In this document: positions 1 through 64,000 of the stretch, piece by piece
Layout: each line of letters begins with the position of its first letter
How positions within the stretch are numbered: the stretch's first letter is position 1
Source: Azolla caroliniana
Taxonomy: Eukaryota; Plantae; Polypodiophyta
DNA: 64,000 bases
Direction of reading: 5' to 3'
Assembly (NCBI GenBank): GCA_043228905.1
Contig: JBHGNT010000004.1
Span: forward strand, 3,286,001-3,350,000
The notes under the pieces: generated by a model
What the model was told of the DNA's origin: nothing
The model's input: only the letters and a program-made list of their open reading frames with translations
Databases searched by the model: none
Program-made: the position numbers and the translations under genes

Positions 1-351
1 CACTCAAACACGCATGGTAACTATTCGTCCATAAACATGCTCAATAATTAAGAGCCAAAATAGAGACAACATTCAATTGTCAACAGTGAACCATACATTA
101 AAATGTGTATAAGAAGAAACACACATAAACCTTGAAGAAAGAGGACACACCCATACATACCAAGAGGTACTCACGAGAGGCAAGCTCAAAACGTTCTGTA
201 TCTGCTATATGCTTAGCCCCTACCTCCTCGTCTTGATCAGGGCATTCCCATAGTGCTCTAAGCCTCATACTTATGAAGTTCACCTACTCGTCATCCTTCT
301 TCAATGCAATAGAATTGTGGAAAAGTTTCAATGCACATGCAGATGTAGCAC

Positions 352-432
352 CTAACATCGATTAAAATATAAGAATGATTCACATAGTAATTCAACAATA
401 TAATTTGTTTCATCAAGCATTTGAAAACATAC
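352..432 (-). other. 81-bp spliceosomal intron (phase 1) splitting the SAM-binding motif I of the MTase
   Basis: GTATGT donor at 432 and ..gttAG acceptor at 352. Splicing joins DLFSGT to (R)ATSACALKL in frame. Confidence 0.8.
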
Positions 433-840
433 GCGTGCCAGAAAACAAATCTAATATCAAATCATCTTCATTAGAGAACATTTCTACCAGGCACATCATT
501 AGTCGTTGAGGCTTTTGATAGGGATTGACAAGTCCATGCTCAATCGTCGTGACATGTTGCAATTTACATGTGACAGTTAGGTACACTAGCAGATTTGAGC
601 ATCCCACCTCATTTGAGTGTTCCTTTATTCAAGTTTGTTTCTTGATCTCGTCATAATAACCAATGGTTATATATTCCATCGCATTCACGAACCGAAAAGT
701 CGGTCCTCTATTTACGTTGGTTTTAATTTTGTTAATGGAAAAAAGAAGTTATGAGAAGACAATAATTGATCTAGATGTTTTATACACGAATCTTAGGAAA
801 TCATATTTGAATTCATTACAAGCACTCAATAGATCTGTAC

Positions 841-1297
841 CAAGCAAGGTTCTCTATTCCATGTCAACAAGACCTGAATGCTTGAGCCACAAAATATCCT
901 TGGTTCATGCTATGAAATATAACTATTCTCCACAAGGATGTGGTGGTCAAGTCGGCAAAATATTTAACCATTTTCTCTAACAACATAAACCTAAAAGGTA
1001 CATTGTCATATGTTGATCCAGCCATATGAAAACCATATGGAATATCTGCTATTAACAAATTTTGGGTAGAAACTGGATCATATCAGCTACATCACCGCAA
1101 TAAACATTATCATATAAATATCTGGCTATGTCTTTCTTGTGGTTGAACTTCTTGAAGGTGCCATCGTCATCAACATCAAACACTTTCACCAAGTGCATGT
1201 CCTTTTCCTTTCGAGCCCTTTCACGATGTGCAAGAAAGGAGGTTGTGAAATTATGAATATCTTTAACCTCACCGGGCCTCTTACGTCGACATGGTTT
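841..1297 (-). pseudogene. MTase exon containing catalytic motif IV (DIPY)
   Basis: Acceptor tttag ends at 1298 and donor GTACAG starts at 840. Reads ..NVYCGDVADMIQFLPK / LLIADIPYGFHMAGSTYD.. (ORF 864..1058), matching the 'GD..LP..DLI.TDPPY' start of N6_N4_Mtase domains. Confidence 0.8.
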
Positions 1298-4018
1298 CTA
1301 AATGAAACAACACAGTAACAAAGAAATTGTTAATGCCTTTAATATTGGTTAAAGGGAATGTCAAATTAAAGAGAAATACTAACCCAATCCTTAAATGTAA
1401 TGAAGTATTATAATAGCACAGTGTAAGAAGATGTTATCGGATATTCCTTGGTCATTTGTTCCCACGATAAGCAACCAAGTTGCTTCATCATCACTTCTTG
1501 TATTTCATATACACCTTGTGGCTAGAGAACAAAAAACCAACATTAGAAATATGTTACCATTTCAAGAGAAAACCCATAATTATTATTCTTGAAATAGTAG
1601 AACTTACTTGTTGAACTCAATGACCTTTTCTTCCAAGCTTAGCTCCTTAGCCATGACTCTAGCCATTACAGATATAAGAAGCTGCTCTTCTTTGATTCCT
1701 GACATCAACCTGAAAACTATGCACAATGAAATGTTCTCAAAGGTTGAAATATATTGTTCTCAAAGGTTTCTTTTGAAGCCCAACATTTGTCTTTGCATTC
1801 TAATAGTCAGGTTAGCTATGGACATTGAATGTCACTCAAATCAAAACACTACATGCAAGGTACAATGTAAATACATTACCTTTCCTACAATCGTACTTTG
1901 AAAGTAATTATCAATGAGCAAATATTATATGTTACAAGAATTGAATGGCACAAAGAAAAGCAAGGAACTCTTAATGAAATCATCAAATGCAATTCAATAA
2001 TTTAAGGTTTACGTATTGATACGATATTGTGTGAATGTAGCATATACAAAGCAAAGTGAACAACTTCAAATACATTTATAATACATTGCTTCTTGTCAAT
2101 TCCACAAGTTAGTTCTAATTTACTCTCAAGGATGAAGTCGCAAGCATCTTGGGAAAGTTTGACACTTAAACATTGTAAATGTAGTTGAATGATCGAATAT
2201 TTTATTATAGCGAAAATGACATGTGATGGAGCACAAAAGGTCCAATAATTTAGATAACAATGATACATATAGTTAAGGCAACACAATAATCATCATGTTG
2301 CGTATACAATGAGCAAACCCACAACCCTTTCAAATAATTAATCAAATTGGGAGATGTATTGATTTACATCATATATTCATTCAAATGGTATCATCCTAAT
2401 CAGTGCACTAATTAATTAATTAGAGTATTACCTTCCTAATTTGTAAATGTGTTCATATTTCATCCATGTCAAAAACAATATTGATGAGATGGAAAATTAT
2501 AAACTATGTTACACATCATCAACGTATTAGACTAGTTCGTAGTTGAGGGAGACTTTTATGGACATAGTGGTTAATTCATATCAATTGAGTGTTATGTCGC
2601 TTGGTTTTCTCACCCACGATGATGTGAGTACATGATAAAGACAATGCCAAACAAACTATTACTTAATATCTACTTTAAGAGAATGAAATATAAGGGAGAG
2701 AATGAGCGTCAAGAAAATATATAAGAAACATGAAACCAAAATTGGTGTCCACACACTATCAATGTATGCAATAAAGCTCAGAGTCAAGGCATTGTCAACG
2801 TAATGCTTGATGTGCCAATGCATGATATAAGTTTCACCCAACATTCTCTTTCTTTAGCATACATCAGAACACCCAGAATAAATTTATACAAATGGCCCTT
2901 TTAGCTCATATGCATGGCCTTATATCTTGACATATAGCTTGGGAGTTTTGATAATGTGGTGAAAAGATATCTAACTATGAACCTAGATCATGGTTTATTT
3001 GGCGAGAAAACACAATTAGGTTATTTAATGGAATGACAAATTAGTATTCCAAAATCTATGGGATGTCTTCGATGAGGCAATGGCAAAATTTGTTAAATTG
3101 AACTTGGGACCAGAGGTTCTTGCATGGTGATATTTAGAGGTCTTTAAGAACACAAATTTGGCTCTGACCCTTCATTTCCTTTTTTTCCCACATGGTAAAA
3201 GTATGTTCTTGTAGGTCCCAAACTTCACCATCCCTGAAGGCCAACTGAAACCATGACTTGTACTTTCGGATTCCATCCGACTTCACTATATCGTCCACCA
3301 CTATCCCAACTTTGTGAAGACAGTGAGGGAAGAGCGGGATATAACTTTGCTCCATATTTTTGCTTCACGTCAAGGTAGTCATGGTGGAAAAATCTAATGT
3401 GTTCAATGGATGACATCTTCTGCCGGTAGTCATTGTTGTTATGGTCCCATGCTAAATAGTTGTACTCATCATGTTTCCTTAAGTCAAAGTCTTCTAAGGA
3501 TAAACGCTCATTAGGATCAACCATTACAATAAATGGCACAAAATTAGCATGAGGATTTATCTTCATTTTTTTCTTGAGATTCTAGACGTGGAGTTTATGA
3601 GGTTCTCTTACCTCCAAGGGTCCACATCCAGTCTTCTCATCAATAGGTGGGGGATGTATGTGAGTGATCGGAAGGTTAAACACTTGGCCCTTCTACACAA
3701 GCTTTCTATAAATAATCTCCCTTCTTATTTTATTCCGTTTTGAAGAAAGCACACCAGAAGCTAACTTTGTCCCTGTGTTGTCTGAGCTTCTTCGTCATCT
3801 GTGGAACTTGATGACTCTGACTCATACATTTTTGTGACTTTCTTCTTGCCAATGGCAGGCCTTGAGTGCGTGGCAGCCCTTTTGGGTGCAACCTTTATGA
3901 GAGATGGTGAGCCCTCTGTCAATGTTACATGGCCATGAATGTATGACGTCAGTGTAGTGATCAAGTTATTTGTGATCTTAATTGCAATTTTTAAATATTC
4001 CGGACCGCATGAATCTTT

Positions 4019-4697
4019 TGTTGGGAAACCAGTCCCTCCGGATGGGATCGGATGGATTCGGAAGGTATCCGGAGCGGATCTGGTGTGAACCGAAAGTGAG
4101 GACATATTAGTAAATATGTTCCGATATGACTGTTGAGGTCACATTTGTAAATAGTCCCACAATTATATATGTATAAATATAACTAGGGCAATACTAAGTT
4201 AGCGGTTGTAATTTTGCTCTTGTGTTACACAGAGCAAGAGAGAGAGAGAGAGAGCGATCATAAAGCTTTCTGTTGTAACCGCCGGTTGGTGAAGACACAG
4301 AGCTCGAGGTCGTTGCTTCTGAGTCTCGCATTGTGTAACTCACTCCTATAGTGATTTTGTTTGGAGTTTGGTGAACTCCTGTGGTTTTGTCTCTCGAGGT
4401 TTTCCACGTAAACATTCTGTGTCATCTTGTTGTCTTGCAAAAGTAGATTGGTCCTTTTCTGTTAATCTTCCATTAGCATTTGAGAACTCGGTTGTGCCCG
4501 AGAATGATTCTTATCAATTTCATATCAGAGCAAGGTTCTAAGCTTCAAACATTCAGTGGCATGTTCAAGCTTACCGGCTCCGACTCTTTAGTGTGCAAGT
4601 TGAAGATGAGGGACATGCTAGTGGTAAAAGATCTCTGGCTGTCGGTACAATTTGGGGATAAAAGACCGAACAAGATCCATGCCGCGACATGGGAGGT
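4019..4697 (+). mobile_element. Old Ty1/copia 5' LTR (4019-4516), decayed PBS and gag start
   Basis: TG..CA segment similar to the LTRs at 11001 and 60144, then atttcatatcagagc (decayed tRNA-iMet PBS) and MFKLTGS..KMRDMLVVKDLWL, homologous to gag at 56293. Confidence 0.8.
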
Positions 4698-4905
4698 ACC
4701 TGAGCATCGTTAGGTCTGGAGTCATGCATGTGGAAACCATCCCGAGAATCGGAGGCAGTTCATCTCGATAATTACCTCTGTCCTGATCAAGTAGTCTTTG
4801 TCGGCCTTTACCACAGAAACGATACCCTACAGTTCACGTTTAACTTGGATGTATCCTCGCTGCCGCTCGCTTAGGACCTTTGCACCGAATGGAATGGAGA
4901 ACCGT
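4698..4905 (-). mobile_element. Ty3/gypsy RNase H fragment
   Basis: Reverse complement matches pol of the intact gypsy at ~35030-35240. Confidence 0.75.
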
Positions 4906-7717
4906 TGTCGTGGAGATTCACGACCATAGTGAGAAAACCGGGGCTAATGGGAATATCGGCATGGTGTGGTGTGAGCACTCACCCTTGTATACCCATGTAA
5001 AATAATAAGGGCGCCTTTATGGTGACGAATAGGAGTTAATTCGGGACAGAGGATCCCATGTACAACAAGATTTATCCCACATTGTTATGCATCCCCCTCC
5101 TTGTTCTATAAAAGGAAGGGGGCGTGCCTTGTAAAAGGGTTGCCCATTTTGAGTTAGGAGGGTATACCATTAGGTCCAAGGTATGATAATCTTTCTTTTT
5201 CTTACTTTCTTGTTTTCTGTTAGGGTTCTTTGAGGTCTTCTTCTTCTTCGTCGCCGTGTGGGTTGAGTCTTCGTGTTTGTTTAGGTTTTAGTTCGGTTAA
5301 GAGTTTGTATGTCCTAAGGGGTTTCACTTCTGCTCTGTCTCCTGTGCAAGACCTTGCTCAGCACGACGAGCCCAAGAGCTCCTCGATCGGCGACTTGGCA
5401 GCAAACTATTGTGGTAACCTAACCTACCTTAGTCCGGCTTGAAGCCGGAGTTGTATCTTGCTCTTGTAATTATATATATGATGGGTTGTGCATTTTTGTG
5501 TCTCTTTTGGTGCGGGGTGTGTTTCTTTCTTTCCAGTTTCTGTACATAAGAAAGCTTCTGAGTGTTTGTGTCGGTGTCAATGTCTTTAGTGTCTTGTATC
5601 CCACAGGTGCACGTGTTGTGATGTGTGCATGTTGAGCTGTTCTGTGTCGCGGCGTGTCTCCTCTTTCGGTCCGGAGGCTCATCGTTTTGTATATAAGAGG
5701 GTGCGAAGAGCCAGTGAGCGTGCGTGTGCTCTCCCTCTCCTCAAACCTGTTGCTTCCGGCTCGCATCCGGAATCATCCCGTTTGATGCCACAACTGGCCT
5801 AACCGGTTCTGGAGAGAGTCGGCCTCCCGACATCCATCTCTTCCTTGTTCGTGACCCCGATGGTCCCACCCGATCCAACACGTGCTCGCGGAACGCCGCG
5901 ACATCTTTGGTGAACCCGACGTGAAAGGGCGGCAAGGGAGGATGGAGTTGGAAGACGAATACTTTGCGGAGATGGTGGCCAAAGTGGTGATGGAGTTCGG
6001 ACGAGTGATGATGAGACAGGAAGCGGCGTAGCAAGCTATTGAGCGAGTGCTCGAAAGAGTCGACCGTTTCAATGGGGACAAAGTCCCATTCTACTTGGAA
6101 GCCTACAACGCGGAAATGGAGGTGCGAGGCGTAGACGAGGCGCTGAGGCTAGAGTTCTTCTGTAGGGTCGTCACCGTCCATATGCACACGGAAGTAAAGG
6201 AGCTCCGAGGAGCTCATAGTTCGTGGGAGGCCTTCGAAGAGGTGGGGACGACCCAAGCGACGCTTTACTCAGCTCTCGGAGCGGGAACAAAGTCTGGTGG
6301 GGGTGGACAAAGTCCTGTTGTTCGTTAGGTCGATCGACTGAGCGGAACGGGAGGCCATCGGAATTGAGCTCGAAGATGACGATGGAGCGAATGGCCTTAC
6401 CGAGGACTGGTCGGAAGTCGAATGAGTATGCCGATGGTTGGATGAGGAGCGGTTTGTGAAAGGTAAAGGGAAGGTAACGCATGACGACGCGTCATCACAG
6501 CAAGGAGTGCGCACACAACAAGAAGGATCGGCGAAGCTCAATGTTGATGCCTTGGTCTGGGAAGCGTACAAGGCTCTGAAGGCGATGGTCGACAAAGAAG
6601 AGAGATCCGGCACATGAACGGATCCTGAAGACTCAGAGCTAGTCGGCCTTCCGGACAAGGCAGACATGGCCGAGGCAGAGGCCGAAGAATGGTACGATGG
6701 TACCACGGGAGAGGGTGCGGAGCAAGACACCCTCTTGACTTGCGGAGAAAGACCAATCGAGGAGGAGGTTGGGAGCGGAGAAGAGCCCTCCACGTGGATT
6801 CCGGAGACTCTAGCAGTCGAGCATGTGTGCCAACATAAGATCGGAGAGATGGAAAGCGCCAGCGAGGAGTCCTGGCACGATGCCAACGAAGATGGATAAG
6901 AGACGGCCTGCGAGGAGGTCGAGGACGGAGCCGCAGCAGAGAAGGAGGAAATGAGAGCTGGCGCCGAATGGAGTGGAATCAGAAGTCTACATGATCGGGG
7001 ATCGAACTCGTCGGCATTTCGATTCGGATGGAGCACGATCCGGATTTGGATTGATCGACATGGGCCGGGTTCGGTATGAAGGTACCGATACAGAAGAGGG
7101 TGAGGAACGAGCCACCCTCTTTACATGGGGAGAAAGATTGACCAAGGTGAAGGTCGGAATTCAGGAAGAAGATGATCGAGGGAACTGAACGAGTCCGGCG
7201 GGATCGGCATCGGAGCTGAAATGCCGGACATTGGAGAATCAAGCCCAGGTGGGGCTTGAGTGATCATGGAATGGATGCTTTCCACCGACATCACTAAGGA
7301 GTCGGTGGCCTCGGACGAGTTGTCGGGAGTCGTTTCAGAATCAGTATCCTAGCATCTCATCTGGAGACTTCGGCAGTCGGCCCGAGATCCGACGTGAGAC
7401 CTAGAGAGATGGAAGATGGAGGCGGGGGCACAAGGAGGTCGACGACGAGTTCGAGAGAAGAACAAGGAAGTGGAGGAACGAAGACTGGTCCTATGGGTCA
7501 CCTCACACCGGGCTAGAGACTTCGGCGGTCGGCATCAGATCCGACATAAGACCAAGATACTGACGGTGGCAGTAGGAGAACGGGACCTGGCAATTCAAAG
7601 AGTTACAGACGAACCTGGACGAGAACCGGGCGGAGCGGACTTCCGGATAACCGAACTGGAAGGGTGGACGAAGCAAGCCTATGGAGAGGCCAAGAACTCG
7701 GTACCACGGTACCACGG
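4906..7717 (+). mobile_element. Non-autonomous gypsy derivative: LTR (4906-5903), tRNA-Trp PBS (5908-5924), degenerate gag-like 5' part and acidic internal region
   Basis: TGTCGTGGAG..GACA LTR and TGGTGAACCCGACGTGA PBS. RFNGDKVPFYLEAYNAEM is similar to the start of the intact gag. The internal region is homologous to 16088-18100 and 62341-63250. Confidence 0.75.
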
Positions 7718-8231
7718 TGTCGTGGAGAAAACCGCCCCTAGGAGGAATCAAGGGGAGGAGGCGTGACCCAACCCCTTTCCGCGCGTGTGTGTGTTTATGA
7801 ATTGTACATAACTAGAGATAGATCGGCTGATGTACATATGTACTAGGAAGGGTATTAATTGTCTAGGGAATCGATGCGTATCTCTGTCCGAAAGGACATA
7901 GAATAAAGTTGATGTGTTTTGATGTAATGGCCTCCTCGACGACCTATAAAAGGGAGGGGTGAAGAAGAAGATAATATCGTGTTTTGACAAGGACGAAGTG
8001 CTGCCGGAATGGGACCGAGCTCTCTCCTCCTCCATCGTTGCTCTCCACTACGTTTCTGTGTTGGTTACCTCTACTGCGTGTGAGCCCGTGTGGTTCCAGT
8101 AGAGGCTTCCCGTGCGTTCTCTGTGTCGTCCGTGTGTGTGCGAGGGACCTCTGTTTGGGGTCTGTTATCGGTTTGCCGGTTGTAATTGTTGTTGACATTG
8201 TAATTGAATCTTTTGTTCCCGTCTTGCATTC
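7718..8231 (+). mobile_element. Partial gypsy LTR
   Basis: Starts TGTCGTGGAGAAAACCGCCC with a TATAAAAGG box. The 3' part is homologous (reverse) to 20800-21005. Confidence 0.7.
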
Positions 8232-11200
8232 GACACTGCCGGTGAGCTGTGGCACAAGAGGCTAGGTCACATGAGCGAGAAGGGGATGAAGAGGCTTGCA
8301 GACGACAACCTCATTCCAGTGAAGAACGTGCACTTGGAGAAGTGCATTGATTGTCTGGCCAGTAAACAAAACCAGACCTCCTTCCGATCGAGGCCACCGA
8401 TGAGACGTAATGCACCACTGGAGTTGGTGCATACTGATGTATGTCAAGTGGACACGAAGTCACATGCCGGATTGCAGTACTTCGTGACGTTCATAGATGA
8501 CCACAGCCGGAAGCTGTGGGCCACATCGTTGAAGACGAAGGATCAGGTGTTATCCATCTTCAAAGAGCTCCACGCCAGAGTGGAAAGAGAAACCGGCCAG
8601 AAGCTGAAGGCGGTTCGAGTAGATAATAGAGGTGAATACCAGGGGCAGTTCGAGGAGTATTGTCGCTCGAAGGGAATCCGGCTTGAATTTACCGTGCCGA
8701 AGATGCCGGAACTAAACGGGCTGGCCGAGAGGATGAATCGAACCATAATGAAGAGGGTTCGGAGTATGTTGGCGCACGCAAAACTACCCAAGAAGTTTTG
8801 GGCTGAGGCACTATCGACGGCGACATATGTGATAAACAGATCACCCTCAGTAACCTTGGACGGAGACATGCCACAGAGAGTCTGGACTAGTAAGGAAGTG
8901 TCCTACCGGCATATGAAGGTATTCAGGTGTCTTGCGTATGTGCATGTAGCTAAGGACCGGAGAGGAAAACTAGATCCGAAGACCCGGCCATGCATATTCC
9001 TCGGTTACGGCGACTATGAGTTCGGCTACTGAGTGTGGGACCTAGTCGACAAGAAGGTATTCCAGAGTCGAGATATTATCTTCATGGAGGACAAGACGCT
9101 CGCCGATTGGGAGTTGGAGAAGAAGATAATGAACTCCGAGTCGACTGGTACGGATCGATTCTACGATGAGTAGACCCAACCGGCAAGAGACCGGTTAGCA
9201 CTCGAGGAACCAGCCGGTTACGGTGAGGATACCGAACCGGCAGAAGAAGAAGTAGAGGAAGCTGAAACCGGAACTGGCCAAGACCCCGAATCGGATTCAG
9301 ATGAAGAGCAAATGGAGGAGCCGGTTACCAAAGCCCAAAGACGGAGATATCCTCTCAGAGAGAGAAGGGCCCCCCTGAGATTTCCGGATGCAGAGCATGT
9401 GCTGCTAACTGATGAGGGGGAGCCAGAAAGCTTCGAAGAAGCGAAGGATGACACCTACAACCGCAAATGGTTAAGTGCCATGCAGGATGAGATGGATTCC
9501 TTGCATGAGAACCATACGTACAAATTGGTGGAGTTGCCGAAAGGAAAGCGGGCACTCCGAAACAAGTGGGTGTACAAGTTGAAACTGGGAGATGCCGGCA
9601 ACCCCCCGAGATACAAACCCAGGATTGTGGTGAAGGGGTTCCAGCAGAAGAAGGTTGTGGACTTCGACGAGATATTTGCCTCGGTAGTAAAGATGACCTC
9701 CATCCGAACGGTGCTGAGTATAGCGGCAAGCATGGACCTCGAGGTAGAGCAGCTAGACGTGAAGACGACATTCCTTCACGTTGACCTCGAAGAGGAGATC
9801 TACATGCAGCAACCGGAAGGATTCGTGGAGAAAGGGAAGGAGCACCTAGTATGCCGGTTGAAGAAGAGCTTGTACGGACTGAAGCAGGCTCCCCGACAAT
9901 GGTACCGGAAGTTCGATTCCTTCATGACCGATCAAGGGTACCACAAGACGCAGGCCGATCACTGCGTGTTTGTGAAGAAGTTCGAAGGAGGCGACTTCCT
10001 GATACTCCTTCTGTACGTGGACGACATCTTGATTGTCGGACGGAACCAAGCCAGAATATGGATGCTGAAGAAGGCTCTCAACCGAACTTTTGCGATGAAA
10101 GACTTGGGTCCGGCAAGACAGATGCTGGGGATGCATATCATCCGGAACCGGCCAACAAAGCAACTGTGGTTGTCACAGGAGAAATACGTGACAAAGGTGC
10201 TTCAGCGGTTCAACATGTTAGAAGCGAAACTGGTCGGATTGACACTCCCAGCAACTGCAGATTATCCGGTAAGCAAAGCCCGAAGACGAAAGCAGAGAAG
10301 GCTGATATGATGAAGGTTCCATATGCCTCTGCCGTCGGGAGCTTAATGTACGCAATGGTGTGTACCCGACCGGATATAGGATACGCAGTCGGAGTGGTGA
10401 GCCGGTTTATGAGCAATCCCGGCACGGAGCACTGGAACGCGGTCAAATGGATACTCCGGTACTTGAAGGGCACTTCAAAGATGTGTCTCCGATTCGGCTC
10501 CGGAAAACCTCAACTTGACGGTTTTACCGATTCGGACATGTCGGCTGATGTGGATACCAGCCTGTCTACATCCGGGTATGTAATGACATATGCAGGGGGA
10601 GCTGTTTCGTGGCAGTCGAGGCTGCAGAAGACGGTTGCGTTGTCAACCACGGAGGCGGAGTACATGGCGGCTGTGGAAGCTGGCAAGGAAATATTATGGA
10701 TGAAGGACTTCATGGGAGAGCTCGGTATCCGACAAGATGAATATCGGCTCTATTGCGACAGTCAAAGTACCATCCACCTTGCTAAGAATGTGGCCTACCA
10801 TTCCCGGACGAAGTATATCCAGCGAAGGTATCACTGGATCCAGGAAAGAGTAGATGACTAGGAGTTCGCGCTGACAAAGATCCACACGACCGAGAATGGG
10901 TCAGATATACTGACCAAAGTACTATTACCTGACAAGCTGGATGCATGCCGGAAGCAGATCGGACTAGTAAGACATCCAATGCCGGAGTGAAGGGGGAGTT
11001 TGTTAGGAAACAAGTCCCTCCGGATGGGAAGTGAGAAGAACAGTACTGATGAGCAAACTCGGCCAAGGCCGAAAGGCCTCGGCCGGACCAGATGACGAGT
11101 ACCCGGCTACGGAAGACCCGATGAGAACCGGATGACGAGTACCTGGCTACGGAAGACCCGGTGAAAACCGGATGACGAGTACCTGGCAACGGAAGACTCG

Positions 11201-11663
11201 GTGAGAACCGGATGATGGGACATATTCGTAAATATGTTTTCTGAGAGTCCATCGGGGCTATATTTGTAAATAGCCGAAAAGACATATTAGTATAAATATG
11301 ACTTAGGGCAAACTTAGGATGTGTTGTTGTCATTCTTGATGGCGCAAGATTAGAGCGCAACAGTGTACAGAGAGAGAGAGAGAAAGAGACGAAGAGTTCA
11401 TATCTCTGTTGTAATTGCCGCCTGTGGCGAAGACAGTGAACAAGAGGTTGTTGCCTCTGTGTTCACCTTTTGTATATTGTTACATAGTGATAGTTAGTAG
11501 TCAGTGGACTGCTAGTGGTTTTTCCCGTGTTTGGGTTTTCCACGTAAACATCCTGTGTACTCTTCTCTCCATTGTGTCGTGCTTTCATTCCCCGCTTTCT
11601 GTGTTTGAGTCTAAGCTTGGTTGTGGCCGAGCGGTGTTCATCGGGAGTGTGTAGTTCCTGTCA
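8232..11663 (+). mobile_element. 5'-truncated Ty1/copia (element B): integrase-RT-RNase H, PPT, 3' LTR 11001-11663
   Basis: ORFs 8271-9032 (integrase VHTDVC, NGLAERMNRT), 9312-10310 (RT QLDVKT, LYGLKQAPRQWY, YVDD) and RNase H to ~10990. PPT gaagggggag. Stops and frameshifts present. Same family as 55657-60890. Confidence 0.92.
11091..11215 (+). repeat. 39-bp tandem repeat, about 3 copies, in copia LTR U3
   Basis: gatgacgagtacc(c/t)ggc(t/a)acggaagac(c/t)cg(a/g)tga(g/a)aaccg units at 11091, 11130 and 11170. Confidence 0.8.
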
Positions 11664-14600
11664 TGAAGTACATCTGAGTTTCCTTCCCCTCTTCTCATTC
11701 GGTTATTTCTCGGTCCAAGGCCCCCGTGGTCCCGCCTCGTTCTCCACGCACACGCGTAACAATGTGACATATTTGGTGAACCCGACGTGAATAGGCGGCA
11801 GAGGAATAGAAAGATGAGAGGGTCGGATCTTGCAGAAGCCATGGCTTCGGTTGTGGATCGGATAGTGAGTGCGCGCGAAGGCACAGGCGCCCTCGATAGG
11901 GCTATTGAAGCAGTTGTCGGCACAATAGGCCGGTTCGGTGGGAAGGAAGCCACGAGCTATTTGGAGGCTTACTGAGCTGAAATGGTGATGAGGGACCTCT
12001 CGGAGGACAGGCGACTGGCCGGATTCCCTCGGGTGGCGATGCCGAGCATCCACGCGGAGGTGCTTGAGGTACGGGCTGAGAGTCGGACCTAGGAAGAGTT
12101 TGAAGGTCGGCTCCTTGAAAGATACAAGCTTTATGACGCGCTTCGGCTATCGAAGCGGGAGTTCATGGAATGGGTGGAGACCCCCGAAAAGGGGAGAAAC
12201 GCATCGGTGCTCCTTCGGGAGTTTGAAGAACGCTTTGCACGTCTTTCGGCGCTGGACCGAACCGTACTGGACACAAGTCGTGTCCTATTGTTCGTTAAAT
12301 CGGTGGATGTAAGGGACCGGGAGCAAGTGGGCTTCCTGCTGGAGACCGATGATGGCCTAACAACTGACTGGGCCGTGGTAAAGAGAGTCAGTGGCCATTT
12401 TGACAAACGGTGTGAGTGGGTCGATAAAGGCTTGATGGGGACGGGTTTTGTTGCGACAAGGAAGGTCGAGGTTCCCCCACCGGCGCGAAAGGAAGAGACC
12501 CGAGACTGGCTTGAGACCGGCTCGACTTTGACCAGCATGGTCAAAGGCTCGTCCGGAGGAGCGGCTCTGGAGGAGCTGACTCAGATGGTGAGGGACCTCC
12601 AGATTGCACAAGCACGGAGGGACGGTGGTGAACAAGTCCGTGACTAAAGGCCTCTGGTTGGGAACTGGTGCTTGTGGTGCGACGCGGTCGGCCACGCTCG
12701 AAAGGACTGCGGGGACTTCGCCGAAGCGATAAGAGCTAACATGGTGTACCTATGGAATGGTCGGGTGCACGCTAGCGAGACCCGAAGGGCCCTGGATCTG
12801 AATGTCCGATGAGGGGGTATGAAACGGCTGATGGAGGAAGCGGCGACTCGCCACGCGGAGACCGTCCACTACTCGGTGTCGGCTGGAATCCGGGTCGGAA
12901 GTGATGAAGTCTGGGAGACAAAAGAAGCCGGATTCTGGCCGTTGATGTTGGAAGGCCTCATCGGTGTACGGCTGAGGAAAGAGGAAGTGGACCGCACGGA
13001 AAGACGGGTCTGGGAGGTAACCGGGTGGAGTGACCCGGTCGAAGCGAAGACGGGTTTCGTGGAAGCTGCGTGCCAGAACTATGAGGTTCTAGTGGAAGAC
13101 AAGCGGACAAGGCCAAGAAGGCCGATTATCGGTTGAGCACAGAGTTCAAAAGGACCACAGACCTACGAAAGGTCCTGGAGGAACGGATCCTCGACAACAA
13201 AGTGGAGTTGTCGCTGAGGGAAGTGCTCGGTATCGCCAAGAAGGAGTTCCACAACTCCATCGTAGACTTGGTGAAGCGGAAAAGGCTTTCAATGGAGCCG
13301 AAGCCGGAGAAGCCGATGGAGGTGCGAATGACGCACCTAGAAGACATGGCCCTGGAGGACGAATTGGCAGAAAGCCACTACTCGAGGCCACATTGGGCTA
13401 GGGCCACTACGGAAACCCCTGTTCGGATCGGGGACGTCCAGGGGTACCATAGGTAGGAAATTTTGGTTCTCCGATAGCGGAGGTTGTACGATAGTCGGCG
13501 TAGTTGGCCGGGAAAAGAAGCGGGTGGAGGAGTGACTTCGGGCATGCGAAGTCCTCAGCCCTGAAGAGGAAATCAATGGAGCCGTGGAGGTGGTCTCTTT
13601 TGACGACACCTTAGGGAAGTTACGGGAGGTGTTCGAAGAAGGCCTTAATGAGGACCAAACGATTCCGGTATGTTCGGAAAAGATGTAAGAAGTCGTTGCC
13701 GACTTCGGTAATGGACTCGAGTCGAATCGGACGGCCTGAGTGGATACAAAGTACAAGACTATGGACCGGAAGGTGAGGCCAGTTGCGGCACCTTTTCCGG
13801 AGGGTAGCGAGTTACGGATAAAGGGGGTTGCGTCAGACCCAAGTTTACGAGATCCGGACAACATTGGATACACGTTCACCGACATAATGCTACACGAGCT
13901 CAAGATCGGTGGGGGTGGCTTTCTACTGCCGACGGAAGAGGACTGGTTTTGGAGAATGCTCGGGAGGCACGGGAAGGCTTTTGCATTCTTGCCGGAGGAG
14001 ATCGTGTGCGTACCACCGGTTGTGGAACTAATGGTGATCTTCACGGTACCGCATGTGCCGTGGAATCTCAAACCGATTCCAGTATCCAGAGTTCACATCC
14101 CGAAGCTGATGGAGCTGCTGAAACAGAAGGTGGAAATGGGCATCCTTGAACCATCGAGTGCCCCATATTCGAATCGGTGGTTTACAGTGCCAAAGAAGAA
14201 TGACAAACTACGCTTCATACAGGACCTATAGCCGGTCAACAAGGTGACCATTCAAAACGCATGTATCGGACCAACCAATGATGAGTTCGCGGAGGCCTTC
14301 ACAGGGAGGTCGATCTACTCGGTCGGGGATCTGTACTCAGGGTACGATCAGTTCCAACTAGCCGTAGAGAGCAGGGATGTCACGACGATGCAGACTCCTC
14401 TTGGCCTAGTTCGGATGTGTACCTTACCGCAAGGGGGAACTAACTCGGTGGCGCACATGGTGAATGCGATGAACAAGGTGTTGAGGGACTGCATCCCGGA
14501 CATCACCATGCCGTTTTTGGACGACATCCCGATCAAAGGATGTCCGGTGGAGGCCAAGGACGAGTCGATCGGGCCCGACGGTTGCCGGAGGTTCGTGATG

Positions 14601-15319
14601 GATCACATCCGCGATTGCGAGAAGGTGCTACAAAGACTCGGGAGAGCGCGGCTCACCTTCTCTGGAGAAAAATCAACCTTCGGACAGCCGGAGATCCTAG
14701 TAGTCGGACACCTGTGCGGGCCTTACGGTCGGAAGCCGTCCCCGGCGAAGGTAAAAGCCATCTCCGCGATGAAGGATGATTGCGGGTCGGTCACGGAGGT
14801 CTGAAGGATCCTGGGGGCATGTGCGTTCTATCAGATTTGGATTCCGCACTACGCGCATGTCGCGGAACCGCTTAAAGGGTTGCTGGAGAAAGGGCGTAAA
14901 TTAGGGTGGAGAGACTAGCACACGGAGTCGGTCCGGAGACTGAAGGAGGCACTCGCCGCGGCACCGGTTCTTCGGAAAGCGGTTTACGGCAAGGAAGTCC
15001 CCATTTACGTGACGGTGGACACGAGCCCCACCGGGATTAGGTGGGTGATCAATCAGGAAGACGAAGACGGCGTACGGTTCCTGATCCGGTTCAGGGCAAA
15101 GGTATTAATCGATCGGCAGCGAGGATATGCCCAAATCAAGCGCGAGCTATGGGGTATCATTTCGGCAGTCAAGGCCGACAAGGACTATCTGATCGAGACG
15201 GAAGTTATCATCGAGACGGACTGCCTACCGATTTTGGGTATGGTTTCCGGATGCAGACTCCGGACCTGGCGATGCTCAAGCGGATCGCATACATCAAGTC
15301 CCTGAACCCGGAGATACGG
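11664..15319 (+). mobile_element. Degenerate copy of the tRNA-Trp-primed gypsy: LTR end (to 11769), PBS, gag, partial pol (RT-RH)
   Basis: PBS at 11774-11790. Colinear with 31143-35280 but with many stops and internal deletions (protease region missing near 13440). Confidence 0.9.
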
Positions 15320-18300
15320 TGTCGTGGAGAAAACCATCCCTAGGCGGAATCGGAGAATATCGGGAGAATCGGCGGTGTGCAACATGTGCACTCACCCTTG
15401 TATAAACGTGTGAATAGTAGGAGTCAAGTCGGGACAGAGAATCCCATATAAGTCAGGATTTATCCGACATTGTAACGCATCCCTCTCCTTGTTCTAGAGA
15501 AGGAAGGGAGCGCCCTTTGTGAAGGGGTTGCCCATTTTTGCATTCGTAGGGTATACCGTTAGAGGAAGAAACGTTCTCTCTTCCTCTTTCTTTCCTCTCG
15601 TTTACGGTTTCATTTCTTTTCTCTGCTTCTTCTTTGTCGTTTTGAGTATCGTGCCTTGGCATCTCGTGTTCCTATTTTCTGCCCGTTCTCTGTGCAAGAC
15701 CCCACTCGACACGACAAGCCCGAGAGCTCCTTGACCGGCGGCTTGGCAGTAGATGACTGTTGTAACCTGAGCTACTTAGGTCGAGCTCGATGCCAATATT
15801 GTATCTTAATCATGTAATATATGTGTGGAGGGTTCTGCGTATCGGTATCTGTGTGGGTGTTTTGGCGTCCTCTTACCTCCGTTTCTGTACATAAGGGCGT
15901 GAGTCGGGTCGGCGTGGTGTGTGTGTGTGGGTGTGAGTTGGTGTCAAGTGCGCTCTCTCTCTCTTTCTCTCTCCCGTTCGGTTGCTTCCGGAACGCGTTC
16001 GGAATCGTCTTCTCGGCTTCCCTTCTTCCCTCGTCCGAGATCCCCATGGTCCCGCCCTTCTACATGCACGCGCGTAATAATGCGACATCTTTGGTGAACC
16101 CGACGTGAAGGGTGGCAAGGGAGAATGGAGTTGGAAGAAGACGACTTCGCGCAACTTTTCGTCGAAGCGGTGAGGGAGTTTGGACGAGAGACAGCAAGAC
16201 GAGAGTCGGCGTAGCGAGTGGTCGAAAGAGTCGGCCGTTTCAACGGGGACAAAGTCCCATCTTACTTGGAAGCCTACAACGCAGAAATGGAGGAGCGAGA
16301 CGTGGACGAAGCGTTGAGGTTGGAGTTCTTCTGTCGGGCTGTCCCTGTCCGTATGCACGCGGAAGTGAAGGAGCTCCGAGAAGCTCATAGTTTGTGGGAG
16401 GCCTTTGAAGAGGCGCTCCTGTAGGCATATGGAGGACGGCGGAAGAGCTGGGGACGACACGACTTCGACCAGTGGGTAGCATCGGCAAAGACCCACCGGA
16501 GCGCAACAAAGGCGTTCCGAGAGTTCGAGCGACGGCTTGCTCGGCTCCCGGAGCGGGAACAAGGTTTGGTGGGGGCGGACAGAGTCCTATTGTTCGTCAG
16601 GTCGATCGACCGAGCGGAACGGGAAGCCATCGGGATTGAGCTCGAAGACGATGACGGAGCGAATGGGCTTACCGAGGACTGGTCGAAGGTCGGAAGGGTG
16701 TGCCAAAGGCTAGATGATGAGCGAGCCGAGAAGGCTAAGAGGTAGGCGCGCGACGGCGTGCCATCACAGCGGGAAGAGGCCGAACGGCAAAGAGAGTCGG
16801 CAAGGGTCGGCGTTGGGGCCAGGATTGCGGAGGCATACGCAGCTCTCGAGGCGATGCTGGAGGAAGAGGAGAGATCGAGGCCACAAGGCGAGACTGAGGA
16901 GACGGACTTGCCCCGCTCGATGACAGGAGATCGGTACGACGGTACCACGGGAGAGGGCGCGGAACAAAACGCCCTCTCGACTTGAGGAGAATTGTCGACT
17001 GAGGACAAGGTCAGGAGCGGAGAAAAGCCCTCCACGTGGATTCCGGAGACTCTGGTGGTCGAGCCCGTGTGCCGACATGAGACCGGAGAGAAGGAAGGCG
17101 CAGACGAGGAGTCCTGGCATGATGCCGACGAAGAGGGATGGGAAACGGCCTACGAGGAGGCCAAGGATGGAGGCGACACGGAAAGATTGGTATTCCGATT
17201 CGAATGGAGCGTGATCCAGATGTGGATGACTCGACTGAAACCGACCCAAGGCGTGAAAGACCAGGGACAGGCTATACAGCCCGATCGGTAGGGCTCGGTT
17301 CGGTACAATAGTGCCGACGCGGAAGAGGGTGCGAAACAAATCGCCCTCTTTTACATGAGGACACAAACCGGCCAGGAGAAGGCCGCAAGTTGGGAAGCTA
17401 GCGATCGAGTTTGCGGAGAGAGACCGGCAGGTTTCGGACACCGCTGCCTGAAACTCCGGACATTGGAGAATCAAGTGCAGGCGGCACTTGATCGATCGAA
17501 GTCCAGATGCTTCTCACCGAACGTGCTTGGGGAGTGGTAGCCCGAAGAAGCATCCACAAATCATTACGAGACGGAAACACCACGTCTTATCCGGAGACTC
17601 AGGCAGCCGGCAACGAGCGCTGGCGTGAGACCTGGAGTGAAGGGAGACGGAGGCGAGTACGCGAGAAGGAGAGCGACGACGAGTTCGGGAGAAGTACAAA
17701 GGATGAAGAGGAGAATGAAGACCGGTCCTATAGAGATCCTCACACCGATCCGGCTGTCGGCCTGAGTGCCGGCGTGAGTCCTATAGAAGAGGTCGGTGGC
17801 GACAGGAGAACGTGACCCGGCAATCCAGAGAATGACGAACGGACCTGGACGAGAACCGGGTGGAGCGGACTCCTGGACAACCATTCCGGGAGGGAGGAAG
17901 AGAGCAGGCCTACGAAGAGGCCGAGAACACGGTACGTCGGTACCACGGGGGACGGTGCAGAGCAAACCGCCCTCTCGGCTTGCGAGAGAAGGAAGACCCA
18001 GGATAAGGGTCAGAGATATGATGAGCCGAAGGAGGATCCTTCACACCGGATCTAGAGACTTTGGCAGTCGGCAACGCGGTCAACGGAAGACCAAGATACT
18101 GATGGTGGTGGCAAGGGGACGAAGGCAAAGAACTAAGAACGGGCGGTCTACGGAGATCCTCACACCGATCTAGCGGCGTGAGTCCTTTAGGACAGGTCGG
18201 TGGCGGCAGGTGAACGTGACCAGACGGTGCTGTAGAGACCTTACACGCACCGGTTCTAGAGACTTTGGCGGTCGGCCCGAGAGCCGATGTGAGACCTAGA

Positions 18301-20137
18301 GTGAAGAACGGTGGCCACGTCAATGCGGGCAAACAAAGGTCCCACGAAGATCCTCACACCGATCCAGAGGTCGGCCCGAGAGCCGGCGTGAGTCCTATAG
18401 GAAAGGACGGTGGCAGCAAGTGAATGTGTTCGGACGACGAAAAGCAGAGAAGGAAGGTATCAGACCGGCGAAGCGGCTACGAACCGAATCAGACCGACCA
18501 GCGAGGTCACGGGCATAAGGAAGTCCGGTCCTATGGGATCCCCACACCGAACCAGAGACTCTGGCAGTTCGGCCAACATGGCAACATGAGACCGAGAGAG
18601 AAGGTTGGTGGCGGTGGGAAACGGGACCCACCTATGCGGAAGACACGAGGAGAGTCGCGAAGGACTATGACAAAAGACACCCCGAATTTCGGCAAGCAGA
18701 GAAACGGAGTTCGGTCCTATGGGATTCTCACACCGATCCGGAGACTCTGGCAATTCGGCCAACGTGGCAACGTGAGACCTAGGGAAAAGGACGGTGGCGG
18801 CAGGGAACGGGACCGGGCGACACCAGATAGCGGATCGGGAGTCAGTAAGACGGGGCGGACGAAGTGCGAAACCCTTACCGACCAGTTACGGTTTCAGAAG
18901 GAGCCGGTAGGGGCAAACACGGGGAGGTGTGTTGGGCCGGAAAGGCACATTGTTCCGGAGACCATGGCGGTTTGAGCCGACGTGGTGACGTAAGACCATG
19001 GAGAAGGGAGGTGGCAGCGAGAGGAGCGGGAAGGCAATGCGAAACATGGGACGGCAATCAGGACAACACGAATGGTCGACGGAGGCCAAGCGGGCCACTA
19101 CGGGCGTTCCTCAAGCGGAGGGCATCGGGCATATGGTGGAGAGTGGGGCGTGCATTTGGCTAGGCGAAGGGCCAACGACGAAGCACGCATACTACGGGGC
19201 CACGACGAACGACCTATTGGCGGGACGAATGAGCTTACAGAGAGGCAAGTGGCACGAGGATGAACCGGTCCAAAGCGAATGGCGATCCGGAGGACGAAGG
19301 GTAAGCGCGGGCCGGTCTTCTCCGGCAAAAGGTCTATTTTGGAGCATACCGGTGGATGCGCGGTTAGGTGGGGGCAGATGTCGTGGAGAAAACCGTCCCT
19401 AGGCGGAATCGGAGAATATTGGGAGAATCGGTGGTGTGCAACATGTGCACTCACCCTTGTATAAATGTGTGAATAGTAGAAGTCAAGTCGGGACAGAGAA
19501 TCCCTTGTAAGTCAGGATTTATCCGACATTGTAACGCATCCCTCTCCTTGTTCTAGAAAAGGAAGGGAGCGCCCTTTGTGAAGGGATTGCCCATTTTTGC
19601 ATTCGTAGGGTATACCATTGTCGCGTTGCTATGCGCGTGCGTGGAAAAGGGTGGGACCACAGGGGTCTTGGACTAAGGAGTAGAGGAGAAGGAATCAGAC
19701 ATGGAATGGAAGCTTTGCTCAAGAAGAAGAAGAATGAACTCTTGATTAGATTGAACAAGAGGAAGATGGAGAAAAGATGATCAACAAGATGTATTGAAAC
19801 GAAATGAACGATTATAAAATGGTGGCCGCATAGGCCACACCAAACGACTACTCGAAACCCTAACCGATGAAGATGAAGATAAAGATAAAGAAACCCTAAC
19901 CCTAACCCTAACGCTCGACCTATGTGGTATATCTCGCACACTCAAAATAGGCAACCCCCACAATGGTGCCTTCCCTCTCCTTTTATAGCACAAGGAGGGA
20001 AGACTGTTTACAAAAGTGAGACTAAAATATCCCCTTTCATTCAAAGGGGATATTTGCCTTGATTTGGGGAGGGTGAGATTGATGGCCCCTTAACTCCCAC
20101 CTCCACACAAACAACTAGGTACCTATGTACCGCATAG

Positions 20138-20179
<42 letters not shown>

Positions 20180-20585
20180 GTGGATGTGCGCACAAGACCA
20201 CATCACCTTTATACCTTAGGGATCCTATGGGGCATTTCTAGCACCATAGATTTTACCCTTATTACTATTACAAATACATTATGTACGTATGCAACGTTGC
20301 ACATCGCTCTTTGGCTCTCGTTGCTCGGGTTTCCGCTTGTGGACGAAAATCTTCACGACACCGTTAGAGGAAGAAACGTTCTCTCTTCCTCTTTCTTTCC
20401 TCTCGTTTACGGTTTCGTTTCTTTTCTCTGCTTCTTCGTATTTGTTGTTCTGGGTATCGAGCCTTGGCATCTCGTGTTCCTGTTTCCTGAACACGTCCGG
20501 AATTGTCTTCTCGGCTTCCCTTCTTCCCTCATCCGAGACCCCCGTGGTCCCACCCTTCTACACGCACGCGCGAAACTTCGAGACA
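15320..20585 (+). mobile_element. Non-autonomous (LARD-like) gypsy element: 5' LTR 15320-16087, PBS-Trp, internal region, integrase tail and PPT-like site, 3' LTR 19379-20585 (interrupted)
   Basis: The two LTRs match closely over their first ~240 bp. 19090-19378 matches the end of the intact pol and gcggttaggtgggggc. No RT or RNase H. A TSD could not be confirmed. Confidence 0.8.
19619..20360 (-). mobile_element. Gypsy solo LTR inserted in the 3' LTR of the previous element
   Basis: Reverse complement begins TGTCGTGAAGA..CCACAAG like 30426 and ends ..GCGACA. Flanked by ccat/ccgt (4-bp TSD, 1 mismatch). The empty site tataccgttagagg is seen at ~15552. Contains (CT)n at 20140-20177. Confidence 0.8.
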
Positions 20586-22686
20586 CCGGTGTGAAGGATC
20601 CTTCTCAAGCCTCTAATCCATCTCGACCCTGTCCCGGGTCGTCCTTCTCCGCATGTCGAGAGGGTGGCTCGCTCCACACCCTCTCCCATTATCGTGTTGT
20701 TATGCTCTTGCGTGTGAAATGAGGCGGGACTGCGGGGGCCCTGAACCAAGGAGCGTGGGAAAGAAGGAGGAGAGCGACTCACAAAAACACAGGGAGAGAG
20801 ACGGGAACAGAAGATTCAATTACAATGTCAACAACGATTACAACTGGCAAACCGGTAACAGACCCCGAACGGAGGTCCCATGCACACACACGGACGATAC
20901 AGAGAACGCATGGTGGAGCCTTTGCTGGAAGCACACGGGCTCACGCGCAGCAGAGGTAACCGACACAGAAACGTAGTGGAGAGCAACGGTGGAGGAGGAG
21001 AGAGCTTAATGTTTGCCTCCGGGTTGTACGCCGTACTGAGTGAGAGTTTAACCCCTAACCGTTCAAATAGCTCTTCGGCCTCTTGTGCATCCAGTTCTCC
21101 ACGGTCCGCTATGATCTTCCCTACACACCCATACCGACACACCACCTCCTCGATTAGCAACAGGCATACGACCGCGGTTGTCTTGTTTGGTAATGCTCGA
21201 CCCTCCACCTGGTTCTTCAGATCTTCTCGTGCTAGCACCAGGTACCACATTTGCCCTACCCCCATCGGCATCGTCACCAGATCCACCATCCACTTGAAGT
21301 GGATGGTCGGCGGATAATCCACCATCCACCAGACTATGGAATGCATCTGACAGCTTTCGCAAGTCGTTACGAACCAATACTTCTCCTTCAGCTTCTCGAA
21401 CGTGGCCCATGTCCCCTGGTGTCCGGCCCAAGGACTCTCGTGGTACACCATTAGCAATGCTTCCTGCTCCTCCTTCCTTGCCACCACCCGGAGTGGGACT
21501 CCATGTCGCTTGTTCGGGTGCTTCCATATGGTTCTGTCCTACAGGAAGAATCAATACGCTTTCTTCTGGATCCGGTTAGCCTCTTCCCTTGTCCACGCCG
21601 CTCCCGGCGTCATCGTCTTCAGGAACCCACCGATCTAGAGCCACTCCCCGTCGTACTTGCTTTCATCGAACTCTTTTCGGAGACCGCTTTTCGGAGAGCC
21701 GACGCTGCGGTAAGCGCCTCTTTTAACCTCCGGACCAATTCCATATGCTTGTCTCTCCATTTGAACTTTCGTCCTTTCTTTAGCAACCCGTAGAGCGGTT
21801 CCGCGACGTGTGCGTAGTGCGGGATCCAAATGTGATAGAACGTGCATGCCCCCAGGAACCTCCGCACCTCCGTAACCGACTCACATTCTTCCTTCATCGC
21901 GGAGATGGCCTCTACCTTTGCCGGAGACGGTTTCCGACCATAAGGCCCGCACAGGTGACCAACCAGAAGGATCTCTGACTGCCTGAAAGCCGACTTGTCT
22001 CTGGAGAGGGTGAGCCGCGCACCCTCTAGTCTTTGCAGTACCTTCTCGTAGTTGTCAATGTGGTATGCCACGAATCTCCGACATCCGTCCAGCCCAACCG
22101 TTTCATCCTTATCCTCCACTGGGCACCCCTTTATCGGTATATTGTTTAGAAATGGCATGGTGATGTCCGGGATGCAGTCCCTCAACACCTTGTTCATCGC
22201 ATTCACCATGTGCGCCACTGAGTTTGTCCCTCCTTGCGGCAGGGTACACATCTGCACTAAGCCGAGAGGTGTCCGCATCGTCATGACATCCCTGCTCTCC
22301 TCGGCTAGTTGGCACAAATAGATCCCCGACCGAATAGATCGACCTCCTGGCGAAGGCCTCTGCAAACTCGTCGATCGTCGGTCCAACTCCTGTGTTCCGA
22401 ATGGTCACTTTATTGACCGGCTGCAGGTTCTGAATGAGGCGCAACGTGCCGTTCTTCTTAGGCACGGTAAACCACCGATTCGAGTATGGGGCATTTGACG
22501 GTTCAAGGATGCCCATCTCCACTTTCTGCTTCAGTAGCTCCATTAGCTTTGGGATGTGAGCTCTAGGTACTGGAATCGGTTTGAGGTTCCACGGCACATG
22601 CGGTACCGTAAAAATAACCATCGGCTCAACGACCGTCAGGTCCACGCATCCGATCTATTCTGGCGAGAACGCGAAGGCCTTCCCGT
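20586..22686 (-). mobile_element. Inverted gypsy fragments: non-autonomous internal piece, LTR 3' half (~20690-21005), deleted pol (RT, integrase)
   Basis: ORFs 20828-21487, 21619-22386 and 22109-22645 are homologous to the intact pol. The sequence continues at 28137-28520 beyond the copia insertion. Confidence 0.85.
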
Positions 22687-25600
22687 TGTTGGAAGCAATG
22701 TCGTCTGTGCGGAAGATCGAGAAGCACTCGATTCCTGTTTATTCCCTGTGTATGACAGAATGTAGGTCGTTGCACAGAGAGAGAGAGAGAGGGAGAGAGA
22801 GAGACACAAAAAACTCTTTATTGCATAAACAAAGAATACAACAACCAACCTCACAAAGAGGTTACAAGGTCACTATATATAGTGACCGACTTAGGGCAAC
22901 TACCCTTTATGCTAATTACATAAATGGCCGAGACGGGATGGTGTGAATACGTCCATTATACACATGTATTCGACACTCCCCCGTAATGGGCGTATACATG
23001 GGTTATCTAAGATTACAGGTATAGACTTAGGTTCTCGGACATATCAGCTTTGTTCGAGTCGGCAGGATCCGAAGACAGAAGACCGAACTGGTCGGGTCGG
23101 AACAGTTGAAGCCGATCATTAAGGAGCTGATGTCGGTTGTCGGGAACCATCCTGCTCTGTGTCCGGCTCTAACCGGACTGGTTTGTCGTTACGCCCATCT
23201 GATGCCGAAGAGACCGAAAACGGTCTGCCGAGAGACATTTGGTCATTCCATCTGCGACATTATCGGTTGTAGATATTTTCTCTAGACCGATTTTCCCTGA
23301 AATGACGCAGTCCCGAACGAAGTGATATCGAACGTCGATATGTTTGGAGGCGTTGTGGTGAACCGGATTTTTCGACAAGGCAACAGCACCTTGACTGTCG
23401 CTGTAGACAACTGGAGCCGAGTCATGTTCGACTTGTCGAAACGTGTGCGCCAGCCGACCGAGCCACAAAGCTTCTTTTGCCGCGTCGGACGCAGCTACAT
23501 ATTCTGCTTCGGTCGTTGAGGTCGCTGTGCACTCCTGAAGTTTCGACTTCCACGAGATTGCTCCATTGCCGAATTTGAAGCAGTATCCGGTTGTTGATTT
23601 CCGACTGTCTATACAGCCGGCGAAGTCCGAGTCGGTGTAACCGACTACGCCTGAGGTTCGGTTCGGTCCGAAAAGAATGCCATGGTCTTTTGTGCCAACC
23701 AGATATCTGAACACATGCTTGACTGCGTTCCAATGCGATCGGCCAGGGTTGTGCATAAATCTGCTAACGACTCCTACGGCATGAGAGATATCAGGCCGTG
23801 TCGCGACCATCAGGTACATAAGGGAGCCGACTGCCGGTGCATACGGTACCGACTTCATATCTTCCCCCTCCGAACCGGATGTCGGGCAGTCTCGCTGAGA
23901 GAGCCGAAGATTCATGGGGAGCGGGGTTGAAGCAGATTTGGCTGATTGCATGTTGAAGCGTTCCAAGACACGTCCGATATAGTCGGTCTGAGACAAAAAA
24001 AGATGTCGTTTATCGCGATGCCGACTAATTTTCATGCCAAGGATGTGTCGTGCCGGACCGAGGTCCTTCATGGCAAACTTCAACCGCAGTTGCCGAACTA
24101 GATCGGAAAGTTCGCCCGCGTGGCGTCCAGAAATTAGCATGTCGTCCACGTAAATGATGAGGAAGATGGGTGATCCATCTCGAGCTGTGTTGGTGAAGAG
24201 ACAATGGTCCTCATCGCTTTTGGAGAAGCCGATTGATTGGATGAAGTCGTCGAACTTCTTGTACCATTGTCGCGGTGCCTGTTTGAGGCCGTATAGACTC
24301 TTCCTGAGTCGGCAGACTAGATGTTCTTGGCCAGTTGCCACGAAGCCTTTTGGCTGCTCCATATAAATTTCCTCCTCGAGATCACCATGGAGGAAGGCTG
24401 TTTTGACATCTAGCTGAATCAGCTCCAAGTTGTCGGCTGCCACGACGCCGAGCAGAAGACGAAGGGTTGTCATTTTCACCACTGGTGAAAAAATCTCGTC
24501 GAAGTCGACTCCATATTCTTGTCGGAAGCCCTTCGCAACTAATCTGGCCTTGTACTTTGGGGTGGTCGAATCAGACGTCTCTTTTAGTCGATAAACCCAC
24601 TTGCAAGGAAGAGCACGTCGGTTCCTAGGTAATTCGACCAGATCCCAAGTCTTGTTTGCCCGGATGGAGTGCATTTCCGACTCCATCGCCAGATGCCAGG
24701 TGGCCGAATCGACAGATGTCGATGCTTCTTCGTAAGACGTCGGTTCGCCGGCGTCGGTGAAGAAAATTCCAGGAGAATACCTCTCCGGAGGTTGCGACAG
24801 TCTCTCGGATCGTCGAGGTATGATTGGACTGGTCGCATCGGGTATCGTGGTCGGATGGTCCGAAACCGAATCATTCGGCTGTGCCGAGTCAGAGTTGTCC
24901 GAGTCGGTAGTATAAGGGTCAGCTACCCGTGAAGCTGACCGTGTGTTGAGAGCGGGGCCTTCTTGAAGGGTCGGCACATCGGAGAATGTTACCCTTCGGA
25001 CTTCGATCGGTTTGTCGACCGATGGATTCATAGCCGACTCGTTGAACACAACGTCCGAACTTCGAACGATTTGTCTGCGTTCGGGGTCCCAGAGTCGGTA
25101 TCCCATTTCGCCGTCTGATCCATATCCAAGGAAAATGCATTTCCTGGACCGAGGTGCAAGTTTTCGGCGATCATCTTTCGGAATAAGGGCGTACGCCTCG
25201 CATCCGAAGATCCTCAGCTTGTCGTAATTCGGCTTGCTGCCGATCCATAATTCCTGAGGAATTTGAAGTCCTAGAGGTCTACTTGGCGACATATTGATTA
25301 TGTGTACTGCCGTGAGTAGAGCCTCTGCCCAGAAGCCATCCGACAGTCCGGAGTGTTGGAGCATGGAAACTGTCCGTTCTTGGATTGTCCGATTCATTCG
25401 TTCTGCAATCCCGTTTTGCTCCGGACTGTGTGGTGCCGTAAGTTCACGTCGGATGCCGCGTTGTCGGCAGAATTTGACGAATTCTTCGGATTTAAACTCT
25501 CCCCCATTGTCTGTCCGAAAGCATTTCAGCTTTCGGTCGGTTTGATTTTCCACCATAGCGAGCCAATCTGAAAAGATCGAGAAGACACGATCTTTGGTGC

Positions 25601-28136
25601 GAATTGGATACGCCCACACCTTTCGAGTCGAGTCGTCAATGAAAGTGACGAAGTAAGATGCACCGCCTAGAGACTGATGCGGCATTGGGCCGCAGACGTC
25701 CGAGTGGACCAAATCGAGAGGTCTCGTTTCTCTTGGTGCTGATGTCGGGTGTGATGCGGCGGCTTGTTTGCCATACTGGCAATGCTCGCAGAATTGATGG
25801 TCGGAGAAGGAGAGTTTGGGGATGTATCCGGCTCTAGATAGATGCGTGATGCCGGCCTTGCTGAGGTGTCCCAATCGTCGGTGCCATAGTGATGACACAG
25901 GAATATCCACCAAAAACAGGTTACCCTCTCTGAGCGTAACATGTAACGGATACAGTGAGTGTATCTTGGGTCCTCTAGCAAGCAGGAGGTTCCCCCTGTG
26001 GAGTGTCCACCCTCCCGAAGAGAAACCGGCACGAATGCCGTCTTCATCTAGTTGTCCGACTGAGATCAATGGCCTTGAGAGCTCGGGTACATGTCGGACA
26101 TTGTGGAGTACAAGTGTAGAGCCACCTGCAAGGTTGAGCTCTACTGTGCCGATTCCAATGATGTCACAGTGTTGCGAGTTGCCGACCCGAACTGAGTCGG
26201 AGTGACGGATCGTATATTGCCGAAATTGGGATCGATGAGGAGTCACGTGAAATGACGCGCCCGAATCTAAGAGCCATGTGCTCGATTCTTCAGTCGTGAG
26301 CAGAACTTCTGAGCCGACTGGATTTTCGATTGATAGTATATTCGGGTCGTCTGGTAGCACATCAGCTGAGAAGCTGACGTAATTGATCTCCTCATGCCGG
26401 CCACTCTTCTTGTTGTTCTTGTTCTTGAGTGCGCGGCAGTCGGCTTTGATGTGTCCGGGTTTCTTGCAATAGTTGCAGATTCGGTTATCCCGTGACTGGC
26501 TCCGTCTTCGCTGATTGTTCGGCGGCCGTGAGGAATCTCTTCCTCGTATGTTTGATCGGTCTGTCGAACCTTGTACTACGTAGGCGTCGTCTGTTGAGTC
26601 TTTGGCGAAAGACTTTCTCCGAGCTGCTTCGGTCAGGATTGCGCTCGTGACTTCGGAGTATTTAACAGCCGTGGTTGACGCGTTGCACACGGTTGTGACG
26701 AAAGTTTCCCATGATGGGGGAAGGCTGCTCATGAGTATCATTGCTCTGAGTTCATCCTCGATTGCCGTCCCCTGTGACGAGATTTGGGAGCTTATGCTTT
26801 CGTACTCATTGAGGTGTGCTTGGACCGAGTCGGATTCTTTCATCCGCAAGTTGTAGAGGCGCCGGATCAGAAACATCTTCGTTGCGGCGACCTTCTTTTC
26901 GTAAGTGTCCGACAGTGTTTTCCACAGTTCGAATGCTGTCGTACACGATTGCACCGTGAAGTATACCGATTCCGATAGGTGCATCCGAATCGTGGCGCGG
27001 ACGATTCTGTCCAGCTTCTGCCACTCAATTGGTTTGTATCCTTCTGGAGGTTCTTCATGTTCGATGGGGTCGATTTGCCCCTTGACTATGAGATAGTCCT
27101 GCATTTGTTCCTTCCAGAAGTTGAAGTTCGATCCATCGAACTTTCGTAGACTCATTTCTGACGAGCCTGATGTTGATGCCATCAAATTCGGTTTCGGTTG
27201 ACGAAGCTCGGTTCAGAGTTGACTGTGAACCTTGTTGGAGTGCAGCCGGTTGGCTCACCCGATATCGTTCTAGTCGGATTTGAACCCGAGTCGGTTCGGC
27301 TTCGGAACTTGCTCGAATTGACTCCGGTAACTTGAGGGACAGAGCCGACTGGTCTTCCCGAATGTTGCCGAGTCGGAGTGAGCCCGGTTCGCTTCGGATA
27401 TATGTGCCGAATACCGATTATTGAAACCGATTATCTGGACCGATTCTGCTTCGGTTGACTGCAGCGACGAGAGAGACAGATCCAACTGATCCTCTCGAAT
27501 GTCGATCAGCCGGATGAAGCACGAATTTAGGGTTGTTGTCTTGAGACCGATCTGCACCGAGTGGTTACAACGAGCAGCGTTTGGAGACCTCTTCGGATGC
27601 CGTTTAACCGAATGGAGCACGATCGTGTCAATGATGCACAAGGGGATTTCACCTCGAGCGGTTACGATCACAAGGAGGGAAGTACAACCTGCTGGCTTAC
27701 TCCAAGCAAAGATGATCTAACGCGATGAGATGCAAACCTGTTTTTCTTCTTCTTCTCTCTTCTTCGAATGACGCAGGAAACCGAATGCAGAGACGACGGC
27801 CGACAGCGGATTGAAGGACCGACTACTGTGCAGGCTCTGATACCAGATGTTGGAAGCAATGTCGTCTGTGCGGAAGATCGAGAAGCACTCGATTCCTGTT
27901 TATTCCCTGTGTATGACAGAATGTAGGTCGTTGCACAGAGAGAGAGAGAGAGGGAGAGAGAGAGACACAAAAAACTCTTTATTGCATAAACAAAGAATAC
28001 AACAACCAACCTCACAAAGAGGTTACAAGGTCACTATATATAGTGACCGACTTAGGGCAACTACCCTTTATGCTAATTACATAAATGGCCGAGACGGGAT
28101 GGTGTGAATACGTCCATTATACACATGTATTCGACA
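22687..28136 (-). mobile_element. Intact, very young Ty1/copia LTR retrotransposon (element C)
   Basis: 289-bp LTRs 27848-28136 (5') and 22687-22975 (3') appear identical. TSD CCCGT at 22682-22686 and 28137-28141. PBS TGGTATCAGAGC (tRNA-iMet) at 27834-27845. Short PPT next to 22976. Confidence 0.97.
23169..27185 (-). CDS. Copia Gag-Pol polyprotein (1338 aa)
   Basis: Uninterrupted ORF with CNYCKKPGHIKADC knuckle, protease WLLDSGAS, GAG-pre-integrase and integrase VHSDVCGP..QNGIAERMNRT, RT QLDVKTAFL/YVDD, and RNase H ..KHIDVRYHF..ADGMTK. Confidence 0.97.
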   Translation of the reverse strand: MMASTSGSSEMSLRKFDGSNFNFWKEQMQDYLIVKGQIDPIEHEEPPEGYKPIEWQKLDRIVRATIRMHLSESVYFTVQSCTTAFELWKTLSDTYEKKVAATKMFLIRRLYNLRMKESDSVQAHLNEYESISSQISSQGTAIEDELRAMILMSSLPPSWETFVTTVCNASTTAVKYSEVTSAILTEAARRKSFAKDSTDDAYVVQGSTDRSNIRGRDSSRPPNNQRRRSQSRDNRICNYCKKPGHIKADCRALKNKNNKKSGRHEEINYVSFSADVLPDDPNILSIENPVGSEVLLTTEESSTWLLDSGASFHVTPHRSQFRQYTIRHSDSVRVGNSQHCDIIGIGTVELNLAGGSTLVLHNVRHVPELSRPLISVGQLDEDGIRAGFSSGGWTLHRGNLLLARGPKIHSLYPLHVTLREGNLFLVDIPVSSLWHRRLGHLSKAGITHLSRAGYIPKLSFSDHQFCEHCQYGKQAAASHPTSAPRETRPLDLVHSDVCGPMPHQSLGGASYFVTFIDDSTRKVWAYPIRTKDRVFSIFSDWLAMVENQTDRKLKCFRTDNGGEFKSEEFVKFCRQRGIRRELTAPHSPEQNGIAERMNRTIQERTVSMLQHSGLSDGFWAEALLTAVHIINMSPSRPLGLQIPQELWIGSKPNYDKLRIFGCEAYALIPKDDRRKLAPRSRKCIFLGYGSDGEMGYRLWDPERRQIVRSSDVVFNESAMNPSVDKPIEVRRVTFSDVPTLQEGPALNTRSASRVADPYTTDSDNSDSAQPNDSVSDHPTTIPDATSPIIPRRSERLSQPPERYSPGIFFTDAGEPTSYEEASTSVDSATWHLAMESEMHSIRANKTWDLVELPRNRRALPCKWVYRLKETSDSTTPKYKARLVAKGFRQEYGVDFDEIFSPVVKMTTLRLLLGVVAADNLELIQLDVKTAFLHGDLEEEIYMEQPKGFVATGQEHLVCRLRKSLYGLKQAPRQWYKKFDDFIQSIGFSKSDEDHCLFTNTARDGSPIFLIIYVDDMLISGRHAGELSDLVRQLRLKFAMKDLGPARHILGMKISRHRDKRHLFLSQTDYIGRVLERFNMQSAKSASTPLPMNLRLSQRDCPTSGSEGEDMKSVPYAPAVGSLMYLMVATRPDISHAVGVVSRFMHNPGRSHWNAVKHVFRYLVGTKDHGILFGPNRTSGVVGYTDSDFAGCIDSRKSTTGYCFKFGNGAISWKSKLQECTATSTTEAEYVAASDAAKEALWLGRLAHTFRQVEHDSAPVVYSDSQGAVALSKNPVHHNASKHIDVRYHFVRDCVISGKIGLEKISTTDNVADGMTKCLSADRFRSLRHQMGVTTNQSG

Positions 28137-28544
28137 CCCGTGCCTCTCGAGCATTCTCCAAAACTATTCCTCCTCCACCGGCAGTAGGAAGCCACCCCCA
28201 CCAACCTTGAGCTCCCGTAGCGTTATGTTGGTGAAACGGTGTCCTATGCCGGCTGGATCTCGTAGAGTTTGGTCCGACGCGACCCCTTTCATCCGTAACC
28301 CACTGCCCTCCGGTAAGCATGCCGCGACTGGCCTCACCTTCTAGTCCACAGTCTTGTACCTTGTATACACGCAGGCCGTTCGATCAGACCTGACCCTTTC
28401 CCCAAAGTCGGTAATGACTTCGTACATTTCCATTGAGTTAACTAGAATCATCCAAAAATCCCCTCGGCTTTTGTCGCCGAGGGTCTCGCGGTTGTGCTCG
28501 TGGTTCGGTCACATTCTAGGCTTCACCCCCCACCCAACAACAGT

Positions 28545-29580
28545 TTCGGAGAATGCTTGGGAGGCACGGGAAGGCCTTCGCATTCTCACCGAAGGAGATC
28601 GGGTGCGTAGACCCGACGATCGTTGAGCCAATGGTTATCTTCACGGTACCGCATGTGCCGTGGAATCTCAAGTCGATTCCGGTACCCAGAGCTCACATCT
28701 CGAAGGTGATGGAGCTGCTGAAGCAGAAGGTGGAGATGGACATCCTCGAGCTGTCGAGCACCCCATATTCGAATCGGTGGTTTACCGTGCTAAAGAAGAA
28801 CGGCATGCTACGCTTCATTCAGGACTTGCAGACCATTCGGAATGCAGGAATCATGCCGACCATTGACGAGTTCGCGGAGGCCTTCGCCGGAAGGTCAATT
28901 TATTCAGTCGGGGATCTGTACTCAGGGTACGACCAATTCCAACTAGCCGTAGAGAGGAGGGATATTATGAAAATGCGGACTCCTCTCGGTCTTGTACGGA
29001 TGTGTACCCTTCCGCAATGAGGAACCAACTCGGTGGCGCACATGGTGAATGCAATGAAAAAAGTGCTGAAGGACTGCATCCTGGACATCACCATGCCGTT
29101 CTTGGACGACATCCCGATCAAAGGGTGTCCGGTGGAAGATATGGACAAATCAATTGGACCGGACGGTTGCCGGAAATTCATTGCGGACCATGTCAGCGAC
29201 TGCGAGAAGGTGCTACAAAGGCTGGAGGGCGCGCAACTCACCTTCTTCAGAGAGAAATCGACTTTTGGACAGTAAGAGATCATGGTCGTCGGTCACCTAT
29301 GCGGGCCTTATGGCCGGAAACCGTCCCCGGAAAAGGTAGAGGCCATCTCCGCAATGAAGGAAGACTACAAGTCGGTTACGAAAGTCCGGAGGTTCTTAGG
29401 CGCATGCGCGTTCTACCACATCTGGATTCCGCACTACGCACACGTCGCGGAGCTGCTCTACTGGTCGTTGAAGCAAGGGCGAAAGTTTGAGTGGAGCGGG
29501 GAACATACAGAGTCGGTCCGGAGATTGAAAAAAGTGCTTACCGTGGCACCGGCACTCCGGAAAGTGGTTTACAGTAAGGA
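28545..29580 (+). mobile_element. Degenerate gypsy RT fragment
   Basis: ORFs 28553-29020, 29033-29275 and 29282-29614 match the intact pol (FTVPHVPWNLK, PFLDD). Confidence 0.88.
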
Positions 29581-29589
29581 GGGAGTTAG

Positions 29590-30284
29590 TCTCCTAGTAC
29601 TCTCTACTCCCTAGTCCAAGACCCCTGCGGTCCCGCCTTGGAACCTACACGTACCCGCGGAATACCGCGACATCTTTGGTGAACCCGACGTGGAAAGGCA
29701 ACAAGGGAGGATGGAGTCGGAAGACGATGACTTCGCAGAGATGGTGGCTGAAGTGGTGTTGGAGTTCAGACGAGTGGTGGTGAGACGGGAGTCAGCGCGG
29801 CAAGCTATTGAGCGAGTGGTCGAAGGAGTCGGCCGTTTCAACGGGGACAAAGTCCCATTCTACTTGGAATCCTACAACGCAGAAATGGAGGAGAGAGACG
29901 TGGATGAGGTGTTGAGGCTGGAGTTCTTCTGTGAGGTCGTCCATGTCCGTATGCACGTGGTAGTGAAGGAGCTCCAAGCAGCTCATAGTTCGTGGGAGGC
30001 CTTCGAGGCCCCGGGGTGCAATGAAGGCGTTTCGAGAGTTCGAGCGGCGGCTTGCTCAGCTCCTGGAGCGGGAGCAAAGTTTGGTGGGGGCGGATAAAGT
30101 CCTATTGTTGGTTAGGTCGATCGACCGAGCGGAACATGAGGCCATCGGGATTGAGCTTGAAGAAGATGACGGAGTGAATGGCCTTACCGAGGACTGGTCG
30201 GAAGTCGAAAGAGTATGCTGACAATTGGACAAGGAGTGGTCCGGGAGAGGAAAAAGGAAGATAACGCGTGACGGCGTGTCATCA
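29590..30284 (+). mobile_element. Non-autonomous gypsy derivative, 5' part (LTR end, PBS-Trp, gag-like). Continues at 62341
   Basis: gcgaca-tctt-TGGTGAACCCGACGTG at ~29667-29692. Colinear with 5904-6497 and split by element D at CATCA. Confidence 0.82.
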
Positions 30285-31186
30285 TGTTAATCCTAGGCCG
30301 GACAACAAACTGACACAGGGTGTCCACTTAAGACACTTCACCAAAGGGTGTCACGACAAGATGACTTACGGCACAACACTTAATTAGACCTTAATCGGTT
30401 ACTTAGCAACACATCATTAACACGCTGTCGTGAAGAAAACCGCCCACAAGAGGAATCGGAGGAACAAGGCGTGGGAAACGGCTCTACACACACACGCGTG
30501 CCAAGAAGTACCTAAGGACGAAGTAGGCACATACGAGGATCCTAGGTGGGTAGATTCGGTTGGTATGCAGTTAATGCCAAACGGCCTCTTGACGGGCTAT
30601 AAAAGGAAGAGGAAGAAGAGAAGTCGGGGATCTCCCGCGGAGAGGACGAAGTGCTGCCGAACCGATTTCGGAGCTTCTCTCTCACTCCCGCTCTCTCTGT
30701 CTTCTGCTCCATCGCGTACCTGTGCAGGTTTCGAGGAGGCTTGCGCTGTTCCGTGGAACGCCCCGAGTGCGTCCTGCAGCACCTCCGACCTGTTTCCCCC
30801 TTCTGTGCGTCGCGACATACAGGGGTCGGCATCTGTTCGCCGCCCTGTTCGTTTTCGTTAGTATCTATTTCGTGCCCCACTGTGGGTTGTAATACTTTAG
30901 TCTGTTATTTCCTTGCATTCATAAGTACATACCTTTCGTTGTTGCGTCCATCTGCGTCGGCGTTATTTGTGATCTCTGTTTGTTGGGCCGTGTCCCTGTG
31001 TAATCGTCGGTTCTGCGCAATCGGAACTTCGGTTCTGTGTAATCGGGGTCTCTCTCTCTTACCTCTCTCTCTCTTGCTCTTCGGTTCAAGACCCCCGTGG
31101 TCCCTCCTCCTTTCTACACGCAAGGGCGTAGCAACCCCGACATCTTTGGTGAACCCGACGTGAAAGAGGCGGCAGAAGAGCAGGAA

Positions 31187-33313
31187 ATGAAGGGGGCGGA
31201 TCTTGCAGAGGCCATGGCTTCGGCCGTGGATCGGATAGTAAGCGCGCGCGAGGGCACCGGCGCCCTCGATAGAGCTATTGAGGCGGTCGTCGGAACGATC
31301 GGTCGATTCACCGGAAAAGATGCCACGAAGTACCTGGCGTCCTACGGTGCGGAAATGTTAATGCGGGACATTCCGGAAGACAGGCGCCTTGCCGGTTTTC
31401 CCCGAGTGGCGATGCCGAGCATCCACGCGGAGGTGCTCGAGGTGCGGGCGGAGAGCCGTACCTGGGAGGAGTTCGAAGGTCGGCTCCTGGAAAAATACGG
31501 ACTGGACGACGCGCTCCGGCTTTCGAAGCGAAGCTTCCTGGAGTGGGTGGAGTCTCCCGGGAAAGTAAGGAATGCGTCGGCACTCCTCCGGGAGTTCGAG
31601 GAGAACTTCGCGCGCCTTTCGGCGCTTGACAGGATGGTCCTGGATACAAGCCGGGTCCTGCTGTTCGTCAAATCGGTTGACGAGAGGGATCGGAGTCACG
31701 TGGGCGCCCTGCTAGAAACCGAAGACGGGCTGACAGCCGACTGGGCGGCGGTCAAGAGAGCCTGCGGCCGTTTCGACAAACGGCGAGAATGGGAGGATGA
31801 CAGAGCAACCGGGTCGGGCTCAGTCGCGGCGAGGAAACTCGAGCCGGCGCAGCCGGTGCGAAGGGAAGAGACTCGGGAGTGGCTGGAATCCGGTTCATCT
31901 CCGACCGGCGGGATCAGAGGCTCGACTGGAGGAGCTGCGTTGGAGGAACTGACGAGGGCGATAAAAGACCTCCAAATCGCACAAGCCCGCAGAGAAGGCG
32001 GAGGACCTGCTCGTGACCGACGGCCGGCGGCAGGGAACAGGTGCATGTGGTGCGACGGGGTCGGCCACATCCGAAAAGACTGCGGCGATTTCGCGGAGGC
32101 GCTGAGGAACCGGGTGGTGTACCTATGGGAAGGCCGGGTTCACGCCAACGACACGAGAAGGGCCCTAAACCGAAACGACGGGCGAGGCGGAATGAAGAGG
32201 TTGATGGAAGAGGCGGCGGCCCGACATGTGGAAACCGTCCACTACTCGGCGTCGGCCGGTATTCGAGTCGGGGGCGGCGAGGCCCGAAAGGAAAGCAAAG
32301 CCGGATTCTGGCCGACGATGCTGGAAGGCCTTGCCGGTGCAGGGCTAAAAGGGGAGGAATCGGACCGTGCGGAGAAACGGGTACGGGAGATGACCGGGTG
32401 GAGCGACCCGGTCGAGGAAAAGACGGGCTTCGTGGAAGCCGCTTGCCGGAACTACGAGGCTCTGGTAGAAGAGAAGCGGGTGGGGAAACCCGGGACGACC
32501 GGGCCCTCACAACGATACGAGACCCGGTCCGGGCCACGGCGGGACGAAGCCGGCGGGGCCAGTACGCAAGATAAACCCCAGAAGGGCGGGTACCGTCTGG
32601 GGACGGAGATAGAAAGAACCACGGACTTACGAAAGGTCCTGGAGGAACGGATCCTCGACAGCAAGGTGGAGCTGTCGCTACGGGAGGTGCTTGGAATCGC
32701 CAAGAAGGAGTTCCACGACTCCATCGTGGACTTGGTGAAACGGAAGAGGCTGTCAACGGAGACTGAACCGGAAAGACCGGTGGAAGTACGGACGACGCAC
32801 CTAGACGACATGGCGCTGGGAGAAGAGTGGGCGGAAAGCCACTATTCGAGACCGCACTGGGCCCGAGCGACCACGGAAACCCCGGTGAAGATCGGCGATG
32901 TCCAGGAACCGGTGATAGCTTTGGTGGACCACGGATCGGAGATCAATTTGATGTCCATGGACTTCTATAAGAAGGGCAAATGGCCGATCAACACCAAGCA
33001 CGGGTGGAAAATAAGGGCAGCAACGCGCGCCACCGAGGAACTGCACGGGGCCTGTCCGAATGTGCGAGTCAAGATCGGCGACGTCGAGATTGACCAGCAC
33101 TTCTTCGTGCAGGAGACGTCTTCGCATCCGGTCATACTGGGAGAGCCGTACATCACGGCGGCGCGGATGGAGACCAAGGTGTTGGACAATGGTTCGGCCT
33201 ACGCGAGGGTCAAAAGCCAAGACGGGCGCCATTCGGTCCAGTTTCTGACGGTACGGCCGAACCACGAACGTAACCGCGACTCCCTCGGTTCCGATAACCG
33301 AGAGGATTTTTAG
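31187..33313 (+). CDS. Gag-protease ORF of element G
   Basis: First ATG after the PBS is at 31187. Contains the CMWCDGVGHIRKDC zinc knuckle and aspartic protease LVDHGSEINLM..VILGEPY. Ends GAG GAT TTT TAG. Confidence 0.92.
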   Translation: MKGADLAEAMASAVDRIVSAREGTGALDRAIEAVVGTIGRFTGKDATKYLASYGAEMLMRDIPEDRRLAGFPRVAMPSIHAEVLEVRAESRTWEEFEGRLLEKYGLDDALRLSKRSFLEWVESPGKVRNASALLREFEENFARLSALDRMVLDTSRVLLFVKSVDERDRSHVGALLETEDGLTADWAAVKRACGRFDKRREWEDDRATGSGSVAARKLEPAQPVRREETREWLESGSSPTGGIRGSTGGAALEELTRAIKDLQIAQARREGGGPARDRRPAAGNRCMWCDGVGHIRKDCGDFAEALRNRVVYLWEGRVHANDTRRALNRNDGRGGMKRLMEEAAARHVETVHYSASAGIRVGGGEARKESKAGFWPTMLEGLAGAGLKGEESDRAEKRVREMTGWSDPVEEKTGFVEAACRNYEALVEEKRVGKPGTTGPSQRYETRSGPRRDEAGGASTQDKPQKGGYRLGTEIERTTDLRKVLEERILDSKVELSLREVLGIAKKEFHDSIVDLVKRKRLSTETEPERPVEVRTTHLDDMALGEEWAESHYSRPHWARATTETPVKIGDVQEPVIALVDHGSEINLMSMDFYKKGKWPINTKHGWKIRAATRATEELHGACPNVRVKIGDVEIDQHFFVQETSSHPVILGEPYITAARMETKVLDNGSAYARVKSQDGRHSVQFLTVRPNHERNRDSLGSDNREDF

Positions 33314-33372
33314 AGAGGGCTGCCAAGGCGTGGGGCCGCGACAGTCCGGACACCCCGGGAAAACCCCACACC
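33304..33372 (+). promoter_or_regulatory. Predicted -1 ribosomal frameshift signal (G GAU UUU plus downstream stem-loop/pseudoknot)
   Basis: The slippery heptamer directly precedes the gag stop. gggctg..cagtcc forms a stem, and loop gtgggg is complementary to ccccac at ~33364. Confidence 0.75.
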
Positions 33373-36300
33373 TGTACGATAAAACCGAAGAAACCTTGTA
33401 CCATAGGTAGGGAATTTTTGTTCTCCGACAGCGGAGCGTGTGCGATGGTCGGCATCGCCGGCCGAGAGAAAACAAAGACGGAGGCGAGACTTCGAGCGTG
33501 CGGAGTTCTCGGCCCGGACGAGGAAATCAACGGAGCCGTGGAGGCGGTCTCATTCGACGACACCTTGGGAATGCTGGGAAAGGTAGTCGAAGAAGGCCTT
33601 AACGAAGACCGGACGATACCGGTGTGTTCCGAGGAGATGTACGAAGTCATCGCGGACTTCGGTCGAGGGCTCGAGTCAGTTCGGACGGCCCACGTAAACA
33701 CCAAGTACAAGACTGTGGACCGGAAGGTAAGGCCAGTAGCGGCACCCTTACCGGAGGACAGCGCGTCGAGAATCAAAGGGGTTGCATCGGACCCTAGTCT
33801 ACGAGATCCGGCCTGCATAGGGCACACCTTCACTGACGAGACGCTCCGAGAGCTCAAAATCGGTGGGGGCGGGTTCCTAATGCCGGCGGAGGAAGACCGG
33901 TTTCGGAGAATGCTCGGAAGGCACGGGAAAGCCTTCGCATTCTCGCCGGAGGAAATCGGGTGCGTTGACCCGACGATCGTGGAGCCGCTGGTGATATTCA
34001 CGGTACCGCATGTACCATGGAATCTCAAGCCAATCCCGGTTCCGAGAGCTCACATCCCGAAGTTGATGGAGCTGCTGAGGCAGAAAGTTGATATGGGAAT
34101 TCTCGAGCCGTCGAGCGCCCCATATTCGAATCGATGGTTTACCGTACCGAAGAAAAACGGTTCGCTGCGCTTCATCCAGGACCTGCAGCCGGTCAATCGA
34201 GTGACCATTCGGAACGCAGGGATCGGACCGACCATAGACGAGTTCGCGGAGGCCTTCGCCGGAAGGTCAATTTACTCGGTCGGGGATCTATACTCAGGGT
34301 ACGACCAGTTCCAGCTAGCCGTGGAGAGCAGAGACATTACGACGATGCGAACTCCCCTCGGCCTAGTTCGGATGTGTACACTGCCGCAAGGAGGGACCAA
34401 CTCGGTGGCCCACATGGTGAATGCGATGAACAAGGTTCTGAGGGACTGTATCCCGGACATCACCATGCCGTTTCTGGACGACATCCCGATCAAGGGATGC
34501 CCGGTGGAAGAAAGGGACGAGACGATCGGGCCGGACGGATGCCGGCGATTCGTGGCGACGCACATCGACGACTGCGAGAAGGTGCTGCAAAGGCTAGAGG
34601 ATGCGAGACTCACCTTCTCCGGGGAGAAGTCGGCCTTCGGACAGTCAGAAATCATGGTGGTCGGACACCTGTGCGGACCATATGGCCGGAAACCGTCTCC
34701 GGCAAAGGTAGAAGCCATCTCCGCGATGAAGCCCGACTGCAGCTCGGTCACGGAAGTACGGAGATTCCTGGGGGCATGCGCGTTCTACCACATGTGGATC
34801 CCGCATTACGCACACGTCGCGGAGCCACTGTACGGGTTGCTGAAAAAGGGGCGAAGGTTCGAATGGCTAGACGAACACGCGGAATCGGTCCGGAAGCTGA
34901 AAGAGGCCCTTGCAGCGGCACCGGCACTCCGGAAGGCGGTATACGGGAAGGGTACCCCGGTATTCATAACGGTGGATACCAGTCCGACCGGGATCGGATG
35001 GGTCGTGAACCAGGAAGACGAGGACGGCAATCGGTTTCCGATCCGATTCGGCGCGAAAGTCCTCAGTGAACGGCAGCGAGGATACGGCCAGGTTAAACGC
35101 GAACTCTGGGGTATTGTTTCGGCGGTTAAGGCCGACAAAGACTACCTGATAGGGACAGAAGTGATCATCGAGACGGATTGCCTGCCGATTCTCGGAATGG
35201 TTTCCGGATGCGTGACTCCGGACCTGGCGATGCTCAGGTGGATAGCGTACATCAAGTCCCTGGACCCGGAAATACGACACCTTTCCGGGAAAGACAACGC
35301 CATGGCCGACATGCTTTCGAGGGCGAGGTTCGACGACGAGGGCGGCATGGTTTCGGAAGACGAAGAAGTCGGCGTGGATTTCTTCGAGGCGGCATACATA
35401 ACGACCGACGGGATGAGCACTCCGGCGCTTAACGAGTTCGACGCGAGCAAGTACGACGGGGAATGGCTGCAGATCGGCGGGTTTTTGAAGACAATGACGC
35501 CCGATGCGTCATGGACGAAGGACGAGGCCAACCGGATCCGGAAGAAAGCATATCGATTCTTTCTCCGAGATGGGCATCTATGGAAGCACCCGAAGAAGAG
35601 GGACGGCGTCCCGCTCCGAGTGGTGGCGATGAAGGAAGTACAGGAGGAGCTACTGGCGGCCTACCACGACAGCCCTTGGGCTGGACACCGTGGAACGTGG
35701 GCGACGTTTGAGAAGCTGAAGGGAAAGTACTGGTGGCCGGGATTGTACCGGGACGTGCATCGGTTCGTGTCAACTTGCGAGAGTTGTCAGATGCACTCGA
35801 TAGTCCGACACCGGGACGGGCTTCACCCTACGTACCCTCCGACTATCCACTTCAAATGGATGGTAGATCTAGTGACGATGCCGATGGGGGTAGGACAGAT
35901 GCGGTATCTGGTCCTAGCGCGGGAAGACCTGACGAACCAGGTGGAAGGCCGGGCCCTTCAGAACAAGACGACCGCGGCCGTGTGTCGGTTCCTAGTCGAG
36001 GACGTGATATGCCGGTACGGGTGCGTCGGGAAGATCGTGGCTGACCGAGGGGAGTTGGACGCCGAAGAGGCCGCGGAGCTGTTCGACCGGCTTGGAGTCA
36101 AGCTCTCGCTCACCACTGCGTACAATCCGGAGGCGAATGGAAAGGTGGAGCGCGGACACGGACCGATCGTCAAGGCGTTGATTCGGGCATGCGGAGGCCG
36201 AGTCGGTAACTGGCCGCAGTTGCTACCTTATGCTTTGTGGGCAGACCGGACCACGCACAGTTCGGTAACCGGGTACATGCCGACGAAGCTCATGTTCGGC

Positions 36301-36801
36301 CAGAAGCCGATCATGCCGATTGAACGGACGATCTCCTCGTGGGCAACGGTCGACTGGAGGGACGAGATGAGCCGGGAGGAGTTGTTGACCGCACGTATAC
36401 GACAGCTCGAGCGGAGACCGGAGGACGTGGCACTGGCTGCGGAGAAGCTCCGGGTGGCGAGGACGAAGAACAAAGCCCGGTTCGACCGAACGCACCGGCT
36501 ACGACCGAAGAAAATCGACGAAGGTGACTGGGTGCTCGTCTACGACAGCAGCCTCGACAACCAGCACCGAGCAACAAGGAAGTTCGCACGGAGATGGTTC
36601 GGGCCGTACACGGTACAGAGCGCCAACGACAACGGGACGTATCATCTGGCGGAACTCGACGGTACGAGAATAGCGATACCCGTGGCCGGGAAGAGGATCA
36701 AAGCTTTCAAGAAGCGGCACGACGACGAACCCGACCCGATTCTCCTGGACAGCAGCGACGACCGATCCGAGGCCGAGGAAGGGCCGGCAGGCGAAGAGTA
36801 A
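33304..36801 (+). CDS. Pol (RT-RNase H-integrase) of element G, -1 frame relative to gag
   Basis: The frame is open from 33304 to 36801. RT (LPQG, PFLDD), RNase H (TVDTS..KRELWG..ETDC), integrase (H..GH..C..C; DLV, DRGE, NGKVER). No chromodomain. Confidence 0.92.
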   Translation, partial: GFLERAAKAWGRDSPDTPGKPHTCTIKPKKPCTIGREFLFSDSGACAMVGIAGREKTKTEARLRACGVLGPDEEINGAVEAVSFDDTLGMLGKVVEEGLNEDRTIPVCSEEMYEVIADFGRGLESVRTAHVNTKYKTVDRKVRPVAAPLPEDSASRIKGVASDPSLRDPACIGHTFTDETLRELKIGGGGFLMPAEEDRFRRMLGRHGKAFAFSPEEIGCVDPTIVEPLVIFTVPHVPWNLKPIPVPRAHIPKLMELLRQKVDMGILEPSSAPYSNRWFTVPKKNGSLRFIQDLQPVNRVTIRNAGIGPTIDEFAEAFAGRSIYSVGDLYSGYDQFQLAVESRDITTMRTPLGLVRMCTLPQGGTNSVAHMVNAMNKVLRDCIPDITMPFLDDIPIKGCPVEERDETIGPDGCRRFVATHIDDCEKVLQRLEDARLTFSGEKSAFGQSEIMVVGHLCGPYGRKPSPAKVEAISAMKPDCSSVTEVRRFLGACAFYHMWIPHYAHVAEPLYGLLKKGRRFEWLDEHAESVRKLKEALAAAPALRKAVYGKGTPVFITVDTSPTGIGWVVNQEDEDGNRFPIRFGAKVLSERQRGYGQVKRELWGIVSAVKADKDYLIGTEVIIETDCLPILGMVSGCVTPDLAMLRWIAYIKSLDPEIRHLSGKDNAMADMLSRARFDDEGGMVSEDEEVGVDFFEAAYITTDGMSTPALNEFDASKYDGEWLQIGGFLKTMTPDASWTKDEANRIRKKAYRFFLRDGHLWKHPKKRDGVPLRVVAMKEVQEELLAAYHDSPWAGHRGTWATFEKLKGKYWWPGLYRDVHRFVSTCESCQMHSIVRHRDGLHPTYPPTIHFKWMVDLVTMPMGVGQMRYLVLAREDLTNQVEGRALQNKTTAAVCRFLVEDVICRYGCVGKIVADRGELDAEEAAELFDRLGVKLSLTTAYNPEANGKVERGHGPIVKALIRACGGRVGNWPQLLPYALWADRTTHSSVTGYMPTKLMFGQKPIMPIERTISSWATVDWRDEMSREELLTARIRQLERRPEDVALAAEKLRVARTKNKARFDRTHRLRPKKIDEGDWVLVYDSSLDNQHRATRKFARRWFGPYTVQSANDNGTYHLAELDGTRIAIPVAGKRIKAFKKRHDDEPDPILLDSSDDRSEAEEGPAGEE

Positions 36802-37728
36802 AGGCGGGCCGGTTTTCTCCGTGCCAACTTAATTTGGCGCATGCCGGTGGATGCGCGGTTAGGTGGGGGCGGATGTCGTGAAGAAAACCGCCCACAAGAG
36901 GAATCGGAGGAACAAGGCGTGGGAAACGGCTCTACACACACACGCGCGCCAAGAAGTACCTAAGGACGAAGTAGGCACATACGAGGATCCTAGGTGGGTA
37001 GATTCGGTTGGTATGCAGTTAATGCCAAACGGCCTCTTGACGGGCTATAAAAGGAAGAGGAAGAAGAGAAGTCGGGGATCTCCCGCGGAGAGGACGAAGT
37101 GCTGCCGAACCGATTTCGGAGCTTCTCTCTCACTCCCGCTCTCTCTGTCTTCTGCTCCATCGCGTACCTGTGCAGGTTTCGAGGAGGCTTGCGCTGTTCC
37201 GTGGAACGCCCCGAGTGCGTCCTGCAGCACCTCCGACCTGTTTCCCCCTTCTGTGCGTCGCGACATACAGGGGTCGGCATCTGTTCGCCGCCCTGTTCGT
37301 TTTCGTTAGTATCTATTTCGTGCCCCACTGTGGGTTGTAATACTTTAGTCTGTTATTTCCTTGCATTCATAAGTACATACCTTTCGTTGTTGCGTCCATC
37401 TGCGTCGGCGTTATTTGTGATCTCTGTTTGTTGGGCCGTGTCCCTGTGTAATCGTCGGTTCTGCGCAATCGGAACTTCGGTTCTGTGTAATCGGGGTCTC
37501 TCTCTCTTACCTCTCTCTCTCTTGCTCTTCGGTTCAAGACCCCCGTGGTCCCTCCTCCTTTCTACACGCAAGGGCGTAGCAACCCCGACAACGCGTAAGA
37601 TATAACAATGAGTACAGAACGGTAATCAATACTGAAAAGATTAAGGCAATAAGTTCTATTAATTATCCGCTGTCGATTACATTGTAATCGGGCCTTTATA
37701 TAGGTCTCCGGTGCGAAGTACAAAATGG

Positions 37729-38605
37729 TGCCAATCGGCACCTTATCGGGATCGGTCCGGATCCGGATCGGCATACCGATTCCGGTCTGTCTGTCCTCAT
37801 CTTCTCATATATTAATATATATTAAGATTACTAATTACAACAGTTCCCGAATAAACTATTCCTTTCACACTTTGGTTTGGACGTCTTTAAGCCTTCTTGC
37901 CAGTTGGGTAACACATGGCACACCCGTGGGACAGTACCTTGTACGTCGAACCCATTATCCGGCCGTTTTACGCTTCGTCCAAAATGTCCAGAATGCTTTG
38001 CTCCAGAATTTCCAATGGCTCGTCAGGAATCTGTTGTTGCTGTTGTGGTTGTTGCTGTTGTGGTTGTTGCTGTTGTGGCTGCTGTTCTGTTTGTGGCTGT
38101 GGCTGCTCCGTTTGTGCCTTCTCCGTTTGGGGTTGCGGCTCCGTTTGTTGCTTTGGCACTGGCGTTTCCTTCATTGCCAATCGGCACCTTATCGGGATCG
38201 GTCCGGATCCGGATCGGCATACCGATTCCGGTCTGTCTGTCCTCATCTTCTCATATATTAATATATATTAAGATTACTAATTACAACAGTTCCCGAATAA
38301 ACTATTCCTTTCACACTTTGGTTTGGACGTCTTTAAGCCTTCTTGCCAGTTGGGTAACACATGGCACACCCGTGGGACAGTACCTTGTACGTCGAACCCA
38401 TTATCCGACCGTTTTACGCTTCGTCCAAAATGTCCAGAATGCTTTGCTCCAAAATTTCCAATGGCTCGTCAGGAATCTGTTGTTGCTGTTATGGTTGTTG
38501 CTGTTGTGGCTGCTGTTCTGTTTGTGGCTGTGGCTGCTCCGTTTGTGCCTTCTCCGTTTGGGGTTGCGGCTCCGTTTGTTGCTTTGGCACTGGAGTTTCC
38601 TTCAT
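37729..38605. repeat. Tandem duplication (~446/431 bp) covering the LTR edge, tRNA-like site and Gln-rich end of the extra ORF
   Basis: tgccaatcggcacc starts at 37729 and 38175. The copies are near-identical apart from 15 bp in the (ttg/ctg)n tract. Confidence 0.92.
37916..37932 (+). promoter_or_regulatory. tRNA-Arg-like primer-binding site at the position where element D should have its PPT (duplicated at 38362-38378)
   Basis: TGGCACACCCGTGGGAC lies 2 nt from the LTR edge. On the element sense strand it reads GTCCCACGGGTGTGCCA, a CCA-ending tRNA 3' end. Confidence 0.65.
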
Positions 38606-39100
38606 TGGTTCCTCTGTTAGAGTTGTCTTTGGCTGACTGACCCCGGCCTGGTCCCCGTCTGGTCCTTGTTCCGGCGACGGTTCCTCATCACTAAGGTTGA
38701 CCGTTGCCGCCTTTCTCGCTTTTTCTTCCCAAAGTCGGGACCGCTCATAACTCTCAAACTGGATTTGAGCCTCCAACCGATCGTCGTCCAGTTGAGCTAC
38801 GAGCTGCCAGACCTGCACCAATTGTTCATCCGCCAGGGCTATGAAATCTTCGGCCAACTCATCCCTTATGGCGGTGAAGTCCTCTGGTGTCAGCGTATAA
38901 CAGTCGTCACCCTCCTTCCGCCGGTTTTCCACGTTCGCCCTGAGCAATTGGAGTTCCGCTGTATTCTGCGCCCATTTCGTCCACCATCGCACAGAGCTGT
39001 CGTCAAACAAAGCTTTTGGTCTTAGTGAGCCATGACCGGAGGATGCACTGGATCCGTTCGGCTCCCATCCGTGATTTATTTTCGGCGGCTTGTCGCTCCT

Positions 39101-40002
39101 CTTTCAATTGCTTGATGATTCAGACTGTGTTCGCCTCCTGCTCCCTATAATGCGACAATTGACTTTGATAGGTTGTTTGCAACCTCTGTAACACCATTGT
39201 CGCCCTTTCTTTTTCTTCATGGTTCTGCTTGTGGAGCTCCATCCGGTCCATCGCGGCTTCCTCTAATAGCTTGGAACTCTCAGCTCGTTCTTCAGCGAGT
39301 GCCACTGTGGCCCTATCAAATTCTTGCCGGAGCTCGGCCATTTGTTCCTGCTGTTGCGTATACTCCATTTCCAGCTGCTTGTAGTCCCAGTGTAGATGAT
39401 CAAAATCATCGGTCTTCTGCTTCAGCCTCTGGTTGATCTGTCGGCGCGCGCGGTCCTCCCGGTCCTTCTGTTGACGGAGTTCCTCCTTCAGCCTCTCGAT
39501 TTCCGTCTCCGCCATCCATCGCAACTTGTCTTTTTCGTGCAACAATTTCTCCTTTCAATTGCTTGATGATTCGGACCGTGTCCGCCTCTTGATCCCTATA
39601 ATGCGACAATTGACTTTGATAGGTTGGTTGCAACCTCTGTAACACCATTGTCGCCCTTTCTTTTTCTTCATGGTTCTGCTTGTGGAGCTCCATCCGGTCC
39701 ATCGCGACTTCCTCCAATAGCTTGGAACTCTCAGCTCGTTCTTCGGCGAGTGCCACTGTGGCCCTATCAACTTCTTGCCGGAGCTCAGCCATCCGTTCCT
39801 GCTGTTGTGTATACTCCGTCTCCAACTGCTTGTAGTCCCGGTGTAGATGATCAAAATAATCGGTCTTCTGCTTCAGCCTCTGGTTGATCTGTTGGCGCGC
39901 GCGGTCCTCCCGGTCCTTCTGTTGACGGAGTTCCTCCTTTAGCCTCTCGATTTCCGTCTCCGCCATCCAGTGCAGCTTGTCTTTTTCCTGCAACAATTTC
40001 TC
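39101..40002. repeat. 451-bp tandem duplication within the coiled-coil ORF
   Basis: ctttcaattgcttgatgatt at 39101 and 39552. The peptide WMAETEIERLKEELRQQKDREDRAR is duplicated. Confidence 0.9.
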
Positions 40003-41367
40003 CTTTTCCTCCTTTAGTCGGTCGTAAGCATGATGTCCTTTACGCAGGTTTTCCTCTGCCCGGCGGAGGTTCTCAACAGTCTTCTTTAATTCTTCTTCGG
40101 CCACCTTCTTCAAGTCGCGTTCGCGGCTCCGTAATGCTTCTTGTGCGGCAAGTTCATCTCGTAATTCCGCAAGCTCTTGGGCTTGCGCCGCATCTTTCTC
40201 TGGGACAGTTTTTGTCTCCGGGGTCTTATTCATGTGTACATCAACCGGAGTCACCGATGCTTGGATTTGCGTTGTAGTTAAGGCCATTTTGGCCATGTCT
40301 CCTGTGATCCGATCCAAGTCTTGTTCGAGGCACCGGATCCTTGACCGGGCCGTCTCCAGTTCATCGGTTGTGACGAGCAATCGTTCCGTTTGCGCTCTTT
40401 CTTCCGCCTCTATGCATCCGACTACTCCGGCAATTTGTTCTCCTATCCACCGGAGCCATTGGCTGCTGGTGCACTGTTGTTGCGTCTACATGGAGGGTTG
40501 GCTGATGGGTTCACTTGCCGGTGGCTTGTCCCGCCTTATTGCATCGAGCTGCTCTTCTGGTTCCGCATGCTGACCACTTTGTCGTTCTGGCTCTGGGTGT
40601 GTTTCGGCTAGCCGCCCCTTGTCTGCTTGTTCCTGGTCGGCTAAGGAGTTTGGCCTTTGTATAACTGGCTCTCGAGTGACGGGACTTGCCGGTGCTACCT
40701 GTTGTGCAGGGACTTCTGTGACCGGTTCCATCTGAACCGGTTCCGGTGCCTCCCTTGGCGTGGGATGCTCAGTGTGAGTTGCGGGCGTTCCATCCTTCTG
40801 TGGGTCCGAATGCTTCCCGGCTGATTCAACGGTGCTCTTCACCAGCCGCCGTTGGAGGTGGTCCGTGGGTTCTTCCTCCATCTCCTCCGCCTGAGTCCCG
40901 ACATTCATTCTTGCCGCCAGGGTGTCCGTTTCTTGCTGCACCGGTCGGTGGAGTGGGCTCTTCAGGGCCCGTGCTAGTGTCTCCTCGTGTGTGTTCGTCG
41001 ACCGCTTCCGGTTGGCGCGCTCCTTTGCCGCCTTCTCTGCGTCGGTCGTCTTCCCCTTAATGGCCTTGGAGGCCATTAACTATTGCCGTTTCGAAGCAGG
41101 TTTCGGGGTGCCGTTCGTTGCTCTCCCCCGCTTCTTGGTTTGGACGGGCTCAACAGGTGGCGCCAATAGGGTTCAAGCCATTGTGTCACCGCATGCCATA
41201 TTTTCTGGCCTTCCTTGTCGTCCTTACTCTGACGATATCAATAGCTGTACACAACCTGTCGGCGATCCCAATCCACCTTGACCCCTTCGTACTTCGTGAT
41301 AATCAAGCTTGCTCGGTTCTGAGGCATAACAGGGGGTTGAGGGTATACGTGGCCGAACTCATGGAGC

Positions 41368-44300
41368 ACGTGCGGAAGCAAGTATGAAGACCGAACAGAG
41401 GGAAGAAAACTCAGGTTTAATGGAGAGCTTGAGCTCACGCAGTATACGCAGGAGAGACAGAGAGAGTGAGAGAGGAAAACACAAGAGGTATATTTAAAAA
41501 ATACACAATCTCTATTGACCACACTCTATACATATGTGTGTTCAATGAACACTTTTATACAAGTCCTAGAAGGACTGACCGAAGTACTGACAGTACTTCA
41601 ATGCTCATTAAGAGCTCCTACACTAACTCCCAAATATATTCCTCACGGAATATCTTTCCTAATGGCCTCCCGGTTTACGCACCGATCCAGCCCTACCTAC
41701 GCACTGGTCTGTGTACCGGTTTACGCATTCGGCCTAACTGATTGGTCCCAACTGATCCGGTCCTCGGCTTCTTCAGCCGATCCGGCCGATGTTGAGCTTG
41801 TCTCTCAACACTCCCCCTCAAGCTCAACTTGAGGCTCTTCGGGATCTTTGGGCTCACAGCTCCGGTTCCTCCTGGTTTCACGCCTCGCTCGCGCTCCACG
41901 ACCTGTTCGACTCCGCGCGCTTCGACCCTTCCGGTCGGCTTGTCTGCTCATGTGGCCCTTATCAGCTCTTCTGCTGTTGCGGTGTTGACGCTTCTCTTGC
42001 TGCCTTTTCTTCCGCTTGGGCCTCGGTTGATTCAGCGTATCTGAATCAAACATTCGAACCGACTCGGCTACCTCTGATCGGTTTTCGCTCTTGTCTGAAT
42101 TGGCTGTCTCCAACTTGTCTTCGGTCTTCTTTCCCTCGATGGTGTCATCTTCCCCATGCGTGGTTGGCTTCGGCTCTCTCCTTCGGCTGCTCCCCTTCTG
42201 TCGGGTTCCGGACTTTTCCGCGGGTCCGCCCTCGGCTTCTTCAGCCGAACCAAAGTCGAACTCGACAACCGAGTCAACCAACTCGGTGTCGCGGTATCCA
42301 CTCCTTTCATGCTGCCTTGCTTGGTCGTTCGGGACTGTTCTCCCCCTCAAGTTTGGCACGTCGAGGTGACGCAATTCGAGTGCACCTGAGAATTGCCGCA
42401 ACTTGTCCAGACCAAGAGGCTTGGTGAAGATGTTGGCAGTCTGTCGATCCGTCGGAACGTACTGAAGTTCGACTTCACCGTAAAAGACACGCTCACAGAC
42501 GAAATGGTAGTGCACCTCAATGTGTTTGGTCCGTGCGTGGAAAACAAGGTTTTTCGAGAGCTGGATGCTGTTGAGGTTGTCGCAGTAGATCGTCGTCGGA
42601 TCTGACACCTCCTCTTGCAGGTCCCTAAGCAGCCGTTTCAACCATATGGTTTTGCATGTCGCGACAGCCGCTCCTCGGTACTCAGCTTCGGTGCTCGATA
42701 GTGCAACTGTCGGCTGCTTCTTACTGCTCCACGCCATCGCGGCACTCCCGAGGGAGAACGCGTATCCGGACGTGGATCGGCGATCGGCAGCGTTGCCAGC
42801 CCAATCAGCATTGGTGTAGCCGACTAACTGCGCGGCTGCACCGGTCCGATATAGCAGTCCCCGGTCCTTAGTGCCGTTGACATATCGAAGTATGCGTTGC
42901 GTAGACTGGAGGTGCTCCTCGGTAGGTCGCGCCATGAACTGACTGATCACTCCAACCGGATAACTGAGGTCGGGTCGGGTGATGGTCAAGTATATGAGGC
43001 TTCCGACAATTTGTCGGAACCTCGTCGGGTCGCATACCTTTCCCGTATCGGGACGAAGCTTGACGGTTCTATCCAGAGGAGTCGAGACGGACTTACAGTC
43101 GGCCATCCCGAATTTGAAGAGCATACTCAACACGTAATGACGTTGGCTGATCAATATGCCTTCGGGGGTACGGATCACTTCGATCCCGAGGAAGTAATGA
43201 AGGTCCCCCAGATCCTTCATGTCGAACGATGCCGCAAGCTGGAGCTTCACGCGGTCGATTTCACCTAGGTCGGCGCCGGTGATGACCAAGTCATCAACAT
43301 ATAGTAAAATACTGACCGGTCCGAGTCGACCTTTCCGGATGAGCAGGGAAGAGTCCGATTTTGATGTGACGAAGCCCATCCGACGCAGTTGTTGCGTGAT
43401 CTTCGCGTTCCAGGCACGCAGGGCTTGCTTCAGTCCATAAAGGGACTTCTTCAGTCGGCATACTGCCGAGGAGTTCGTTCCAGAGTGAAATCCGGGGGGC
43501 TGTACCATGTACACCTGTTCCTCAAGGTCACCTTGCAGGAACGCATTCTTTACATCCATTTGATGTAAGTGCCACCCCTTCACCGCAGCTACTGCAAGCA
43601 AAACACGGACGATCGTCATTTTCACAACTAGCGCAAACGTCTCATCGTAGTCGATGTCGTGTTTCTACGCGTAGCCCTTTGCCACTAGCCGAGCCTTGTA
43701 CCGGTTGACCGAGCCATTGGTGTTGTACTTGACCTTGTACACCCACCTACACCCGATCGGTTTTGCCCCTGTTGGTGCGTCAACCAAGTCCTAGGTCTCG
43801 TTCTCCGCCAATGCGTGCATCTCTTCCTCCATCGCGGCACGCCAATTCGCGTCTTTAGCCGCTTCTGCGTAGCTCTCCGGCTCACACACTTCCGCTACAC
43901 GGGTCATGTACACATAATGATGCGCCATGTACTCGTTGTATCCGAACCGCAAAACAGGATTCTTCTGGCGGGTAGATCGACGTAATCTCACATTAGCCGA
44001 TGTCGGGGCCTTCTCGGTCGATGCGAACTTCACCTTTAAAGACCCGTCACCGGTTCCCTCGGAGTCGGACTCGCGTCGGTCTGACTCGTCCCTATCCGTG
44101 CCGGAATCCGACACCTTCTTCTTCCCTTTCTCTTTGCGTGTAAGCCGTCTCCTCGACTTCTTGCGCGGGGAATGCACGGCCATGTCTCCACTACTCGCTG
44201 ACTCTTCATCGGACTGATCGTACCGACTCAGTCGTCCAATCGGTCCACTTAAACGGAGTGAAATCGGACTCTCTTCGCGGGTCTCGATTTCGGGTTCATC

Positions 44301-47144
44301 CGGAGGCATCTCGGCCTCGCTGATCTCATCGTCAGAACTCGGATTGGAGTCGGGGTTCGAAGTCGGGGGCTGGTACCAGGACGCGGACTCATCAAACACA
44401 ACGTCACGGCTAACACGCGCTTGTTTGGTGCGAGGGTTATAACACTTATAACCCTTCTGCTCGTCCGAGTAACCGACCAAGATGCATTTCTCGGCCTTTG
44501 CATCCAACTTCCTCCTTTTCTCCTTCGGTACATGCACATACGCAATGCTACCGAACACCCTCAAGTGTCGCAAGTTCAGCTTCGTTCCGAAATATAGCTC
44601 GTGCGCCGACACTTTGTCTCCGATCCGGTTCTGGATGTATACCGCGGTCCTTACCGCCTCAGCCCAGTAGAACTTGGGCAAGCTCTTCTCCTCCAGCATT
44701 GCTCGTGCCGCTTCCACAACTGACCGATTCTTCCTCTCGGCCACGCCGTTATGCTCCGGCGTGTATCTACAACTAAATTCGCGTCGAATTCCCATTTGTT
44801 GTAGGTAAACATTGAGTTGAACAGAAAAGTACTCTTTCCCGCCATACGATCGCAGGCACTTGATCTTTCGTCCTGTTTCCATTTCCACGAACCCTTTGAG
44901 GTCCCGGAAACAATCGAAGACTTCGCTCTTCCTCTCAATGAGGTAGATCCACGTGTGCCGCGTGTGGTCGTCGATGAAGGAGACGAAATATCGGCTCCCG
45001 CCAAGACTAACGTTTTGTGTCGGCCCCATACATCGGTGTGTATAAGGTCGAGCTTGTTCCGGCTCCAGTTTCGCTCGTTGGGGAAAGGAAGTCAGTGTTG
45101 CTTCCCGAGTTGGCAGGCTTCACAAATTTGTGCCTTTCGGCCACTAAATTTGGGCAATCCGAACACTACCTGTTTCGATTGCAGATCTTGAAGCTGCTGG
45201 TAGTTGACGAGGCCTATCCGCTTGTGCCACAAGTCAATGTCCGACTCGGATTTTTGTCCCTTCGCGAACATTGCGGTGCCGCCGTCAGTGGAATCGAGGA
45301 TGAACATCCTCCCGTCTCTGCGCCCTTGCGCAATCACACGACCTTCTTCCTCAATGAAGCACCTGAGGTGTGTAAACCGAACCTCCATCCCTTGGTCGAC
45401 GATCTGTCCGACCGAGACCAAGTTCTTCGTGATTGTCGGAACATGCGGCACGTTCATGAGTTTCCCTTTCTGCCCGACATGGCTAAGGGGAACTTCTCCG
45501 ACATTCGCGATCAGATGCGGAGTGTCGTCTCCAATTGTGACTACTCCAGGTTGTATCGGTTTTTCAAGGCTCGTCATGTGGTTTGATGCGCCGGAGTCTA
45601 CGTACCACACCTCGTCCGATATCGGGGTGGTCTGTTTCATTGAGTTTGCTTCGTGTCTCGTCACGAAGGCAGACCCTTCTCCGGCTCTCCCGGAGTCTTC
45701 GGCGTAGTGCGATCGCTACCGATTTCCCTTGTTGGTATGTCCAGAGCCATTTCCGGAACCGGTTCTCTCCGAATCGGTGCGCTTCTTCCAGCACTCACTT
45801 TCCCTGTGGCCTTTCTTGCCAAAGTACCAGCACTCCGCGATGACCTTCCCTTGCCAGTTCTCATCGCTTCGACTCCCCCTATTTCCGGAGGGTCCGGAGT
45901 TGCTATCGGCATCACTTCGGTGCCTTCTTCCATGATCTCGTCGGCCACCTCCATTGCGCGCTGACTTGCATCGTCCTCCACGTCCATGGGGCCTATCTCC
46001 CTTCGTGTACAACATTCTGTTGTCGGTGTGCATGCTTGTAGACACACCCGCGTGGTTCTCCTCTATTAGGAGCATTGACTGTAAGTCGAAAAAGGACGGC
46101 GTATTCTCCCAGGTACACATAGCCGTTTAGAACGCTCCGAACTTCGACGCCAAACCTCCGAGACAGATCTGGACCATCTCGCTCTCCTCGATGTTCACCT
46201 CTATGGAGGCGAGGGAGTCGCAAATATCCTTGATCTTCGAGGTATAGTCCGCCACCGACAAGTCGTGTTGTCGTAGGTTGCTCAACTCCTGTCGGAGCTG
46301 AAGCTTCCTGGCTGTGGTGCTCGCGGCGAAAATCTTCTTCAGATTTTCCCACGCACCCTTCGGCGTCTTTGCATCCCGAACATAGCTCAATAGCTGTTCG
46401 CCCACACACGACGCGAAGCAGTATAATACCCTGCTCGCCGATTGCTCCCACGACGGGAAGTCTCTGTGTGTCAATTTGGGTGCCGCGTCATTAGCTCCTT
46501 CAACATAACTCCAATAGCCGTGCCCGAGCAGGTACTGGTGCATCTTGTAGGACCAAGACGCGTAGTTGGTTCTGTCAAGCTTCTCTATTGGAAGTGAGCT
46601 CGCCATGCCTCTATCCATCGTTCTTCTTGTTCTTCTTCGTCAAGCTTTGTCGGCTGCAGAGAGGTTCTCAACCCTCGCGCTCTGATACCATGTAAAAAGT
46701 AACGTGCAGAAGCAAGTATGAAGACCGAACAGAAGGAAGAAAACTTAGGTTTAATGGAGAGCTTGAGCTCACGCAGTATACGCGGGAGAGACAGAGAGAG
46801 TGAGAGAGGAAAACACAAGAGGTATATTCAAAAAATACACAATCTCTATTCACCACACTCTATACATATGTGTGTTCAATGAACACTTTTATACAAGTCC
46901 TAGAAGGATTGGCCGAAGTACTGACAGTACTTCAATGCTCATTAAGAGCTCCTACACTAACTCCCAAATATATTCCTCACGGAATATCTTTCCTAACGGC
47001 CTCCCGGTTTACGCACCGATCCGGCCCTACCTACGCACCGGTCTGCGTACCGGTTTACGCATTCGGCCTAACCGATCGGTCCCAACTGATCCGGTCCTCG
47101 GCTTCTTCAGCCGATCCGGCCTATGTTGAGCTTGTCTCTCAACA
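41368..47144 (-). mobile_element. Degenerate Ty1/copia element E nested in D
   Basis: LTRs 46691-47144 (5') and 41368-41810 (3', outer ~11 bp deleted), about 15 mismatches. PBS TGGTATCAGAGC ends at 46679 and PPT agggggag lies at 41811-41818. gag 46127-46618, protease WYVDSGAS, integrase 43791-45029, RT/RH 41805-43625. Confidence 0.93.
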
Positions 47145-50100
47145 AATAACATATCTTCGCCGCCCTGTGTCTTGTAGCCCTTGCTGGCGAGAGAGTACTC
47201 ACCGAAATATTTGATGAGCTGCTCGGAGGTCGGATTATCGATCGTGTAGATGCCTCCCTCCAGAAGGCCTGTTAACGCACGGATCGCCTCCTCCGTGATC
47301 ACCTCTGTGTCGATTTCTTTGATAATTTTTTTGGTCTTCTTGTGTGGCGCCGCCTCCATTATCGTCAAGAAACCCTCCAGTCTGTGTTGTCATAGCCATT
47401 TTTTGGCGGCTTCAGACAGTGTTTGGCAATCCATCTTTGCGTCAAGGTCGGAGAGCGTTGGCGAGGTTTGATGGTGGGGAGAGTGTGAGAGAGAAAGTTC
47501 TGAGTGAGGGGGTTCTCTATGCATGAGCTCTCTTCGATTGATCTTCACGCGTCTGTCTGCGTCTGTTCTCCTTGGTTCGCGAAAGGAGAAGGTCTCGATG
47601 CGTGGGGGTTTTTCTCTCTACATCTTGGCGCCTTTTTCGAGCCTCCGCATGTGCAGGTCGTGTACTATAATAGCATTGCGTGCCATGTGGCGGTGGTTTA
47701 ATGTCCTATTCATAGCCTCCTCGTACCTTTTCGACGTGCCTCTTTACTCATCGTTGGCATGGCCGTCTGTCGGACCCTTACCTGGAACGCGCACCTTGCC
47801 GGCCTCTTGACGGTTTGCCATCGTTTTGCTTTCCCCGGTTGCCGGCTCGTGCTCCTCCTTACCGGCTTGGTGGCAGTCGTTTTCCTCACATGTTGCCGTT
47901 GTGGTTGGCCTACCGGCGTCCGATTCGGCGCCGGCCCTTCGTTCAAATGGGTTCTTTGGCATAGGTCCTTTGTATGGCTTTAGTCTAAATCCGTTGACCC
48001 ATTTACCCAGCACCTCGCTGGCAAGTGTCCCTAACTAGTAAGACCCATTGAACCCGCGTGTGATCCAGTACGGTCCGGTCCATCTAAACCGTAGTTTGCC
48101 TGGCATTTTACCCATCCGGGTCTGGAACACTAGTATCGGCTTGCCGATTTCGAACATCTTTTTGTTTCCCTTCCGGTGACAATCTACAAATGCTTTCCGT
48201 CGCCGTTGTTCCAATTCCAGGTGCATGATGCTCGCCAGTCGGTGTTCTTCTAGGTCACATAGAGCCTTTAACCGAATTGCCTCTGATTCCTTTTCATTGA
48301 GTCGTTCCTGAATCTGAATCCGTAAGTTCGGTACCTGGAATTCGACCGGCATGACTGCCTCTAATCCGAATGCTAACCAGAACGACGTTGTTCGGATGCT
48401 TGTTTTGTACACTGTCTGGTAAGCCCAAAGCGCACTATGCAGCTTCGTGTCCCAATCTGTCCGATTTTCATTGACGATCTTGCGTAGGATATTCTATAGC
48501 GTTTTGTTTGTTGACTCAGCTAACCCGTTGGCTTGTGGATAGTACGGGGTGCTCCGTTTATGTACTACCGCATAGAATGACGTCAAGCTCTCCACTACTT
48601 GTGCTAGAAAGTGCCCTCCTTGGTCTCTTATCAGCTCTATGGGGCATCCATACCGGCACCAAATGTATTCGTATAAGAATTTTGCCATCGACGCCGCGGT
48701 GTTGTCTCGTAAGAGTTTGGCTTCCACCCATTTAGTGCAGTAGTCCGTCGTGACGATCACATACCGGTTGCCAGTTCTCATTGCCGGTGGTTTAAATGGT
48801 CAGACAAAATCTAGTCCCCATTTCTGAAATGGTTCTAGCAGTAGTACTAGCTGGTGCGGCATCCTAGCTTGTTCCGTTGGCTGGCCCATTGGCTGGCATA
48901 GATCACACTCTTTCGCGTACCGGACTACGTCTTTCAATGTAGTCGGCCACCATAGGCCACTTTGCCATATCTTCCTTGCCATAGCATCCCCGACATAATG
49001 GCCTCCGGCGACTCCGCAGTGTGCTTCCCGTAGTATTACCTCTTTCTAGTCGCTGCGCACCGCTCGTCGCCATATACCGTCTGCACCTTTGTGGTATAGC
49101 GTGTCCTGTAATAAACAGAAGTGCCGGCTTTGTACCGCCAAGCACTTCCTCTTGTCCCGGTTCATCTCCTTCGGAGGCAATCCGGTGCTCAGAAATTGGT
49201 GCATATTCGTTAGCCACTTATCTTCTGGTGCCACCGTTTCATCTGTTGTCGTTTCCGCAGTGACTCGAAATAGCTCAACATCTGGAAACTCGTCCAGTAC
49301 TCCGTCGCCGATTTCGCCGGAATCTAACCGGCTTAAATAATTTGCTACCGCATGTTGTATGCCGGGTTGGTGGAATATCTTGAATTCGAATTCCTGTAAT
49401 AGCAAAGTCCATCGGGCCAACTTACCGGTAAGTGACGCTTTGGACACTAGGTAGAGGAGTGTCGAGTGATCTACATGGAAGGAAAACTTTCTTCCCAATA
49501 AATAGTGCCTGAATTTTGTTACGATGTAGATCATGCCTAAAGCTTCCCTTTCCGTGGTGGAGTAATTTCGTTCGGCTTGGGATAACTTCCGGCTTGCGTA
49601 ATATACAGGCCGGTACCGTCTTGGCTCCGTAAGTTGCATCAGCACACTCCCGATTGCTATGTCGGACGCATCCACGAACACATGAAATTCCTTCGCCCAA
49701 TCCAGGGGTTGCACTACCGGCGCTTGTGACAATAGAACTTTGAGTGCCCGGTACGCCTTGTCTTCGGTGTCGGTCCACTATTCGGTGTACCGCAACATGC
49801 AGTGGTGTAGTTAGGTCCGCCAAATACTGGAGCATTCGGCTATGCCAACGGATTTGGCCTAAGAAACGGCTCAAGGCCTTCACCGTTGTTGGTGCCGGGG
49901 TCTCCAGGATCGCTTTTACTTTGTCTGGATCCACGGCGATGCCCTCCTTGCTTACAATGTGCCCCAGTAGCGTTCCACTAGACACGCCGAATACACACTT
50001 CGCCGGAGTCAGGCTTAGCCAGTAAGTCCTACACTTTTCTAGACACAGTCGGAGGTGCTGAAGGTGGTCTCCTTCCCGACTGTAAACGGCGAAGTCATCG

Positions 50101-50979
50101 AGGAACACCTGCATGAATGCCGGTATGAATTCTCCGAATATTTCCATGATGATCCTCTGGAACGTTGTCGGCGCCGTTTTCAGTCCGAACATCATCACTA
50201 CGGCAACAAACACTCCCTATTCAGTGACGAAAGCCGTTTTCTCCTGGTCATCGGGGTGCATCCGGATTTGGTTGTATCCGCTGAATCCGTCTAAAAAACT
50301 GTATACTTCATGGCCGGCGACTGTGTCCAAAACTCCATCCGTAAATGGAAGTGGAAATGCATCAGTTACCATCACCGCATTAAGCTTCCAGTAGTCGACA
50401 CATACTCTAATTTTGCTGTTTTTCTTCGGTACGACTACTATCGGGCTCAGCCATGTCAATTTCTTTACGGGACGGATAAAGCCAACTCTCAGCAACTTAT
50501 CGATTTTCTCCTTGACTTTGGCGGCGTAATTTGGATTCATCCGGTACCGTCGCTGTGCTACCGGTTTGGCATCTTTGCTCAAATGTATCTGGTGCTGATA
50601 TAGCTGAGGATCGAGCCCTCTCATATCCTCGTAGGACCAGGCAAACACGTCCCGAAACTCTTTGAACACCGGGACATTTGAAACAGGTAATATGTCGCAT
50701 TTTGAGAACTGTCCATCAAAAAATGACACAAATTAGGGTGATTCACAAAAAGGGGTGCCGCATGCGTAAAGGAATTTTAAAAATGACCCAAAAATATATT
50801 GATTTTTAACATGTACGGAAATTTAGGTGTTCAAAAAAATGCCTAAATAATGGACATGCCAAACTTAGAAATGAATGTCCAAAATGACTAACCCCAATAT
50901 TTATAGAAATTCTGAATCCAAATCTTGATGTGCAATACAATATTTATAGTTAACGTATCAGGACAATCATTTTTCAAGT

Positions 50980-51525
50980 TTATGTCATCATCTTCATACC
51001 CATTAGATGAAATAGTACGAGTTTATGAGGTCTCATCCTCATCATCAATGGCAACTAATGCATTGTGTTGATCCAATTGCAATCCAACCTCATCGAGTTT
51101 ATGAGTCATGCTTCTTGTTTGTCTTTGTGTTGTGTTTGAAGCCACATTCCGGATCCTCTTTTAGTATCTTCATTGTGGTCTGTCACAGATAACTTGTTTT
51201 GGTCAAAGATAAGTCATACACTAATATATAAACATTATCCAATGTAAGAGTAGATGTGCTTGATGCATCTTTCCTCCTCACTTTTTGGTTATGATATTTC
51301 ATTATGTACTTTCCATTTACAAGATTAGATTATGTGAGAGAAGCTTTCTACCAAAATCATTAGAATCTAAAAAATGTCTTAAAGATGTTTTCCATTTTTC
51401 TTAGATTCTCATAGTAAGCCTTTGATGTCGTACAGAAATCCGATTCATTCCATCTAGATTTGACGCAACATGTCGAATTTTACTCTATACATCTAGAATT
51501 GGATATAATGCATCAGATTCCTGTA
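50980..51525 (-). pseudogene. Degenerate 3' end of an unidentified gene in the left arm of the TIR element, possibly the transposase C-terminus
   Basis: Reads ..NGKYIMKYHNQKVRRKDASSTSTLTLDNVYILVYDLSLTKTSYL*QTTMKILKE.. followed by an acidic tail. Composition is coding-like amid AT-rich DNA. No catalytic motif is visible. Confidence 0.35.
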
Positions 51526-51526
51526 A

Positions 51527-52997
51527 GTCTTGGAATTTTATTAAAAATTTCCATTAAAAAAATACTCTTGCATTTTAATGCATTGCATTGAATTCTAGCT
51601 ACATAGACTAAAATATGATACATTGCATGGATTTCCCGAAAATACATAAATAAATAGAAATTGAAAAAATAAAACATTTTCCCATAAATAAATAAATAAA
51701 CATTTTTTATTTTACTCGTAAATAAATAAATAAAAATTGAAAAATTAGATTTTTTATTTTTTTTCCAAATTTTCATAGTTTTTAGAGTTTTTTTGGTATT
51801 TTGTTTGTCTATTTTCTCATAAATAACTATATAGAAATTGAAAAAATGAATTTTCAAAGGATCTATTGAAAGTCCACTTTTTGCTATTTGTTACCAAATT
51901 TTCATATTTTAAAATTTTTTTTTGTATTTTTTAAATTGGTTTTCATTTTTTCCAATAAATAAATAAATAAAAATTGCAAAAAATGGGTTTTCAACAGAAA
52001 TCCGATTGAAAATCCATTTTGTCTTATTTGTTTCCAATTTTTCAGATATTTTGAATTTGTTTTTGTATTTGTTTTGAATTGTTTTTGTTTTTATCATAAA
52101 TAAATATATAGGAATTGAAAAAAATGGATTTTCCACTTTTTCTTGTTTGTTTACAAATTTTCTTATTTGTTTATATTTTTCTCTAAAAAAGTGTTAAAAA
52201 TAAACAAATTGTGATTTTCTCCATTTAAAATGATGTGTTTTCAACGGGAATCCGATGTAGTGCATCGGATTCCCGTTGAAAACACATCATTTTCAACAGG
52301 ATTTTCAATGGAAATCCGATGCACTGCATCGGATTTCCGTTCAAAATCACTGAGTTTCAACAGAAATCCGATGCAGTGCATCGGATTTCCCTTGAAAGTC
52401 CAATATCTTTCTTATGTTTTTTCATAAAACATTAATTTGCAATTGAAATCCGACTCAATGGTTCAGATTTTGTTGAAAATGTAATATTTTTTTATTATCT
52501 CATTGTTTTATGAAAAACCTAAAAGAAATTTGGATTTTTAATTGAAATTCGATGTAGTGCATTAGATTTCAGTTGGAAATCCACTTTTTTAATATATTTT
52601 TATTTATTTTTTGAAAAAATGAAAAACAATTGAAAAGAAAGAGGATTGCCAGCTAAAATCTGATGCAATGCATCAATGTCTAGCTGTATAGACTACGATT
52701 TGATGTAGTGTATCGGATTTCAGTTGAAAAGCCGTTTATTATTTTTTATATGGAAAATAAATAAATAAATAACATTGGAAAAAGAAAAAAGAAAAAAGGA
52801 TTTTCGACTCTAATCCAACGCATTGCATTAGATTCTAGCTATATATACTAAAATATAATGTAGTGCATAGTATTTTAGCTGAAAATCCATTTTTTTTATT
52901 TTAATGGAAATTTTTTTTAAAATTACAAAAAAAAAAAAACTTGGATTTTCAACTGAAATCTAGTGCATTGCATTGGATTCCAATTAAAAATCCAAGA
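51527..52997. repeat. Array of about 10 palindromic units (consensus GGATTTTCAACTGAAATCCGATGCA-N-TGCATCGGATTTCAGTTGAAAATCC) with poly-A/T spacers
   Basis: The best unit, 52227-52293, is a 67-bp palindrome with one mismatch. Further units lie near 52300, 52355, 52440, 52530, 52645-52732, 52800-52888, 52943-52993 and 51575-51640. Confidence 0.85.
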
Positions 52998-53033
52998 TTT
53001 TTTATTTTTTCAAATTTTATTGTTTCAAATTTT

Positions 53034-53477
53034 CAATGGGTTTTAGATTAGTTTTCTAACACAGGTATATAATATAAAACTTACATCAATTTAGATTTAC
53101 GTTATATTCTATTCTTCAGTTTGATGTTAGCTGTGCAATTTCATTCTACTGTCATGTACTACTAAAACATACGCCTTAAAGATTATCAGGAACTCTGTTG
53201 CATTAGAGAAGGACCTTGAGCAAGTTAATGTCATCAAAATGAGGATCCAAGGTATCTGGGGTTGTCCTGATCAAGACCAAGAAGTTGGGGCAAAGCATAT
53301 CAATAAAACTTAGATGTTCCAGATGACTTTTAGAAAACTTGTGGAACTATAGATGAAGACGCAGGGCAACTTGTTGAATTAGAAGACGTTTCAGAGTCTG
53401 AACATACTAACAATTCAACTTAGCGTACTAACGAAGCCAATGAGGACAATCCTGATGAAAGAGCTAATCCTGAGTAG
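53034..53477 (+). pseudogene. Second, diverged N4/N6 DNA methyltransferase 3' fragment (motif I exon, intron 53065-53155, last exon)
   Basis: QWVLD*FSNT(G)|intron|TTKTYALKIIRNSVALEKDLEQVNVIKMRIQGIWGCPDQDQEVGAKHI aligns with LILDLFSGT|ATSACALKLFHNSIALKKDDE*VNFISMRLRALWECPDQDEEVGAKHI of the copy at 170-460. Confidence 0.85.
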
Positions 53478-55656
53478 ACGGCTTTACCAGACTTATTATT
53501 CGATTGAATGGTTATGGCTTATTGTAAATTTTGAACAATATGAATTGTTAAATTTTGACGTAATATATAAGTTGAGCTTACTTATAATTTTCGTGTAACA
53601 ATCATTGAACTTAGAAATTAAGTATACTTGTATGTGCACATGTTATCTAAACTCTCCTTTATCATTTGGGGTATATCGGAGATAAGTTTATACTCTATCA
53701 TTTACTCGTATGATTGGAATGTTATTGTAGACTAGTTTATTTATACATTGACAGTGTCATGTATCACGTGTCAATGGAAATTTCCTCTTGACATAGTAGT
53801 ATCAGTTAATTGCAAGGTTCACAATTTGCTTTAAGATGTATTATATTTAAATATACACACATAATTAGAAGAAGTCACTTATTCAATGGGGCATGCTTTT
53901 TAGAATATGCACAAGGACCCGTGTTACTATTATACTTGTGTTGACAAATACACCCCTGTCTAAGATTTGGACAAAAACATGGTAGATAGAATATACGTCG
54001 GATGATTTTGTTGATGTGATATTAGTTAGTTCTTTTTTTCGCTATGTTTTCATAAACCACATACACATGCGTCGTGCCTTGTTGAAATTCTGCTTAAATA
54101 AGGCATTTTTTAACATCTCACTAAGATATGAAAAAGAGAATGCGACATATTACCTGTTTCAAATGGCCCGATGTTTTTGAGAAGTGTAATCATCGTCGTT
54201 CTGTTCTCTGTAGTCATTTCCTTGGCTATCTGCACCGGTCTCGCCTCTTTCGTGGTTCCTAGATTGACCTCCTCTAGTTGGGATGCTTTAACCCGTTGTG
54301 ATACGGCCATTTCTCTTTCCAGTGTTTCTTGTGCTTGCCGTAGTTCCCAGATTGCTTCTTTATTTGGTTCTTCGTCCGCTACGTCCGGTGGTAGTATGTA
54401 TGGTGATACGGCTTCAGCTACGTCGATTTCAAATAGAGGTACTATCTTTGGATTATCTTGCAAGTATTGATCCACCTCTTCGTCTGCTAATCCGTCCAGC
54501 ATATTGACACATTCGGCATATAGGGGTGTCAATTCCTTCCCGGTACCCGTCCATGGTTGTGTCGGTACCCGTACTTTTGCTTTTCCCCGCCGGAAGGTGA
54601 TTATGTTCTTCCTCCAATTTTGTTTAATGTGCGTCGTTTTTAGCCACAACCGCCCCAACAATAGCGGGTACGCACCTTGTGCTTGTAATTGTAGCACTAC
54701 TGCCGAGATGCGAAATGTGTGGCCGCCGATTGTTACTTCCAAATCTCGTATCAAGCCGGTCGGTCACACTGAGCTTGTATCCACCATCCGTAGCCAGAAC
54801 GGGCATGGTTCCCACTCTTGGATTCCCAAGGTGGTGCATGTTCGGAGGCTAATCACGTTGACGCCGGATCCTCCATCTATTACTGTTCCGGGTAACTCCT
54901 TTCCCTTCACGATGGTCGTGATCGTCGGACTGTTTGTGTCTACCACCGCCAGTCCCTCCTCCGGATTTGAGAAGAATGTTGGTGCCGGTGGTGTTTCTCC
55001 TACCGTCATGCCTGTCTTGAGTCCTTCTGTGAATCTGGGCACTAGTTGCAGGAGCTGTCCTAATGGCAGCGTGATTTGGCACTCTTGCAATGCCTGCCAT
55101 GTCGCGTTTTCAGTTTGACTGCCGCCGGCGAGCTCTTCGGTGTTCTCCTTTTGCTGCGCAAGTTCTGCTACGTTTCACTCATTTTCCTTTTTCACCCATT
55201 CCGTTGCCTGCTTCCGGATGGCCTCTTGTGTCTCCCATTCCGTTGTCTTGCCCTTCCACCTTGTGGTAACTTGTTGCAGGTCTGCGACTTCGGCGACTAC
55301 CATGTTTACTGTCGGTCGCTTGTCATAGCTCTTTGTCGGACATTGATTACTATAATGTCCTTCTTGCCGGCAATAATTGCAATATGCTTTCTGGGTGTTG
55401 CTGGATTCGGCATTGTTTCCTCTACCCGGTGGAGGACCTGTGGTAACCGCGGGGCTTTGGTCCGGTTGGCTACTTGAGGTGCCTTTTTCCGGTTCATGTG
55501 GGTGGCTCCCTTTTTTGAAATGCCATTTTTTATTAAAGTTCTTTTTGTTGCGGTACCCTTGACGGGGTTGGTCGTCATTTCTCCCGTAATCTTCCCGTCG
55601 TTGGTGATACCCGGGGGAGTGATCCCAGTTGTGATGCTCGTACCGTCCATTGTAAT

Positions 55657-58600
55657 CTCCAGATGGGAAGGGAGAAGAACAATGCTGATGAACAAGCTCG
55701 GCCGAAACCGTATGAGGAGTACCCGGCTACGGAGAGCCAGATGGTGCAGACCCGGTATGAACCGGATGAGGAGTACCCGGCTACGGAGAGCCGGATGGTG
55801 CAAACCCGGTATGAACCAGATGAGGAGACATATTGGTAAATATGTTTCTGAGAGTCCATCAAGGATATATTTGTAAATAGCCGAAAAGTCATATTAGTAT
55901 AAATATGACTTAGGGCAAACTTTTTTGTAACTGTTGTTAGTTGTTATTTCTTGTCTGTGTGAGATGAGAGCGTGTAACTGTGTACAAAGAGAGAGAGAGA
56001 GAGAAAGAGGTCATTGCCTCTGTTGTAACCGTCGCCTGTGGCGAAGATTTGTGAGCACGAGGTCGTTGCCTCAATGAACTCACTGTTGTACATTCTTACA
56101 TAGTGACAGTTTGCAGCCTGTGGGCTGCCGTGGTTTTTCCCCGTAAACCTCCTGTGTATCTTCCTCCTCTTTGTGTCGTGTTTTATTTCCCGTTTTTTCT
56201 GTGTATCATTCTAAACTCGGTTGTGGCCGAGCGTTGTGCATAAGGAGCGTTGAGTTCCCGTCAATTGGTATCAGAGCGAAACGACACAGAAAATGGATGA
56301 ATCGTTGGGCGGCATGTTCAAGCTCACCGGCTCCAACTATTCAGTGTGGAAGTCGAAGATGAGGGATATGCTCGTGGTAAAAGATCTTTGGCTGCCGGTT
56401 CAGTTTGGGGACAAGAGACCGGACAAAATCAATGCCACGATATGGGAGGTGATGCACATGAAGACAACGACGTACATACGGTGCTTCATCGACATGAGCC
56501 TATACAACAACTTCAATGAAGAGAGCAAGGCTCATGAGCTCTGGGAGAAGATCGGCATAATGTTTCAAAACAAAAATGTTGTTAATTAGGTTTCGGTATT
56601 CCGGAAGCTAGTAAGACTCCGGTACCAAGATGGCTCCAGCATGGCGGAGCATATGAATGCCTTCCAGGGGCTGATACACCAAGCAACGTCATTGGAAGTA
56701 CCTCTCGCCGATGAGGTACTAGCACTACTCCTACTTGGTTCCCTCCCGGATAGCTGGGAGACGTTGGTTGTCACTTTGGGCAACGCCGGGCCGGAAGGAA
56801 AACGGTTATCCCTAGCAAGAGTGAAGTCGAGCCTGCTAGATGAGGAGGCGCGTCGGAAAGATAAGTATACGAGCTCCGACCCCAAAGTGCTCCTTACCGA
56901 ATCAGAACGCGGAAGACATAGAAACCGTAGTCCCCAGAACCGGGAGAAGTCGGGGACACGGTCAAAGTCAAGGGGGAGGCCTACTTGCTTCTATTGCGGC
57001 AAGCCGGGACACTTCCAGAAGAACTGTCGGCACTTCCGTAAAGACAAGGAAACCGACGTCACCGATTCGAAGCGGACACCGGACCGGAATGGTAAAGACC
57101 GTAGGGGACCGGACCGGAAGGGAACGACGGCAATCGCGGCAAGTGAAGAGGAGTTGATGCTCATCACCGAGGAGAGTGAGATAAACCTTGCCGGCGACGA
57201 GATGACCTGGGTGGTAGACTCCGGAGTGTCATTCCACCTTACCCCGGACCGGAAATGCTTCTCATCCTACTCAGCCGGTGATCACGGCTGTGTCTGGATG
57301 GGGAATGAAGGTACATGCCGAATTGTTGGCATAGGAGACGTGTGGTTGACAACACCTACCGGATGCAAATTGCTGCTGAAGGATGTCCAACATGTTCCGG
57401 AGGTTCGACTGAACCTGATATCAGCCGGTCGGCTAGATGATCAGGGCTACATGGGTAGCATCCGGAACGGTGTCATGAAGTTCAGCAAAGCGAGCCTGAT
57501 TGTGGCTCGGGCCCGGAAGGTAAACACACTGTACCTGATGAATGCCCGACTATGTCCGGAAGAAGTGAACGTGGCATCTGACACTGCCGGTGAGCTGTGG
57601 CACAAGAGGCTGTGTCATATGAGCGAGAAGGGGATGAAGAGGCTTGCAGACGACAACCTCATTCCAGTGAAGAACGTGCACTTAGAGAAGTGCACTGATT
57701 GTCTCGCCGGTAAGCAGAACCGGACCTCCTTCCGACCAAGGCCACCGATGAGACGTAATGCACCACTGGAGTTGGTGCATACGGATGTGTGTCAAGTAGA
57801 CACGAAGTCACATGCCGGAGCGCAGTACTTCGTGACGTTCATAGATGACCACAGACGGAAGTTGTGGGCCACACCGTTGAAGACGAAGGATCAGGTGTTA
57901 TCTGTCTTCAAAGAGCTCCACGCAAGAGTGGAAAGAGAAACCGGCCGGAAGCTGAAGGCGGTTCGAGCAGATAACGGTGGAGAATACCGGGGGCAATTTG
58001 AGGAGTACTGCCGCTCGAAGGGAATCCGGCTCGAATTTACCGTGCCGAAGACGCCGGAACTAAACGGACTGGCTGAGAGGATGAACCGGACCATAATGGA
58101 GAGGGTCCAGAGTATGCTAGCGCATGCAAAACTACCCAAGAAGTTTTGGGCTGAGGCACTGTCGACGGCGACATATGTGATAAATAGATCACCCTCAGTA
58201 CCCTTGGATGGAGACACGCCACAGAGAGTGTGGACCGGTAAGGAAGTGTCCTACCGGCATCTGAAGGTGTTCGGATGTCTCGCGTACGTGCATGTAGCTA
58301 AGGACCGGAGAGGGAAGTTAGATCCAAAGACCCGGCCATGCATATTCCTCGATTACGGTGATGATGAGTTCGGCTACTGAGTGTGGGACCTGGTCGACAA
58401 GAAGGTTTTCCGGAGTCGAGATATTATCTTCATGGAGGACAAGACGCTCGCCGACTGGGAGTCGGAGAAGAAGATAATGAACTCCGAGTCGACCGGTAAG
58501 GATTGACTCTACGATGAGCAGACCCAACCGGCAAGAGACCGGTTAGCACTCGGGGGACCAGCCGGTTACGGTGAGGATACCGAACAGGCTGAAGAAGAAG

Positions 58601-60890
58601 TAGAGGAAGTTGAAACCAGAACCGGCCAAGACCCCGAATCGGATTCGGATGAAGAGCAGATGGATGAGCCGGTCACCGAAGCCCAGAGACGGAGATATCC
58701 TCTCAAAGAGAGAAAGGCCCCCCGGAGATTTCCGGATGCAGATCATGTTCTGCTGACCGATGAGGGGGAGCCGGAAAGCTTCGAAGAAGCGAAGGAAGAC
58801 ACCCACAGCCGAAAATGGTTAAGTGCCATGCAGGATGAGATGGATTCCTTGCATGAGAACCATACGTACGAATTGGTGGAGTTGTCGAAAGGAAAGCGGG
58901 CACTCCGAAACAAGTGGGTGTACAAGTTGAAACCGGGAGATGCCAGCAACCCCTCGAGATACAAAGCCAGGATCGTGGTGAAGGGGTTCCAGCAGAAAAA
59001 GGGCGTGGACTTCGACGAGATATTTGCCCCGGTAGTAAAGATGACCTCCATCCGGACGGTGCTGAAGAAGAGCCTGTACGGACTAAAGCAGGCTCCCCGA
59101 CAATGGTACCGGAAGTTCGATTCCTTCATGACCGATCAAGGGTACCACAAGACGCAGGCTGATCACTTCCTGATACTCCTTCTGTACGTGGATGACATGT
59201 TGATCCTCGGACGGGACCAAGTCAAAATACGGACGCTGAAGAAGGCCCTCAACCGAACCTTCTCAATGAAAGACTTGGGCCCGGCAAGACAGATGTTGGG
59301 GATGCACATCATTCGGGACCGGTCAAAGAAGCAATTATGGCTGTCACAGGAGAAGTATGTGACAAAGGTGCTTCACCGGTTCAACATGTCCGACAAACTG
59401 TAGGCTATCGGGTAAGTAGAGCCCGAAGACGAAAGCAGAGAAGGCGGATATGATGAAGATTCCATATGCCTCTACCGTCGGGAGCTTGATGTATGCAATG
59501 GTGTGTACCCGACCGGATATAGGATACGCAGTCAAAGTGGTGAGCCGGTTCATGAGCAATCCCGGCAAGGAGCACTAGAACACGGTCAAATGGATACTCC
59601 GGTATTTGAAGGGCACTTCAAATATGTGTCTCCGATTCGGCTCCGGAAAACCTCAACTGGACGGTTTCACCGATTCGAACATGTCGGTTGATGTGGATAC
59701 CGGCCGGTCTACATCCGGATATGTAATGACATATGCAGGGGGAGCTGTTTCGTGGTAGTCGAGGCTGCAGAAGACGGTTGCATTGTCAACCACGGAGGCG
59801 GAGTACATGGCGGCTGTGGAAGCCGGCAAGGGAATATTATGGATGAAGGACTTCATCGGAGAGCTCGGTATCCGGCAAGATGAATACCGACTCTATTGCG
59901 ACATTCAAAGTGCCATCCACCTTGCTAAGAATGCGGCCTACCATTCCCGGACGAAGCATATCCAGCGAAGGTATCACTAGATCCGGGAGAGAGTAGATGA
60001 TCAGGAGTTCGCACTGACGAAGATCCACACGGCCGAGAACGGGTCAGATATGCTGACCAAAGTGCTGACACCCGATAAGCTGAACGCATGCTGGAAGAGG
60101 ATCGGACTGGTAAGACACCCCATGCCGGAGTGAAGAGGGAGTTTGTTGGGAGATAGGTCCCTCCGGATGGGAAGGGAGAAGAACAGTGCTGATGAACAAG
60201 CTCGGCCGAAACCGTATGAGTACCCGGCTACGGAGAGCCGGATGGTGCAGACCCAGTATGAACCGGATGAGGAGTACCCGGCTACGGAGAGCCGGATGGT
60301 GCAGACCCGGTATGAACCGGATGAGGAGTACCCGGCTACGGAGAGCCGGATGGTGCAGACCCGGTATGAACCAGATGAGGAGTACCCGGCTACGGAGAGC
60401 CAGATGGTGCAGACCCGGTATGAACCAGATGAGGAGACATATTGGTAAATATGTTTCTGAGAGTCCATCGAGGATATATTTGTAAATAGCCGAAAAGTCA
60501 TATTAGTATAAATATGACTTAGGGCAAACTTTTTTGTAACTGTTGTTAGTTGTTATTTCTTGTCTGTGTGAGATGAGAGCGCGTAACTGTGTACAGAGAG
60601 AGAGAGAGAGAGAAAGAGGTCGTTGCCTCTGTTGTAACCGCCGCCTGTGGCGAAGATCTGTGAGCACGAGGTCGTTGCCTCAGTGAACTCACTGTTGTAC
60701 ATTCTTACATAGTGACAGTTTGCAGCCTGTGGGCTGCCGTGGTTTTTCCCCTAGTTTGGGGTTTTCCACGTAAACCTCCTATGTATCTTCCTCTTCTTTG
60801 TGTCATGTTTTATTTCCCGTTTTTTCTATGTATCATTCTAAACTCGGTTGTGGCCGAGCGTTGTGCATAAGGAGCGTTGAGTTCCTGTCA
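55657..60890 (+). mobile_element. Degenerate Ty1/copia element F nested in gag of D
   Basis: 5' LTR 55657-56263 (outer end deleted), PBS TGGTATCAGAGC 56266-56277, gag-pol from 56293 with stops and internal deletions, PPT gaagagggag, 3' LTR 60144-60890. Confidence 0.93.
60218..60436 (+). repeat. 54-bp tandem repeat, 4 copies in the 3' LTR of F (2 copies in its 5' LTR, ~55717-55826)
   Basis: Unit gagtacccggctacggagagccggatggtgcagacccggtatgaaccggatgag. Confidence 0.9.
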
Positions 60891-61824
60891 GCTGATTGTG
60901 CATCCGTTGAAACCGGATGACAAACTGCGGAATGCTCTCCCCGGGGTCCTGCCAGATGGTATAAAATAAGCCCACCATTTCTCTCTTGTCCACCTCCTTC
61001 TGAAAGAAGTGCAAGAATTTGTCTTTCAGGTCCGCAAAGGTGGTGTTGGTGCTGGGGTCCTGCGTCCGGTGCCATCTGGCGGTCGGTCCTGCTAGTGTCA
61101 CGCCGAATTCGGCTATCTTAGATCGTTCCTCTTCGGTTGCGGTTAACCATTGTGACACATGGTTCGCCTCCCACGTTTGTTGAAACACGTGAACATGAGC
61201 CTCCGCGTCCGGGTCATCCCTATACTTGGAGTACTGGAATGGCATGTCGTCATCTGGTGTCGGTACGCGGGCTGGCGGTGTTGGTGGTCTTTCCTTTTGT
61301 TCCGTCAGCGTCGGAGATCTTTGTCGGTCTTCCCTTGGTGTTGCCGGCTCAACTTCCGGTGTCGGAGGTCTTTCTTTGTCTTCTTCCGTCTCCGGAGGTT
61401 GCTCCACGTCTAGTGTCGGGGGTTCCCCATCTGGTAACTCTAGTTCCGGTATCGGTACTGTATCTGACTCCTCGTCCTCCGGTCCTCCTGGGGTGTTGTT
61501 ACTGCTGTGATAGTTCGTGTGCGCGATGTAAACCCCTTCCAAATCCGATTCTAGCGCTGAAAATGCTTCGGATTCGCCGTCTCTTCCAGCCAAGGCCTGG
61601 AGAAGGGATTCCGCTTCCCGGAGACTTCTTAAGCTGCTTCCTTCGCCTGGGTAGGCGTTTTGTTGCAGACGGAGCGACTCCTCCGCCATTTTCCGGATCA
61701 ATTTGGAAAATGATCGATCCGATCGGATTTCTTCCGCTGCTTGCTGGAAAGCCTTTCGCCGTCTTCGTCGTTCCACAAGTCTTCGTGCTCTCTCCATAGC
61801 CAGGTCGTTTGTTGGCCTAGTCAT
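60891..61824 (-). pseudogene. gag 5' part of element D
   Basis: ORF 60838-61824 with a Pro/Glu-rich N-terminus, then PFQYSKYRDDPDAEAHV..F..TL.G..ARW..F..LK..FL..F..Q..GESI..F..RF (retrotransposon capsid pattern). Confidence 0.85.
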
Positions 61825-61861
61825 CCATTCCCGCCGTTGTTCACTGCGATTGTGGAGGAAT

Positions 61862-61872
61862 CGTGGTCGCCA
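61862..61872 (-). promoter_or_regulatory. Primer-binding site of element D (TGGCGACCACG, tRNA-Arg-like)
   Basis: Lies 7 nt (tagtttt) downstream of the 5' LTR on the coding strand, just upstream of gag. Confidence 0.7.
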
Positions 61873-62340
61873 AAAACTATGTTAATCCTAGGGCCGGACA
61901 ACAGCCTAACACAGGGTGTCCACTTAAGACACTTCACCAAAGGGTGTTACAGCAAGATGACTTACGGCACAACACTTAATTAGACCTTAATCGGTTACTT
62001 AACAACACATCATTAACATGCGTAAGATATAACAATGAGTACAAAACGGTAATCAATACTGAAAAGATTAAGGCAATAAGTTCTATTAATTATCCGTTGT
62101 CGATTACATTGTAACCGGGCCTTTATATAGGTCTCCGGTGCGAAGTACAAAACGGTACCAACCGGCACATTTTCGGGATCGGTCCGGATCCGGATCGGCA
62201 TACCGATTCCGGTCCATCCGTCCTCATCTTCTCATATATTAATATATATTAAGATTACTAATTACAACAGTTCCCGAATAAACTATTCCTTTCACACTCT
62301 GGTTTGGACCTCCTTAAGCCTTCTTGCCAGTCGGGTAACA

Positions 62341-63270
62341 CATCACGGCAGGAAGCGAAACGCAACAAGAAGGATCGGCGAAGCTCGATGTCGAAGCCTT
62401 GTTCCGGGAAGCGTTCGAGGCTCTGAAGGCAATGGTTGAAGAAGAAGAGAGATCCGACATGTAGACGGATTCCGAAGACTCAGAGCAAGTCGGCCTTCCG
62501 GACAAGGCGGACATGGCCCAGGCAGAGACCGAGGAATGGTACGACGGTACCATGGGAGAGGATGTGGAGCGAGAAGCCCTCTCGACTTGCGGAGAAAGAC
62601 CGGCGAAGGTGGAGGTCGGGAGAGGAGAAGTGCCCTCCACACCGATTTCGAAGACTTTGGCAGTCGAGCCCGTTTGCCAGCATAAGACCGGAGATATTGA
62701 AGGCACCAGCGAGAAGTCATAGCACGATTCCAGCGAAGAAGGATGCGAAACGGCCTACGAGGAGGTCAAGGATGGAGCCGCAGCAGAGAGGAAAGGGGAA
62801 ATAAGAGCCGGTACCGAAGGGAGCGGAATTGGAAGTCGACCCAACCCGAGATCAAATTGGTCGGCGTTCCGATTCCGATGGAGCACAATCCGGATGTGGA
62901 TCGTTCGACAAGAGCATGGTTCGGTATGAAGGTGTCGATACGGGAGAGGGTTTAGGGGAGCCACCCTCTTTTACATGGGGAGAAAGACTGACCGGGAGAA
63001 GGTCAGGAATCAGGAAGAAGATGATCGAGAGTACAGAACGAGTTCGGCGGGATCGGCATTAGAGCCGAAACTCCAGACATTGGAGAATCAAGCCCAGGCG
63101 GGGCTTGATCGATCATAGAGCAGATGCTTTCCACCGACACCACTAAAAGGGTCGGTGGCTTGGGAGAAGTCATCGGGAGTCGTTACAAAATCGGTATCCC
63201 CACATCTTGACCGAAAACTTTGGCAGTTTGGTTGGCGTGGCAATGTGAGACCGAAAGAGAAGGTAGGGGT
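62341..63270 (+). mobile_element. Continuation of the non-autonomous gypsy derivative split by D
   Basis: Colinear with 6493-7400. Confidence 0.82.
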
Positions 63271-63620
63271 GAAAGCATGCGAGTGGAAACAATTAGCTAT
63301 GTCCTTGACATAGCTAATTAGCTATGCAAAAAGCTACCATTGATAAATAGTCATTTTAGTAAAAAGCCATCATTAATAAATTAAGTATGCAAAAAACTAC
63401 CATTGAAAATACTAGAGTGTTTTAATTACATATGTAAATGAGTGCCATAAATGTGCAACATAAATTGATGTGTGCACCATAAATGTGTACCATAAATTAT
63501 ATATCGAATTCCTAGGTCCATTATGCATGATCCTTTGCCACATCACGTAGGCCATCTCTAGTTGAGTACTGTGGGTTAGTTGCTACCACTGTTGCTAAAC
63601 CCTATCGAGTCCACCTGCCG

Positions 63621-63989
63621 CCACTCTACACTGAGGGGCCGCTATTGTGCGTTCCAAGCATCATCAAAGAGCTACTCAATCTGACGGGGTTCTCTTCTCT
63701 GTGACACTCTACACTCAGGGGCCACTACTGTGCATTCCAAGCATCATCAAAGAGCTGTTCAATCTGACGGTTCTCTGTGCCACTCTACACTCATGGGCCG
63801 CTACTGTGCGTTCCAAGCATCATCAAAGAGCTGTTCAATCGGACTGGGTTCTCTTCTCTGTGCCACTCTACACTCAGGGGCCGCTACTGTGCATTCCAAG
63901 CATCATCAAAGAGCTGTTCAATCTGACGGGGTTCTCTTCTCTGTGCCACTCTACACTCAGGGGCCGCTACTGTGCGTTCCAAGCATCAT
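63621..63989. repeat. 83-bp tandem repeat, about 4.5 copies
   Basis: Units begin at 63621, 63704, 63780, 63863 and 63946 (ccactctacactcaggggccgctactgtgcgttccaagcatcatcaaagagctgttcaatctgacggggttctcttctctgtg). One unit is 7 bp shorter. Confidence 0.9.
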
Positions 63990-64000
63990 TGGTAACTGTT

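What the first reader, a model, noticed from the sequence alone, without database searches (positions are those of the whole stretch)
3165..3720. ParB/Srx-like region upstream of the MTase on the same strand
Seen: the minus strand reads VFNLPITHIHPPP..LEVREPHKLHV*NLKKKMKINPHANFVPFIVMVD..YNY/LAWDHNN.DYRQKMSSIEHIRFF. Established: ParB N-domains follow 'ipi..I.p....R......L..si.....Pi.V...y.i..G.RR...eN..r..ls..e', and ParB-MTase fusions occur in phages and mobile elements. Inference: a ParB-like domain whose central G-x-H/R-R segment is deleted in this copy, linked through helical exons (1709-1608, 1521-1384) to the MTase. A ParB clamp could target or spread methylation.
Basis: inference. Interest (0 to 1): 0.7.

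Follow-up and report, generated by a model that had tools for sequence, protein, structure and literature searches.

The report
Dead transposon ParB-methyltransferase gene copy
This is a broken copy of a spliced gene, carried by a plant cut-and-paste transposon, that joins a domain predicted to fold like bacterial ParB to a bacterial-type DNA methyltransferase; intact copies likely bind a row of palindromes in their own element and mark it, a design already described in algae but untested.

Summary
The reading is real. Window 3165-3720 (-) is part of a dead, multiply broken gene copy; a 129-nt in-frame deletion at 3455/3456 removed 43 codons kept in 68 of 68 related loci. Intact relatives are predicted to fold like ParB/Noc/Srx (Z 11.3, rmsd 1.9) and are spliced through four conserved GT-AG introns into one ~970-aa ORF with a beta-class amino-methyltransferase (33 of 39 loci). 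The intact motif is GGSHS: the arginine that ParB needs for CTP is absent nearly family-wide (1 of 80), so a classical CTP sliding clamp is doubtful; site-specific self-binding is likelier. The architecture is in print for Ectocarpus Sola1-1_Ec32 (PMC12477816), and this scan noted it before on other DNA of this and other genomes. New member of a known, untested kind.

The parts
3776..4018 (-). Remnant of the N-terminal domain and charged linker of the long exon; cut off at 4019 by an LTR-type repeat; 1-nt frameshift at 3776
   Evidence: tblastn 55-60% identity to P0002/P0005/P0006; gaps against L022/L008
3426..3686 (-). ParB/Srx-fold domain remnant (residues 198-328 of intact P0005), with a TAG stop at 3582-3584 (a second TAG lies just upstream at 3693-3695)
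   Evidence: fold of the intact relative
3455..3456 (-). Point of a 129-nt in-frame deletion that removed the Box II segment (GGSHS helix, strand, and start of the Box III helix)
3157..3425 (-). Helical segment after the ParB fold (position of the DNA-binding HTH in ParB; assignment inconclusive); 2-nt frameshift at 3329
1710..3156 (.). Foreign AT-rich DNA (32% GC) replacing about 35 codons; origin unknown
   Evidence: no hit in 80 loci or the rest of the window; 5 of its open frames gave no Pfam hit
1608..1709 (-). 3' end of the long exon; GT donor at 1607
1384..1521 (-). Next exon (helical linker); 1-nt frameshift at ~1506
841..1297 (-). Exon with linker end and methyltransferase motif IV (DIPY); 10-nt loss and frameshift at ~1052-1062, TGA near 864
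433..728 (-). Exon with PYQKP and start of SAM-binding motif I; splice acceptor changed from AG to AA, internal stop, last Gly of motif I reads Arg
   Evidence: Pfam N6_N4_Mtase E 2.6e-06
170..351 (-). Last exon, with a stop; similarity to relatives ends at ~170
4019..4560 (+). TG-start LTR-type repeat that truncates the gene upstream (end coordinate approximate); the transposase and palindrome array of this copy were not found in the window
   Evidence: blastn to other repeat copies in the window; tblastn of the window
50665..54175 (+). Non-autonomous relative of the same transposon clan, inserted in a Gypsy pol gene: 37-bp TIRs (50665-50701, 54139-54175), 4-bp target duplication TTTG, transposase C-terminal remnant (51026-51287, -), palindrome array (51438-52978), last methyltransferase exon remnant (~53160-53470, +)

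Best explanation
The region is the broken ParB-like part of the accessory gene of a Sola1-like plant DNA transposon; in intact elements this gene is predicted to be spliced into one protein with a ParB-fold domain and a beta-class DNA amino-methyltransferase, which likely docks on the palindrome array in the element and likely methylates the element's own DNA, most likely at adenine. Shown here: the lesions of this copy; the linkage of gene, transposase, TIRs and array in related loci; strong purifying selection. Predicted: both folds, the splicing (one of four introns seen joined in a probable RNA contig). Inferred: that this protein, not the transposase, binds the palindromes (through the helical segment after the ParB fold), that phased sites let several dimers assemble on one face of the helix, that the mark is 6mA rather than 4mC, and that it serves to keep the shared promoter region active or to tune transposition. 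Because the Box II arginine is missing, the ParB fold more likely acts as a dimerisation/assembly module than as a CTP-gated sliding clamp.
For: Fold: top Foldseek hits all ParB/Noc/PadC/KorB/Srx; VIA Z 11.3, rmsd 1.9 over 94 residues to 7bnk, first non-ParB/Srx-type row Z 4.5; an independent distant relative P0039 gives the same (PadC Z 9.5) and CcrM Z 23.7 for its C-terminal domain. One gene: all placed donors GT (58, 48, 41, 39 loci), introns about 80-90 nt, constant phases; 33 of 39 loci spanning all four junctions give one stop-free ORF with ParB motif, DIPYG and DLFSG; intron 4 is joined GT..AG in a contig of probable RNA run X1; 7 of 33 long distant relatives carry N6_N4_Mtase in the same protein. 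Transposon: divergent DUF7869 ORF in 12 of 12 loci with 3.5 kb or more upstream, TIRs of 35-37 bp starting AACAC, transposase and ParB identities co-vary (Mantel r 0.94, 10 loci); Riccia R1sor_010795 (DUF7869) and R1sor_010796 (ParB-MTase) have consecutive locus tags. Selection: 81% amino-acid identity in the ParB domain (87% in the 43 deleted residues) against 72% in the methyltransferase with saturated synonymous sites, 18 families. Target: palindrome AANTCGATRC-N3-GYATCGANTT, 194 matches upstream of the gene against 2.2 expected, in 36 of 38 loci, spaced at multiples of ~10.3 bp; kept in the non-autonomous copy of the window and in a second one nested in L003. Precedent: PMC12477816, bioRxiv 2025.02.11.637652.
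Against: No binding, methylation or mobility was measured. The HTH assignment is not significant: profile alignment to Deinococcus ParB scored 18.7 (whole core) and 9.8 (helical part), inside the range of block-shuffled controls (up to 27 and 18), and Pfam finds no ParB family in 11 of 11 intact proteins. The palindrome pattern was drawn by eye from the same loci, and related elements and tandem duplication make the spacings non-independent. The transposase could equally be the binder. DIPY is a variant of DPPY, and the fold cannot tell 6mA from 4mC (4mC enzymes score Z 19-20 against 21-24 for 6mA enzymes). 6 of 39 spanning loci do not give an intact ORF. No junction between the ParB exon and the next exon was seen in RNA.
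Confidence: 0.6

Rival explanations
1. A true ParB-type clamp: the protein loads at the palindromes (parS-like), closes on a nucleotide and slides, spreading methylation along the element.
For: ParB fold with domain order of ParB (Spo0J 1vz0 aligns over 164 residues into the helical part, but Z 5.1, rmsd 5.4); Box I arginine and Box III asparagine positions are conserved; palindrome array resembles a centromere-like site; the ParB domain is the most conserved part.
Against: The residue after GGxH is S in 55, T in 7 and R in 1 of 80 proteins with the motif; R-to-A at this position abolished nucleotide binding in all binders tested in bioRxiv 2025.10.10.680097 (passage); the catalytic glutamate position reads S in this clade (register, a non-significant alignment). 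Phage ParB activators of DNA dioxygenases work without these residues (PMC13229309, passage).
Confidence: 0.15
2. The protein is a structural or regulatory helper of transposition (like CACTA TnpA, Harbinger Myb or MURB, recalled) or an autorepressor bound at its own first intron; the methyltransferase fold is a DNA-binding module with little or no catalytic role.
For: Array lies between a short first coding exon and the long exon in 7 of 13 loci, next to both promoters; non-autonomous copies keep the array; distant relatives have degenerate motif IV or none (P0177 reads DTP; several lack a Pfam MTase hit).
Against: Motif IV DIPYG is invariant in 33 of 33 ORFs and DLFSGTGT in 32 of 33, with 72% identity at saturated synonymous distance, which fits a working active site in this clade.
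Confidence: 0.2
3. The two regions are separate genes, or this is a domesticated host gene.
For: Prokaryote-style gene calls end at the first donor, so many database proteins hold only the ParB half; the annotated Ceratopteris model P0025 stops before the catalytic domain.
Against: No start/stop or promoter space between the halves; conserved in-phase introns; single-ORF fusion P0039 without introns; TIRs and transposase linkage; this copy decays with C-to-T excess at CG (37 of 139) and CHG (20 of 102) against 67 of 1168 transitions at A/T sites.
Confidence: 0.04

Closest known systems
Sola1-1_Ec32 of Ectocarpus and its 1104-aa ParB-like + N4C/N6A methyltransferase accessory gene (PMC12477816; passages and three supplement rows seen, figures not seen)
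   Same: ParB-like plus amino-methyltransferase gene on the strand opposite the transposase; 4-bp TSD; termini start AAC (AACCG there, AACAC here); same self-modification idea, untested there too.
   Different: Land plant; compact 7-8 kb elements with 35-37 bp TIRs against 21.5 kb and 282 bp TIRs; the passages read mention no palindrome array and no loss of the Box II arginine. Sequence homology to the Ectocarpus protein was not tested.
Plavaka PAG2/PAG3 accessory genes of the red alga Bostrychia (bioRxiv 2025.02.11.637652; passage seen)
   Same: ParB-like protein on a DNA transposon with tandem inverted repeats beside the gene, proposed to bind and modify its own element; an adenine methylase gene is also carried.
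   Different: There ParB is fused to a 2OG oxygenase and the methylase is a separate gene; different transposon superfamily.
Phage ParB_N + N6_N4_Mtase fusions beside terminase (Javan93 gene 0016; PMC4738411 and bioRxiv 2025.10.10.680097, passages)
   Same: Same two domains in the same order; the methyltransferase part of relative P0039 hits these at 24-29% identity.
   Different: Phage protein is 418 aa with a short linker and DPPY; no hit of the ParB half to phages; here a ~300-aa helical linker, an N-terminal domain, introns, DIPY.
VANDAL/VANC anti-silencing in Arabidopsis (PMC10398659; passages)
   Same: Transposon accessory protein aimed at short motifs in tandem arrays in the element's non-coding DNA.
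   Different: VANC binding and demethylation are shown; VANC is not an enzyme of this kind and its motifs diverge between families, whereas the core CGATRC here is shared by all subfamilies.
Chromosomal ParB/Noc CTP clamps and sulfiredoxin
   Same: [quoted passage not shown]
   Different: GxxR arginine replaced; HTH and dimerisation unproven; no ParA.
Marchantia MpDN4MT1 (bioRxiv 2021.02.12.428880; passages)
   Same: Beta-class prokaryote-type amino-methyltransferase in a land plant.
   Different: Host genes with TSPPY making 4mC in sperm; no ParB mention; here transposon cargo with DIPY.

Membership tests
ParB/Srx fold superfamily | N-terminal ParB/Srx alpha-beta fold | tested here: met
   Predicted model of intact P0005: VIA Z 11.3, rmsd 1.9, 94 residues to 7bnk; rows 1-28 all ParB/Noc/PadC/KorB/Srx/SerK/SbnI-type or related; repeated with P0039. 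Prediction, not a solved structure.
ParB/Srx fold superfamily | Sequence match to Pfam ParB_N or to a ParB profile | tested here: inconclusive
   No Pfam ParB hit; hhalign not above shuffled controls; ESM Atlas lists one ParB_N cluster (35% of members) at 0.92, rank 29.
Canonical ParB CTPase clamp | Box II GxxR arginine | tested here: not met
   GGSHS in the plant clade; R in 1 of 80 proteins with the motif; deleted altogether in the window copy.
Canonical ParB CTPase clamp | Box I arginine and Box III asparagine | tested here: met
   xxR (EIREP) in most rows and N232 of P0039 nearly invariant; register.
Canonical ParB CTPase clamp | Central HTH DNA-binding domain | tested here: inconclusive
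   Four helices follow the fold; weak superposition on Spo0J/pNOB8 ParB (Z 5.1 and 8.5, rmsd above 5); profile test not significant.
Canonical ParB CTPase clamp | CTP binding, dimer clamp, spreading from the site | not testable with these tools
   Needs biochemistry.
Beta-class N6A/N4C DNA methyltransferase | Motif IV before motif I, Pfam N6_N4_Mtase, CcrM/RsrI-type fold | tested here: met
   DIPYG then DLFSGTGT; Pfam above cut-off; CcrM Z 23.7 for relative P0039. In the window copy both exons are broken.
Beta-class N6A/N4C DNA methyltransferase | Catalytic activity and target base | not testable with these tools
   DxPY leans to adenine (established motif rule, recalled); not decisive.
Sola1 DNA transposon | TIRs and 4-bp target duplication | tested here: met
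   TIRs in all three subfamilies examined; TSD TTTG seen for one insertion only, window 50665-54175; definition from PMC10741241 passage.
Sola1 DNA transposon | DDD transposase | tested here: met
   IDGMD, QLDN, GHTHDHIDQ invariant in 10 of 10; Pfam DUF7869. That these aspartates are the triad is inferred.
Sola1 DNA transposon | Sequence affinity to reference Sola1 transposases | not tested
   No reference sequence could be obtained; no paper linking DUF7869 to Sola.
Transposon ParB-methyltransferase accessory proteins (Sola1-1_Ec32 type) | ParB-like + amino-methyltransferase in one gene, opposite strand to the transposase | tested here: met

The most novel reading that the evidence does not exclude
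Land-plant Sola1-like transposons encode a self-addressed DNA writer: an arginine-less, nucleotide-independent ParB domain assembles on helically phased palindromes in the gene's own first intron and puts 6mA (or 4mC) on or beside the CG of the CGAT half-sites, shielding the shared promoter from host CG silencing. It would be a transposon-made protective base mark in a land plant and a new working mode of the ParB fold.
Probability: 0.25. Interest if true: 0.8.

Novelty: new member of a known kind. Interest (0 to 1): 0.4.

Why it matters
Land plants are thought to have almost no DNA amino-methyltransferases. If intact members of this high-copy family are active, ferns and other seed-free plants carry transposon-written 6mA or 4mC at a predictable 23-bp site, which makes the published but untested idea of self-modifying transposons directly testable: one compact protein, one defined palindrome, one mutant. 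The near family-wide loss of the Box II arginine in a domain under stronger constraint than the enzyme points to a non-clamp use of the ParB fold. The copy in this window itself does nothing.

Tried and rejected
No whole genome was held, so copy number in the host and the missing 5' half could not be examined. Pfam, PDB sequence search and profile alignment did not detect ParB; the gp41 rows are chance hits in a low-complexity stretch. Homodimer prediction for P0039 residues 78-510: no answer, score 0.07, alignment not used; not evidence either way. Sequencing runs: no RNA holder listed; two same-label runs with next to none of the words; only 5 contigs of X1 could be laid on L022, X2 none; the first junction therefore stays unchecked in RNA. 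First intron search misplaced many junctions and was replaced. The 1710-3156 segment as a real intron: rejected, relatives have continuous coding sequence there and 35 codons are missing. Remainder of the gene beyond the nested retrotransposons: not in the window; the AT-rich 50.7-54.2 kb block is a different, non-autonomous copy. Depletion of a palindromic 4-mer in coding DNA as a hint to the target: none below 0.91. Viral-contig scan with the deep alignment could not run; prokaryotic genomes were not scanned. The N-terminal domain gave only weak PH-like matches (Z up to 4.5). Original Sola paper and Yuan and Wessler 2011 were not available; Iyer et al. 2011, cited for the green-algal case, was not read. 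Searches for a land-plant report of this system listed none, but most subscription papers and Repbase are not covered, and supplements of the bioRxiv preprints were not seen.

Full report
Observation. The window is plant DNA made mostly of nested LTR retrotransposons. Read with X at the stops it finds 29 relatives among 77 candidates; the only named one is a Ceratopteris protein, so the host is likely a fern or another seed-free plant (inference). All 5 relatives aligned back carry 43 extra residues between YNY and LAWDH. At DNA level the gap is 129 nt with a TT microhomology, and 68 of 68 loci holding both anchors keep the segment. The deletion is real and private to this copy.

State of this copy. 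It is dead: stops, frameshifts at 3776, 3329, ~1506 and ~1060, an AG-to-AA acceptor, Gly-to-Arg in the SAM motif, 1.45 kb of foreign DNA in place of ~35 codons, and truncation at 4019 and ~170. At positions where three intact relatives agree, transitions hit 37 of 139 CG, 20 of 102 CHG, 64 of 584 CHH and 67 of 1168 A/T sites, the pattern of a methylated repeat.

Fold. The AlphaFold model of intact P0005 (pLDDT about 75-90 over most of 190-320, poor beyond 360) matches ParB, Noc, PadC, KorB and sulfiredoxin first; residues 198-328 superpose on Myxococcus ParB with Z 11.3, rmsd 1.9, against 4.5 for the first unrelated row. A distant single-ORF relative, P0039, repeats this and gives CcrM Z 23.7 for its C-terminal domain. 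Sequence methods do not see it: no Pfam ParB hit, and a profile alignment with 120 Deinococcus ParB proteins put IGGSHS on VAGERR and the DHN helix on the IEN helix but scored within shuffled controls. The deleted 43 residues are the Box II helix and what follows. The intact motif has no arginine: after GGxH stand S in 55, T in 7 and R in 1 of 80 proteins with the motif, of 185 examined (many are close kin). Changing this arginine abolished nucleotide binding in the ParB-fold proteins of bioRxiv 2025.10.10.680097 (passages); phage ParB partners of DNA dioxygenases did not need their nucleotide residues (PMC13229309, passages). A CTP-gated clamp is therefore the less likely reading. An HTH after the fold is plausible from helix order but unproven.

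One gene. A scan of metagenome contigs gave 146 related stretches, of which the best 80 were kept; many have coverage of 30-360, as repeats do. Downstream exons follow in the same order wherever the contig is long enough. Four GT-AG introns of about 80-90 nt sit at the same phases; 33 of 39 loci that span all four give one stop-free ORF (950-1000 aa where complete) with the ParB motif, DIPYG (33 of 33) and DLFSGTGT (32 of 33); four fail after placement and two have no clean third exon. A contig of run X1, which is only guessed to be RNA, joins intron 4 at the predicted GT..AG; the first junction was not covered. Seven of 33 long distant relatives carry N6_N4_Mtase in the same annotated protein, among them Chara, Riccia, Ginkgo and Adiantum entries and the intronless P0039. 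Across 18 families under 95% identity, synonymous sites are saturated while amino-acid identity is 81% in the ParB domain, 87% in the deleted segment, 72% in the helical part and 72% in the methyltransferase.

Transposon. All 12 loci with at least 3.5 kb upstream have a divergent ORF of about 830-900 codons with Pfam DUF7869 and three invariant acidic motifs. L026 is a whole 7.6-kb element with 37-bp TIRs; the subfamily closest to the window copy (L006, L008, L022; about 75-80% identical DNA) has 35-bp TIRs, and all start AACAC. A non-autonomous relative at window 50665-54175 shows a 4-bp target duplication in a Gypsy gene. Transposase and ParB identities co-vary over 10 loci (r 0.94; two pairs are near-identical). 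In Riccia the transposase and the fusion have consecutive locus tags, and P0039 and a DUF7869 protein come from contigs of the same length. DDD transposase with 4-bp TSD fits Sola (PMC10741241, passage); affinity to reference Sola1 proteins was not tested.

Palindrome array. Upstream of the gene 36 of 38 loci carry the palindrome AANTCGATRC-N3-GYATCGANTT: 194 matches in 34 kb against 2.2 expected, and 31 in the other 168 kb, 12 of them in a nested element (the pattern was drawn from these loci; one miss, L062, had no region left by my coordinates). After dropping 8 near-duplicate loci, spacings cluster at 30-34, 40-43, 49-54, 63, 71-73, 84 and 90-92 nt; the best period is 10.2-10.6 (R 0.75 for 134 spacings, 0.54 for 27 distinct values; not independent). 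Prompted by earlier notes of this scan, I found a short basic first exon before the array with a phase-matched acceptor after it in most of 7 of 13 loci (donor and acceptor both placed in 5), so the array likely lies in the gene's first intron. In the window copy the array is lost with the 5' end.

How it most likely works. Inferred chain: the spliced protein binds the palindromes as a dimer through its helical segment; phased sites allow cooperative assembly, with the ParB fold as a contact surface; the tethered enzyme methylates nearby DNA, more likely adenine (DxPY; nearest solved sequences are 6mA enzymes), which keeps the shared promoter region active or tunes transposition, in the manner of VANC targeting (PMC10398659, passages). 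Confidence 0.6 for self-binding plus methylation; 0.15 for a true sliding clamp; 0.2 for a non-catalytic helper.

Novelty. The architecture is published: Ectocarpus Sola1-1_Ec32 carries a 1104-aa ParB-like + N4C/N6A methyltransferase gene opposite its transposase, with AACCG termini and 4-bp TSD, and the authors propose self-modification and cite algal precedents (PMC12477816, passages and supplement rows); Bostrychia Plavaka elements have a ParB protein beside inverted-repeat arrays (passage). I read the Ectocarpus paper only after earlier notes pointed to it, although it stood in my listings. Phage ParB-methyltransferase fusions beside terminase are the prokaryotic model. The scan holds 265 notes with these words, including intact copies on other pieces of this genome; none lies near this place. 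My nine literature searches listed no land-plant report, within the limits of the library. What this look adds is the near family-wide loss of the Box II arginine, the stronger constraint on ParB than on the enzyme, and the helical phasing. Verdict: real, a dead copy, new member of a known but untested kind; interest 0.4.

Noticed in passing
window 50665-54175: Internally deleted, non-autonomous member of the same transposon clan inserted in a Gypsy pol gene, with intact 37-bp TIRs, a TTTG target duplication and about 12 mostly degenerate palindromes.
   Followed up: yes
L003 3278-5883: A similar non-autonomous element with 12 palindromes is inserted into the methyltransferase exon of a sister element.
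   Followed up: partly
window 1710-3156: 1.45 kb of AT-rich DNA of unknown origin replaces about 35 codons; it ends in a good-looking splice acceptor at 1710, which misled the exon call.
   Followed up: partly
window 1-170: Similarity to intact elements stops at ~170; the gene's tail and right TIR are replaced by other sequence.
   Followed up: no
window 4019-50600 and 54200-64000: Nested LTR retrotransposons; a long open Copia-type ORF at 23169-27212 (1347 aa) between 99% identical repeats, and long Gypsy-type ORFs at 31043-36801 between 100% identical repeats, so both are young.
   Followed up: no
window 37700-41100: Minus-strand ORFs with coiled-coil and low-complexity content and internal tandem duplications (446-451 nt) inside a Copia-like element; extra ORF region not identified.
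   Followed up: no
P0005 residues 13-121 (window remnant 3930-4018): N-terminal domain of the accessory protein folds with confidence and matches PH-like domains only weakly (Z up to 4.5).
   Followed up: partly
P0177, P0176, P0136; Atlas clusters: Distant relatives of the ParB-like domain occur in an amoebozoan transcriptome (the only one with GGRHR), a sea cucumber, and a SAM-domain fusion; look-alike clusters come from sponges, molluscs and ascomycetes (DUF3723).
   Followed up: no
L027 4033-5955: A transposase ORF lies downstream of the methyltransferase gene on the same strand, probably a second element nested or in tandem.
   Followed up: no

Follow-up and report, generated by a model that had tools for sequence, protein, structure and literature searches.

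How does a long terminal repeat (LTR) retrotransposon start its second cDNA strand when the position of its polypurine tract (PPT) is taken by a copy of a tRNA 3' end? Element D raises this question in the 64,000-nt stretch of Azolla caroliniana DNA that we analyzed (hereafter the window). A first reading made from the letters alone (the sequence-only reading) had placed D at 30285-62340 between copies of the target-site duplication (TSD) CATCA, with its TATA box, gag, pol and an extra ORF on the minus strand, and both the bounds and the orientation held on closer analysis. The features of D are as follows.

30280-30284, no strand: left TSD copy CATCA, from the sequence and from an empty site in paralogous host sequence
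30285-30425, minus: U5-side piece of the 3' LTR, 133 of 142 columns identical to 61880-62021
30426-37590, plus: nested gypsy element E, which splits the 3' LTR of D (4-bp TSD ACGC; LTRs identical at 716 of 717 positions)
37595-37913, minus: U3-side piece of the 3' LTR, beginning TGTTA, 304 of 319 columns identical to 62022-62340
37968-41367, minus: extra ORF after pol on the sense strand, coiled-coil-like and broken in this copy
47858-55639, minus: pol and the C-terminal part of gag (zinc knuckle, protease, reverse transcriptase [RT], RNase H, integrase)
60886-61824, minus: N-terminal part of gag (PF03732), from a domain search
61862-61872, minus: 5' primer binding site (PBS) TGGCGACCACG, 11 nt, started by TGG, 7 nt after the 5' LTR
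61880-62340, minus: whole 5' LTR, 461 bp, with a TATA box at 62129-62122
62341-62345, no strand: right TSD copy CATCA, from the sequence

Element D is a Ty3/gypsy LTR retrotransposon, having direct LTRs (TG...CA), a TSD and the domain order gag-PROT-RT-RH-INT, and its empty site lies at 6493-6497 within the paralogous host sequence. Because all of its genes (gag, protease, RT, RNase H, integrase) and its sole canonical TATA match, found in minus sense only and in this LTR, read on the minus strand, the right-hand LTR is the 5' one. The copy is old and damaged, with LTRs about 95% identical (437 of 461 columns, 3' pieces versus 5' LTR), nested insertions and a tandem duplication across the site of interest. 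Its pol and gag C-terminal region is broken by an insertion at about 50676-54169, and its RNase H deviates at one of the four acidic residues, all of which are retained in close relatives. The extra ORF matched no Pfam family above that family's cut-off, and its stop lies about 35 nt ahead of the 17-mer described below. Two further features of this copy are a 451-bp tandem duplication within the coiled-coil ORF (window 39101-40006) and the insertion itself, which is 3.5 kb long, AT-rich, placed between protease and RT, and carries an end sequence repeated at both borders that has an 82% match in metagenome locus L006 (687-837).

A polypurine tract before the 3' LTR, as expected of Ty3/gypsy elements, is missing from D. 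The sequence-only reading had seen no purine run there, correctly so, as the 30 nt ahead of the 3' LTR hold a longest purine run of 4 and a richest 15-nt window of 8 purines. The same 30 nt of three control LTR elements in the window gave longest runs of 5, 9 and 6 and richest windows of 11, 12 and 9 purines per 15, two of these controls being only modestly richer than D, and element E, as an internal control, has a G-rich tract before its own 3' LTR. Four related metagenome loci, introduced below, are by inspection likewise without a purine tract. The position is instead held by a 40-nt cassette made of 17 nt, a 13-nt insert and a 10-nt T-arm match.

37914-37915, minus: 2-nt spacer (CA on the plus strand) between the CCA end and the LTR, from the sequence
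37916-37932, minus: CCA-ended copy of a tRNA 3' end at the PPT position, about tRNA positions 59-76, one base short
37933-37945, minus: 13-nt insert after the T-loop TTCGA, with a 4-bp hairpin (37934-37937 with 37941-37944)
37946-37955, minus: second block, T-loop and 5' T-stem strand (about tRNA positions 49-58), by sequence likeness
38175-38620, no strand: 446-bp tandem duplication holding the ORF tail, the cassette (38362-38401) and the first ~185 nt of U3

Read in the sense of the element, the order is GTCCCACGGGTGTGCCA, then TG, then the 3' LTR, while 37916-37932 on the plus strand is TGGCACACCCGTGGGAC, which reads as a PBS on the strand opposite to element sense. The CCA end had been placed 2 nt from the LTR edge and does lie there (LTR end at 37913), 2 nt being the usual length that integrase removes from cDNA ends. 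The 17-nt site is present as first described; that description was incomplete, in that tRNA likeness resumes 13 bases further upstream in a second block, GGGTTCGA, with the shape of a tRNA T-loop and T-stem. Under standard tRNA numbering the first part spans positions 59-76, as much as a full PBS covers, with the loop-out adjoining position 58, a base that is usually methylated. This T-arm likeness (37946-37955), the duplication of the site and the splitting of the 3' LTR by E had all escaped the sequence-only reading. Allowing up to 2 mismatches, the window holds two occurrences of the 15-nt core of the site against 0.21 expected, one being the site and the other its copy at 38362 in the 446-bp duplication. 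That duplication (window 37729-38620) may stem from a template switch during reverse transcription. A tRNA gene or SINE insertion was rejected as the identity of the cassette, which shows neither a cloverleaf nor A and B boxes: ARAGORN called no tRNA there, Rfam gave no match up to E 10, and the B-box consensus was not found in D's cassette, being absent from four of the five cassettes.

We assessed whether the cassette belongs to the family using contigs of four of 17 runs at the 3' junction (X1, X3, X5 and X11, with organism labels A, B, A and C, from three studies; X1 possibly shares its source with the window), with 1152-3140 fitting contigs per run. The cassette bins (37913-37952) formed the highest or second-highest coverage peak of the stretch in all four runs, at 5-7 times the depth of the adjoining LTR bin, summed contig depth not being a measure of copy number. 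In the order X1, X3, X5, X11, depth was 495,812, 274,574, 189,414 and 148,868 in bin 37913-37932, 83,981, 39,417, 35,231 and 20,914 in the adjoining LTR bin, and 45,324, 16,345, 10,244 and 4,798 in the bin past the cassette, with the elevation spanning the 13-nt insert and the T-arm block too. Such a coverage shape implies that many diverged copies share the 40 bases of the cassette. Only 37922 varied inside 37906-37954 among the 40 variants listed, with G making up 94-99% of depth; we do not take A/G at this position as evidence of tRNA identity, given possible C-to-T decay and a metagenome search pattern that forced A. None of the 12 indels listed was an insertion at the bulge position, and one of the 32 contig pieces listed spans the LTR-cassette junction (X11, 37832-37956). 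The loose contig ends listed are uninformative on PPT-bearing variants, the known junction not being among the 5'-side entries listed. Two other blocks reach coverage peaks as high as that of the cassette and are likely conserved cis elements, namely a palindrome-rich block of U3 (37753-37792, 62186-62211) and a block of U5 (61900-61951).

Beyond the family, a metagenome search with an exact 18-nt pattern (LTR end, spacer and 11 site bases) returned six loci, the pattern finding site-bearing elements only and leaving relatives without the site uncounted. Four of the six (L002, L003, L004, L006) are relatives of D with the extra-ORF tail in the same orientation: extra-ORF homologues lie on the strand used in D in L003 and L004 (27-47% across 50-98 residues) and in L006 (78% across 32 residues), and L002 has a short ORF-tail likeness only. 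Their LTR sides do not align with D's, and the six site positions left free by the pattern match D at 5, 5, 6 and 5 (L002, L003, L004, L006), the chance of at least 5 of 6 being about 0.005 per locus. The T-arm block is retained in D, L003 and L004, partial in L006 (no 5' T-stem strand) and altered in L002. As in D, TATA-like boxes of L002 and L003 point away from the site, whose place is therefore at the U3 end. The remaining two loci, L001 and L005, lack extra-ORF likeness, match at 0 and 4 of the 6 free positions and are likely chance matches, and searches of viral and prokaryotic collections found no copies of the element. At 14-22 of its LTR, L002 has the first nine bases of D's 5' PBS motif at the start of U3, possibly by chance or possibly as part of a bipartite PBS as in Ty3. 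Together these family copies and diverged relatives bear out conservation rather than a local deletion or rearrangement, and we read the site as real, family-wide and conserved beyond the family, its mechanism being what we infer from sequence.

At the other end, the PBS had been called normal, and an 11-nt site 7 nt from the LTR agrees with this; contigs of four runs (X1, X3, X11, X13) cover it in every run, with no variant inside it among the 40 variants listed. Because Athila elements have an AT-rich spacer of 3-6 bp between LTR and PBS, according to the available text of bioRxiv 10.64898/2026.03.20.713144, the 5' end of D looks ordinary. Its acceptor type is probably that of tRNA-Arg(CCG/UCG), and Arabidopsis ArgTCG and ArgCCG 5' fragments, as given in the available part of PMC3574835, imply an acceptor strand that fits the site with one G-U pair. 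Published papers searched for plant tRNA-Arg 3' ends yielded 5' fragments only.

Candidate tRNAs for the cassette were collected with a site-derived pattern from viral and prokaryotic sequences and are non-host proxies. Three viral loci comprised Arg(TCT), Glu(TTC) and one without a tRNA, while 53 of 104 prokaryotic loci were called as tRNAs, 40 of them Arg (TCG 20, TCT 10, CCT 7, CCG 2, GCG 1). The tRNA-Arg type proposed by the sequence-only reading is thereby borne out by proxies, and the cassette end appears arginine-type when judged on prokaryotic and viral tRNAs; the UCU anticodon is putative. The cassette and the 5' PBS have different acceptor sequences. We discarded the idea that the cassette primes itself on the 5' PBS, their pairing (-16.6 kcal/mol) being no better than background (mean -17.6 kcal/mol, sd 4.7, 8528 windows).

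As pairing partner we used a natural proxy, tRNA-Arg(TCT) gene L008, picked by likeness, with RNA parameters standing in. The strand opposite to the element sense pairs with it over 10 positions, then, after one bulged tRNA base, over 7 bp, and, after a 13-nt loop-out, over 10 bp. Adding the T-arm block moved the pairing energy from -31.3 to -43.9 kcal/mol in D, from -27.7 to -44.7 in L003, from -29.0 to -40.2 in L004, from -31.3 to -36.2 in L006 and from -24.4 to -31.8 in L002, so that the block contributes 11-17 kcal/mol in D, L003 and L004 with this proxy tRNA-Arg tail; these energies are partly circular because the proxies came from a pattern built on the site.

From this we propose, at a probability of roughly 0.55, that a second host tRNA-Arg anneals to the minus-strand DNA at the cassette and primes the plus strand. 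One tRNA-Arg would prime the minus strand at the ordinary 11-nt PBS; RNase H would then remove the template RNA and expose the site on minus DNA, where a different tRNA-Arg could pair in three stretches: 10 bp, then 7 bp beyond a one-base bulge, then about 10 bp of T-arm beyond the looped-out 13-nt hairpin. RT extension from the CCA would give a cDNA end carrying 2 extra bases, after which RNase H would remove the tRNA and integrase would trim the 2 bases. Primer removal seems feasible because close relatives retain all four RNase H acidic residues, and, with two distinct acceptor sequences in use, the two ends of the genomic RNA would not anneal to one another. Counting against pairing in trans are the cassette being one base short of a standard tRNA end, the T-stem and T-loop changes of L002, the lack of the 5' T-stem strand in L006, and the fact that a single piece among the 32 listed spans LTR and cassette. 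Whether this extends to a clade of non-flowering-plant gypsy elements without a PPT, priming both strands from two tRNA-Arg species and holding the second of them by its entire T-arm through a split site with a hairpin between its parts, we regard as an even call.

A serious rival, absent from the sequence-only reading though in our view less likely, is a cis mimic: a tRNA-like stretch of the element's RNA escapes RNase H, is cleaved just after the CCA and primes the plus strand, which would make the cassette an unusual PPT shaped as a tRNA primer, with a folded T-arm and about 10 paired bases. Position and cDNA end would then be identical to those of a PPT, RNase H is intact in relatives, and, as the 5' PBS pairs with the 11-nt acceptor strand only, RT may recognize a primer with a folded T-arm. 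L002 fits this fold better, its T-stem mimic being kept by a compensatory change while its T-loop is changed. Across six rows (two near-identical), 4 of the 9 pairs of the proposed structure are altered on both sides, which 6 of 500 shuffles also reached (not a probability); for the inner hairpin, 3 of 4 pairs are so altered, a pattern that favors the fold and yet suits pairing in trans and in cis alike. Against folding in cis, the predicted T-arm fold has the lowest energy in just two of the five cassettes and none beats its shuffles (z from -0.99 to 1.01 with RNA and from -0.34 to 1.85 with DNA parameters), which favors pairing in trans. Position 37955 has the pairing base in 27-35% of depth, and its majority base breaks the first cis pair while still permitting a G-T pair in trans. 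We also know of no reason why a mixed, GC-rich hybrid should resist RNase H.

Returning to tRNA priming, an improbable alternative gives the cassette another job (packaging, strand transfer, small-RNA decoy or Pol III factor binding), with the plus strand started from an unrecognized RNase H-resistant fragment. The second tRNA site of Drosophila gypsy, dispensable for cDNA synthesis in the available text of PMC1635307, lends this some plausibility, whereas the cassette's CCA ends exactly at the primer end needed for the observed LTR edge, and the B-box consensus is missing from all cassettes except one. More doubtful still is a bidirectional element, as the sequence-only reading had offered, in which antisense RNA from the 3' LTR would use the cassette as an ordinary PBS and RNA of either strand would be copied. 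Read on the plus strand, the site does look like a model PBS set 2 nt past an LTR end, and it exceeds the 5' PBS in length; against this, the minus strand carries every gene as well as the only canonical TATA match, and the one-way TATA matches of D, together with a box in L003 that also reads away from the site, weakly disfavor the idea. A clean purine tract is missing from the other end as well (longest run 7, with 11 purines of 15, followed by a CCA-ended site), so that a tRNA-type primer would be needed for the second strand all the same. A local rearrangement, recombination or chance event in D alone, suggested by the age and damage of this copy (LTRs about 95% identical, a duplication over the site), is largely refuted because the site persists in runs under three organism labels and in the four diverged metagenome loci, and direct LTRs, a single TSD and the family-wide site likewise give no support to the head-to-head recombination that the sequence-only reading had entertained.

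To place D among known elements, we compared it with published clades and priming systems. A search for RVT_3/RNase_H found none in P0002, P0004 and P0006 (control P0113 was positive), and the gap from RNase H to integrase is about 100 residues, with no extra RNase H domain. This separates D from Tat elements (TatI-III, Ogre, Retand), which have a tRNA-Arg PBS (confirmed for Ogre in the available part of PMC9289625) and an extra RNase H in pol, and aligns it with Athila, which likewise lacks the extra archaeal-type domain. The Athila side of the OTA superclade also shares with D a 5-bp TSD, an extra ORF after pol, no chromodomain hit and an AT-rich LTR-PBS spacer, as far as the available text of PMC6317226 and bioRxiv 10.64898/2026.03.20.713144 goes; Athila nevertheless has a tRNA-Asp/Asn-type PBS and a conserved PPT junction, whereas D has a PBS fitting the Arg(CCG/UCG) acceptor and no PPT. 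Phygy and Selgy differ in having a 4-bp TSD, a tRNA-Trp or Ala PBS and no extra ORF (PMC6317226, available part), against the 5-bp TSD and extra ORF of D. In a quick tree built on 150 columns of the RNase H region, with no labelled references (120 input proteins, 2 dropped by a coverage filter), D grouped with close relatives and next with proteins of the non-flowering plants Adiantum and Cryptomeria, those of the Rosaceae Malus, Rosa and Prunus standing apart. D is best called an unclassified non-chromovirus gypsy element on the Athila side, judged on the clade table of PMC6317226, whose per-element list may hold relatives.

Among known priming systems, Ty3 resembles D in its tRNA at the 5' PBS, its primer end just upstream of U3 and its RT-RNase H-integrase order, and the bipartite PBS of Ty1 and Ty3 is a precedent for split tRNA pairing (PMC5371799, available text). 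According to the same text, in Ty3 and HIV-1 the plus strand starts from a self-encoded RNA purine tract, which D lacks, and their extra segments are RNA complementary to the tRNA, whereas the RNA of D is identical to the tRNA end and its minus DNA alone is complementary. Drosophila gypsy, like D, has a second tRNA site near its 3' end; its two sites are for tRNA-Lys2, the second binding the same tRNA on genomic RNA via the anticodon and T stems rather than being an inverted 3'-end site at the PPT position (PMC1635307, available text). In the parts of the sources at hand, Helenus TRIMs carry a tRNA-derived sequence in the LTR, likely a Pol III promoter, and retain PBS and PPT (PMC10886601), and Culex cqgypsy_1 has two whole tRNAs inserted at its 5' PBS region (PMC3286476).

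The available text of PMC5371799 and PMC10886601 regards PPT priming of the second strand as general in retroviruses and LTR retrotransposons. The sequence-only reading knew of no dual-PBS, PPT-less design, and our literature search, whose scope excluded subscription papers and Repbase notes, likewise found no published LTR element with a tRNA-primed plus strand or an inverted PBS replacing the PPT, nor did the one supplement of PMC5389709 that was searched hold a match. A thriving, high-copy family that has no PPT would demonstrate that the second-strand step can be rebuilt. It would also offer a natural experiment on the demands that RT and RNase H place on a plus-strand primer, and would present host tRNA fragments with a second target. 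Such elements would be missed or inverted by annotation software that requires a PPT or that takes orientation from the best PBS match. Should the cis mimic be true, the priming signal would still be new.

The surroundings of D hold several other elements. Element E is very young, with two long open frames and a PBS starting TGGTGA, which we take to be of tRNA-Trp type, and it fits the Phygy description (4-bp NCGN TSD, tRNA-Trp); older relatives of it lie near 11710-15318, 21012-22686 and 28137-29580. Three copia elements have ordinary TGGTATCAGAGC primer sites (41368-47144, 55657-60890 and 22687-28137), the first two being nested in D.
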